A stretch of 61,726 bases of DNA, counting the filler, from Nemertoderma westbladi (lineage: Eukaryota > Animalia > Xenacoelomorpha): the NCBI GenBank assembly GCA_032718475.1. It is 4 parts of 4 records of this genome, joined end to end, with 100 filler letters (N's around TTAATTAATTAA, not from the genome) between each part and the next. Parts side by side here need not be neighbours in the genome. Positions count along the whole stretch, not along the records: positions 19,727 to 39,114 come from JAUCBJ010001589.1; 3 more parts are not named here. One strand, given 5' to 3'. Made by a program: the position numbers and the translations under genes. The notes beneath the pieces were generated by a model. The model ran no database searches and was not told where the DNA came from. It saw nothing but the letters and a program-made list of their open reading frames with translations. Shown piece after piece: positions 1 to 61,726 of the stretch. Each line of letters starts with the position of its first letter. The stretch's first letter is position 1.

Positions 1-1337
1 GATGCTCTCCTTTCTGCTTCTGCCACTGCCTTTGCTGCCTTTCTTTCTGCTTCTGCATCTGCCATAGCCACCGCCTTTGCTGCTTTTCTTTCTGCTTCTG
101 CATCTGCTATAGCCGCCGCCTTTGCTGCTTTTCTTTCTGCTTCTGCATCTGCCATAGCCGCCGCCTTTTGTTCCTCTATCCTTCTTTTCTTTATTTGTTC
201 TTCTCGGACTCTAGTGAGGCGGAGTTTTTCATCACATTCAGCTTGGTTTGCAGCTAACATTTCGGCATCGATTGAGTCCAACACAAGCTTAGTTCCTTCA
301 CTATTAGGGGAAAGTCCAGACAGCCGTCTCCTCAACTCTTCGTCTCCTAGGAATCGCTGATAGTCGGACAAATAAATGTCGATAGCGTCTCTAGTTCGCG
401 GTTCCTCGGCGGCCTCTTCGCTTTTCGCTTGAGAAAGGGTGACATCAGTTGGTTCTTCATAGGTTGATCTCTCAGCCAGCTGGGATTTCCACTGGGCCGT
501 TTCCTGGACTTTGAGATCTACCCGATGTAACCAAGTTTTGACAGCAACCTGCAGCGACGTGTCTTGTCTTCTTTTGGAAGTTTCCTCAAAGGCTGAGAGG
601 ATTAGTCGTATGCGTAGGGTTCTTTCGCGTATTTGATATAGTAACTCTTCCTGCTCTTGAGGTCCGTGAGGTTGTCGAAACAGTTGTTCTTCCAATCGAT
701 CCAAGGATCCGAAGAATCCCTGCACATATCCTGCTGCCGACCTCTTCCAAACAGCTGGATCCATTGTATCTTTAGCCACTCCCATCCTGTGTATATCTTC
801 CCAAGTAGCCTCGGACAGATCCAATGGAAGTCCGAGTCCGGGAAAGTTCCATTGTGATTCAACAATAGATATCAATTCTTCCCTGGCGTATCCCGCGTAA
901 TTATCTTGGGTCGCTCGCTTATTCTTCGCCCAGTCGGCTTGATGTTCCTCCACCGCAATGAATATAGTAGTTAGCACTGCAGCAGGAAGAGTAAGAAGGG
1001 GGTCCGAGTAGACTGTATCAGCCATCTGCACTCCATGTTCGGGAGTCAACTCTACAGTATCCGAACTGCTGGAGCTATCGGGTCGCTGGGAAGTAGGTTC
1101 TTGACCAAGATGTTGCTGCGATAGGACAACTGCCTCTTGGTCCCGTTTTACCTGTGCCCGAGTGCCTATGATGGACCTATGGTGGACTAGCCTAGGGTCT
1201 GATACTACTGGAGGGATGACCTTTTTTACAGTAGGAGGTGAGCCGAACTCCTTTCTTATTCGCTCCACACTCCTATCTGAATCACAAATAGTTGTATCGA
1301 TCAGACTGTCTGACAGGTTTTGCTGAGTGTCAGACAT
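1..1337 (-). CDS. Long ORF running off the window edge (>445 aa), probable Gag/ORF1 of an LTR retroelement; contains a 15-aa KAAAMADAEAERKAA repeat
   Basis: Manual translation from ATG at 1337 (MSDTQQNLSDSLID...) is stop-free to base 1. It is absent from the ORF track because it has no stop in the window. It lies downstream of the LTR at 3527-4827 in the same orientation. Confidence 0.65.
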   Translation of the reverse strand, partial: MSDTQQNLSDSLIDTTICDSDRSVERIRKEFGSPPTVKKVIPPVVSDPRLVHHRSIIGTRAQVKRDQEAVVLSQQHLGQEPTSQRPDSSSSSDTVELTPEHGVQMADTVYSDPLLTLPAAVLTTIFIAVEEHQADWAKNKRATQDNYAGYAREELISIVESQWNFPGLGLPLDLSEATWEDIHRMGVAKDTMDPAVWKRSAAGYVQGFFGSLDRLEEQLFRQPHGPQEQEELLYQIRERTLRIRLILSAFEETSKRRQDTSLQVAVKTWLHRVDLKVQETAQWKSQLAERSTYEEPTDVTLSQAKSEEAAEEPRTRDAIDIYLSDYQRFLGDEELRRRLSGLSPNSEGTKLVLDSIDAEMLAANQAECDEKLRLTRVREEQIKKRRIEEQKAAAMADAEAERKAAKAAAIADAEAERKAAKAVAMADAEAERKAAKAVAEAERRA

Positions 1338-2699
1338 GTTTAGTTATACAGTTGAATGTCTACTACTATATTTTCAGTTAAAGCAAGTCTAGTAATTCAG
1401 TATGACCGCAAGCCTAGCGATTTATTACCGGTACCGTTACTCAGTGTAACGTGATATATATACAATATATTAGAATACCGGTATGCTTATAATATATATA
1501 AGTATTATTACAGACTAGATTTGTCACAGAGTACCGGTATATAATTTAGCACAAATATATACATATATATAGTAGGCCTATAGTGAATACCGGTATACAG
1601 CTTACACTTATAGTATATAAGTATAATTATAATTAAGTATAAGTATAATTAATTACAGAGTACCAGTATGATTTCAGCTCAAATTTATAGAGATAAATAT
1701 AATAAGCCTATAGTGAGTACCGGTATGTCAATTATTTTTAGAATAATTGAATTCCTGAATATTTTAAGGTTACTTAGCTACTTTAACTTACTTTATTACC
1801 GTTGTTTAAGTAGTAGTCCAACTGGTAGTGAGACCTAGTTGTTGTATGACAAGCCTACTATTTATAAATCGTTTGATTTGATTTATAATATTTATATACC
1901 CGTTTATATGGGTTTTTGTCAATATTTGAAATAAATGTTATTATTTCTGGGGGAGTCACTACACAGAAGCTGAACGCCTCTCAGTGAAGTGCTATTTATT
2001 TGACACTAAAACTGATAATTCTAATTTACCTAAGTTACTTAATACTACAAATTACTTACGATACTGATGAGATTAATTCTCTAATTAAACACAACAAAAT
2101 ATTACGTACGAAATTTTTAGGGTAATTTTACAGGAAGTCTACAAACCAGCCTAACAAAGGGTTAGAATTCTGGTTATTACAACGGACAGGGTACTACGGT
2201 ATTTGAAATAATAAGTAGTAAATATATTGTACTGTCCAGATAGGAAAATACCACCGCCTGACGACCTATAACCGTATCGCTATAGGTACTACGTTATGTA
2301 TCACGGATTGTTCCTACCCAGAAGCTAATAGAGCTAACGAATGTGCCTATCAACCACTTTACAACACAAATATACTGCCTACACTAATTACTTCGGAAAG
2401 CACTGTACACTAAACCCTAAATTAGGTACAAGTACCGGTATAACAAATAATCAGTAGTTAAATATACTTGAACAGTTAAAAGAACCACGGCATCTGCTGG
2501 AGTGACCGAAGCACAAAATCTCCAGTCTTTACCTACGCCGAGCAGCCCTGATGTAGTACCGGGGTTAGTTTAACTATAACGGTATGTATAACAAGCACAA
2601 TTACTGTAGGAATAAACTTGGGGACATGAATGTTGCGAATAATCGCATAAACTCTGAATAATAAATATTACGCTACCCGTACAGAATACTCAAACAAAT

Positions 2700-3235
2700 A
2701 CAAACCAAACGCTGGCAAACTACTATCAAGCCTAAACAAACTACAGTATGTGCAGATTCTGAAACTGTTAGTTAGTATGCGTCCTAACACGGTAGTACGA
2801 CTTACTCTTTAAGAGGGGATTGACCTTACAGCTTATGGCTGCCCCAACTTACTAACGGCACTTTATCAGACCAACTCTACACACGCAGCAATCCCTTCAG
2901 ACCTAAAAATAGCTAGACAACAATCCAGCCTACAAATATTTGAGTAATAACTATTACGGTACCTGAACAGACCACACAAACAAACACAGGCTAAAACACT
3001 GGCAGACTATGATCAAGCCTAAATAAACTACAGTATATGCAGACTCTGAAACTGTTAGTTAGTATGCGTTCTAACACGGTAGTACGACTTATTCTTTAAG
3101 AGGGGATTGACCTTACCACATATGGCTGCCCCAACTTACTAACGGCACTTTATCAGACAAACTCTACACACGCCGTAATCTCTCCAAACTCAACAACAGT
3201 CAGACAGCAGCTCAGCCTACAATTATCTGAACAAT
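2700..3235. repeat. ~290-bp imperfect tandem duplication in the presumed 5' leader of the retroelement
   Basis: TCAAGCCTAAAyAAACTACAGTATrTGCAGAyTCTGAAACTGTTAGTTAGTATGCG... occurs at ~2726 and ~3012. Confidence 0.85.
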
Positions 3236-3526
3236 CTGAGCAGGGTCACACGCCTTCTGCTCAATATTAGCCTACTAGGAAATAAAACCGACAGAAATAG
3301 GTAAAATCTCAATAAAAATTCAGGGCTGCAGTCCCTGATTAAGTACTAAGACCTACCAGTATACAATAATCAAAATCGAATAATACTAAATGTACTTGTA
3401 CAGCAGTACCGGTACCGGTGATGACAGTTAGGCCTACTGACCTACAGAAGTACCGGTTCAGTTTTACCAGTCACTACGGTATTTTGCAACCTTATTGCCT
3501 ACTGCAATAAGATTATAAACTGTTAC

Positions 3527-4827
3527 TGTTCGCGCTTTTGAAGACCTTTAGCAGTTTAACCTGCCAAAATTTATGTCTTTTAGTTAATTAAAACACCTTT
3601 AGCATACGACAACAATTTATGCTAATACACAAAACATTAGCCGAAGTCAGCCCATGCGCGATCATTCACCCGATGGATCTACACCCGGGAGGCTGAATTC
3701 GGATGCTTAAATTTTATTATTGCAGTGTAAGGTTGCAGTGTAAACTTACTGTATTATTCGATAGATCGTTAATAATTAATCTCTCACAGATATTATTGGT
3801 TTTCGGGAAATATTAACAGTTCCTTTAGGGCGTGGCGTTCTATCTATTTAAACAGAACTAAGACTTATACTAAAACGCAACGATACCGCTTATGATTAAA
3901 GTATGAAGCGTATTCTTTTGGAAATACTTTGTTACCAATCACAATCATACACACTATTCTGCCGACCGTCAGTATATTTGATCACACATAAAGAGAGCAG
4001 CAATTGACTCATGTAGGGTCTGCTAAATAACATTAGATTCAATACACACTACATTAATATAAATCGCAATTGTTATGTATAGCCGGTCTCTCTAACCTGT
4101 AGTGTATCAAGAAAATTGGGAAATTTGGGTGATTTATCCGTATTATCCAAAGAGCAATATTTCCATCAACAAATAGGTACAATTAATAACTGACGGTAAA
4201 TAACAGTACAAACAATATGATTAATGCAGTTAAATTAAGTGAGTTAGTGAGTTCGTTCGATTCGGTAACAGTTTATACTTTCGATAATTTAAGCAGTTTT
4301 ACTAGAGTTCTTCCCAAAAAGCCGGTGTTATGGCGAAAATGGGAACACAACAACAGAATCATATAAAATCATATGACTACTACTACTATACGAGTATACC
4401 AAAAACTCTTATTCCATGAAGCCCCGTTCAACACAGAGGATGAGCAGTGAGATAGGAAATTCAGTTCAGTAGCGCTGGGATAGGTCGAAATCAACGCCTA
4501 CGCAAATTCTATTGGCTGACACGAAAAGCAAGGCTAAGGCAACCTCCCTAAGCTAGTTGGCCGATTAAACTGAGCCCAGATATCTCCGTACAGCACATCA
4601 GCCAATAAGCTGGTAGCTTGCACTATTTTAGTTATAAATCCCTTTGAGAGTATTCTAGCGACTGGGGGGGAACTGGCCAGCAAAGGCAAACGTATCAGTT
4701 ATCCCACAAAAGCTTTTACAGGTAGCTTGCACTATTCTAGCTAGATATCCCTTTTTAGAGTATTCAGCGACTGGGGGGAACTGGTTAGCAAAGCAAACGA
4801 ATCAGTTATCCCACAAAAGCTTTTACA
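3527..4827 (-). mobile_element. ~1.3-kb LTR (5' LTR of a minus-strand element) inserted into a Gypsy gag gene
   Basis: Minus strand reads TGTAAAAGC...GCGCGAACA (TG..CA). The same 3' end recurs at 20607, 59205 and 61678 with different flanks. Gypsy gag coding sequence resumes at 4828. Confidence 0.7.
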
Positions 4828-7800
4828 CACTCGCCACATTCGGAAAAATAGACATCCATTACTAGACCGTGGAGAATTTCACGCACGGACTCAGGGTCGT
4901 GGTGAGAAGTTCAATGACTTCTTTGTAGCCCTCCGCGTTTTAGACCGAGCCTGTGCGTGGGAAAATTGTATCAATGCTTCGGCACATCAAAAAGAGCGTT
5001 TGGTAGGCAAAATTGTTTCTGGGTTGGCGAATGCCCGCATTCGCCAGGAGATTCTTAAAACTCCTTTAGAAGACCTAAAGTTGGATGGTGTACTTCAGAC
5101 GTGCCGTACAATGGAGTCCAGCATTGAAGTGGATGGGAAACTTAACTCCCAAGGATCACTACCAGTCACCATGGTTCATCAGCGAGATGATAATGAAAGC
5201 GATGGTGAGCTATGGTATGATGATAGTGCAGTTAGCGCACTTTCACGCTCAAGTTATAAGATAGGCAAAAACGCGCGGGACACAAGCGTTAAAATGCAGC
5301 AGAGCCATAACCAACAGAATACAGCGGCTTGCAAAAACTGTGGATTGACCAACCATTCCCCTGGTCAAGCATGCCCAGGACGTGTTGTGAGATGCTATAC
5401 TTGTGGAAAATCAGGTCATTTTGGACGAGTTTGCCGCCAAGGTAAGAACAATACCCCAGTAAGGCCCAAAACCCCAGGGGCTATTAACCACTTGTTTATT
5501 GGAAGCATTACTAAAGGCGATTCTGATGTCCCAATTCACTCCAGTTTAGATGGTGGGGACCCATCTACAATGGTCTGGTTATGTGATCCAGGTGCATTCG
5601 CGAACATTATATCTTGTCAGGACTTGGCCATTCTCGGTGAGGGGCGCCATGATGTCAAAATGGGCCCCGACCATGATACTCTCACTGGTCCAGATGGTCA
5701 TGTATTAGCGTCGTTTGGGGTGGTGAGTATTAAATTCCAGCTATATGATAGAGTGTATACAGCGATGGTCCATGTTCTAGAAAATGCTCGTACACGATTG
5801 TTATCACGAGAGGGTTGTATTGCTTTGGGTCTTATTCCTCCTGGATGGCCTGTTTCAGTAGCCCAGTCTGGGTGGGAAAATCCAACAATTGGTGCACCGC
5901 TAAAATATAGTACTGAGTTGGATAGCCAGTTCTCTCTGTCAGCACTTTCGAATTCAACTCAAATCACACCTACATCAGTGGGATGGGGAGCTATGTCCCC
6001 AGATATGGAATTATTACCAGCTCGTGTAAGGGCAGTTCCAGCTAAAGGTGTATTAGCAACCAAGGAGAGTTGGTTTGCAGAGTTTGGGGATGTATTCCCT
6101 GAACTACATGATGATACACCATTATCCACTATGGTTGGACCGGAAATGGTAATTAATTTAAAGCCGGGTGCAATGCCATCAGCTAGGTATCGACCATACC
6201 CAATACCAATTCATTGGCAAGAAAAAGTCCATGATATGTTATTAGCTATGGAGTCCAAAGGTGTAATTGAGAGGGTGCCAGGCAGTACATGAGGTGTCTG
6301 ACTGGGTGCATCCAATGGTGGTGGTCCCTAAGAAAAACTCGACAGAACCAAGAATTACTGTCGACTTCACTGCTTTAAATCGGCATGTGCGGCGACCAGG
6401 CTACCCTACAAGGATACCAGCGCATGAGGTAGCCCAGATTCAGCCGGGAATGAGGCTGTTCAGCACTTTTGATGCGCGTCATGGGTACTGGCAGGTGCCC
6501 TTAGCAAAGGAGAGCCGCGCCCTGACCACCTTCATTACACCATGGGGTCGTATGAGGTTCTTAAGAAATGTAATGGGCTTGATCAGTGCTGGTGACGAGC
6601 ACAATAGCCGAATTGATGATGCGCTGCAGGGTATACCTAACGTATACAGTATCGTTGAGGACATTGTGGCATGTGATATTGATTCTGATGCTCACGAGGA
6701 TCGAGTGCGCACCATTCTCTAGCGCTGTCGCAGTCATAAGATCACATTGAATCGTAATAAATTTTTCTATGCACAGCCTCAAGTAGAATGGTGTGGCTAC
6801 AACTTATCAGAAGAGGGTTACAGAATGTCAAACAACTTAGTTGAGGCTTTGTCATCATTTCCAGTACCACAATCTCGCACTGATACAAGGTCTTTTTGTG
6901 GTCTAGTGCAGCAGTTTAATGCATTTTCCACAGATATCGCCTTGTTGTCAGCACCAATTACCGCGTTGCTATCGCCTAAGGTCCCATTTGTATGGGAGGC
7001 CCCTCAGCAAAAGGCATTTGATGACCTAATAGCAGTGTTAACTTCGAACCAGGTGTTAGCCCACTATAATCCAGGCTTAAAGATGCGCCTTGAGACTGAC
7101 GCTGCACAGTCTAAAGGCCTGGGTTTTGCATTATGGCAACAACAGCCACATACCACAAAAGCAGATATCGTTTGGCGTCTTATCCAGTGTGGCTCCAGAA
7201 CGGTAACACAGACTGAAGCTCGGTACTCAGCCACAGAAATTGAGTTATTAGCGGTAGTTTGGGCGGTTCGAAAATGTGGCCTGTTCCTCCGTGGGGCCCA
7301 TTTTGATCTAATTGTCGACCATAAGCCCCTAGTGTCTATACTAAACCATAAGCCATTAGATGAGATCGATTCACCCCGTATCATGAGGCTCAAGGAGAAG
7401 CTGGCATGTGTAGACTTGACAGCAATCTGGAGGAAAGGATCGGCTCATTCTATTGTGGACACCTTCTCTAGGTTTCCGGTTTGCCCACCAGACATGGAAG
7501 ATGAAGAAGGTGGGGCAGAAATAGAGCACTGTATTAATCTTGTGGCTACCAATGCGGTAAATATTGGTAGTGCAAAGATAGACCCTGATTTAGCCTTAGA
7601 GAAGATTAAGGAAGCTGGTGCAGCTGATGGGGAATACAATAAATTGTTTGACCTAGTAACTAAGGCTGCATTTCCAAACGAGAAATACATGTTGGACTTA
7701 GAATTAAGGCCATACTGGGCTGTTCGGGACGGACTATCGGCTTATGATGGTATGGTCCTATATGGCAGTCGCATCGTAGTTCCGAAGCAGATGCGTCACA

Positions 7801-9147
7801 AGATACTACTTGGGCTCCATGCCGCACACCAAGGACAAGAAAGAGCTCTTCAGCGCACAAGGGAGTGCGTGTTTTGGCCTGGGCTTACAAATGATGTGGC
7901 CAACCAGGTTCGCAGTTGCCCCGAATGTGAAACCCATAAAGCAAGCTACCGACAAGAGCCATTTATCCACGACATAAGACCAGTGTTTGCAGGTGAGGCT
8001 ATATCTGCAGATTTATTTTTTTATGCGGGAGGTCAGTACTTAGTCATTACGGATAAATACTCTGGTTGGCCCGAAGTATACCCATGCGGGAAAAGAGGGG
8101 TGAACACATCACATACAATCGGCCATTTGGTGTCATGGATCAAGGAATTTGGTTTTCCACGACGTCTAACTACAGACAACGGCTCGCAATTTTCGTCCAA
8201 CGAGTTTGCGACCTTCTGCTCAGAAAATAACATTAACCATGACCCTTCGTCCCCTCACCACCACCAGGCAAATAGTTATGGTGAGGCGGCTGTGAAGAGT
8301 ATGAAGGAGATGTTAATAAAGGTGAGCCCATCAGGTGACACAACCACAATCAATTTCGCCATTGCTATGTTAGAATATCGCAACACACCTCGAAAAGATG
8401 GCCTCCGCCCAACCCAATGGCGACTAGGACACCATACTCGGACTACATTGCCTATGACCAACTATGCCAGGATAACGGAAACGCAACGTGGAGCAGCTGA
8501 ATCTAAAGTGTCAATCATTCGTAATAACGCTTCCCGCCTGAATGACCGTGGGTCTCATGTTTTGTCTGTTCTCCAGCCAGGCGAGCATGTTCGGATACAA
8601 AACCCTCGATCAAATAAATGGGACACAATGGCAACAGTTGTTCGCGGTAATGAACGAAACCGAAGTTATGTCGTCCGTACAGATTATGGGTCAACACTTT
8701 GGCGAAATAGGCGATTCCTTCGGCCTGTATTCCAAGCGGATACCCCTACTACATCGGATAGTCATGTTGCTCCCACGCCAATACCACAAAGTTCGCCTAC
8801 AGTAGATCAGGATGGCTGGTCTGTGGTGCAACCACGTCGAGGGACCCGTTCTCGTGGTGTGACAAAATTCTTTGGTGTGACACCCCAAGGGGGGGGGAGG
8901 GGGTTTAAGGGGGGCATGTGGTATCATACTAACTAGTTTGGTATTATGTGCCAAATGAACTAAATTAACTACTAACTGTATCTGGTGGTGGTTATACTAT
9001 AGGTTAACAGCTGTTGGATCCTATTCAAGAGGCGATTGATATAGAGTGTTCGGGTGATAGGGTTTGGCTTGTATTATTATTTTTATCATTTATATGTTTA
9101 TTGATTATATTGGATAAGTAAAACATTTTACAGTTCGTAATAATACA
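4828..9147 (+). mobile_element. Ty3/Gypsy LTR retrotransposon, 5' part displaced by an insertion, degenerate
   Basis: Domain order gag-PR-RT-RH-IN. Polypurine tract at ~8888-8914. 3' LTR TGTGG...TAATACA at 8917-9147. Confidence 0.9.
4850..8936 (+). pseudogene. Gypsy gag-pol with a frameshift (~6290) and an in-frame stop (6720)
   Basis: Gag motif FHARTQGRGEKFNDFF; CCHC knuckle CYTCGKSGHFGRVC; protease CDPGA; RT FDARHGYWQVPL..TTFITPWG..IVEDI; RNase H ETDAA..YSATEIELLAVVWA; integrase H-H-C-C, ADLF, TDNGSQF, GEAAVK. Confidence 0.9.
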
Positions 9148-9500
9148 GCAGCACACTTTGTTCTCCGGAAACCGATACAAAGCTTAACTCGCAGCACACT
9201 TCGTTCTCCGGAAACCGATACAAAGCTTATCTCGCAGCACACTTTGTTCTCCGGAAACCGATACAAAGCTTAACTCGCAGCACACTTAGTTATCCGGAAA
9301 CCGATACAAAGCTTAACCCGCAGCACACTTCGTTCTCCGGAAACAGATACAAAGTTTAACCCGCAGCACACTTCGTTCTCCGGAAACCGATACAAAGTTT
9401 AACCCGCAGCAAACATTGTTCTCCGGAAACCGATACAAAGTTTAACCCGCAGTAAACTTCGTTCTCCGGAAACCGATACAAAGCTTAACCTGCAGCACAC
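9148..9500. repeat. 43-bp minisatellite, ~8 copies
   Basis: GCAGCACACTTCGTTCTCCGGAAACCGATACAAAGCTTAACTC starting at 9148, 9191, 9234... Confidence 0.95.
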
Positions 9501-9504
9501 CGCA

Positions 9505-9740
9505 ATTCCCCCTCCCGCCCTGCCCCCAGCCGCCCTGCCCCCAGCCGCCCTGCCCCCTCCCGACCAGCCCCCAGCCGGCCTGCCCCCTCCCGACCTGCCC
9601 CCAGCCGCTCTGCCCCCTCCCGCCCTACCCCCAGCCGCCCTGCCCCCAGCCGCCCTGCCCCCTCCCGACCTGCCCCCAGCCGCACTGCCGCCTCCCTCCC
9701 TGCCACCAGCCACCCTGCCCCCGCCTGCCTCACCCCATCC
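9505..9740. repeat. C-rich ~15-bp tandem repeat
   Basis: CCCCCAGCCGCCCTG / CCCCCTCCCGACCTG units. Confidence 0.9.
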
Positions 9741-10087
9741 CCTATAATAACTTGCTATAAAGTTAGTGTAAAAGGTTAATAATCAAACCTGCGCATTGAA
9801 CGTATGTTTACTGTTTAGTGGGTTTAGTGTACTTTTAAAAATTAAGGTAAATGAGCAGGATACAATGGCGGTGTTTCCTACCTAAAATATCAAACGGAAC
9901 TAGATTTTGTAATTATGTATTTGCGGTCATTTTGTGATGGATGATTAGCTGGTTACATTAGTACTACTTACTTATCTACCCCCAAAATCTTCCAGGACCA
10001 ATTTTAATTTTATCTCCCTCATAGAAAATCTATTTAGAAATAATAAAGTAACTACTAGGATCGGCATGCTGCATTGCAGCTGCATTT

Positions 10088-10310
10088 TTAAGAATGCTGT
10101 GCCGGCTTGTCAACAAAATTGCACCGCCACAACTCCCTATCACCCATGACATTTGCTAGATCATCCGCATCTTTAAGGCCAGTGTCCTTTAAGATGCGTC
10201 TCAAGAAAGTCATGGGCTGTCCACCATGCTTATTCACTCCATGAGGCTGCCAAAGTACAAGATTATGCACTGGCTGGTCCTCACGGCGAAAGCAATGTCC
10301 TGCAAAGGTA
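10088..10310 (-). mobile_element. RTE-clade LINE 3' fragment
   Basis: FAGHCFRREDQPVHNLVLWQPHG...LKDTGL...DRELW, similar to the C-terminus encoded at 60796-61200. Confidence 0.75.
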
Positions 10311-11797
10311 ACAAACAATATTGAATGGGTAATAACTTTATTAGCAGGATATTTACTTAGAACCTTGTATTTATATATTTTCCTCGGAATAATATCTCGC
10401 AATCGCAAAATAACTAAATAACCTGGTAATAATATATGTAGGCCGCCATGTAGGCCGCACACTAGTGTACAAACGACGGAATGGTGAACGAATACCTGAT
10501 TGAATCTGGTTCGCACTATTTTACTAAAACTAAACAAAACACTCTAAAGCGTTATTTCTAATCATCTGGTCGATAAATCAAAATCCCCACTGATCGATAA
10601 ATTTGAACCAAGGCAACATGGGGAACTAAGTGGAAGGGTTTACTGTGGGAGATCACCCATCATGGGGTGAACTGGCATTCCTTGGCCTAACCAGCCTAAA
10701 AGATTCTCCCATTCATTACTAAACATCTAAAATTCGATACATTGAATTGGAAAATTAAAGCAAAGCCTGTCGCTAAAACAGGCTTAGTTAAGGTCGAGGT
10801 TTAGCCTCAAGTATGAGCTTTTGCTTTTACGAACAACGAATTGCGGTTTAATATTCCATTATAAATGTTTACTATTCATTATAAATAAAAAGAAATATAT
10901 CCAAATTTATTATCTCTAAATATAAATTGTTGGAACACAGCAGACTACTGCATAGTGATTGGTTCTTACAGCCAGTTATACTAAAGCAACACTGCTAATC
11001 CTATATGGTAGGGCAATGTGTTGCCAGCTATTGTTCCCAGCCGAGCCTAGCAACGGTAACTACACAGCCTTTCATCCATTCAGGGATCTCCTTATTTAGT
11101 TATTGGTTGAGATTACTGATAGAATACCTTTAAGATGTTTTTAAGTTATTTCATGTTGCCAAATGCAATATTGCAGGTCAGGTTTTAGTATACGGTAGCG
11201 GTAGAGTAGAGTGGTTAATAATACACTACAGAAATTAGGCCTCGAACTTATACGTTAGCAGGTATACACCCTACCCTACAATTAATTCACAAGGATTATT
11301 ATTATACCTCTTAGTTCTTAGGCCTACTGTCTTACCATACATACCATTGTTGCTCAGTTGCAGTCAATAGTAATAATGCATATTTTAGGAATATCACTGC
11401 AAGGCTCTGAACCGAAAATAATTTATTGCCGTGATCTACTTTTGTTTCCGATTGTGGGTAGGTGTAGTGGATTAGGCCTGGCGATGGCTTTCTAAAAACC
11501 CTAAATAATTATTAGGCCTACACCACAAAATATTCCACTCGACTCCCAACTGCACAGTCGTGGTCATTATTGTTGTAGTTGTAGCTGTACTAAACTGTGG
11601 GGTATTGTAGACTGGTAGAATAGAATAATAAGACAGGGTTGTTTCAGTGGACCGGTACGGTTAATTATTACTAGGCCAAAAATATTATTTGATTATTTTT
11701 ATTTTAATTAATTATATCCTTAAGGCACAGAGTAAAATAAAATTTAAGTAACGCGGAGTACAAATTTTATGTCACGGATTAAAAAGTTAATTAATTA

Positions 11798-11960
11798 GTC
11801 CGACCTTGGCGTAGTGGTTAAATCCGTTGCCTTGAAATTCTCATCTCTCGGAAGTCGTGGGCGTGGGTTCGATCCCACGTGGGGGCAGTGGCGTTTCCGA
11901 TTAGCCACGAAGGTTTTAGAGGGACGCGCCAACTAGCCATAAAAGATTTCAGAATATAAA
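11798..11960 (+). mobile_element. tRNA-derived SINE head
   Basis: A box TGGCGTAGTGG, B box GGTTCGATCC; no convincing cloverleaf. Confidence 0.6.
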
Positions 11961-11969
11961 TTACGGTAA

Positions 11970-12930
11970 AATACGATACGATACGATACGATACGATACG
12001 ATACGATACGATACGATACGATACGATACGATACGAAAATACGATACGATACGAACCAATTTTTCACAATACGATACGATATGAAAAATTCGAGATACAA
12101 TACGAAATACGAAAAAAGTTTGGTATTTTTTTCGTATCGTATTTTATCTAAGAGTTGATAAATATTGTATTGTATTTTGTATTACGCTGAGAAAATCATA
12201 TAAATCTCTATATATTAGGAAAATATTTTTTATTTAATTGTTCCAGTATGCTTGCTACAGCAATAGTGCGGCTACTGGCTACAACATCCATAAGTTATGC
12301 TATGCAACGGGGCCCAATAGTGAGGCGTTACCATATTACCATGCCACTATATGAATACTTTTGATGTACCTAGGCCTACTGGCTACTGCCGTTATTTATG
12401 GAATAAATTTGAATTTGATGTACCAATAAAATTCAAAACTTCAATTTCGAAGTCAAACTAATACTAAAATAAAACAAACTGTTTTATTTCTATTATTATT
12501 TCACTAGAATGCCTTATCATATAACATCAATGCATTGTAGGCGCGATTAGAATTCCCCTCACAAGTTTATTTAAAGTTTATTTGATTATATTTCACTGGT
12601 CTTTTTATCATTAATCTACAGTTGATTACAATGTGATTAACGATCCTTTGTCTTACACATTTTATTGACATAATAAAACTGTAAGCTCTAACCTAATATA
12701 TACACCAATTTTGAGAAGAATATTTTATTTAAAGATATAAGTGGTATCATCTTTGGTTTGACTGTTAAAAACATTAATATTTATAAAATAATAAGATACG
12801 AAATACGAAAAATATTTATTCGTATTATACGATACGAAGTCAATTTTTATGATACGATACGAAATTCGATACGAATAAAATACTGCGATACGAAATTCGA
12901 AAATCCATTTTCGTATCGTATCGTATCCTG
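11970..12930. repeat. (GATAC)n microsatellite with degenerate and inverted copies, probably a non-autonomous element
   Basis: (ATACG)n at 11971-12055; ATACG/CGTAT motifs at 12060-12145 and 12795-12927. Confidence 0.7.
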
Positions 12931-13741
12931 TCCCCGGTTATAGGTATTTAGATTTATCGTAGGTTTAGGTTATGTATTAATACTAATTTAGTGTAAGTGG
13001 TTTAGGTTGCGGTATATACTGTTACTGTACATAGTTGTAGTGTTTTAGTATGACTAGTATGTATGTATTAGATTTCTGTAATGTAAAGCCGGAAAGACGA
13101 GAGTGATTGGATGTGGTTTGGAGTTTTACGAAGCGGACACAAGTTCTGGAGAATAGATTAGTTTCCAACCAGAAACAAATACATAGACTTTTATTTGGCT
13201 CTCTACTCTACATAGAGTATATACAGTGAAGGTAATTATTATTATTTGTTAGCGAATTCTTTTAGTGTGACATCCAGAGATTTTACACCATATCTGGCGG
13301 TGTTTTCCCCAAATTAAAAAAGTTTAATGGCTATCGTTTGAGTGAACATTTACGATGCTACATTGTTCACAGTAACAGTCCAAAAATAGTCAGTTTGCAG
13401 GCCGGAGTCCGGGCTGCTGTTTATTTGTTAGAATGTTATACTGAGACATGTAGCAACAATTAAACACGACATAAAGATATGTGAGGCAACATAGCGCTTG
13501 GCTTACTGCTGCTGATGAAGGACCAAGCGCAAGCTACCGGATGGGATAAGTGACGCCACCAGACCTCCTTAATATACCGATAATAATAATTTAATTACGA
13601 TGTCTAATTATTAATAGCTTAATACCATAATATCCGTAACCATAATATATCTTTAATATAATATATTATAATATAATATATTGTATAAATATTAATTTAA
13701 TATTTATTATATTTAATACTCATTACTTGCAGCAGCGGACT

Positions 13742-13852
13742 ATGGAACGTTCTAACATCCGAGGACAAATGCGTTCCCTTCTAAATGAATTCCGACGAAT
13801 CTACGATAAAAAGTTAAGGGATGTCGACGATCACGAAGGCGGAAATAACAAG
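13742..13852 (+). CDS. Coding exon of a coiled-coil protein (MERSNIRGQMRSLLNEFRRIYDKKL...)
   Basis: Acceptor TTGCAG ending 13732, ATG 13742, donor AAG|GTAAT; phase 0 matches the next exon. Confidence 0.65.
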
Positions 13853-14614
13853 GTAATAAATATATGACGTCATTAACGTGTCTGTTTATTGTCTACCGGT
13901 AACTGTCGGTAACTGATACCGGTAGAATACTAAATCTAGGCGGAATTTGAATTTGGAAGTTCTGAGACCATCAGCCCCCCTCCCCCCCCCCCCCCCCCTT
14001 ATCTTGTAATATATCAAGTTATTTATTTAAATAAATGCCGCCAATGGAATACATGTCTTATGCGTCATCTATTTGATCTATAGGATCTAATCCATCACAT
14101 TTTTATTGTAGCTTTTCAAACAAAAATTTCAATTTTCGGAAATTTTCCACTGTAATAAGATTTAAATTCAGATTTTCATGGAATGTTCGGGAATATTCCC
14201 TTCTACAGTAGCTTCTAATAATTTCATTAACAGTTGAATTAAAATTATACAATTAATTAGGGTTCAGTTCATATTTTCACCATCAGTACCCCACAGGTGC
14301 TGTATCATTCCCAATTCCCAGCCCAATCTGTGGGGGCCGATTGACTTGGCTTATTCAGACTAAATACGAACCTGTCTGCCTGTGTAGTGAGTGTGTATAG
14401 TATACACAAAAAATATAACTGGTGGATTTAAGTACCGGTATTCGAAACAGATGGTTGAAATTGAAAACAAAGTGCCAAAGCCAATCCATTTGTTCACTCC
14501 GTTTCTGGTCATCACGCAACTTTTATAGTTTGGAAATTTTTAAGTTTATGCGGATATAAGAATTACCCAGATAGGGTGTGTGAGCTGGACTCAATAAAAA
14601 GTCATCCCTCTGCA

Positions 14615-15271
14615 CAGGGCCGTATTAACGGCGGGACTTTTGGGGCTGCAGCCCCGGGCCCCGTGAAGTTTTGGGGCCCCCCAGAAAAAGTATCCTTACA
14701 TTAAAAAAAAAGATTTTTGAACCGCGTTAAAACTAAAACATACAAGGAATATGGTACCCAGAAGAACAAATGCGAAATTCACATTCCAAATTCTACTACT
14801 GAAAATATACCATACCATACATACCTCTCCAATTTCTCACTGTAAACATTGCCAAAGGGCAAGAAAGGCGGGGGGGGTCATAATGTAAAGAACACTAACA
14901 GTAGTAAAGGGAGGGAGCACACCACCGAGCAAAAATTATATTCACGGGGGTTTTCGGGATCGCTGATTTCATTTCCGAAGCCAGTTTTAATATTTGATGG
15001 AATCTAGTCTGTCCGTCTGTCTTACATTTTGACATTCAGATTACCAGACAGATATTTCATGATAATTCGAGAACTAAAAGATATCTCTCTAAGCAGTTTT
15101 TAGATTTGAAATCCCCATTAAATTCTGCTCTAGATGCAATAAAAAACAATTCGAAAATTTGTGATCATTATATGCGAACACCACCCCCCCCCCCCCCCCC
15201 CCCAAAAAAAATTAAAGGGGGCCCCAAATTTATATTAGCCCCGGGCCCCGATATAGCTTAATCCGGCCCTG
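14615..15271. mobile_element. hAT-type MITE in an intron
   Basis: TIRs CAGGGCCGTATTAA / TTAATCCGGCCCTG; 8-bp TSD CCTCTGCA at 14607-14614 and 15272-15279. Confidence 0.9.
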
Positions 15272-16293
15272 CCTCTGCATACAACAGCATACAACAGCAT
15301 AGTATATACTGTTTTATATATACTGTATATATATATAATATTAAAAAAAACCGTCATAAATGAAAAGTTACAATTATTGAAGGGGGGGGGGATATCTCAG
15401 CTTCATTCCCCCGGGCGCCAGAAGGGCTCGCTACGCCTCTGTCCAAATTATACGCAAATAACAGCAGATTACTCTCAAAAAATAAAACTGTTAACCAGTT
15501 CAATTGGGTTTAGTTTATTGTTTTATTTAAAATAGCGTGCCACTGTAACCTGCTCCTTTCTCTAAATTGAGAATTTGACATTGAGGCGGGATATTAATTC
15601 GCCAAGATGGGATTTGCGTCCAGTTCCCCCCCTGTCTCGAATCACCTTACCTCTGAACGTAAAATTCGCCGTCGCACTCACAAATGAAGCAAACTTTCTG
15701 TGCACAAATAACCATCTCATGTTTAGTGGGTTTAAAAAATGAAATTGAAATACTATAGGAGAGGAGCAGGTTACTTGGGAGGTGTCTTCTAACCAAAACA
15801 ATAAATGTTTTAGATTTCGTATGCGACAAATTTGCACCAGAAGTTCTTACGAACAACTTCCACCGCGTTTATCTGCTCTGCTATTCTAAAATAATGTGAT
15901 TTAATAACATCAAATATCGACGCAATAATATTTCAATTACAGAGCTACTAAACTGAAACCGGAACACTAAATCGATAACACATTGGGCCAAGCGAGACTA
16001 TCAGCTAAATCAATACCAGTTGCTCAATTTTGTTATTTTTACTATTTATAATAATACTGTATTTCAAATGAATAATTCACTCCCTGACTGACTATGTATC
16101 TCGATTTGACGAAAGCAAACTCGTTTTAAATATTTTACGTTGTTAATTTACGGATTATTTACCATCGCATATTGTCGGTATTAATTAATTACCTGGTTGG
16201 GCTGAGCAAAACTTATCGTACTAAAAACTAAAAGTATACGAGGAACCGAAGCTATTATGTCAATGGCGTAAAACTATTCCTTTGTTTCCCCAG

Positions 16294-16443
16294 ACTAAAG
16301 TTCGAATATTGCAATCGTACGTAGATGACCTTAGAGAACAGAATGAAACTTTAGTGCAAACTATAGAAGATATTGAGAGAGAATCCAGTGGTCGGGTTGA
16401 TCAATTAGACAAGAAAATTACACGAAGTAACATATCGCTTCAG
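16294..16443 (+). CDS. Next coding exon of the coiled-coil protein (TKVRILQSYVDDLREQNETLVQTIEDIERE...)
   Basis: Acceptor TTTCCCCAG|, donor CAG|GTTTG, 150 nt in phase 0, heptad-like residue pattern. Confidence 0.75.
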
Positions 16444-16651
16444 GTTTGTTTTATTTATTTATTTTTATAATTTTGTTCATTTCGAACGTGTACATACTGC
16501 TTCAGTGCAGTAATTATTTTAATTGCTTTCTTCCTGTAGTAAGCCACCTCGTCCATCGTCAAGTAAATGTTTCTATTATTTAATTCAACCAAATCAAACT
16601 AACAAGTTTGTAACTAAATGATTAAATTGTTTAGTTTGTATTGGTTTTACA

Positions 16652-18933
16652 TGTAAGGAGTTACATACGTAACTGTAACCACTGTAAGGTGTTACATACG
16701 TAACTGTAACTACTGTAAGGAGTTACATACGTAACTGTAACCACTGTAAGGAGTTACATACGTAACTGTAACCACTGTAAGGTGTTACATACGTAACTGT
16801 AACTACTGTAAGGAGTTATATACGTAACTGTAACCACTGTAAGGAGTTACATACGTAACTGTAACTACTGTAAGGAGTTACATACGTAACTGTAACCACT
16901 GTAAGGTGTTACATACGTAACTGTAACTACTGTAAGGAGTTATATACGTAACTGTAACCACTGTAAGGAGTTACATACGTAACTGTAACTACTGTAAGGA
17001 GTTACATACGTAACTGTAACCACTGTAAGGTGTTACATACGTAACTGTAACTACTGTAAGGAGTTACAAACGTAACTGTAACCACTTTAAGGAGTTACAT
17101 ACGCAACTGTAACCACTGTAAGGTGTTACATACGTAACTGTAACTACTGTAAGGAGTTTCATACGTAACTGTAACCACTGTAAGGTGTTACATACGTAAC
17201 TGTAACTACTGTAAGGAGTTTCATACGTAACTGTAACCACTGTAAGGTGTTACATACGTAACTGTAACTACTGTAAGGAGTTACATACGTAACTGTAACC
17301 ACTGTAAGGTGTTCCATACGTAACTGTAACCACTGTAAGGTGTTCCGTACGTAACTGTAACTACTGTAAGGAGTTACATACGTAACTGTAACCACTGTAA
17401 GGTGTTACATACGTAACTGTAACTACTGTAAGAAGTTACATACGTAACTGTAACCACTGTAAGAAGTTACATACGTAACTGTAACTACTGTAAGGTGTTA
17501 CATACGTAACTGTAACCACTGTAAGGAGTTACAAACGTAACTGTAACCACTTTAAGGAGTTACATACGCAACTGTAACCACTGTAAGGTGTTACATACGT
17601 AACTGTAACTACTGTAAGGTGTTACATACGTACCTGTAACCACTGTAAGGAGTTACATACGTAACTGTAACCACTGCAAGGAGTTACATACGTAACTGTA
17701 ACCACCCTAAGGAGTTACATACGTAACTGTAACCACTGTAAGGAGTTACATACGTAACTGTAACCACTGTAAGGTGTTACATACGTAACTGTAACCACTG
17801 TAAGGTGTTACGTTACATACGTAACTGTAACCACTGTAAGGAGTTACATACGTAACTGTAACCACTGTAAGGTGTTACATACGTAACTGTAACCACTGTA
17901 AGGTGTTACATACGTAACTGTAACCACTGTAAGATCTTACATACGTAACTGTAACCACTGTAAGGAGTTACATCCGTAACTGTAACCACTGTAAGGTGCT
18001 ACATACGTAACTGTAACCACTGTAAGGAGTTACATCCGTAACTGTAACCACTGTAAGGTGCTACATACGTAACTGTAACCACTGTAAGGTGTTACATACG
18101 TAACTGTAAGCACTGTAAGGTCTTACATACGTAACTGTAACCACTGTAAGGAGTTACATACGTAACTGTAACCACTGTAAGGAGTTACATACGTAACTGT
18201 AACCACTGTAAGGAGTTACATACGTAACTGTAACCACTGTAAGGAGTTACATACGTAACTGTAACCACTGTAAGGTGTTACATACGTAACTGTAACCACT
18301 GTAAGGAGTTACATACGTAACTGTAACCACTGTAAGGTGTTACATACGTAACTGTAACCACTGTAAGGTGTTACATACGTAACTGTAACCACTGTAAGGT
18401 GTTACATACGTAACTGTAAGCACTGTAAGGTCTTACATACGTAACTGTAACCACTGTAAGGAGTTACATACGTAACTGTAACCACTGTAAGGAGTTACAT
18501 ACGTAACTGTAACCACTGTAAGGAGTTACATACGTAACTGTAACCACTGTAAGGTGCTACATACGTAACTGTAACCACTGTAAGGAGTTACATCCGTAAC
18601 TGTAACCACTGTAAGGTGCTACATACGTAACTGTAACCACTGTAAGGTGTTACATACGTAACTGTAAGCACTGTAAGGTCTTACATACGTAACTGTAACC
18701 ACTGTGAGGAGTTACATACGTAACTGTAACCACTGTAAGGAGTTACATACGTAACTGTAACCACTGTAAGGAGTTACATACGTAACTGTAACCACTGTAA
18801 GGAGTTACATACGTAACTGTAACTACTGTAAGGTGCTACATACGTAACTGTAACCACTGTAAGGAGTTACATACGTAACTGTAACCACTGTAAGGAGTTA
18901 CATACGTAACTGTAACTACTGTAAGGTGTTACA
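16652..18933. repeat. 31-bp satellite, ~70+ copies, internally palindromic
   Basis: TGTAAGGAGTTACATACGTAACTGTAACCAC; AGTTAC-ATAC-GTAACT hairpin in each unit. Confidence 0.98.
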
Positions 18934-19626
18934 CTAGTTTATTCCGTTACGTAGGTCTAGGCATTTGTAATTATATGACTTGCGCCGCCGTTTGAATGTG
19001 CCTAACTATTTATCTTGCAGACATACCAAAGCCGAATAGAAAGATTAGAAACAGAAGTAAATGATTTGCAATCTTCCAAGGACCAATTAGAATTTGAGGC
19101 TGAGGTAAAGTGACTGACTCGAGTAAATTCCGTATTAATTCAATTCGTATTATCCGTATTAGGCATGAGCGTACTGGGAAGAAAAACCGGTTCGGGCAAA
19201 CTACTGTACACCAGGCCAGCCCAGGTGAAAAAAAGGAAAATGAAATTTGAAAAAAAAAATGATTTTTAGCGCCCCCTAGCGGCCTGTGTGATATTTTATT
19301 CATTTTACTAAAAAGTCTACTCCTCCGTTATTTTCCATTTTTATTTTCCGATACCACATTTTTTGGAACCAGCATGTTCATTTTTCATAATATTTTTCAC
19401 GCACTTTTTGTGTATTTCCGTTTTCTATCTCTGATAATTGGCAATTTTGTAAAAAAAAATCAAGTCATTCTGAGATAATCGCCTTCAAAGTTCAAGCTTA
19501 GATTAAAGATAACCTCACCGGCCCTCGGTAAATAAGAATCCTTGAGAAACTGTAAAAACAAGTTCTACTTTTATTCCAAAGTAATAAATAATTATTCAGT
19601 ATTTATTGCGCGTTAAGCAGGAGTAC

Positions 19627-19726
19627 NNNNNNNNNNNNNNNNNNNNNNNNNNNNNNNNNNNNNNNNNNNNTTAATTAATTAANNNNNNNNNNNNNNNNNN
19701 NNNNNNNNNNNNNNNNNNNNNNNNNN
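19627..19726. other. Artificial contig linker
   Basis: N run, TTAATTAATTAA (stops in all six frames), N run. Confidence 0.97.
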
Positions 19727-20607
19727 TCGTATAGAGCAGTAGTCACGAGTTTTTCAAAGCCACGAAAGAACGGCTTTGTAGTGTTTTATGTTTTATGCTT
19801 TTTAGCTCAACACTAGTAGGTTTAATTACAAGGACATATATCCTTTAACGGACTGACCTGGCTGCAATTACGCATCAAACAACCTGGCTTTAACTCTGTA
19901 AATATCAAAACAAACTGGCACGATTGATCTGTGAATACTGCATACTGCTATTTGTTGTCGGTTATTCATTATATTTGTTGATGAATTATTATATTGGAAT
20001 AACGAGAAATAAACCCGACACCCAATATTCTTGATATACCGAAGGTAAGAGAGAAAGGTTACCAATAACGATTGTGACTTATGTTAAAGTGGTTTGAAGT
20101 GAATCTAATGTTATTTGATAGACCCTACATGAGTCAGTCTGTGTTCCTTTTATATGTGACTAAAATCAGTAAAGATTGGCAGATTAGTGTGCAGTATTGT
20201 GCAGCATTGTGTGCGAGTGAGTCTGTTAAAGAAGCAATTCCTAAAGAATGCGCCATATATGTGAATTATAATTAAGCCATATCGTTGTGAGTAGTTTAAG
20301 TCATAACTCTGTTTATATAGATAAAGTGCCACGTCCTAAAGGAACTGTTAATATTCCCGAAGGTAAATTATATTGTCAGAGATTATATAATACTGTCAGT
20401 CGAATAATACATTAGGCTTACATAGCAATAAAATTAAACCGTCGAACCCAATCTCCCGGGAATATCCAGCGGGTGAATGGTCGCGCACGGATTGGTTTCG
20501 ACTAGTGTAGTGAATCAAATACTTGTCATAGGCTAAAAAGCGATTTAATATCTAGAAGACATCTTAATTTGGCGGGTTAAACTGCCAAAGGTCTGAAAGC
20601 GCGAACA
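19727..20607 (+). mobile_element. Partial LTR of the long-LTR family
   Basis: Highly similar to 58398-59205 and diverged from the reverse complement of 3527-4400; ends ...GAAAGCGCGAACA. Confidence 0.8.
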
Positions 20608-20783
20608 GCTGGGTCAGTGATTGGTTTCAGTTCGCCATGGGCTGGGTCAGTAATTGGTTTCAGTTCGCCATGGGCTGGGTCAGTAATTGGTTTCAGTAAT
20701 CGGTTTCAGTTCGCCATGGGCTGGGTCCGTAATTGGTTTCAGTTCGCCAAGGGCTGGGTCCGTAATTGGTTTCAGTTCGCCAT
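20608..20783. repeat. Short minisatellite (~33-bp unit)
   Basis: GGGCTGGGTCAGTAATTGGTTTCAGTTCGCCAT repeated ~5 times. Confidence 0.9.
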
Positions 20784-20999
20784 GTTGATCTCGGCGCATC
20801 CCATTGCATCTGTTGGTAGCGGGTAAAGAGGCTGAGCGCCCTGGAGCCAGACAATAATGACCAGACAGAATATGTACTTATATTATATTACAATTTCAGT
20901 ATATTGCAATATTATGTATGTACAGTAGGAATAATCCATCTAACTTTTATGTTTTTTTACTTATAGTAATTTCATGGTTTAATTAAATTAAGCAAGCAA

Positions 21000-21200
21000 A
21001 GTAAACAGTCTACCGAAGACGGAGGCTACCCGAGGGTAGGGATGGGCGCTACTCCTATCCCAAGATTTGCTCCCAGTAATTTAACTGGTACTCATTTTAT
21101 CGACCCCATAGTGGATGAAAGGCTGAGTGGACCCTGACGGGGCTGAACCTACAACCACTAGATTGCCGGCCTGGCGCTCAACCAACTGGGCTGCCCTGTC
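21000..21200 (-). mobile_element. tRNA-derived SINE with a conserved central domain (Nin/Deu-like)
   Basis: Minus strand has a tRNA-like head followed by CACTCAGCCTTTCATCC...GGTCGATAAAATGAGTACCAG. Confidence 0.7.
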
Positions 21201-22490
21201 TTTGATATTAAATTGAATTAAATGGATGTTATTTTAAAAGAATAATAAAATATAATCAATGTCATCATCAGTCGCGTTGTGAATTATGACCGATATATTT
21301 GTATTGAGACACAGTTTTCAAGACAGAACCGTTTAATGTATTGAATAATGGTAGTTTGAAATATTTTTTGACTGCAAACCATTATTACATAATTTGTTAT
21401 TTCCATTAATTTTGATATCCTTTCGATTCGAGTATATTTTATAAATTCTAATAAGTTTCTTTAGCCCATGAATTGAATTTGAGACCAACCTCAAGTCATT
21501 AGCATACAAAATTATCGCACGTGGGTCATTAATAACACAACCGATACAGCCTCAATACAACAACACAGGCTTTAGGTTCCACCTTGGTGTCACGTTTAAT
21601 TAACATATCTCGTAGGTCGTGGGTTCAATCCGAAGCCGCACATGGGCATGGGGGCCGTTTTTGCGATACGGTTTGGAAGATCAACCAAAACCGAATAAAC
21701 CGTAGAAAAATAACGGAAAATTTATGTTAACCAGTTTATAAAATAGCTCATAATGGTTAAACCAAATCAATGCCTTGGAGGAATCAATAAACACAATAAA
21801 ATAGTTTGCCAACTAGAATATCGGGGACAGGACTTATGACACTGGCAAGATTGTCTAAAAAATTAAATTTACTTTCAATGCCATTTTAAAGCTAATAATT
21901 TTAAGCGCTCTTTATTGCGGTAGAACCAACAACATTTAAAAACTTACCGGTATCTATTTATTGAAGTCTAATATTATATAGCCATATTATAACACAGATT
22001 ATATTATATTCACCCGATTTAAAAAGTACTTTTTATTTAAATGTTTCTTTGAACACAACACATAGAAATACATATGAAATAGCAATACAAAATAAAAGCC
22101 TCTTTATAGTTATGAAAATTGTTTAGATAGTGTGGGATAGGGAACTGTTACAAAAAATAAACTGACAGTGTAAGATAATAGGGGGGTAAGGGGGGGGGGG
22201 GGGGGGGGGGGGCTTTCGACGGAATCAAAATTCATCCTTCTCCAGGGGAAAATCCGAGGGGCTGATAATTTCCAAAAATAAAACTGTACCCTGTTTTAAT
22301 GACTTTAGTTTAATGTTTTGGTTAGAATAACATGCCAATGTAACCTGCTCCTTTTTCTAAATTTATAATTTAACATTGAAACGAGATTTACGGCCACCCC
22401 CCCCCCCCCCTCTCTTATCTTTTTGAGGTTAATAATAATAACGTTAATAATAATGTTAACGTACAGTTATATAATATAAGTTTAATATCA

Positions 22491-23822
22491 TCAATTCAAT
22501 TGCCCAACATTATTTATATGTTTTTTCTCCATATGGGCGTTTAAGTAATACCTTTTGGTAAACAACTTATTGCAATGAACACAGATGTATTTGATGCCCT
22601 GATGTACGAGTTCCCGATGTCTCTTGAGTCCCTGTCTGTCGGAGTAAACGCTGTCGCAGAGCGCGCACCCGTACTTTCGGCCTTTATGGATGGCCTCGAT
22701 GTGCAGCTTGAGACTCCAACTGGTCACGAAGGTTTTATCGCACTCGGTGCAACTGTGTTTCATATGATTATGAACGGCGTCGACGTGCCGCTTTAAACCC
22801 CGGATATCCGCGTACATTTTTTCGCAGGAATCGCAGCCATGTTTCGCTGACTTAGCGTGCGAGAACTTTAAATGTTTCTGAAGGCCTGAGGAATCGGTAT
22901 AAACTTTATCGCATTCCGTGCAATTATACTTAATACCCCGGTGAATCGCTTCGATGTGTTTAGTTACACCCAAATTATCGGAATAGAGTTTATCGCAATA
23001 AAGACAACTGTACTTCTTCCCTAAATGAACGGATTCTCGATGCCTCCGCAGGTATCTTTTATCTTTAAATACTTTATCGCATTGGTGGCAGTTATAAGTA
23101 ATACCTCGATGAACTGAGTCAATGTGTTTCTTTAGAATATCCCTTTTCGCGCACAACTTATTGCAGAGACTGCAGGTGTAATTAATACCTCTATGTATGA
23201 AATCAATATGGGTCTTTAGGTGACCTTTGGTTGCGTGTTGACTAGGGCAATGCGGACAATCATATTTAATTCCTTTATGGACGGAGTCGATATGTTTATC
23301 GAGGTTGTCTTTATTTGAACATTTTTTCTCGCAAAGGAAACACACATGTTTGTGACATTTGTGAGCGAATTCTATGTGTCTCTGCAATCCGGTTTCCGAT
23401 TCGTATTCTTTTCCGCACTCGAAACAAACGAACCCGAATTCCGATTTTACAGATTCTTCGAGATGTTCAGATTTTACTTCGGGAATATCAAAATTAAAAC
23501 CGGAAGAAATGTCCCCGCAGTTTAAATTATCATATTGGAAGTGAGTAGGATCGTTATTATATTCTCCTTGTGTCTCATAAGGATGAAGTGGTTCATTTTG
23601 AGTTTCCATACCGGTACCCGTACCCGTACCAGTAGGTTCTCCATTATGTAGTACAATTACAAACTTATCTCCCGCCAGAATTTGATTGTCGTCTGCGATT
23701 CCATACCGGTAATCGTTCTCAACCTTTACTTCTATATTTCTCACTGTTTTTTCTTTATCAGGAAAGATATTTTTCGCAGCGTTGTCAGAGTGAGTCATTA
23801 TACCGGTATTGTTCGTCGACAT
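22491..23822 (-). CDS. C2H2 zinc-finger protein, ~11 tandem fingers, uninterrupted ORF
   Basis: 443 aa; repeated CxxC...Hx4H fingers with H(K/R)GI(K/T)Y linkers. Confidence 0.92.
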   Translation of the reverse strand: MSTNNTGIMTHSDNAAKNIFPDKEKTVRNIEVKVENDYRYGIADDNQILAGDKFVIVLHNGEPTGTGTGTGMETQNEPLHPYETQGEYNNDPTHFQYDNLNCGDISSGFNFDIPEVKSEHLEESVKSEFGFVCFECGKEYESETGLQRHIEFAHKCHKHVCFLCEKKCSNKDNLDKHIDSVHKGIKYDCPHCPSQHATKGHLKTHIDFIHRGINYTCSLCNKLCAKRDILKKHIDSVHRGITYNCHQCDKVFKDKRYLRRHRESVHLGKKYSCLYCDKLYSDNLGVTKHIEAIHRGIKYNCTECDKVYTDSSGLQKHLKFSHAKSAKHGCDSCEKMYADIRGLKRHVDAVHNHMKHSCTECDKTFVTSWSLKLHIEAIHKGRKYGCALCDSVYSDRQGLKRHRELVHQGIKYICVHCNKLFTKRYYLNAHMEKKHINNVGQLN

Positions 23823-26171
23823 ACTGACATATTATAGATAATTACAGAATTAGTTAAAGAAGTATTGACTAGTATGTAGTGAGTGAGTACTGGAGTATGC
23901 CGTAATACATCAGATTCATTACCTTACTGCATTATATTTAATTTCTTACAGCCATGTTCTGTTAGTATGTGTTCTGATGTTGCTTCTACCGTCTGACCTT
24001 AGTAATTGCAATGTTTTGCAATGTAATTGCGACGTTTTAATCTATTTTACACAAAAAATTAAAATCAAATTTTGCTTTAAAATTAATATAGGCCAAGCAC
24101 CTAGCCTACAGGCCTACAGTACAGCAGTACCCTACTCAGCTACTACTGACGCAATATGTTTAGAATATAATATTTTAGTTTTTATTACTTTTTCTTTGTA
24201 CTTACAGATTTATGTTGGTTTTACTCATTGCTCACCCTACAGTGTAGGCCTGTACGTTACTATCGCCAGATCGCCGTTCAGCCGTTTTTAATCTAGGCAG
24301 CTAGGTGTACTGTCTGACTGTACAGTGTACACATAAACATTTATATCCATTTTAGATTATAAATAATACTGTAGCAATACTAGTTCAGTAGTTTTATTAA
24401 GCCTATATAAATTTTGTGAACGTGGTAAACATATCGTTGTGAATCTATGTTCTGATGTTGGTTTTCATTATTTCGTACTATGACTGTATGACGACTTCCT
24501 ATAACTTGTATTTTGTTAGTGCAGTATTTTGCCCCGTATTCCGTCCTCGTATTTTGATTTGATTTTGATTTTTATTTTTTTTATATTTTCTCTGTTCATA
24601 ATGACTGACCGTGTTTTACCATTTTATTTTTTTAGTTTGCAATATTTTTATTTAATTCCAATAGAGATACGCTCGTAGTGCAACATTGCCTGGGTTATCT
24701 TCTCCCTCCATACATATAATTGTTTAATTAAAGGTCTAATTCAATTTCATTTTGTGAATATGTATGTCATTAATACGGTGGCTGGTTTAGGCCAATTTAC
24801 TTTCATTTTTTTTAACGGCAAAAAAGTTTCAAACTAAAGTAGGAAATAAAAAAAGTTTCAAACTAAAGTAGGAAATAAAAAAGTTTCAAACTAAAGTAGG
24901 AAATAAAAAAAGTTTCAAACTAAAGTAGGAAATAAAAAAGTTTCAAACTAAAGTAGGAAATAAAAAAAGTTTCAAACTAAAGTAGGACATAAAAAAGTTA
25001 CAAACTAAAGTAGGACATAAAAAAGTTACAAACTAAAGTAGGAACCTAAAAAAAGTTTCAAACTAAAGTGTCTGCAATCTGCATGCTGCAGCCATAGCCT
25101 TCTGTAGGCCTACCGTAATGTGCATCATACTGTAATACAGTACTGCAGTACTGTAGACCTATGTGAGCCTAACTGTCTGATAGTCTGCGCCGAATGCATG
25201 TTGTAATGCTGCGCCCAACGTGTTCGGGGTTCGGAGTACATGTAAAACTTTTCAATAGGGACCACCGGTAGGCTATTGATTATGACTTACAGGACTTAGG
25301 TAGGACGCCAGACTCCAGACTCAGGTACGGTACAGAGCTGCAGGACTCGCCTATATGTAGCCTATATCAGTTAGGCCTATATCAGTATATGGTAGATGAG
25401 AGAGAACCAACCCTCCGGGGGTAAACGCTATTCCTACACGTACTGACAGACTGACGTACTCATACGCCTACAACGCATACACCTACCCTACCTACACTAC
25501 ACAGTTAGGAACTTTCAGTCCCATTGCGGCTGGATGTCCAGCCCCAATGAGGCTGGACGAAAATCAAACATCCCATTGAAATTCAATACAAAATGTTATT
25601 ATAAATGTCGATAAAAAATACAAAACGCCGGCATTATGAAAGTTACATGAGTAGATAGAGCTCAGTTGGTAGTATCGTTTGTATGCGAAAAAAAATAATT
25701 TTTATGTACTGTTTTATTTTAATTACGACTTTAATTAAATTCCAGCCCCTAATGGGCTGGACAACAAGTTTTTACCAAAGCATTAAAACCTTGGCTCCTT
25801 TGGCTGTGATTGACAGACTAATTGCCCTGGGCTGTCCTGCTAACTGGTGCCTCAGAGAGCTCGGATGGGCATGGGATGGCTAGGATGGAGCATAGCAGCA
25901 TAGCCCAGCCAGCCAGCCAGCCAGCCTGCCCAGTAGCCTGTATGCTGGTATGGTATGTAAATGTCTGGAGAGGGTTGAGGGGGGAGTGCCCAGAGCTATT
26001 GTATATTGTATTGTATAGGATAAGGTATCTTTCTTTCACTGATATTAATCTTACCTTATCTCTGATAGTTACAGCTGCAGATCCCTTTATGGCCTAGTTA
26101 GTACAATACTACCTATGGCGACGCCACTGGCTTCTATAGACCAACATTATATTAAATTAGCTTAGCCTATT

Positions 26172-26443
26172 CGTTGCAGTTGGTGGTTGGGCTGCTTGAC
26201 TGAGGAGGCTAACTAGTGATTATAGACCAGATTGGATTAGATTCTATTACACATTAATAATGCGTTGCAGTTGGTGGTTGGGCTGCGTGACTGAGGAGGC
26301 TAACTAGTGATTATAGACCAGATTGGATTAGATTCTATTACACATTAATAATGCGTTGCAGTTGGTGGTTGGGCTGCGTGACTGAGGAGGCTAACTAGTG
26401 ACTATAGACCAGATTGGATTAGATTCTATTACACATTAATAAT
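26172..26443. repeat. 91-bp tandem repeat, 3 copies
   Basis: CGTTGCAGTTGGTGGTTGGGCTGC... at 26172, 26263 and 26354. Confidence 0.95.
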
Positions 26444-27314
26444 ACAGTTGGGTATTCTCAGCGAGATTTGGTTTCCTCATGAAACCAAATCTGCTTTCAC
26501 TCTTACTCTAAATTGAAACCAAATCTGGTTTCCTTTGAGATCTCAGGACATCAAAGGATGCCCGACTTTGCTACTGGGATATGAGTGACATGTATCTGAG
26601 AGTCAATTGCCTAACAACAAGCACTGCAGCACTGGCTGGAAATTGGTGCTCTTCTATTTCATGTATTTAGCCCTGAGGCCATGTTCTCCTGTAGGAATGT
26701 ACCTACTGTCGTCTGACAGTAGGTACCTAAACTAAGGCTTTGCTTTATATACACCAGAGTCTTGGGTGCTAGCGGCTAGCACAGCATTGCCCAAGGCTAA
26801 TAATATACCATAGCCAAGGCAGGTTATTAACCTCCAACCCGCAGTAGTCCACAGTCCTTACAGCCTTAATCAGTTACTATTATATCCCTATAGGGATAGT
26901 TAGTTTTATTGTGTGGCCAAACCTGTTGCTGCCTGGCTGCTGTGTGTTGGTGTGGAAGTAATTAATGGTGGTCAGAGTAAGGAGAGACAAGAGAGTGGGT
27001 TTAACAGTTTAATGTGGAATATGGCTATTGCTATTAATCTCTATGCTTATATCAGTACAGGCTGCAGCCCAATATTGCCAGATATTGGTGATTGGTATTG
27101 GGTTTTAGTTAAGTTCCCAGGTACCTGGCTCTGGCAGCCTGGGCAAACGACCAACAGGACATATGTTCCGCGGGACTGTATGTTCCCGGACATTATGTTC
27201 CCAAAAATTACCAAAAATGTGGGAACATAGGCCTATATTCTGTCCGAGTGTCCGACAGTAATAATGCAAACATAATGTCCGGAAACATATAATAAATAGG
27301 TAATCATAATATTA

Positions 27315-28483
27315 GGGTGTAAACGTTAAGCAGACAGTGGTGCAGACAGTGGTGCAGACACCTGGTGCGGACAGTGGTGCAGACACCTGGTGCGGACAGT
27401 GGTGCAGACACCTGGTGCAGACAGTGGTGCGGACGGTGGTGCAGACACCTGGTGCTCGTACGGACAGTGGTGCAGGCACTGGTGCAGACACTGGTGCAGA
27501 CAGTGGTACAGACAGGGGTGCTGGTCACCTCGCCGCACTGCCACTTCGCCGCAGACAATGTGCGGCGAGGTGTCTCACTGTGAATGCCATTTCGCCGCAA
27601 GTCAATATTAATAATTTATTTCTATATTTACAGGGAAGCCTATACTATGCCTAGTTATGGCATTGGACATTATTATAAGAAGAAATAAAATAGTGCGGTA
27701 AGGTTTGTTGTTCTATTATAATTACTGTATTATTATAGATATACAGTGAGAATATTTGAGTTACGTATTAGATTATAGTAAAACAGTCCTAATCGTAAGT
27801 TTGTCAAAAATGTTAATCAGTTGTTTAAAACAAGTGTGACGTTATGAACGTTAAAAAATTTAGCATTGTAATGTATGCCTGCAGTATATGCCCGCAGTGC
27901 GGCGAGGTGACCAGCACCCCGCAGACAGTGGTGCAGACAGTGGTGCAGACACCTGGTGCGGACAGTGGTGCAGACAGTGGTGCAGGCAGACACTGGTGCA
28001 GACAGTGTTGCAGACAGTGGTGCAGACACCTAGTGCGGACAGTGGTGCAGGCAGACACTGGTGCAGAAGTGTTGCAGACAGCGGTGCAGACACTGGTGCA
28101 GACACTGATTAATTTGTTTACCTTTACTGGAGCCACTGCTTATTACTGTAGGCCTATAATAAAACGAGCTAATTAAGTTGTTGTCTCATACTGGGGATAT
28201 ACATTCACTAACTACAGTAAGTTCTCAGGAATTCTTAGCCCGCGAGTATTCTTGGCCCTTGGGTATTCTTAGCCCGCAAAACAATAACGTTTATTGTTTT
28301 GGTTCCCCCAATCTGTCAATACTCCTCTGAAACCTGCTCCTTTACTAACCTTCTCGCCCCTTTACTGTCTGCACCAGTGTCTGAACCACTGTCTGCACAA
28401 CTGTCTGCACCAGTGTTTGCACCACTGTCTGCACCACTGTCTGCATCACTGTCTGCACCAGTGTCTGCTTAACGTTTACACCC
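27315..28483. mobile_element. MULE/Foldback-like element with 12-bp subterminal arrays
   Basis: TIRs GGGTGTAAACGTTAAGCAGACA...; 9-bp TSD ATAATATTA at 27306-27314 and 28484-28492; (GTGGTGCAGACA)n arrays in inverted orientation. Confidence 0.85.
27515..27920. mobile_element. MITE inserted into the 12-bp array
   Basis: TIRs GGGGTGCTGGTCACCTCGCCGCACTGC / GCAGTGCGGCGAGGTGACCAGCACCCC; imperfect 7-bp TSD ACAGACA/GCAGACA. Confidence 0.8.
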
Positions 28484-30551
28484 ATAATATTACAAATATT
28501 TTGTTGTACAGTAGCTGAATGATAATTAAAATAACAGTAATGGCTTGATACATTATTCGAAATAATACTTGACATTTAAACATATCTGCCTATGGGGGGG
28601 TGGGGTGCGAATGCCCTACCCCTTCGTGCTCTTAGATTTTAATTGTTGTATCTATGGATCCAAGATCTGAATGCAAGAAGATAGAATAAACTAAGCTCGG
28701 AGCCCATTATACTGGTACCGTGCTGTTATCTCTCTCCCCCCCCCCCCCCCCCACCCCCGGCGCATGTAGTGATTCCTGTGATTTCTGTGTTACCTCATCA
28801 CTTATCCAGACAATATTGGGCATATTGTGTTTTAATATCCAACAGAATGCATTGATAGCACCATTGCTTAGAAGGTTGTTCTGTAATATAGACTGTAAGT
28901 CTTGGTAGGTCGGTTGGGAGACGCCATACTGTAGTAAAAGCTGTCAGTTTGTGAGAGGTATATATTTTGTACAATCATGGATATGGATTTGCCTGCACTG
29001 TAAAAACATTCAAGACACAAAAGACAATAAACAGTTATACACAGTGATGGTGTGGGAGATATTGTTGACCAGACAGGTCGCGACTTACGTATACAGGTTA
29101 CAGCTGGGGGAGATGCCCCCCCCCCCCCCCCCCACCCTTGGATGCGCCGCTCGCAAATCGACAATAACTTAGACAATAACTGTAACTTCTGTATCCTGCT
29201 CCTTTCCCTAAATTAAGAATTTAACAATGAGGCGGTATATTAATTCGCCAAGGCAGTCCAGTTTGCGTCCAGTTTCCCCCTTGTCTCAATTTTATATATG
29301 AAGATTTCTTATTTTTTTTAATTTATCTTTATTAATTGATTTATAGCAGTATAGCGCTTAGTTCTGTCTTATAACTTCTACATATACTAATTAGTTTATT
29401 GTTTTGGTTAGATTCAGCCCTTCTGTAACCTGTATTTACTTTTAGCGTTTCGGGCACTAATTTTTCAATATTCATTTTACATTAACCCTATATGAGATGG
29501 CTGAAACGACACCCCACAGCCCCAATTAGCAATTTGCGAACTGTCGAACTGTATACTGTTTAGTGCAGTTAGTGAATGTTGAGTATGTACTTACACCAAG
29601 CAGCCAAGTACCATGTATGAATTCAGCAACATGCTATCTTTATTATTGATTATTACAGCAGTACAGGAGCCAGCAAGCGAGTTCTATTAATTTTACCAAC
29701 CGTAGTGCATAGTAGATATAGGCGGAATTGGATTATCTACATATCCTCCTATAGTACAGTAGTATAACTATCATCAGTCTATCACTACTCCCACTCAGGT
29801 CGTGCCTAGAGTAGATGTCAATCAATTTTACACTCTAATGGGTTCCAGCCAAAGGATGAAATGGGGCTGGATATATTTTAAGGCGGCACCCTTTGTAGTT
29901 ATAGCTTGAGACAGTCCAGCCCATCCAAAGGGAGATGGGGCTGGATTGCTAAGCAAACCGACCATTTTCTGCGGCTTTGTCCAGCCCCAATTCAGCTGTC
30001 ATGGCCAGCCCCATTGGGACTGAAAGTTCCTAACTGCTACATGTAGGCCTACCGGTAAGCCTGAACATCTGATTGATGATTCTCAATAAAATTGGGTTTT
30101 CTACAATACCGTTCTGCCGTTAGGCCTATTCTGCTATTCCTTTACCCCCTAACCAGCTAACCCTGCCTACCCTACACCCTAACAAAAATAATAAAGCAAC
30201 ACTGTAGGCTAGGCTACTTGTAGGCGGTAGCGGTAGCCCCTGTAGTCAGGTAGTGCGTAGTGGTAGACCTGGTAGCGGTAGGCCAGTGGTAGCATTAGCA
30301 TACCGGTATGTCAGTATGTGTAACTGCCCTAATCATCTGATCATGCGGTTATAATCCTGTAATCTAATAGGCCTATACCGGTATTTTGTGGAATTTGGGA
30401 CTGTTACGAAGTTGCTAAGTTAGGCTTAACTTTATCGGTAAATATCGGCCTGTAAACTGATATAATCAATCATGTACTGATGTAGGCCTATATATATAAT
30501 ATATATATCAATATCAGTATCAGTATATGGAGGATATGCAGATATCGAGAG

Positions 30552-31010
30552 ATGGAATCAAATAGTGACAATCCGGTCGATGATCAAGATGATACCGGTA
30601 ATAGGGTTCGGCGAAATCTCCTCAATGATATAAGGAGGGATACTTACTTAAGAATAGATTCAATATATCGTAGATTTTCTGGAGAAGGTGATAGGCCTAG
30701 TCATAATCATACCGATTTGGGCCTCTCTGGAAGTTCTGACTACAATACTGGTAATGTTATTAATAATTGTGACCTAAGTTCCACTGCCTCAGTTGCCATA
30801 AATAAAACTACTGAGCCTGACACTGCTGTTCGTGGTGCACCTAGTTCTATCGATTCATTGTGCTCCAAACCAAAGCCAATTTCCGGCTTACGAAGAAAAC
30901 CATTTAATGCGAAAGTGGGACGACCACCAGCTACTACTAAGTATCTCTGTTCTTTGGTCATAACGACAATCACGAGAACACTGCCGATACACTACCGATG
31001 TCTGTATTAG
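30552..31010 (+). CDS. Low-complexity ORF overlapping the HECT ORF; probably its N-terminal part, joined by a frameshift or splicing
   Basis: 152 aa starting with ATG; overlaps the HECT frame at 30941-31010. Confidence 0.45.
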   Translation: MESNSDNPVDDQDDTGNRVRRNLLNDIRRDTYLRIDSIYRRFSGEGDRPSHNHTDLGLSGSSDYNTGNVINNCDLSSTASVAINKTTEPDTAVRGAPSSIDSLCSKPKPISGLRRKPFNAKVGRPPATTKYLCSLVITTITRTLPIHYRCLY

Positions 31011-32227
31011 ATAATGATGTTGATGTAGATCACATCAAAGAGAATGGTGATACTACAGGTGCCGATTCTGTTATTGCTGTCGAAGTTGAAAGCAATCTAT
31101 CATCTTCATTGACCAGTTTATTCAAAGCTTTAAAGGAAATGGATCCAAGCCACTCAGTTCTTGAAGTTCCACGAAGTCGTATCGTGGAAAGTGTGTATGA
31201 TATTATGGATACCGAAGAGATTCGTCCCACCTTGATGGTTAAGTTTTTGGACGAAGAAGCTGTGGACACAGGAGGGCCTTTACGAGAATTGTTATCATTA
31301 TTTTTTCTCCATCAGCCTCCATCCTTGTTTCGTGGATCTTATCCAGAGTATGTTTTTCGACATAACTTGTCTGACATCCAAAGATTTTATCATCTTGGGA
31401 AATTAGTTGGGATTTCGCTTCTAAATGGCGCCCCTGGGCCACATTGTTTCAGTGATGTATTTGCCCGTGTGATCCTGGAACTACCGTTTAGTATAAATAT
31501 TAGTGATATACCTAAAGATGATGAACTAATTGAAAGAGTCAGTACTATAAAAGAGGCTATCACCGAAGGTGATTTGATCAATGCAGTAAATAGTCTTACT
31601 GAGCGGTTCGACATGGGAGTTTTACAAGCAAACATAACCGTGGACGAGAAAGACAAAGTTGTAGATCTGCTACTGAAGCATATCTTACTTAGTACTGTCT
31701 CTGAAGAAATTAATAAGTTCCGTGAAGGGTTGAATATTTTTGGAGTTTATGATATTATGAGAAATTTTCCAGAAGATAGCCTGAAATGTCTAACACATCA
31801 GACCGTCACAGCTGAAGAAGTCAAACAGTGCTTTCGGGTTAAACACGAAGCACATAAGAATACGCAGGAGTGGCACAAAGAAAATGAGATAGCATTTAAG
31901 TTTAACATGTTTCTAAAACAAGTCGAACGCAATGAATTGGCATCTGATGTTATTGAGGATCCCCATAGTGACGTAGAAGCCATTCATAGACATATATTAA
32001 CATTGAATGATGTATTGCAGTTTGGTAGTGGGTCTCGCTACCCCAATTTTATTGGGGAATTAGGTTTCCATAGAACCAATGATTGCAAAAGGAGACTTAT
32101 TGGGGACACCTGTGCTAATGTCATAAAATTTCCAATAAATGATCGTTATCTGGTCGGTTCTTCCCGCAGCTTTGCAAAGAATGTGACAGAAGACATTCTC
32201 AACTGTCACGGATTTGGGATTTACTAA
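30998..32227 (+). CDS. HECT-domain E3 ubiquitin ligase (G2E3-like), transposon-borne
   Basis: VKFLDEEAVDTGGPLRE, GKLVGISLLNGAPGPHCFS, LQFGSGS, catalytic-type GDTCAN, C-terminal -4 Phe (GFGIY). Confidence 0.88.
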   Translation: MSVLDNDVDVDHIKENGDTTGADSVIAVEVESNLSSSLTSLFKALKEMDPSHSVLEVPRSRIVESVYDIMDTEEIRPTLMVKFLDEEAVDTGGPLRELLSLFFLHQPPSLFRGSYPEYVFRHNLSDIQRFYHLGKLVGISLLNGAPGPHCFSDVFARVILELPFSINISDIPKDDELIERVSTIKEAITEGDLINAVNSLTERFDMGVLQANITVDEKDKVVDLLLKHILLSTVSEEINKFREGLNIFGVYDIMRNFPEDSLKCLTHQTVTAEEVKQCFRVKHEAHKNTQEWHKENEIAFKFNMFLKQVERNELASDVIEDPHSDVEAIHRHILTLNDVLQFGSGSRYPNFIGELGFHRTNDCKRRLIGDTCANVIKFPINDRYLVGSSRSFAKNVTEDILNCHGFGIY

Positions 32228-32785
32228 ATTGCTATCTGAATTTTGCCCATTTGTCAATATGTTGAGTTTTGTTGCGTTATTTTGTGTTTTTGAATCATTT
32301 TATATTTGAAACAATGTAACAATATTGATTTGTTTGTATTGCAATTACCGAATTTTATAGAAAATGGTAAGGGAGTAAGCAAAGAGGTTACCCCCCCCCC
32401 CCCCCCCCCCCTCCCCCACATAAAACTGAAATCAACTCGAATTTTTATTTTATAAAATAAATCGACGCCATTCTGACAAAAACGGACAAGTTCAAAATTT
32501 GTCATTCTTTTCGTTTTAAAAAAATCAAATTTGTTATGGGTCAAGAGCCCCCCCACCCCCCATCTGTAAATCTGATTTATTTTGTTGAGCACCGGTGGGA
32601 GCCCTGTTTGCACGTAATTTGAGCAAATAAAATGCCTCGAAAATAGTGAAAAATGTAGACTCTTTTTTTCCCCAAGTAATAAATAATTATTAAGGCTTTT
32701 TCTCGAACACGTTTCTATTACTCTCCAAATCGTTTTAATAAACTTAACAAATACAGCATTTGTAGGCCTACGTGGTAATGGTAAT

Positions 32786-34033
32786 TTAAATTGCCCCAAT
32801 ACCGGCAATTAAATCACTTTCAATTGTATTTAATAAATATTTTAAGGTCTGACTACAATCGAACAAATTATTACAGTGAAGCGGTTCTATTATGTTTCGA
32901 TTACATTTGAGATAATGTAGGCAAATATTATACACACTGAGTCGGCAAGGAGTATCGTGATCATCATTCCCTAGGTTATTGAAAGATTCCACCAAGGTAA
33001 GAGTTTCATCGTCAATAGCATGCAAATAATTAGGATTATCTAAAAAGAGAATGTCCGGCTTTCCTGGTGGGGCAATTAAACCACTTTTTCGTAATCGATG
33101 CGTGTTCCATTTTTCAACAATAAAATCTAGAGTTCTCTGCAGTAAATCAATATAAACGAAACGAATAATTTCAATGTGTAACATATTAGAAGTGTCAATG
33201 ACCCCAGAAATATCCAACTCGTGAAAATGAATCAACCAAGCTTCCATACCTAGAATGGGAAATTTACTCCACCACGCTTCTATTCGTTGATTCCTGGAAC
33301 TTTTTCCATATAGAAACACTGATCCTCTCGTTGCATTGTTATCTGTATGAATTAAACGGAATAACCTTTGGAATAATTCAACATTGACATTTTCTGAACC
33401 TCTATCACAACGAACAATGTGAGGCACTCCACCTAGTCGCATCAGACACTTAATGAATTCACTCCCAATTACAAATGGATCGTTATTACTTCGATGGCAA
33501 AATAACCACATCATTTTACGGCTATAGCCATCGATGGCTCCATGTATTGCTAAGCCGTAAGGTTTTAACTTGTCCCACCCATCTATATGTAATAAATAGT
33601 TTGGCCCTTTTGATAGGTAGGTACGCCGAACAATCTTTCTTCCAAGTCTTTTTCTGACAGCTCCAGGCTCCAGCAAGAAGATAATCTTTGCAACTAAATC
33701 CCTAGGAGCATACAATTTGTACTTTAACATCAATGTCTTCTGCATTTGCCGATAACCAATACCCGACGCAATAGAACTTAAATTCCTTTCTTTGTCAATA
33801 TGGTCGATGAGCTTGTCCAAATCAATTGTATTAAATCGTTTCACAAATCCCATACCGTTCAAATCCCTGCGAATAACTCGTGTTGATATAGAAATGCCTT
33901 TGGAACCAAGAACTGTTTGAGTTTCATTATGCTCAAACCCTTTAAAATAACAATCGACAATTGTAAAGATATACAATCGCGCTAATGCAGATATACTCAT
34001 TGGTAGTAATAGCGATACAACACCAACAGTCAA
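32786..34033 (-). CDS. IS3EU-type DDE transposase (integrase core) with an N-terminal HTH-like region; likely ATG at ~34000
   Basis: GISISTRVIRRDL; GYRQMQ; GPNYLLHIDGWDKLKPYGLAIHGAIDGYSRK; VRCDRGSEN; NQRIEAWW; WNTHRLR. Confidence 0.9.
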   Translation of the reverse strand: MTVGVVSLLLPMSISALARLYIFTIVDCYFKGFEHNETQTVLGSKGISISTRVIRRDLNGMGFVKRFNTIDLDKLIDHIDKERNLSSIASGIGYRQMQKTLMLKYKLYAPRDLVAKIIFLLEPGAVRKRLGRKIVRRTYLSKGPNYLLHIDGWDKLKPYGLAIHGAIDGYSRKMMWLFCHRSNNDPFVIGSEFIKCLMRLGGVPHIVRCDRGSENVNVELFQRLFRLIHTDNNATRGSVFLYGKSSRNQRIEAWWSKFPILGMEAWLIHFHELDISGVIDTSNMLHIEIIRFVYIDLLQRTLDFIVEKWNTHRLRKSGLIAPPGKPDILFLDNPNYLHAIDDETLTLVESFNNLGNDDHDTPCRLSVYNICLHYLKCNRNIIEPLHCNNLFDCSQTLKYLLNTIESDLIAGIGAI

Positions 34034-34899
34034 TACAACAACAATTACAATGTTTATTTATGCTACAAAGCTAAGTTAATGCTAATAGGAAACAGCAACG
34101 CATTGATGGTACCTGGTCAAGGACGCCTTGTACCTATGATACACTGTAGAAGACATACTAATAATATTGGTTAGAAAGAACCTGCGAGGGGACAGTCTGC
34201 TGAATGAAGTACCAGTATTAATGTTGAAATTTGATATGAAATGCAGCAACATGCAGACACTTTAGTTTGAAACTTTTTTTTTCCTACTTTAGTTTGAAAC
34301 TTTTTTTATTTCCTACTTTAGTTTGAAACTTTTTTATTTCCTACTTTAGTTTGAAACTTTTTTTATTTCCTACTTTAGTTTGAAACTTTTTTATTTCCTA
34401 CTTTAGTTTGAAACTTTTTTTAGTTTCTACTTTAGTTTGAAACTTTTTTATTTCCTACTTTAGTTTGAAACTTTTTTATTTCCTACTTTAGTTTGAAACT
34501 TTTTTTATTTCCTACTTTAGTTTGAAACTTTTTTGCCGTTAAAAAAAATGAAAGTAAATTGGCCTAAACCAGCCACCGTACATTAAGATTAATTTTAAAT
34601 AATTAATTATTTTATTATTCGGTGCAATTATTTGGAGTGCAATTACATTACATTACATTACATTACAGTAGTGGGTGCCTTATACTGTTATACAAGACAT
34701 TTATTTCTACACCCGTACATTATTGATTTGCTTACCTTGATATCTGACTGTTGCATATTAAAACTGTATTCTGGTTTTGAAGGCTACAGCCCTACAGCCT
34801 ACAGCCTACGGTGCAACTGTGAACTGGATGGTTATACATTACTGCATTATACAACAATACCTACCGTACCGGTACTGCTGCAATGCCACCAAAGAACAA

Positions 34900-37800
34900 G
34901 CAACCACAGACGCGACTAAGCATGGCTGGGGCGGGGGCGGTACCTGAGAGACAACCACCTCAGCACCAAGACCTAGCCTCGGCGGCAAAATAGATATGTC
35001 GAAACTACACAACTGCGATATCTGCAGTGCTCTGTTCGCGAATAAGAGCGACTATGACCTCCACTCATCATCTTGCCACAACGACTCGGTAAATGTCAAC
35101 TCCATGGACATTTGTCCACACTGTGACAAGAAAGTCGCAGGTAAGAAGTAAGAACTGCCTTGGATGCGAAATCTGTGGACATTGGATCCATGGATCGTGC
35201 CTGAAACTATCGAATACTGAGGTATACGGTGGCTGAATTGTGCCACTTAAAGTACTTTTTGGTCGACCAATAAGTCGACTTTTTGGTCGACCAAAAAGTA
35301 GTTTTTGGTCGACCAAAAAGTACTTTTTGGTCGACCAAAAAGTCGACTTTTTGGTCGACCAAAAAGTCGCTTCAAAAAAAAAATAAAAAAAAAGTATTAA
35401 GTGGCACAATTCAGCCACCGTAGAGGTATCCACCTTAGCCAAATGCGTAAACTGTAAAATCCTGTGCAATAAGTGTGAGGGAAGAGGTAGATTGGTAGTC
35501 CAGTCCTACGATTCACCGGGAACCCCGGCCACATCGCTTTCTGACAAAATTGAAATGTTGAGTGACAGTTTAACGCTTAGGCTGTCTACTCTATCAACGG
35601 AAATTTTGGAACTCAGAACTGAGCTTGATGGGGACGAAGATGTACACGTATCCTCGCAATGGAATGTGCAACGCGGAAAAGGAAAGCCCAGGCATTATTC
35701 CGATCCCAGTACACCAATTTCCAGAGCTGTGGATAAGTCCATAAAAGATGTTTTCCAAAAAGAACAGCTAAAGAAAGAGATCATTATTTCACGACTGAAG
35801 GAAGATAACGAGGTGTCTGTTAAAGATTCGGTGCTTCAGCTCTGTGAGTTGGCCGGGGTTGACAAGTCTTCGGTGGTCGAAGTGTCCCGACTGGGACGTC
35901 TTGGGAACCATGACCGTCTCGTAAAAGTCTCGTTCAACAGCGAACAGGGGGCCCGCACCTTTCATAAGAATGTGACTGCAAATGTATCATCATCAGACTT
36001 ATGTAAAAAGATCCGTGTTCGCCCGAGTCTATCAGCAGAACAGCGCTCGCGTATCAAAGATAGAAATAAAGAGGTTTATGACCTTAATAAAGCTGCAAAA
36101 TCTGAAGATGATCATTCTGAAAGCTACAGCCTAAGGTCCGACGGTTCAGTGTGGAAATTCGTTAAACACTTTGATGGTAAATGGAAACGCGATAAAACGT
36201 GGACCCATGTACCAGTCTCGGACCCTACCAACAATCCATCGGAGGCCTCACCGCCCTCGGAAAACCAATAGGGGGAGAGAATCGCAAAAAAACACCAATC
36301 CTAAACTGCTGCTGCTTAAACGCCCGTTCGCTGAAAAATAAACTGTCAGATCTAGGAGTATTTCTCAAGGAGACTAGTTACGACATCATCGCGATTACAG
36401 AAACATGGATGAATGAGACTATACCCGATGCAATGATCACATCTAGCACAAACTTTAATATGTTTCGTAATGACCGGAAAACTAGGGATGGTGGCGGAGT
36501 CATAATTTTAGTTCGCGATCAATTTCGTTGTGTACGGGTAAACCTACCCAACACCTATAATGATGCCGAAGTGGTCGCCATCGATCTACTTGGAAAAGCG
36601 CCGTCCAGATTCGTGTGCGCCTACCGACCCCCATCGCGTTTACTGATTCCAGATAACAGCAGCTTACTATGCGATGCACTGTCTTTACTATCGGATGTTA
36701 ACTACCCATGCATTATCACTGGCGATTTCAATCTTCCTTTGTTCAACTGGAAGGAAAGTATCTACCCAAATACCGAACTTTATGAACGCGTCGCAGCGCT
36801 GCTGTTAGAATCAAGTTTAACCCAGTTACAACATGAGCCTACCCGTGGCTCGCGTAATCTAGATTTGGTTTTCACTAGCGATGAACTATTTGTCGCAAAC
36901 GTGCGCACATTCGAACCGTTTTCCATCAGTGACCACGCTGGAGTTTCGTTCAACATTCTGGCCCCAGCCCACAATCAGAGTCATGACAAACCGGTTGGCT
37001 ACTTCGACTTCAATAAGGGTGAAGCCGCCTCTAAAGCGGCCTACCGGGCAACCTGCGAGAAAGAAACCAAAATATTGAATTCTGGTGACAGAAATCACAT
37101 ATTTAAGTACCTAAACTCGAAATGCAAAAATAAATCCGGTGTTGGTCCATTGAATTACAAGGGCGACACGATTGTAGACGATAAAATTAAAGCCAAAATT
37201 CTAAGTGAAGTTCTCTCCGAAAACTTCACTGAAGATAATAACTCGGTTCCAATATTTACACGTAAAGTTGGTAACAATGTTAATTTGTCTAGTGTTGGTT
37301 TCAGCCCAGTTAATGTGTTAGTTATGCTAAATAAGCTCGCGTCTAAAAAGAGTAGGACCCCTGATGGATTGCCAGCAATTTTATTTGTTAAACTAGCGTG
37401 TTGTATAGCAGCCCCATTATCAGCAATCTTTCGAGTATCATTCGAAACGCACGCATTACCATCTGTCTGGCTGACGGCCAACATAATACCAACGTTCAAA
37501 AAAGGCGATCCGTCAGATCCTTATAACTATCAGCCTATATCCCTTATCTGTATTGCTTGTAAACTCATGGAAATGCGCATTAAACAGGTTTTAATAGATT
37601 ATTTATTTTCTCATAAATTAATAAGTAGGGCACAACACGGTTTTTTACATCGTAAATCCACCTGTACTCAAATGCTAGAATGTGTTACTGATTGGTTCAA
37701 TTTAATTGATAAACGAAAGAACCTGGACATTATATGTATATATAGACTTTGCAAAAGCCTTTGATTCGGTAGTTCACTCTAAATTACTATCAAAGCTCAC

Positions 37801-38850
37801 TAGCTACGGTGTATGCGGAGATCTGTTTCTATGGATACGTGCATTTCTATGTAATAGAACCCAAAATGTACTTGTAGGTACCGAATCATCGGACTACTGT
37901 GTAGTTACATCGGGAACTATTCAAGGCAGTGTCTTGGGGCCAGTATTGTTTCTTTTATTTATTAATGATTTACCTGATGCATTGTTACCTGTTTGTAATA
38001 AACTATTTGCTGATGACCTTAAGCTTTATGCACCGGAGGAAGATTGTGATTCTCTAGCCTCAGCCCTTCAAAACTTGGAAGACTGGACTAGAAAATGGCA
38101 ACTAACAGTAGCGGCGCACAAATGCTCGGTTGTTTACGTAGGTGGAAATAATAATAAATTTGTTTATAATTTAAATGGTGCAGTGCTTAAATCAGATACA
38201 TACTGTAAGGATCTAGGTTTAATCGTGTGTACTGACCTCAAATTTGATAAATACTGTAGGGAACAAGTTGCAAAAGCGTACAAAATACTGAACTGGATAT
38301 TTCGTAGTGTACTGACAGCTAATACTAAAGCCCTGCTAACAGCAAACAAGACTCTGGTAAGACCGTTGCTGGAATATTGCACACCCATATGGTCCCCTTT
38401 CACAAAAAAAAGTATTGACCTTGTTGAGGAAGTACAACGGTACTTTACCAGACGATTGTACGCTCACTGCAAACTACCGTATGCCGTATGTCAGTTACCT
38501 CAATCGCATACAGTATCTATCTGTGCAACCATTAGAGGTGCGTAGAATTATTTTCGACCTCAAAATGTTGTATCGTATAAAGCATGGTTTAGTAGATATA
38601 GATTTCAATAAGATGTTCACAAGTGCCCCAAGAGCTGGTCTACGTGGTCATAATCATAAACTGTATGTTCCCCAATGTAGACTTCAAATCTATAAGCATT
38701 CATTTTCTCACCGTGTTGTGCCCGTATGGAACTCATTACCAGCACAAGCTGTTGATGCCAAAAGTATAAATATTTTCTCCGTGCAATTATTAAAAACGGA
38801 CTTACTTACCCACGCAAAATTCACTCGTTGATTCCAGTTTTTTTTTTCTT
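34900..38850 (+). mobile_element. CR1-group LINE, near full length, degenerate
   Basis: ORF1 from ATG ~34996 has a Zn finger plus PHD (CPHCDK..CEICGHWIHGSC..CNKC) and continues as 35492-36271. ORF2 has APE (NARSL, ITETW, GDFN, LDLVF, SDH) and RT (DFAKAFD, QGSVLGP, FADDLK), and ends LRGHNHKL..WNSLP. It has frameshifts and an apparent internal deletion near 37020. Confidence 0.92.
35225..35422. mobile_element. 198-bp IS3EU-type MITE
   Basis: TIRs TACGGTGGCTGAATTGTGCCACTTAA; 6-bp TSD GAGGTA at 35219-35224 and 35423-35428; internal TTTTTGGTCGACCAAAAA palindromes. Confidence 0.93.
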
Positions 38851-39114
38851 TACTTTATTTTATTTTTCATTTCATTTTCGATCATCACCATTTTTTATAT
38901 TAATCACTATGTATACAATTATTCACACCCATAAGCGCCCTGAGCCTGGGTGGTTCTCTCCCACGACCACTTGTTTTAGCTACCGACAACTACAGTACAT
39001 TACTTTTTACATGTCAGTGTTTTATTTTTATTCGTTTTGCTGTTTACCTTATGTACAAGTTACTTAACTACTGTGATGTTGTGTTTGTTTGACCGATTGT
39101 TTTATTCGTGTATT

Positions 39115-39214
39115 NNNNNNNNNNNNNNNNNNNNNNNNNNNNNNNNNNNNNNNNNNNNTTAATTAATTAANNNNNNNNNNNNNNNNNNNNNNNNNNNNNN
39201 NNNNNNNNNNNNNN
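39115..39214. other. Artificial contig linker
   Basis: N run, TTAATTAATTAA, N run. Confidence 0.97.
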
Positions 39215-40232
39215 GGTTGGCTGGCGCTATTATTTTTTATTTTTTTATTTTAAAAAATCCTGAAATGGGTGCGAGAAAGGTCCTGTATGAAAAAAACGGG
39301 CGAAGTTAGATGCACGGTTTTTTTCCTTTGAAAGAGGAATAAATTTGAGGAAAGGTCCAGAAGTTTCAAGGTCATACCTCTAACCTGTTAGGTATGCCAG
39401 CGGCTTTTATAATGGTCTGGGCGGATTCCACCCCCCCCCCCCCCCCCGCAGGGTAGATAGAGTTAAGCTTTGTAGCCATCGATGACTGTTTGTGATCCCG
39501 GACTTCTTTAGGTGTTTTGGTCAAGGCGCCGTAAGGAAAAGCTAATAGACGCACCCAAGAGAGGTGATTGTTTCTCCTGGGCCTCTTTCAATAGTGTCAC
39601 TAGGGCAACAGCACCTACAATTATTGCCCCTTTGGGGATTTTGGCAATTTTACGCGATTCGATTGCTTCAGCTGGGAGAAGTACTCTGGAAGATAATTGA
39701 TGAGGGCAGCTGTATCTTTGGAGAGTGTCAGGTTGGGCTTGGGCCCTTTCTTTGCAGCTATCCAAACATGTTCCACAGAACCAATCAACCAGGCCGACAC
39801 AAGAGAGATGGTGACGGCTGACGGGTATTACACTGAGCACATGTTCCCATGAGTTTTCGCTGATTGATTTCATTACAGGTGGCACGTGCCTTGCTGCTGA
39901 TTGGTCGGAGTACAGGTTGGCCAACCAGTTACGTTTCGAACCTATTACTGTATTATATAGGCCTACATAAGGGCTGGTGGTAAGAGCTGAGTAGTTCATT
40001 GACAGTAAACGTATCAGCATGTGCTGATGTGACAAACCAAACGTGCACAACTGGGCAAACATTCACGCGATTATTCACACTCCCAGGACCCTGTCAGCCT
40101 GTGTCTTTTAGTTTTATATTTATTTATATAATATCTGAATATAGGCCTACATAATGTGAATGTGTACCCCGTTCCCGTAGCGGTACCGGTACCGCGTACA
40201 GTAGGCCTACAGATTCAGCGGCAGCTCGGCCA

Positions 40233-40767
40233 ATGAAGTACCAACGAACCGACGTATGCGGATTACTAATTGGTTTCCTAGTTCTCCAACTCAGAGTATC
40301 CTGCGTTAACCCACTCGATTCCAGTTCGACCTGCCAACGATTATCTACCTCATATGAATGCGACGATGCCAGAAACGAAACCCGCAGATTCAGAACCTAC
40401 ATAAATCTCTACAAAGGGGCGACTTGGCGCTACCGGTACAGCAGCGCAACCCATACAGCGGGTTGCTCCGACTGCTCCTGTTATTCAGACTCGATATCCT
40501 CCGATTTGGGAGCCTTCCGCAGCGGTATCAGCGAGTCATTGTACCGCTCCACCGTGTCACGGACCTCGGCTGTACGGTACCAGCTGATCGCCGGGCGGGT
40601 TTACCGCCAACCGCAGTGCGCTTTCCCGACACGCTGCCAAGGTGTCGAACACTTCCTACTCCGTCTCGCACCGTCGTTACCCGATCTAGAATTAGCGATC
40701 AATGTTCACGATTATCCGGCCAGCCCTAAAGGAATCACTCTACCTGTATTCTCCTTTAGTAAACCCG
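40233..40767 (+). CDS. POGLUT1: Protein O-glucosyltransferase 1 (rumi), exon 1
   Basis: Signal-peptide-like N-terminus; YQLIAGRVYR..CAFPTRCQGVEHFL..INVHDYP..PVFSFSK; donor G|GTTAGT in phase 1. Confidence 0.92.
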
Positions 40768-41401
40768 GTTAGTCTGTTAGTTAGAAAATTTTGTTACTTT
40801 ATAGGTCTAATTATTTACAAATAATCCATTTTGATCCAAATTGATATACATCAATCTGCTGAGTTTGCAGTCAGTTGCACTTTTCTAACCATAGGCCTAC
40901 GGTAACTATTTTTGGTTATAGGAATTTTGGAAATTGTTTGCTCATGTCAGCATTTCTTTTCTTTTCCGACATTGACGTGTTTGGGCTGTTGAGCGAGTTT
41001 TTAAATGTGTGTGGGAGGGGGGGGGGGGGGGGGGGGCTGTATTGAATCCATCCAAAAAGTGCGCCGGATAGCGCGCCGACCAATTTTTATGCGCGCCGCG
41101 CGCCGATGCTATTTCGAAGCAAACCCCGCGCCATCGAAATTTTTAAGCGCGTGGTAACTAAGTTATTACAAAACTTGCCGCTCATGGCCAACTTGTACCA
41201 TAACATTTTCAAAAGAAGAATACCAATAGGCGATAGGCTGTAGAGCAACTATAAAAAGTGTCATTATGTATAGTAAGTGGTGTCTGGTTTGTGTACCAAA
41301 CACGCGCTACTGTTGTACCGGTAACCCTAAATACCTTCCCTTAATATGGTTATGACAGTGTCAGTGAGTCCATCTCATGTATCTTTTAACTTCCCCTTTA
41401 G

Positions 41402-42099
41402 ACGGCTACTCGGATATTCTGTACCCGGCCTGGTCGTTCTGGGCGGGCGGCCCGGCCGTATGGCCGTTGTACCCCACCGGTCTGGGCCGATGGGACGTCC
41501 ATCGGACCTCGCTAGCCGCGTCCGCCGTCCGCCATCCTTGGCCGACTCGGAAACCCGTCGCTTTCTTCCGGGGCTCCCGCACCTCGTCCCAACGCGACCC
41601 ACTAATCCTCGCTTCGCGTCGGTCCCCCGGTCTACTCGACGCCTCGTACACGAGGAACCAGGCATGGCGCTCTGACGCGGACACCCTCGGCGCACCGCCC
41701 GCTACCGTGATCCCCTTAGAAGACCACTGCGCGTATAAATACCTCGTGGACATTAGAGGCGTCGCTGCTAGCTTCCGTCTCAAACATTTATTCCTTTGTC
41801 GTTCTCTTGTGTTTCGCGTTGAAACTGATTGGCGCGAGTTCTTTTACTCGGCGTTACGACCGTGGGTGCATTACATCCCTGTTGCTGATGACGTCAGCGA
41901 TATAGAGACACTAATAGAGTTCGCTAAGAACTTCGATGACATTGCTAAAGATATTGCGCGGAGAGGGGCTGATTTTATTGAAGATAACTTGACTCTGGAT
42001 CATGTAGAATGTTACTGGCGCCAATTACTCAGCCAATATTATAAATTATTGAAGTTCAAACCGGTAGCCAATGAAACATTTATTCATATAAGTAGCTGA
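41402..42099 (+). CDS. POGLUT1: Protein O-glucosyltransferase 1 (rumi), exon 2
   Basis: Acceptor CCCCTTTAG|; DILYPAWSFWAGGPA..GLGRWD..FFRGSRTS..YTRNQAWRS..HCAYKYL..GVAASFRLKHLFLC..PWVHYIPV. Confidence 0.95.
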
Positions 42100-45000
42100 A
42101 TAGATTCTAACATAATTAAAAGTGAGAAAATTTGCAATGATTTACAGTAACAAACGCTGCTTTATTTCATATTATTTTGTAAAGTTTTTTTACCTAAGAT
42201 TTTTTTGTATGATATAATTTGATGAGCTAAATATAAAAAAAGTAACTATTTATTGGAAAAATGCCTAATGTTACCGGCGTGAAAGTTAACCCTCCCTCTT
42301 ATCTGCAATTGTTACAAATACGGCCTTTCCTTTGTGGCAGAGGACTGGCAACCGTGTATTAGGAAGTTCAATAATATTAGAGATTCGAACTACAGTAAAT
42401 AGTATGACTCGGAATTTGGATTGCATTCATTGGCAAAATAAAGTTTTTATTAACGGACACGCATTTTTGTTAAATCTTAAATTGTAAATTTTCGCCCGAA
42501 TATAACCCAAAATCGGGAGAAAGGGGAGAACCTTTTTTCGTGAGGAAAAAATAAAAAATGGGAAAAGTTATACTTTTTCCCGGCGTATGCAAGCTCTCTA
42601 ACTAAAATAATTTAAGTTATGGCTGCAATCCAATTTCCGAGTAATACTATTTATTAACCTCTAATATATTCCAGAACACTAAATAATTTAACATAACGCA
42701 AAGCATCACCAGGAGTTGAAGAGTACTGTACTAATTGAATCGCATAACTATGGAAGAACTATCTTTTATTAAAGAATTGAGCAACTGAAAGTACCACTAC
42801 GAATTTAAGAAAAAAATTAAATCTTACATGGGAAAAAAACGCAGGCCTAGTAATTATTTTTCCCAAAATTAACTCGACTGTTTATCAACCTTAATGATTT
42901 ACCGGTATTATAATAGGCCTACATTTATTTACCTTTCTGATTCTCAGTAAATATAATAGGCTTGAAATATATAATATCTATTATTAACTTATTGGAAACT
43001 TTGTAATGGCTTTAATTGCACAAACTAGGTAAAATAATGAATCTGGAATTATTGCAGGACTTAGTACCTAAAAGCTACAATATCCACAACCTGGGACAGA
43101 GAATTCACATGGACAATGGATCCATCTAAGAAACCACCGGGTAAAAATTATTAATTGAAGCGGCGATGAACCTACCAATAGCCGTCGACTCCATGTCCTA
43201 GGGATTCCTCGAGTCTCGAGTAAACTGGTTGGATGGGGACAACGACCAGAATGGGGCCGGTCAGCTTGGTACGAGTCTGAAAAGGCATCGGCGGGCCACG
43301 ATGACACTAGGCCTCGTTTGGGAACGAGCGGCGACGACTCAGTGCGACGACCAAGGAACGTCATCATCGGTTACTAGAGAGGCGAGAAGCTGGCACGTTG
43401 CTAGAGCTTCCTAGACGATATATACAGAGATCACAAAGTGCCTGGTCAACTGAACGGACCAGCAGATATGAAGCTTTGTAAGCGATACGACAAACAGGCA
43501 CAGGACAATCGGTCGTTATAGTCCTGGTCAACCTCGACGGGTTCGTATTGGTCTGCAGGATTTTCCCTCCTCACCGGGACCCCGAGCCGAAAGGGTCGAC
43601 ATTGTTGCTGCTGGAGGATATCCACAAGGTAATCCGCAATCGTAATACGTAATCGGTAACCAGACAGCTGCTAGAGATGCTGGGATGTCGACTTCCATAC
43701 GATTTTCCGACCATGGATGGGACTGGATACATACGGCACCAAATTTATGTTGCTTATAACTAATTATTTTTGTGTTGTATCCTATAGAGTACTGGAGTAG
43801 GTATTGTAAACTTGTCCCTTATTAATACTGTATGTTTGCCTTTAGTACTGTATGTTGTAGAAGCCCTTGTGCATTTTAATTATTTTTACTTGAACCTAAC
43901 TATGCTTTGCCGGTTTTTTATATAATTTAATTTTAATGTAATTTAATTTTTGTTTAATAATTAATATACACCAACTGTAAGTGCCGTAAATAAACTATAA
44001 TTTTAATTATTTTACTAATTTTACTTGAATCTTGAATACCATTATATCCGTATTTTTATTATAATACAGTAGTACAGTTCATATATGCTAATTAGCGTAC
44101 TTTGCCAGATATGTGTTCATTTTATTTTAATCCACTGTACATGTGCAAAATTGATATTTTATTGTTATTCTGGCGATATTAATAACATAGCAATACATAC
44201 CTGTAGCAATTGATTAATTGATCTTTGTCCATTTTGACAAAGTCCTCAGTACTGTATATGTATGTATGTATACTACTATACCTCGCACGTATTGGCAAGT
44301 ACATACTTATTTCCTTACCCGTTTCGGCACGCACATATTGCCTTTTTGAAAAGTATAAATTTCTAATTTTTAAATACCGTACGCTACCGGTCCTACTAGT
44401 ACTACGTCATTATTACTGGTATCCCCTCAGGACCATGGCGCAGGGCGGGTTTGGGATTGCTGTCATATTTTGGTATCATTAAATGCCTATACCTATATTT
44501 ATGAGCAAGTAGAGAGCATGACATTGGTTAATTTAACACATTCTGAAATTATTCTTTGAGACTATTATTATGAAATCTTTAGCAAATGTCTCCCACTGGG
44601 TGTGGATGTCTTCCAAGTGTGTGCAAAGGAATTGCCATAAAGGATGAAGGAATAATATTGTAAGGATACGGAGGGTGCTATTTCGCAAGACACTTTTTTT
44701 AAAACGCTTATAAAAAATTTTTAAAGCAAAATCGAAAATTCCGACTTCATGGGGTCATCGACGGTGAGTGGAACTAGTTGTGTTTCAAATTTCAAGCAAT
44801 GTGATACAGATTTGTAGAAAAATCTGGGGGGGGGGGGGTCCGTGTCATCAGAAAATGACACTATATTACGGGACATTGTGTATATGTATGTATGTACTGA
44901 AAATTTGGTTTAAAGTCAGTAACATTAACCACTTGCACATGAACACTGAAGGTTTACAGTCTATCGCGCCCACCGCGGAATGCTATCGGTATTCCATAAC

Positions 45001-46508
45001 ATGTGAAATGACTGTCCGGAACAACATATTTTATCTAGAATCTTATATTAATTATTAAATGAACATCTTATTTCAGAACTAAACTTATTTAAATTATAGT
45101 GGAATCTCATTGTAGCAGATAATGCAGCTGGATTGGTAATTGGCAACTTGAAATTAAGCCATTGCTCCAAGGGGGTAAGACAACAAAAACTGCTCCTTGA
45201 AATTATAGCCTCCAGAAATCAACCAGTCTAGCCTACCGTATTGGTATGGCACTGTAGCAGATAGCAGTACAGTGATGTAGGCCTACACACACTACACTAC
45301 AGTCTAGCATACCGTCATCAGCTAGACAATTACCCCCCCCCCCCCCGCAATATCTTATCTTTTGTGGGTAAGTGTCATTGGGGGACAATTGTCCTTGGGG
45401 CAATCGGCCTAGTCCGGGGGCAATTATCCTGTTACGGCAGTTTGTTATTAATTATTTAATGTCGAACAAAATAATTAACATTGTTAATTCGCGGAGACAA
45501 TATTCAAATTCACCAAGGAATTGCGTCATTTGTGCAATTGCGTAATAAGTTGTCATTCGCATCGATTTTCCCCTGGAAATGATTGAATTTTGATTGTGTC
45601 GAGTCTCCCCCCCCCCCCCCCCCCCCCCTCCCCTTGACTATCCCCCACCCCCCATTCTCCCATTCAATTTTATTAAAATAAATAAATAATTTAAGTAACA
45701 ATCAGACAATATGTAACATATGTGCATATATAATCATTTATCAAAATAAATAATTTAGGCTATAACGTATTCCATTTCCTGGAAATTGTAGCATAAATAT
45801 TCCTTAACTTAATCAGTTAATAGCAATCAATACACTCTTTAATATGTATTGCAGTCCCATCTTTTAGTCTCTTTGGTTCTTAGTCATGGGCATGGTGAGG
45901 TGTTTTGTGTTATTAGTAGTGGAGTGGGTTTTGGCTGTTTGGTAGTATATAGCAGCAGTATTTTATGTAATGTAATGTAACACAGTCAGTGTACTGGTTC
46001 AATTTAGTTGTCTCCCAAAGCCAATCCATTAAACAGCTCAATACCTCAATAGCCTAAATATAAAGAGAGCTCTATCAGTCTATGCCAGAACTGCATCTGT
46101 CAATTATGAGGCATCTCTATCTCCACTACACACTTCTCCAGACTAGTTGAAAGGCAGTGCCGCCTGGCTTTTGTGTGCTGTTAAAAAAGTGACTGTCCAC
46201 CGCGAAACGGGGTGGATCATCTTCATTTGCTAATGAAACTTTTTCTATACATAGAAATTTATTTTTGTACATACAAAATATGTATTTCGATATGCTCTAT
46301 CTAATGATATAAATTTCAATATAACGTACCGAACACTAAACTTTCGTACTTGATTTTTATAATTTTACATACAAATTCAAGTCAAAAATTGCTCAGTTGA
46401 CGACAGTTGTCCACCGCCTTTCAGGGTGTTCGTCCACCCCCATTCTGGCGGGTAGTGTTCCCTAACTGATACCGTATTGGTATGGCACTGTAGCTGATAG
46501 CAGTACAG

Positions 46509-46553
46509 CAAGGCGTTCTTTACTAAGAAGCGTAAAACGTAAAGAACGCCTTG
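46509..46553. mobile_element. 45-bp micro-MITE with P-element-like ends
   Basis: 15-bp TIRs CAAGGCGTTCTTTAC / GTAAAGAACGCCTTG; 8-bp TSD CAGTACAG; empty sites in sister repeats at ~45262 and ~50888. Confidence 0.85.
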
Positions 46554-46589
46554 CAGTACAGTGATGTAGGCCTACACAGCGCTACAGGC

Positions 46590-46960
46590 GATGAGCGCAC
46601 ATCGATGCTTCGGATTTCGTGGAGATAAACTGGCTTCCTCTCGAACAACGTGTAGAGGCCGTAATTCTCGCGTGGGTGTACAAAATCAAACACAGCCAAG
46701 CACCCCAGTACGTAGCGGACCTCATCGACTTCCGGGAAGCCAACTACTCCCTTCGATCAACATGCGAACCGGCATCCGTTCCACACAGACACACGGTTTA
46801 CGGCCAGAGCTCATTCAGTTTCCTCGGCCCCAAGCTCTCCCCACCACCATCATAACCAATTCCAGTTCAATAATTGTTTTTAAACATGAAGTTAAGAAGT
46901 ATTACCTCGAAAAAATAACTAATGAAACCGAATCGCCATTCACTAATCAATAAATATAAC
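46590..46960 (+). mobile_element. 3' fragment of a CR1/L2-group LINE
   Basis: EINWLPLEQRV..VYKIKHSQAPQY..YSLRS..YGQSSFSFLGPKL. Confidence 0.75.
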
Positions 46961-47423
46961 TTTTCACTTTTTAAATATAACTAAATTTTATTTGCATTTC
47001 AGTTAACGTGCCAAATTCAATTAAATTCACGGCCTCAGATTGTGTTGTGTATTTTAATTATTTTTATCAGCCTCATCCACATATTCTACGTCCATTATTA
47101 GCCATGTTTGGATTTTTAGTATTTTTAGATTCACCGCCCGAAAGTAATTGTATTTTGGTAATTTTTAAATTTGTCAGATGATCCCGATGATTTAGAGTCA
47201 ATTTGACCATTCACTGAGCATTAACCCCGACTACATGCAGATTTATGTATGCTATCACTTGATTACATCACTCAAGTTGACCATATTCGAACTCCAATGA
47301 CCTGTCAATCATTGGACGACTGTGCAAATACATTAACTTACCTTTTAGATAATCTAATAAATGAATTATAATATATTGTTGTATATTAAAATAAATTAAT
47401 AAATATCTTTTGTTCGTTCCAGA

Positions 47424-47600
47424 TAGCTGGCGCAGGGGTCACTCGCTTTTTGCATATAGCTGTGAGGTCCCGGGTTCGATCCCGTGCTGTGCCAGTTACA
47501 ATTTCGGTGCGCAAGTTACGTAAAGCGATAAAGAAAAGGGTTGGGTAGTTCACGCTGGGGAGTTAGTCTGGCGCGAATTAAATTCATTAAAACCAATCAA
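47424..47600 (+). mobile_element. tRNA-derived SINE
   Basis: A-box-like TGGCGCAGGGG, B box GGTTCGATCC. Confidence 0.55.
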
Positions 47601-47927
47601 TCCGTTACATATTATTCCTAGTTATCAACACTAAAAATTAGTAACAACAAAAAGTATATAAACTTTATACAGCAGAGTAACTTAATTATTATTTAAGGTC
47701 GTTTTAAATACAACATAATTATGTACTACAGTATTAAATAATAATTAATTTTACTCTGCTGTATCAGATATGCATTATGATAAAAAACGATAAGGATCTT
47801 GAAGTAAACTTGAATCAATTTCAAAATGCAACTATAACTATAACAAACGGAAAATAACACTAAAACAGTACATATACATACATACAATATGAGTTGTTAC
47901 TACAGTATCTACAAGAAACGGTTCAAT

Positions 47928-48992
47928 TTAAGGCATTCCAAATTCTTTACTGTTAAGAATATCATCGAACAATATTTCAGCAAATTCTTTGGCCGATGGC
48001 AGTATATAGCGATCGTTTAATGGAAATCGAATAACTTTTCCACATGTATCCGCTCGCACGCGTCTTCCAGTATCACCCACATCCGTTCGATCAAATTCTA
48101 TGCGACCCTCCCCTTGAAAGGTTGGATATCGTGAACCGCTACCGAATTGCAATATATCTCCCAGAGATAGAACAACAGTACGAGAATCTCCATCATCATC
48201 AACAACAACTGTTGATAACTCCTGTTTACCGACTCGTTTTAAAAACTGGTAAAATTTAAATGTAATCGTCGTCTCCTTTTCACGCTCTCGCGATCGTTCT
48301 GTACTCAAGTAGTTTGGTTCAAAGCACAGCTTAACTTCCTCGTAGGTGACCTCGCGATGGGCAAGTAACTTACAGGTTTCTTCAGGAAATGACGTCATTA
48401 TATAATAAACACCATATGACTTGAGGCCTTCCCGAAAGCAGGCAATTTCTTCTGAGACAGAACAGTAGACAATGTGGCGTGTGAGTAATTGAACCACCTT
48501 TGTTTTATCCTCAAATGGTATATTAGCATTATTAATTCCCATATCGAAGCGTTCTGGGAAATCAGCCAAGCAACGAGTAAACGATTCAGCTGTGTCTGCC
48601 AAGTTCAGGGATGCTAGTTTTTGTAAACACTCTTCATCCTGAGGGATTTCATTTAAATCTGGATAAATTGGTAAATTCATTATCGCCCGGGCAGTTGATT
48701 GGCTAAAACAGTGTGGTCCGGCTTCACCATTAATTATGGCCAGAGCAGCTAATTTTCCAAGGTTTTTGTATTTATCCAATTCACATTGATTGTGCCGAAA
48801 GAGGAAGTTCGGATACACTCCCCGAAATAACATCGGCGGTTGGGTAGGGAAAAACAGCGAAAATAACTCTCTTAGGGGACCACCGGTGTCCACTGCCAAT
48901 TCACCTATAAACTTTACCATCACTACTGGAGAAGTAATATCATCAGTTTCTAGAAACTCATAAAGGTTGTCAGACAGTTGACATCGCGGCAC
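47928..48992 (-). CDS. Second HECT-domain E3 ligase, a paralogue of 30998-32227; N-terminus in another frame (48970-49218)
   Basis: VKFIGELAVDTGGPLRELFSLFF, GPHCFS, ERFDMG, LQFGSGSRYP, ADTCGK, C-terminal EFGMP. Confidence 0.85.
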   Translation of the reverse strand: MPRCQLSDNLYEFLETDDITSPVVMVKFIGELAVDTGGPLRELFSLFFPTQPPMLFRGVYPNFLFRHNQCELDKYKNLGKLAALAIINGEAGPHCFSQSTARAIMNLPIYPDLNEIPQDEECLQKLASLNLADTAESFTRCLADFPERFDMGINNANIPFEDKTKVVQLLTRHIVYCSVSEEIACFREGLKSYGVYYIMTSFPEETCKLLAHREVTYEEVKLCFEPNYLSTERSREREKETTITFKFYQFLKRVGKQELSTVVVDDDGDSRTVVLSLGDILQFGSGSRYPTFQGEGRIEFDRTDVGDTGRRVRADTCGKVIRFPLNDRYILPSAKEFAEILFDDILNSKEFGMP

Positions 48993-49714
48993 CTCGTTTT
49001 TTGTTTCGGCGAGGGGTATTAATTAGCTGCCTATTGCGGCTAACTGATGATAAAGTTGCAATGTCGTCAACACTCATTCCTTCACTTGCACTCGATGTAT
49101 TGGTAGTCTCAGTTGGCGATCCTCTGACACTCGCAATATCATTGACTTGTGTAATGAAGCTTCGTCTTACATTTGCTAATCGCAATTGATGAAGCTGATA
49201 GTCTGAGTTTGTGGACATCCTCCCTCACCCTCATCAATACGAAATCAATAATCAATAAAAGATGGGTGAGTCTATAGTAGTAGGTTTATTATGTAATCTG
49301 AGAGTAAGGCTGTCAGACGGGCTGTTCGGTCCGCTGTTTGCTCATTAGTGGATTGGATTAAATTACCATAGTGTCCAACCGAAACTGAAACAATAGGCCT
49401 ATTGAAATATAAAATTCTGTAGGCCTAAGTGATAGGACTTATGCTACACAAGGACATTAAGATTAACTTGCCATGTAACAGGCTGCAGGAAGACAGGGCT
49501 GTTTATAGGCCTATACAGTAGTTTAATCTTCACAAATGCAATGCAGTAAAGATACTTACTTAACATTTAATTTAGTATCATTACAGTACGTTCATGTATT
49601 ATTGGCATACTGGTACCGGTACCGGTACAGTAGCCTCTAAAGGCAACATAAGAACTGATAGGATAAGAAGAATGCAGGACTCAGGTACAGTATATGCTGT
49701 CTGTCATTCATTTT

Positions 49715-50146
49715 TTGAAATGAAAACAATTACATTTCCCTGAAATGAAAAATAATTCATTTCGCTGAAATGAAAATAATTACATTTCGCTGAAATGAAA
49801 ATAATTACATTTCGCTGAAATGAAAATAATTACATTTCGCTGAAATGAAAATAATTACATTTCCCTGAAATGAAATTATATACATTTTTTGAAATTAAAA
49901 TAATTACATTTTCTGAAATTAAATTAAATACATTTTTTGAAATGAAATTATATACATTTTTTTAAATGAAAATAATTACTTTTTCTGAAATTAAATTAAA
50001 TAGGCCTACATTTTTTGAAATGAAATTATATACTTTTTTTTGTTGCTGAAATGAGCATAAATGTTTTTGGCCGCAATCAGAAATGAAATTATATACTTTT
50101 TTCTGAAATGACCTTAAATGCTTTTTGGCCGCAATCAGCCACGGTA
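49715..50146. mobile_element. One end of a second IS3EU-type element (subterminal array plus terminus)
   Basis: 24-bp TGAAATGAAAATAATTACATTTCGC-type array, ending GCCGCAATCAGCCACGGTA (cf. CAGCCACCGTA); the other end was not found. Confidence 0.7.
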
Positions 50147-51414
50147 CTACCTATCTTTTTAATTATTTTTAAGTTCATCAGCCTCAGCCCCCCATTTTGT
50201 ATTTTAATCATATTTTAGTTAATCAATGCCACCACCACTTAAACATCTCACCGCCACAACCATAACCTACTTGAATTTTAATCATTTTTTAGATCGTCAC
50301 TATCAACGCCCATTTCTAAATTTTTTAAATATGTCAATCCCTCTGCCTCATTCCACCTGTATTTTAATCGTTCACCAATCAGCCAATCCGTTCTGTTTGT
50401 ATTTTAAATAATATTCATCGCCCACTGTATTTTGAATTTCACTGGGACCCTTATGGAAACGCGGTTCACCGCATATGGCTATGCCTCCATTTTAACGTTT
50501 GCAATTGGTACAGCTCATTAAGACTATTTTTAAACTTTTAAATAGGTAATCATAAATCGTGCTGATTAGACAAGCCCGATATCATAGACGTTCACTACAC
50601 AACTACACTATTTTCAGTTACATTTTTATTTACTTTCAGTTTTATCAGTAGGCCCTACCTATTACTTAATTAATTAAATACAGTAGTAACTGCACGTACA
50701 CTATACACTATTATATATTATTTACCAGTTCCTTATTTTAGTGTTTAATATGTAAATTGTTTAATATTGTTAATCTGTTAATCCGAAAAAAAAATATCAA
50801 TCGATCAATCAATCAAACACACTACAGTCTAGCATGGTAGCATACCGTATTGGTATGGCACTGTACAGCCTGTAGCTGATCCTGATAGCAGTACAGTGAT
50901 GTAGGCCTACACACACTACTGCACTACAGTCTAGCATACCGTATTTGGTATTCAGGTATTGGCAGATTGGTATGGCACTGTAGCTGATAGCAGTAGTGCA
51001 GTGATGTAGGCCTACACACACTGCAGTTTAGTATCTTGCTGTAGATAAAGACAGATAAGTCTGTAAGTGTTGCCACAAATTAATTACAGAATTAGGTCTA
51101 GTCTGAAGTCCATGACCTAAGTTTTAGGCCCGTACAGCCGTAGGCCCTTCCCCCAGTCCCCTTCCCTTATGCCTTAGTTACAAAAAGATTTTGGTTTGCG
51201 GGCTAGGCCTATGCTAAAGGCTGGTAATAGTTTACAACCAGTGACTGTAGGCCTACCTGCCTACTGCATTGTCTTTGTAATGGCTCATTCAATACAGTTC
51301 ATTCAAACAGTCTAATGTCTGAATGTTAACATATTATATTGGTTTTATATTGATCACATTAGCTTACAGCATTAAATTATAAATTTGTCGCTTTTAAAAC
51401 ACTGCAAAAACAGC

Positions 51415-51510
51415 GTTGCCTGGTCCAGGGATCGAACCAGGGCCTCCTACGTGGAAGCCTCCTAAGGTCTGAAGATATTCACCACTAGCTGACTAGACCA
51501 TGAGACAGTG
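51415..51510 (-). mobile_element. tRNA-derived SINE remnant
   Basis: Minus-strand B box GGTTCGATCC. Confidence 0.45.
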
Positions 51511-51639
51511 AGACTGCTTAAAAATGACAATTAGTTGCGGTAAATTGCGGTAAGTTGTAAGTTGCGGTAAATTGCGGTTAGTCTGTTAGTTGCGGTAAAT
51601 CAGTAAATTGAGGTTTTTAGTAGGACCCGAGAAAAGCTA

Positions 51640-53802
51640 GGATCCCAACTGCAGCTGAATATAACATAATACTGTAATATCTGTAATACTGTACGGTAAT
51701 ATTGCGATTGGAGAAGAAGGTGGATGTGTGTAGGAAACTCCACAAGGGAATGAATAGACGTTCTGCTCCTCAAATAAAAAAGGAGGAAGAATTTGTAGAG
51801 GACAGGAGGAGTTAGATTCTCTATTTGATATTGCCCATGCAGCCATGCAGTGCAGATGCCCTGAGTCAGATTACTATACCGGTACCCAGGTACCAGAAGA
51901 CCGATTATTCTTAACAGCCCAGCTTTCTAAAGGCAGACCTGGTGGTATGGTTGGGATTGATACGGTTTTGGCTCAGAAGGAAGACCGCATTAAACAACGT
52001 CAGGTAAAGATCCAGGGGAGATATGTTGCTGAGTCTGAAGCCAAATTGAAACGAATTGAAACTGTTCAGCTTGAGAGTGAGAGTGACTGAGTGATCTCAG
52101 TTCTAATGATTCTGACAAAAAGCAGGCCTCATTGTCAGCAGCATTAACATCAACGGGTCCGACGAATTTGTACAAAAAAATACAAAATAGTACAATATAG
52201 TACAAAAGAATATAAAAGAGTACAATAAAGTGCAAAAATAGTACAAAAGAGTGCAAAAATAGTACAAAAGAATACAAACGAGTGAGAAACGCTTGCAAAA
52301 CGTGTATCCAAGTGTAGTTCAAATCGTTTAGAGGGGCGCACATGATGTGCAAAATAAAACAAAGCATTGTCTGATTGTGGGGCGAGCCATGCATTGCTGC
52401 ATTGAGCGAAGGCTGATCTAGCAGTCAGAGAGTAGGCCCCTATCTGCCTATTACAATACAATCTTATGAGTTTTAATGCAGCCTTTTGTGTTCAAAAAAC
52501 ACAAAAAACGGTCCCAAGCCCACAAAATTGCAGAGGGAGAACTCAATAAAGTTGCAGATAGAGGCGTACATACAGACATACATAGCCTACATAATGTACA
52601 GTAGCATACAGTCTATCCTTCAGTATATGGCATATGGGCTACTTTAAGACTATGACCTAAATTTTGAGTCTCAGTTATAGGAGTTTTATCTACCCACAGA
52701 CCCACTGCATAGTATTGCATTATATTGTACTATACGAACTGTAGCCTATTTCTACTTGTACAGTTGTAAGCCAGTCAAAATCTACATGAATCAAAGTTCT
52801 GTCAATCATTTCATACTGACCACAGAACCAAGGCCGCTAGTGATTGACACTGTAGCGGCGCATATTTCGTTCCCGTTGCATTTGCTTACAATTAATTATA
52901 TTTATATATACAAGTGTAGTGTAGTCACCCCTGGTAGTGTAGACTACACTGGTATACACGTTTTGTATGCGTTTCTCACTCGTTTGTACTTTTTTGTACT
53001 ATTTTTGCACTCTTTTGTACTATTTTTGCACTTTATTGTACTCTTTTGTACTATAGGCAGATAGGCCTATTGTACTATTTTGTACTTTTTTGTACAGATT
53101 CGTCGGACCGACATCAACTCCTAAACGTCGGCTGTGTTGGTAAGCAAACAGTGAAGAACATTGTAACTCCAGATGTTGCTGAAGCACTTGATCGCAACAA
53201 ACTAACTGACCGCAAAGCAGTATATCTGTATATGTTATAGCAGCTACTACTTCCTCCATTGGTGATGCTGTTAGCAACTTCAACATTAATCGATCATCTA
53301 TAGGCCTAAAACGTCATCGAGAGAAGCAACGTATTAGGCGAACTGCTATGCTTTAAGAAGATATGAAGGGATCCAAGGCGATGACTGTTCATTGGGATGG
53401 TAAATTAATGAATGACCTCACTGGAAATGATGAGGTTGATCGGTTACCCATACTCACCTCGGAGGCAACACATCGCAGTTGCTTGCTATTCCCAAGACGA
53501 CGCAAGTTGGTGTAGATCATGGCAAAGCAGTTGTTGACACCCTACAGCCCTAAGGGACTGGAATATTCAGGATCGTATTGCAGCAATGTGTTTTGACACA
53601 ACTTCAGTCAATACTGGTCGTTTGTCCGGTGCCTGTGTCATGTGTTACAATTGAACACTTACTAGGTAGAACCCTTCTACACTTTGCATGTCGTCATCAT
53701 ATTGCAGAAATTATACTTGGAGCAGTTTATGTTGAATGTATGGGTTCAACTTCTGGACCAGATGTGTTATTGTTTAAACGCTTTAAAGACAAGTTCAACT
53801 AA
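51640..53802 (+). pseudogene. Degenerate hAT-like (hATm-type) transposase
   Basis: LFDIA..CRCP; TPDVAEALDRNKLTDRKA; VHWDGKL..VDRLPI; CFDTTSVNTG; LLHFACRHHIAEIILGAV; many stops and frameshifts. Confidence 0.7.
52155..53110. mobile_element. Non-autonomous TIR element inserted in the transposase remnant
   Basis: ~165-bp TIRs GGGTCCGACGAATTTGTAC...; 8-bp TSD ACATCAAC at 52147-52154 and 53111-53118. Confidence 0.88.
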
Positions 53803-55353
53803 CACAGTGTCGTCATAAGCAGATATATATATATAAGGGCAGAAGGATGAATGGGCTGGGAGACAGTTCAGCAGTTATAAGATACAAGGAGTATTTAATT
53901 AATTTAATTTAATTTATTTAATATATGAGGAATATTTAATTTATTTAAGGAGCTTATTTAGGGACTTTTAGTACCGGTATTTAGGCCTTTGTGTACAATT
54001 TCGATGTAAATATAAATAAGGTAAATTTAAAAAATTCCTCTTATTTAGGAACTGGTCGTATTTTTGATGCAATTCTGTTTTTTTGCATTATGTTCAAGAA
54101 AGAACCAACTTTTATATTGTGAAATAAAATTATGGGGTATTTTTTCCTGAAACAAGTTCTTACATATTATGTCGAAAAAATATCCAAAAAAGGCCCAAAA
54201 ACCCCTAAATATATAAAAGCCATTTTCCTTAAATAAGAACCCAGTTTTGGAGATGTTGTTAAAAATGTATTATACTTGTGACCTCCTACATAGTCGAGTC
54301 ATGTAATTTAAAGATATAATTACTATATTATTGTGTTAAGTGTTAAATTGTGTATTGTTTTATTGCCATGATTCTGTTTTAGTTTTTAGTCTACCTGCCA
54401 ACTCCCGAAAATTAAGTTTAGATGGCATTTTTTGTTAATGCTAATGGTTAGCATCCACCTGATTTTTGTACTTCAAGACATGGCGAATCCAGCTAGGCCG
54501 GATGCCACCTCTGCATTTTTAATTTAATGCCTTTTTTGGGCTTCAAAGTTTTTTGCTCAAAAATGATTTTTTTTAGGATACAAGTTCATGGTGAATGCTA
54601 GTGAATCTCGTCTCATAACCAGTGTTTAAATTGAAAGTTAATCAAAATGCATCAATGTTGTCCTGAAACTGTTATGAACACTTTGGTAAAGAAGAAAATT
54701 TCCGAAATTCCCTTGCAGTCCGCCAACCCGGCCCTAGTAACCGCCTTAGCAACAGATTTATGAAATTTAAATTGTCAATTTCTTTGTCTCACCTTTCTTT
54801 TTCCTGAGAAAATCAATAAACAGTTTTAAAATCAAAAAACCCATCACACAACTTATATGACATCTTGGGAACACATCAAGGGCAATATAAAATCAAATGG
54901 CGTCCAATGTCGCAGACACAGGCCCAATATTTGGACCAGAGTAATTTTCACAAGTATCAAAATATTGAGTTTAAGTGGAGAGTTCGTGTACATATAGACT
55001 GAACTATTTGCTTCCATATTTGTAATTTTTTTAAATTACCACTACAGCTCAGTAGCATGGTGATACTTCCCGTCATATTGTGCACATTTAGGTGACATTT
55101 ACAGACCACGTTACCATAGCAACAGACCAAATAAGACAATTTAATAAGAATTTAATTTACAGTATAACTATAATGTAGTTTTCCCTAGGCCTACCTTACC
55201 AGAGTTTGAGAGATTAAATGTCACACACGTCGCATAGCCATAACCTTCGACTGTTAGTCAACATCCTATCTTGACTTGGGGGAATATTGTTTAATATAAA
55301 TATGAATTTTAAAGTATCTCATGCGTTCATTGAGGAGACCTACAGTTAATAGT

Positions 55354-55768
55354 TATCAATGGGGGGGGGGGGGGGGGGGGGGGGGGGAGACTGATCTATT
55401 ATCGAATGACCGAGAGAAAATTTAGTTGCCAATATTCCAGCCACTATATTATAGATTGCAAAACAAACAATAATATAAATACAGGCCTTCATCAGGGCAT
55501 ACGGAGATTACTCACAAATACATATGTAAAAAACTAGACTACTGTCAACCAGCTACCGGTACGGTACTACTTACTACAATACTACTGCTACTGTCTGACT
55601 GCACCACTCATTTTTTTTTTAATACGCAGTCGTTGGCAGGTATGTAGGAAGTCCTGTATTTATATTATTGTTTGTTTTGAAATCTATAATATAGTGGTGA
55701 AATATTGGCAACTAAATTTTCTCTCGGTCATTCGATAATAGATCAGTCTCAACCTCCCCCCATTGATA
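55354..55768. mobile_element. MITE with long TIRs
   Basis: GAGACTGATCTATTATCGAATGACCGAGAGAAAATTTAGTTGCC... is inverted at 55653-55768; TA at both ends. Confidence 0.8.
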
Positions 55769-56394
55769 TGTTTCCACCGGTGACCCGGGCACCTAAGTTC
55801 ATCTATAAGTTAATAGTTAACTCACTCTAAATTCTGATAAGATATTAGTTTTGCAACAGGCAGGTACATCACACCATGCACCATCGAGACAGGGGTTGAG
55901 CGGGGGAGGGGGCACAAATCCCATTTCGGTTTTTATTTTGTTTTTATTTCAATTATTTTTTCTCAATGTTAAATTATCAATTTAGGGAAAGGACCAGTTT
56001 ACAATGGCACGTTATTCCAACCAAAACAATAAACGAATCTCAATAGAACAGATTGAAGTTTAATTTTGAGAGTAATCGGGTGTTATTTGCATCGATTTTC
56101 CCCTGGCAGCCTGGAGAGGGATCAATTTTGATTGCGTTGAAAGACCCCCCCCCCCCCCCCCCTCTCTGGCACCCTAAATATCGACCTACCTAACAGTAAT
56201 GTTTCTTTCACTTTGAGATTGATTTTCACTATCACTTGCATCTGCCTATTATTATTATGACTTGATGGAAATGGATGGTGACGAACATATTCCTACTATT
56301 AAAAGGAAAACTTGCCCGAATGTGGTTTGTGAAGAGACATACATAGTATATGGAGCAAAGAAAGATGAGCCATTAAGAATTGCTTCAGTTGACG

Positions 56395-57475
56395 GCAAGT
56401 TAAAGTTGCACTGGCTAATAATGCTAATAATTGCTAATAATGCACTGGCTGTTCCTCACAGTGAAAGCAATGTCCTGCAAGGCTGGGGCGGTTCCGTTCA
56501 AGTGGCAAGCTAGAGGAGACTGATGAAACAGCTCCAATGTTGTATAGAGTCTGGTTGGAGATGTGTTCGTTGTACATAACACAATGAACCTGGCGCAGCA
56601 TTCTTGAGAAGGTGCCATCCAGAGATTTGGTATCCTCTGCAGTTAGAGCCCAGCGTGGACTCCCGTGGAACTACTGCTGCCAGAAATAATCGAACCTTGA
56701 GGTACCGTTTTATTATGTGGGACTTACAAATCCTGGATAGTCTATTCAATGCAGCCCATGCCTCCCCCTTATGCATCCGAAGGTCCTCACCTGAGTTTCT
56801 GATCCATGATCCCAAGTAGCAGAAGTCATCCACGTGCTCAAGCAAGCCATTCCTGGAGCTTATTCCCTTACGATCAGATATTTCTTGAGGGCTGTCAAGT
56901 TTCACTGTCATAATATTTGTCTTCTTGGAATATACAAAAACACAAACACTAGAAGCAACTTCGTCCAATGAGCAGAGAAGCCTTTGGGCTCCCTCTAGTG
57001 ATTCTGACAGTACCCCTAAGTCATCAGCAAAGTCTAGATCAGTTAGGTACTTTGCTGGATTTCGTCCACTTATTGTGCCAGTAGGGGGTACCATCATCCC
57101 ATTTTAATAATTTTAATTTCTATGGTCTAAGGACATGCGTAGAACACAATCAACCACAATTAAGAATTAGAATGGTGCAAGTGTGTAACCCTGAAGGATT
57201 CCGCATAAGAGTTCGAATGGATCTGTGTCACCACCAGCAGTAGATGCAACAACAAAGATAATAGCCAGATGTATGTCTTTCTTTGTTGATAACTCTTTGA
57301 TTATCCTTCTAAGTGCCAGAATAGACTTCATGTCCCACGACCTTTATGGAACCCATTTTGGTTCTCACAGAATTCCTGATGCGATTTAATAGAATTCTGT
57401 TGTATTGCTTTGCAGCAATCGAGATTAACGAGTTTCTACGAAAAGCTTTATAGGTTGTTAGGTTGCCCTTTTTTG
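56395..57475 (-). mobile_element. Degenerate RTE-clade LINE fragment
   Basis: LTDLDFADDL, DFCYLGSWI, RYLKVRLF; frameshifted. Confidence 0.85.
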
Positions 57476-57519
57476 GTGCATGGACCAACTTATATATTTG
57501 TGGCGGTGAAATCGAAAAT

Positions 57520-58296
57520 GGTACCTTAAGGTGAAAATGACGTTTTGAGAAAATCGTATTTAAAGAAAAATTAAATTTTCAAGTCAAAATTTTCAATTTT
57601 TTTATTTTCAATGTGATATATGCAGTTTTTAATGAGGAATCCAAATCTGTTAACGGTATGTTAACAGCTAGCTTAGTTTTGGAGATAGTCAGCTTTGATT
57701 GAGGGTAGTCAGAAGTTTTGAAATTTAAATTTCATTCCCGATAGATATTATGTTGTTCTATGTAGATTTACTCTTATAAATTAATTTATATGCCTTATTA
57801 TTCCAATAGAAAACTATCTTCCAGTTATTTTCAATATGTTTGCTTGTCAATCGGTCTCTTAGTTGTTCATGTACTGCTCGGAGTCCCAGACTAGATAAAA
57901 ACCCAGCATAGTTGTTCACGTGCTGCTCGAAGTCCTGGCTAGAAAAAAAAGGCCGCATAGTTGTTCATTAGTTTGCTAATGCACATTCCTGTTACACATT
58001 TTGCCCCTCAAGCCTCAACATCACAACACAACCCCCGCCCCACTCCAATTTAGCAAACTCACTTTCAAGATATTTTGTAAGTAATCCCTACGACTATTAA
58101 AATACAACAAAAACTTTAAACGCGATTTACTCATAATAGTATATTTTCCATCTGGTTGTCTTGCCAATACTTAAATTCTAATAACTCTTGATGTACTCAT
58201 CCAATCAGGATGATTTATAGCTCATTAGAGAGCTGAGATGTTGGCCAATCACATGCAATATCTAACTCAAAAACCTCATTTTCACCTTAAGGTACC
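57520..58296. mobile_element. TIR element, possibly a Merlin-like MITE
   Basis: TIRs GGTACCTTAAGGTGAAAATGA / TCATTTTCACCTTAAGGTACC; the right flank is lost in the gap, so no TSD can be checked. Confidence 0.6.
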
Positions 58297-58297
58297 T

Positions 58298-58397
58298 NNN
58301 NNNNNNNNNNNNNNNNNNNNNNNNNNNNNNNNNNNNNNNNNTTAATTAATTAANNNNNNNNNNNNNNNNNNNNNNNNNNNNNNNNNNNNNNNNNNNN
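58298..58397. other. Artificial contig linker
   Basis: N run, TTAATTAATTAA, N run. Confidence 0.97.
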
Positions 58398-59205
58398 TTT
58401 GTGCTTTTCTGTTTTAGCCTAACACTAGTAGGCTTAATTATAAGGACATATATCCGTTATCACACTGAATCACTGTGCAACTCAACTAAACAAACCAAAT
58501 CTGCATGTACCATACACTGGTGCATACTTTATATTGTTATACTGCTATTTACTGTCGGTTCTTCATAATATGGTTGATGAATTATTATATTTGGAATAAC
58601 GATAAATAACCCCGAAACCCCAATATTCTTGATATACCGAAGGTAAGAGAGAAAGGTTACATATAACGATTGTGACTTATGTTAAAGTGGTTTGAAGTGA
58701 ATCTAATGTTATTTGATAGACCCTACATGAGTCGGTCCGTGTTCCTTTTATATGTGACTAAAATCAGTGAAGATCGGCAGATTAGTGTGCAGTATTGTGC
58801 AGCATTGTGTATGAGTGAGACTGATAACGAAGCATTTCCTAAAGAATGCGCCATATATGTGAATTGTAACTAAGCCATATCGTTGTGAGTAGTTTAAGTC
58901 ATAACTCTGTTTATATAGATAGAGCGCCACGTCCTAAAGGAACTGTTAATATTTCCCGAAGGTGAATAATATTGTCAGAGATTATATAATACTGTCAGTC
59001 GAATAATACATTAGGCTTACATAGCAATAAGATTAAGCCGTCGAACCCAATCTCCCGGGTATATCCAGCGGGTGAATGATCGCGCACAGATTGGTTTCGA
59101 CTAGTGTAGTGAATCAAATACTTGTCATAGGCTAAAGGCGAATTATTATCTAGAAGACATCCTAATTTGGCGGGTTAAACTGCCAAAGGTCTGAAAGCGC
59201 GAACA
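58398..59205 (+). mobile_element. Partial LTR of the long-LTR family
   Basis: Highly similar to 19790-20607; ends ...GAAAGCGCGAACA. Confidence 0.8.
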
Positions 59206-59640
59206 GCCGGGTGGGTATCTGCCAGTGAGTGTCGGGATGACTGTGCTGGAGAGTGTTTCCTCAACTCGATCCAAGTGACCGACTAACCCGGGTGTGGTGC
59301 GAGCCAAGAAGTTTACCTTCGGCTGTAAGCCACGGACCAGGCATCCGTACGCGGGGTGGGGAGCAGTCACTGCGAAATCGTTGAGGTGTTTTAGTTGGCG
59401 ACAGATGACATCAACTCGCTTCTCCAGATACCCAGCACAGTAGGATGTGGACCCTATTACGGACCCCAAGACTCGATGACCATCGACCACTTCAACAGGG
59501 AGGCCAGAAATGCCTTTGTGGGGTAATATCCATAGCCAGGCCCGATGGTAGCCGCTTCCTCCCAATAGTCACGTAGCATTCCGAGGTTACCAGCAGCGCT
59601 GCCATCATCCGCATACCACTTGTGGATACCCGGAAAGGTC
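59206..59640 (-). mobile_element. Non-LTR RT fragment, CRE-like, interrupted by the LTR
   Basis: KWYADDGSAAG..GPGYGYYP..GHRVLGSVIG..PHPAY..NFLARTTP. Confidence 0.65.
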
Positions 59641-60222
59641 ATCGGATCCGATGAAACCGCCTCTCGGTCTGGGTAAACCCCTGGTTGGGTGGAGGAGACC
59701 GCCGGTTGTAGGGGGGAAACCGCCGGTTGTGGTTGTAGGGGGGAACCTGCCTGTTGGAGGGGGCAACCCGCCTGTTGGAGGGGGGAACCCGCCTAGAATC
59801 TAGAATCATTATAATGCTAAATACTGTTGATATAACGAACTCATAAGATTTTAATATAAACCTTGTTCTTTTTACAGTATTGTACAGTATAACAGTATTT
59901 TTATAAACCAAATAGCTGTTCTAGAACAACTCAAAAAAAAACTATCTAAAACTAATTAGTATAAAAACTTTGGTGGGGGTAGTGCGCATACTGTACCAGT
60001 ACCAGTTTGTGTTTAAAATTCGAGATTAAATTTAATTTCTAGAACATTCATGTCATACCAACACTATATACTGTACGTATAATCGTAATATCTTCAAAAT
60101 TCGACCTAGCTTTTTTTGAGCTTTTTTCAAGCTTTTTTAGCTTTTTTCAAGCTTTTTTGAGCTTTTTTTCAAGATTTTTTTTGGAGCTTTTTTTTAAGCA
60201 TTTTTTTGAGCTTTATTCTATA

Positions 60223-60491
60223 CTAGCAGGCAATACCCGAGGCATGTTACCCGGTATTTCCCGCTACCGGCATAGACCTACTGGCGTACTGGTACCGGTA
60301 TAGGCCTACTGACGTACCGGTACCCAGTACCGGTACCGAACGTGAATTAAACTTTTCGAAAAGTGGCCTATAACGACCGCTGGTTAAAGTTATACACACA
60401 TGCCAAGTTCCAGCGCAATCCCTCTGCCCGTTTTGGAGGAGTTCGAACACAGAGAGAGAGAGAGAGAGAATTTGATTTTTATAGGTATAGA
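60223..60491 (-). mobile_element. Non-autonomous Helitron
   Basis: Minus strand A|TCTATACCTAT..(CT)n..CCGGGTAAC..CTCGGGTA..CTAG|T: TC start, CTAG end, inserted between A and T, no TSD. Confidence 0.7.
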
Positions 60492-60795
60492 TTTTAGATT
60501 TTAGTATTGGAAAATTCTAAGATTCATCTTGAAGCAATTAATTTCTAGAAATTGTTTTAACTAAAAAAAGCTTGAAAAAAGCTCAAAAAAAGCTGCGCGG
60601 AAACGGGCCTTAAAATATATTTTCGCAAGAAAAAGTTGGTCAAATTTTTTTTACATTTTTCAAATATGATTTTTTCACTACAGTAGCTAAATATAAAGTA
60701 CTAGCTAACACAAAATCAAAATTACTGCTTATTTTCTGCTTCAAAACAGCTAGTAAAAAAATCTGAATATGGGGGGACGGGCGGAACTACTACTA

Positions 60796-61677
60796 CTAGG
60801 TCGAGCGAACTCGGACAGTGGAAATGAGATCCTTCCAGGCTTCCCGATTCTCCATAGTTGTCGCAATTTCGTTTCTCCCAAGTTCAGTATCCCTTTCAAG
60901 TTGATCTATATATGTTATGGCAGGTCGTCCACGACTACGCTTTCCATGAGTTGGTTGCCAGAGAAGTAGATCTGGTATGACCTCGTCTTTACTTCGCCAG
61001 CAGTGCCCACTGAATCTTAATCTGCGTTCACGGAGGGTGGTTGATACAGGTGGTATTGTACCATAAAGCTCGGCGTTTGTCATGTGTTGTCTCCAGCTGA
61101 TGTTTAGGGCTGCCCTTAGTAGTCTTGTGTTGCAACCATCAATTCGTTGTTCAAGTGATTTAGTCAGTGTCCAGGTCTCACCCCCCGTATAAAAATACAC
61201 TTTCCACTGTGGCTCGAAAGAACTTGGTCTTCAGGTGCCTGGAGAGATCTGATTTCCAGATGGTATCCATTTTTGATAGAGCTACCCAAGCCTTTGCTTT
61301 CCTAACTTCTATGTCCTTTTTGCTACTCTCTACCCATGATCCAAGGTACTGGAAGTCATCGACCTGCCTTAGTTGATTATTATCAATGGTTGTCAAGTTT
61401 CCATCAACATTAAAGGTCATGAATTCGGTCTTGGTAGCTCATTTATATGTAATCCAACCTCCTTAGCAGCCCTCTCCACTTTATTTAGTAGAAGCTGTGC
61501 ATCTGCTAGCGTATTAGAGAGCAGGGCGATGTCATCCGCAAAGTCGGTGTCTGTGACTGTAGTTGCCGGATATCTACTACTTCTGCGTTCTTGAAGTGTG
61601 AATCCCAGATCTTCACCCTTTGTGGCCGTCCTCATTGCGTAATCCAGCACAATTACAAATAGTAATGGTGCTAATGT
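60796..61677 (-). mobile_element. RTE-clade LINE, RT through 3' end, frameshifted
   Basis: DTDFADDIALLS, FQYLGSW, FRATVESVFLYG, ETWTLTK, RLRFSGHCWR. Confidence 0.9.
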
Positions 61678-61726
61678 TGTACGCGCTTTTATAGACCTTC
61701 AGCAGTTTAACCTGCCGAAATTTATA
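61678..61726 (-). mobile_element. End of another long-LTR family copy, inserted into the RTE
   Basis: TGTACGCGCTTTTATAGACCTTCAGCAGTTTAACCTGCC matches 3527-3565. Confidence 0.75.

Follow-up and report, generated by a model that had tools for sequence, protein, structure and literature searches.

What use a transposon could make of a ubiquitin ligase is the question raised by a locus of Nemertoderma westbladi (GCA_032718475.1), at which a sequence-only reading had placed a HECT gene beside a transposase gene. We analysed this locus within the window, that is, the whole joined stretch of 61,726 nucleotides including filler, and compared it with related elements from metagenomes.

The element is an IS3EU transposon with two convergent genes

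The segment 24774–34580 is a cut-and-paste DNA transposon of the IS3EU/GingerRoot type, with 296-bp inverted ends, a 6-bp duplication and two convergent genes. Its TACGGTGGCTG termini lie at 24774 (+ strand) and 34580 (− strand), and this motif, with at most one mismatch allowed, showed 5 matches across the window against 0.49 expected. The left terminal inverted repeat (24774–25069, + strand) consists of the TACGG terminus, 46 bp and then 8.7 copies of a 28/29-bp repeat, and the right one (34259–34580, − strand) contains 9.8 copies. The alignment of 24774–25069 with 34286–34580 gave 96% identity over 298 columns, which are mainly these 28/29-bp subterminal repeats. The target-site duplication CATTAA lies on the left at 24768–24773 and on the right at 34581–34586. 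The empty site was seen in 3 of the 4 runs, as contigs in which 24767 continues at 34581 with 6 letters shared. Because the flank of the element is at high depth in X1 and X2, these empty-site contigs may derive from different copies of a repeat instead of alleles. The matching termini, the inverted repeats of about 300 bp and the perfect duplication that had been read from the sequence were all confirmed, and both the TA..TA termini with inverted repeats and the 6-bp duplication on both sides are those of the IS3EU/GingerRoot superfamily.

An unrelated, non-coding insert with a 5-bp duplication (CTACA) and inverted ends of about 60 bp is nested at 25502–30036, and contigs free of it occur in 3 of the 4 runs. 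Further high-depth repeats sit inside this insert. In X1 and X2 the contig depth of the element was higher than that of the neighbouring zinc-finger gene, a depth that does not represent copy number here.

The transposase gene (32786–34000, − strand; ATG at 34000, stop at 32786) is, as the earlier reading had proposed, an uninterrupted frame; it encodes 404 aa, matches Pfam rva_4 (E 4e-33) and contains the motifs HIDG, CDRGSE and NQRIE. IS3EU/GingerRoot transposases have an IS3/integrase-like DDE core without the N-terminal HHCC motif and with the first Asp 100–300 residues from the start. The protein encoded here has such a core: HIDG is at residue 138, and Pfam gave no match to Integrase_H2C2 (N-terminal HHCC) in the transposase. 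Comparison by eye with the Repbase IS3EU rows available from the supplement of Kojima and Bao 2023 (PMC10045372) showed that HIDGxDKLKPYG, GxEN and NQRIE are shared with the window transposase. The assignment to IS3EU, made earlier from the letters, is upheld by the inverted repeats, the 6-bp duplication, the rva_4 core without HHCC and these motifs. The X4 contigs did not cover the transposase closely. Relatives of the transposase or of the HECT protein were not found among the viral contigs searched.

Other IS3EU-type elements are present in the window. A separate non-autonomous element of 198 bp (35225–35422) shares the 11-bp termini and is flanked by a 6-bp duplication of its own, GAGGTA; its empty site was seen in 4 of 4 runs. 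The arm of a second IS3EU-type family (47928–50146, − strand) bears a TACCGTGGCTG terminus, 25-bp subterminal repeats and an inward HECT ORF (47928–49022) that is 47% identical to the first HECT and retains DTC; neither a transposase nor a partner end was found for this arm.

The second gene encodes a HECT domain, and its frame is broken in this copy

The HECT ORF (30941–32227, + strand) matched Pfam HECT above the cut-off (E 2.4e-8), with the catalytic-position Cys of DTC at 32111–32113 and Phe at −4. A profile of 22 element HECTs matched HUWE1 at 6e-23 and aligned this Cys with the catalytic Cys of PTAHTC. The same Cys was the sole invariant column among the 22 aligned rows and was retained in 26 of 28 aligned element HECTs, and the HECT domain with DTC and the −4 Phe was thus recognized correctly in the sequence-only reading. 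The structural model obtained from the 22-row alignment (pLDDT 87; the 10-row alignment gave 45) has the C-terminal bilobed HECT fold, with a Foldseek match to SMURF2 at E 2.6e-13 and top matches that were HECT ligases throughout. A search for longer homologues with the HECT profile returned 1 protein. The element HECT protein is likely an active ubiquitin ligase.

This copy does not encode the full-length ligase, because a 718-base deletion breaks the frame. The 5′ part of the gene (30552–31010, + strand; ATG 30552) runs out of frame past the deletion point at 30942/30943, where other versions of the element have 718 more bases. These letters were seen directly in the X2 and X3 contigs, and the X1 and X4 contigs also continue with unlike letters at this point. 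By frame arithmetic, the 5′ ORF and the HECT ORF are in different reading frames, and the 718 bases restore the register. The element had been credited with its own HECT ligase gene, and such a gene is indeed encoded; what had been overlooked is the frame break. Likewise, the nested insert was verified and the size of about 5.3 kb calculated after its removal was not, the intact element measuring about 6.0 kb. We rejected the possibility that the 718 letters are a removed intron, since removing them leaves the ligase pieces in different phases, and an inserted element is unlikely, since the joint has no shared letters.

The deletion probably removed a ubiquitin-like domain that is present at this place in relatives. 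A HECT-only protein could be produced from this copy, for which the in-frame ATG at 30998 would be the sole possible start. For the 5′ ORF (30552–31010) no Pfam family and no longer homologue were found, and it showed no similarity to the front end of the ligase of the related locus L078. A likeness of this ORF to the predicted docking motif, noted by eye, was at chance level (993 of 2000 shuffles scored as well). The copy may have moved, or may still move, on ligase supplied by intact sister copies.

The HECT gene recurs in related elements and is under purifying selection

Pfam HECT (E <= 0.01) was detected in 27 of 80 related metagenome loci, with 20 of these 27 above the curated cut-off. 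Among the 23 loci with at least 2.5 kb downstream, 19 had a convergent HECT gene and 4 had no HECT. With a profile built from the positives, all 35 matches among 3398 ORFs were located downstream of the transposase on the opposite strand. Loci with HECT occurred in 18 of 51 transposase clusters (70% identity). Two loci, L047 and L075, are complete elements with inverted repeats, duplication and both genes. The gene is therefore not limited to the window copy, and in these two elements it lies within the inverted repeats; a one-off capture and HECT orthologues in relatives without such repeats had been named in advance as speaking against the sequence-only reading. The complete element L029 (2.9 kb) has a duplication and a transposase and no HECT. 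The ligase is not universal in IS3EU relatives, because in L051 and L074 a Ser/Thr kinase takes the slot held elsewhere by HECT.

Of thirteen HECT dN/dS comparisons, 8 were saturated or nearly so and 2 were near-identical, which left 3 that were informative and not saturated. The three unsaturated comparisons gave 0.20, 0.16 and 0.06, and the transposase gave 0.15 and 0.09 in two locus pairs also used for HECT. From these ratios we conclude that the HECT gene in relatives is under purifying selection, and the neutral dN/dS that would have weakened the earlier reading was not observed. The contig variants listed against the window number 10 in the ligase and 9 in the transposase, not enough to test for selection.

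These data bear on the view that the HECT gene was captured from a host and is a passenger without a role for the element. Gene capture has a precedent in the GingerRoot elements of clubmoss, described in the accessible part of PMC6839031 as capturing gene fragments; moreover, the ligase gene is broken in this copy, and the HECT and transposase trees are discordant. Against these points stand the constant placement and direction of the gene across 27 loci, selection on HECT resembling that on the transposase together with a Cys kept in 26 of 28 domains, and a second HECT-bearing family within the same window. We regard the passenger view as already largely refuted and very improbable.

Predicted docking of the ligase front end on the transposase

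The discordance of the two trees was accompanied by only a weak correlation of HECT and transposase distances (Spearman 0.30, p 0.048). The front ends of the element ligases consist of a ubiquitin-like domain, in some cases joined by SAM-like and UBX parts; UBX matches were above the cut-off in L007 and L017, and the clade of the window copy shows none. Among 10 rows, front-end type requires one change on the transposase tree and two on the HECT tree, and L017 and L031 are the closest pair by front end (49%) and by transposase (66%), yet are 24% identical in HECT. The ligase front end, unlike the HECT domain, thus appears to track the transposase, an association that depends on one split of the tree. 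Element lineages may swap HECT exons among themselves, each targeting exon remaining with its own transposase.

A complex model of residues 55–215 of the L078 ligase with its own transposase scored 0.65, the best of 3 controls scoring 0.00, with contacts agreeing at 78% or more and a partner pLDDT of at least 74. Scores at or above the mark set were obtained for 51 of 78 solved pairs and for 2 of 108 mismatched ones (39 of 65 and 2 of 126 for eukaryotes). The model predicts that the ligase front end binds the transposase tail in this relative, which is not the copy in the window.

We favour, with somewhat better than even confidence, the reading that the standing second gene of this IS3EU transposon encodes a likely ligase that serves to clear the finished transposition complex. 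The front end of the HECT ligase would dock on the C-terminal helices of the transposase, the docked enzyme would attach ubiquitin to the transposase or to its protein neighbours on DNA, and this mark would lead to clearance of the complex; in one subtype the UBX-like domain may bring in the p97 unfoldase. Of the functions suggested earlier, a role linked to the transposase agrees with the L078 model, and degradation of host silencers found no support in the analysis.

The latter function belongs to a different reading, in which the ligase is an anti-silencing factor that ubiquitinates a host defence or chromatin protein, the transposase, if bound, serving only to recruit it to copies. The binding model is compatible with such a recruiter, the exchange of the catalytic exon between lineages and its replacement by a kinase would fit a conflict with the host, and fungal IS3EU families carry TET/JBP dioxygenases proposed, in the portion of PMC12730594 at hand, to evade methylation silencing. 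However, Pfam found only UBX, zinc ribbon and a weak PB1 in the front ends, with no host-substrate-binding domain, HECT dN/dS is low rather than elevated, and the front end tracks the transposase. We consider anti-silencing possible and rather unlikely. The predicted binding would also suit a brake, a ligase that degrades free transposase, limits copy number and host damage and is dispensable for every step of transposition, and L029 has a clean duplication even without a ligase gene. Purifying selection on a gene borne by the element is, however, more easily explained if the gene benefits the element copy in which it resides, and a pure brake would presumably be lost readily, which makes the brake improbable in our judgement.

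Significance and comparison with known systems

The clearance reading touches the questions of how eukaryotic transposases and integrases are taken off DNA once strand transfer is complete and how transposons deal with the protein control of their hosts, and an element with its own ligase and a predicted docking site offers a testable system of two small genes. The window copy is a damaged example, and the intact relatives L047, L075 and L078 are better suited for tests. If the reading is true, the second gene that IS3EU elements of animals carry would gain a function. Transposon genes would then underlie many 'G2E3-like' annotations that occur in multiple copies, as well as apparent expansions of HECT genes in marine animals, and the late-appearing chordate G2E3 would have a possible origin.

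Relatives of the window HECT are annotated as 'G2 M phase-specific E3 ubiquitin ligase'. Among the Atlas models nearest to the HECT of the coral relative, a Neuralized-HECT cluster (score 1621) and true G2E3 (1551) scored higher than NEDD4-type (915), HERC4 (870) and E6AP (737) models. Chordate G2E3 combines PHD/RING with HECT, whereas the element proteins lack PHD/RING in Pfam scans of P0003 and the element ORFs, the 718 bases missing from this copy lying outside the scan. Since Marin 2010 (PMC2837046), in the part available, concludes that G2E3 arose only once chordates and echinoderms had diverged, the coral 'G2E3' labels do not denote orthologues. The proposal that many invertebrate 'G2E3-like' genes are transposon cargo is supported only indirectly.

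The superfamily was described by Kojima and Bao 2023 (PMC10045372, Repbase) and Cerbin et al. 2019 (PMC6839031), and in the sections available it has TA..TA termini, a 6-bp duplication and no HHCC motif, as in the window element. 'HECT' does not occur in the searched text of these papers, and a label in one supplement, IS3EU-1_CGi_2p, suggests that some IS3EU families have an additional protein entry in Repbase. No paper on the IS3EU–HECT pairing was found in the literature searched, Repbase annotations lying outside that search. According to the main text, in the part available, of Kojima 2025 (PMC12730594), in which neither 'HECT' nor 'ubiquitin' occurs, fungal IS3EU elements have TAYGG..CCRTA termini, a 6-bp duplication and a second enzyme gene opposite the transposase, as here; their convergent second genes encode an alpha-kinase and TET/JBP, and here a HECT ligase.

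In its widest form, the proposal would make IS3EU a two-component system in which a docking ligase, with a p97 adaptor in one subtype, dismantles the transposition complex, the catalytic exon is swapped between lineages or gives way to a kinase, the majority of 'G2E3-like' genes in invertebrates and fish belong to IS3EU elements and the HECT domain of vertebrate G2E3 was domesticated from one; taken as a whole, we find this doubtful. Ginger1 and Zisupton DNA transposons carry OTU or Ulp1 protease accessory enzymes, and ClpX removes MuA. These systems, too, link transposons to the editing or reading of ubiquitin-family marks or to the clearing of the transposase after strand transfer. The enzymes of Ginger1 and Zisupton, however, remove marks and ClpX is an enzyme of the host, whereas here the element itself would write ubiquitin.

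The element and its two genes

The IS3EU/GingerRoot element at 24774–34580 lies where the sequence-only reading had placed it. TACGGTGGCTG was present at both ends with CATTAA flanking either side, and the inverted repeats (∼296 bp, 96% match) were made up of a 46-bp tip and 28/29-bp repeats. Contigs from three of the four sequencing runs compared (X1–X4) contained the empty site, with 24767 joined to 34581 and six letters in common; since two of the runs cover the flank deeply, these contigs may represent further copies of a repeat. The portion of PMC10045372 consulted names TA..TA ends together with 6-bp duplications as IS3EU features, and the transposase core motifs agreed by eye with Repbase IS3EU rows excerpted from its supplement. 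The transposase gene proved to be uninterrupted, as had been read, forming a 404-aa open frame (rva_4, E 4e-33). A non-coding insert with CAGTTAGG ends and its own 5-bp duplication is nested at 25502–30036, and contigs lacking it were detected in three of the four runs. The insert includes very high-depth repeats, with 12-bp arrays in inverted orientation at 27316–28492 and another near 29190–29430.

The window ligase matched Pfam HECT above the cut-off. A profile built from 22 element HECTs matched HUWE1 (6e-23), with the invariant Cys falling on the catalytic PTAHTC, and the HECT model (pLDDT 87) had HECT ligases without exception as its best solved-structure matches. The two-step thioester mechanism of HECT ligases is described in an excerpt of PMC6457168. 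The catalytic-position Cys, as read from the sequence alone, and the Phe at −4 were both present.

The window copy is damaged

The same reading had described a compact two-gene element of ∼5.3 kb. The convergent HECT and transposase genes stood; the length did not, and a break in the ligase gene had been missed. The ORF starting from ATG 30552 overlaps the HECT ORF in a different frame. Between 30942 and 30943 the X2 and X3 contigs had 718 additional letters, and the X1 and X4 contigs likewise continued with unlike letters at this point. Adding the 718 letters resulted in a single 798-codon frame from both ligase pieces, provided that there is no intron, and the intact element has a length of about 6.0 kb. 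The ligase gene of the window copy is broken. Because relatives have a ubiquitin-like domain at the matching place, the deletion probably took out this domain; among the Atlas structure neighbours of the relatives' domain are clusters of Rad60-SLD and of YukD that fall short of the naming bar. The window copy is a damaged member of a group of ligase–transposase elements.

An arm of another IS3EU-type family, at 47928–50146 (−), carries an open HECT ORF that is 47% identical to the first HECT and its sister in the tree (98/95). A short 5' ORF (ATG near 49218) overlaps this HECT ORF in another frame, so the arm may carry an internal deletion like that of the first element. A 198-bp non-autonomous IS3EU-type element with its own 6-bp duplication (35225–35422) is inserted into a LINE (35068–38545; endonuclease and RT matches), within the LINE's first ORF, and was missing from the matching contigs of all four runs. 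The window also holds a C2H2 zinc-finger array gene a short way left of the first element (22491–23831; Pfam E 3e-34), a Glycosyl transferase family 90 gene spread over two ORFs (40155–42099), a fragmented LTR-retrotransposon-like gag-pol with zinc knuckle, RNase H and integrase (4745–8936), a satellite (16652–18933; 31-bp unit, 73.5 copies, 93% matches) and inverted-repeat elements at 52156–53109 (167-bp arms, 87%) and 55376–55761 (386-bp imperfect palindrome).

Recurrence of the ligase–transposase pair

A metagenome scan with the transposase alignment confirmed 528 of 600 stretches, and the best 80 loci were retained. Pfam was run on 99 of their ORFs; these were picked for their length, and the length required was smaller for minus-strand ORFs lying downstream. 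HECT is not unique to the window copy: it was detected (E ≤ 0.01) in 27 of these best 80 of 528 loci, 20 of them above the cut-off. The majority of the 80 were short; HECT was present in 22 of the 31 with at least 2 kb of downstream room and in 19 of 23 with 2.5 kb. A profile built from the Pfam positives themselves and used on all 3398 ORFs matched 35, every one downstream and on the opposite strand, newly adding locus L019. HECT loci occurred in 18 of the 51 transposase clusters (70% identity) among the best 80. Four of the 80 had both ends on the contig: L047 and L075 had both genes and the duplication, L078 had both genes with unmatched flanks, and L029 (296–3180) was a complete 2.9-kb IS3EU element with a 6-bp duplication and the transposase only. 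The HECT nearest to that of the window element among these loci was in L078 (41%), whose ends share their first nine bases with the window element.

The Cys was retained in 26 of 28 HECT rows, both exceptions belonging to one family. HECT dN/dS was 0.20, 0.16 and 0.06 in the three informative comparisons, which is not neutral, and transposase dN/dS was 0.15 and 0.09 in the same two locus pairs. As counter-evidence, Pfam and profile searches of ORFs did not find HECT in L021, L055 and L060 (LINE-interrupted), although room suffices. In L051 (2956–4352) and L074 (2749–3071), whose ends are not on the contig, a Ser/Thr kinase gene convergent to the IS3EU transposase occupies the usual HECT slot; between the two loci, identity is about 58% for the kinases, over their matched stretch, and 52% for the transposases. 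The ligase–transposase pairing is real and recurrent, within a known superfamily. 'HECT' is absent from the main text of PMC6839031 and bioRxiv 2021.09.26.461848, and no report of a HECT or ubiquitin ligase in IS3EU or DNA transposons was found in the openly accessible papers searched, some of them covered as titles and abstract starts; Repbase may already note the HECT domain.

Probable separate histories of the HECT exon and the front end

The HECT and transposase trees of 18 elements conflict. L018 and L022 are 77% identical in transposase and 30% in HECT; for L017 and L031 the values are 64% and 18%. All six AU tests (p from 4e-5 down) rejected a HECT tree constrained to three transposase pairs or a transposase tree constrained to three HECT groups; the tests were run under LG+G4 with the window transposase as a long branch, L075 partial and constrained searches that may be suboptimal. 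Repeat contigs from metagenomes could be chimeric, though in both pairs the ligase sides share no DNA similarity apart from one 27-base patch.

The part of the ligase preceding HECT, the front end, was of two types. Type A (L047, L078, L079 and the homologous protein P0003) consists of a short helix, a basic stretch and a ubiquitin-like domain; type B (L005, L007, L010, L017, L022, L031, L040, L056 and L075) has a SAM-like start, assigned by eye, a ubiquitin-like part and UBX. In a comparison of 10 rows, front-end type switched once on the transposase tree versus twice on the HECT tree. In a set of five type B loci, the nearest pair by transposase was the nearest by front end. These results suggest that the targeting exon remains with the transposase and that the HECT exon is swapped between elements, with few events behind the pattern.

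Relation to G2E3

Ten homologues were found, the named one being from a coral and labelled 'G2 M phase-specific E3 ubiquitin ligase'. Its 90% cluster contains 32 members, three of which, near-identical 679-aa NCBI proteins, are on separate contigs. According to the portions of the sources consulted, G2E3 was not found outside chordates (Marin 2010, PMC2837046) and is counted among PHD-based ligases (PMC13015453). A chordate 'G2E3-like' Atlas cluster, with UBX in 38% of members and no PHD family among those listed, resembles type B element ligases. Among Atlas structural neighbours, true G2E3 stood above NEDD4-type, HERC4 and E6AP. These observations support mis-annotation as the source of such labels; the HECT of G2E3 itself might be a domesticated element HECT.

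A predicted transposase-tethered ligase

The sole complex model combined L078 ligase residues 55–215 with the L078 transposase. It scored 0.65 versus 0.00 for the best of three controls, with contacts agreeing to at least 78% and partner pLDDT of at least 74; the score mark is reached by 51 of 78 solved versus 2 of 108 mismatched pairs (eukaryotes, 39 of 65 versus 2 of 126). The model supports, as a prediction, binding of the L078 transposase by the ligase front end. The top predicted contacts join ligase residues 61–71, a short motif common to type A front ends, to transposase residues 373–389 and 406–409; the contacted transposase helix has one sequence in elements of type A and another in those of type B. 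In the window's own 5' ORF the match to this motif was not above chance.

Given the modeled binding and these motif contacts, the element protein is likely a ligase tethered to the transposase. Tethered in this way, it would mark the transposase or neighbouring proteins, and the marked transposition complex would then be cleared after strand transfer. That the ligase instead serves anti-silencing is a live rival to this tethered, complex-clearing ligase. Among known systems, MuA is cleared by ClpX, and p97 is a binding partner of UBX domains.
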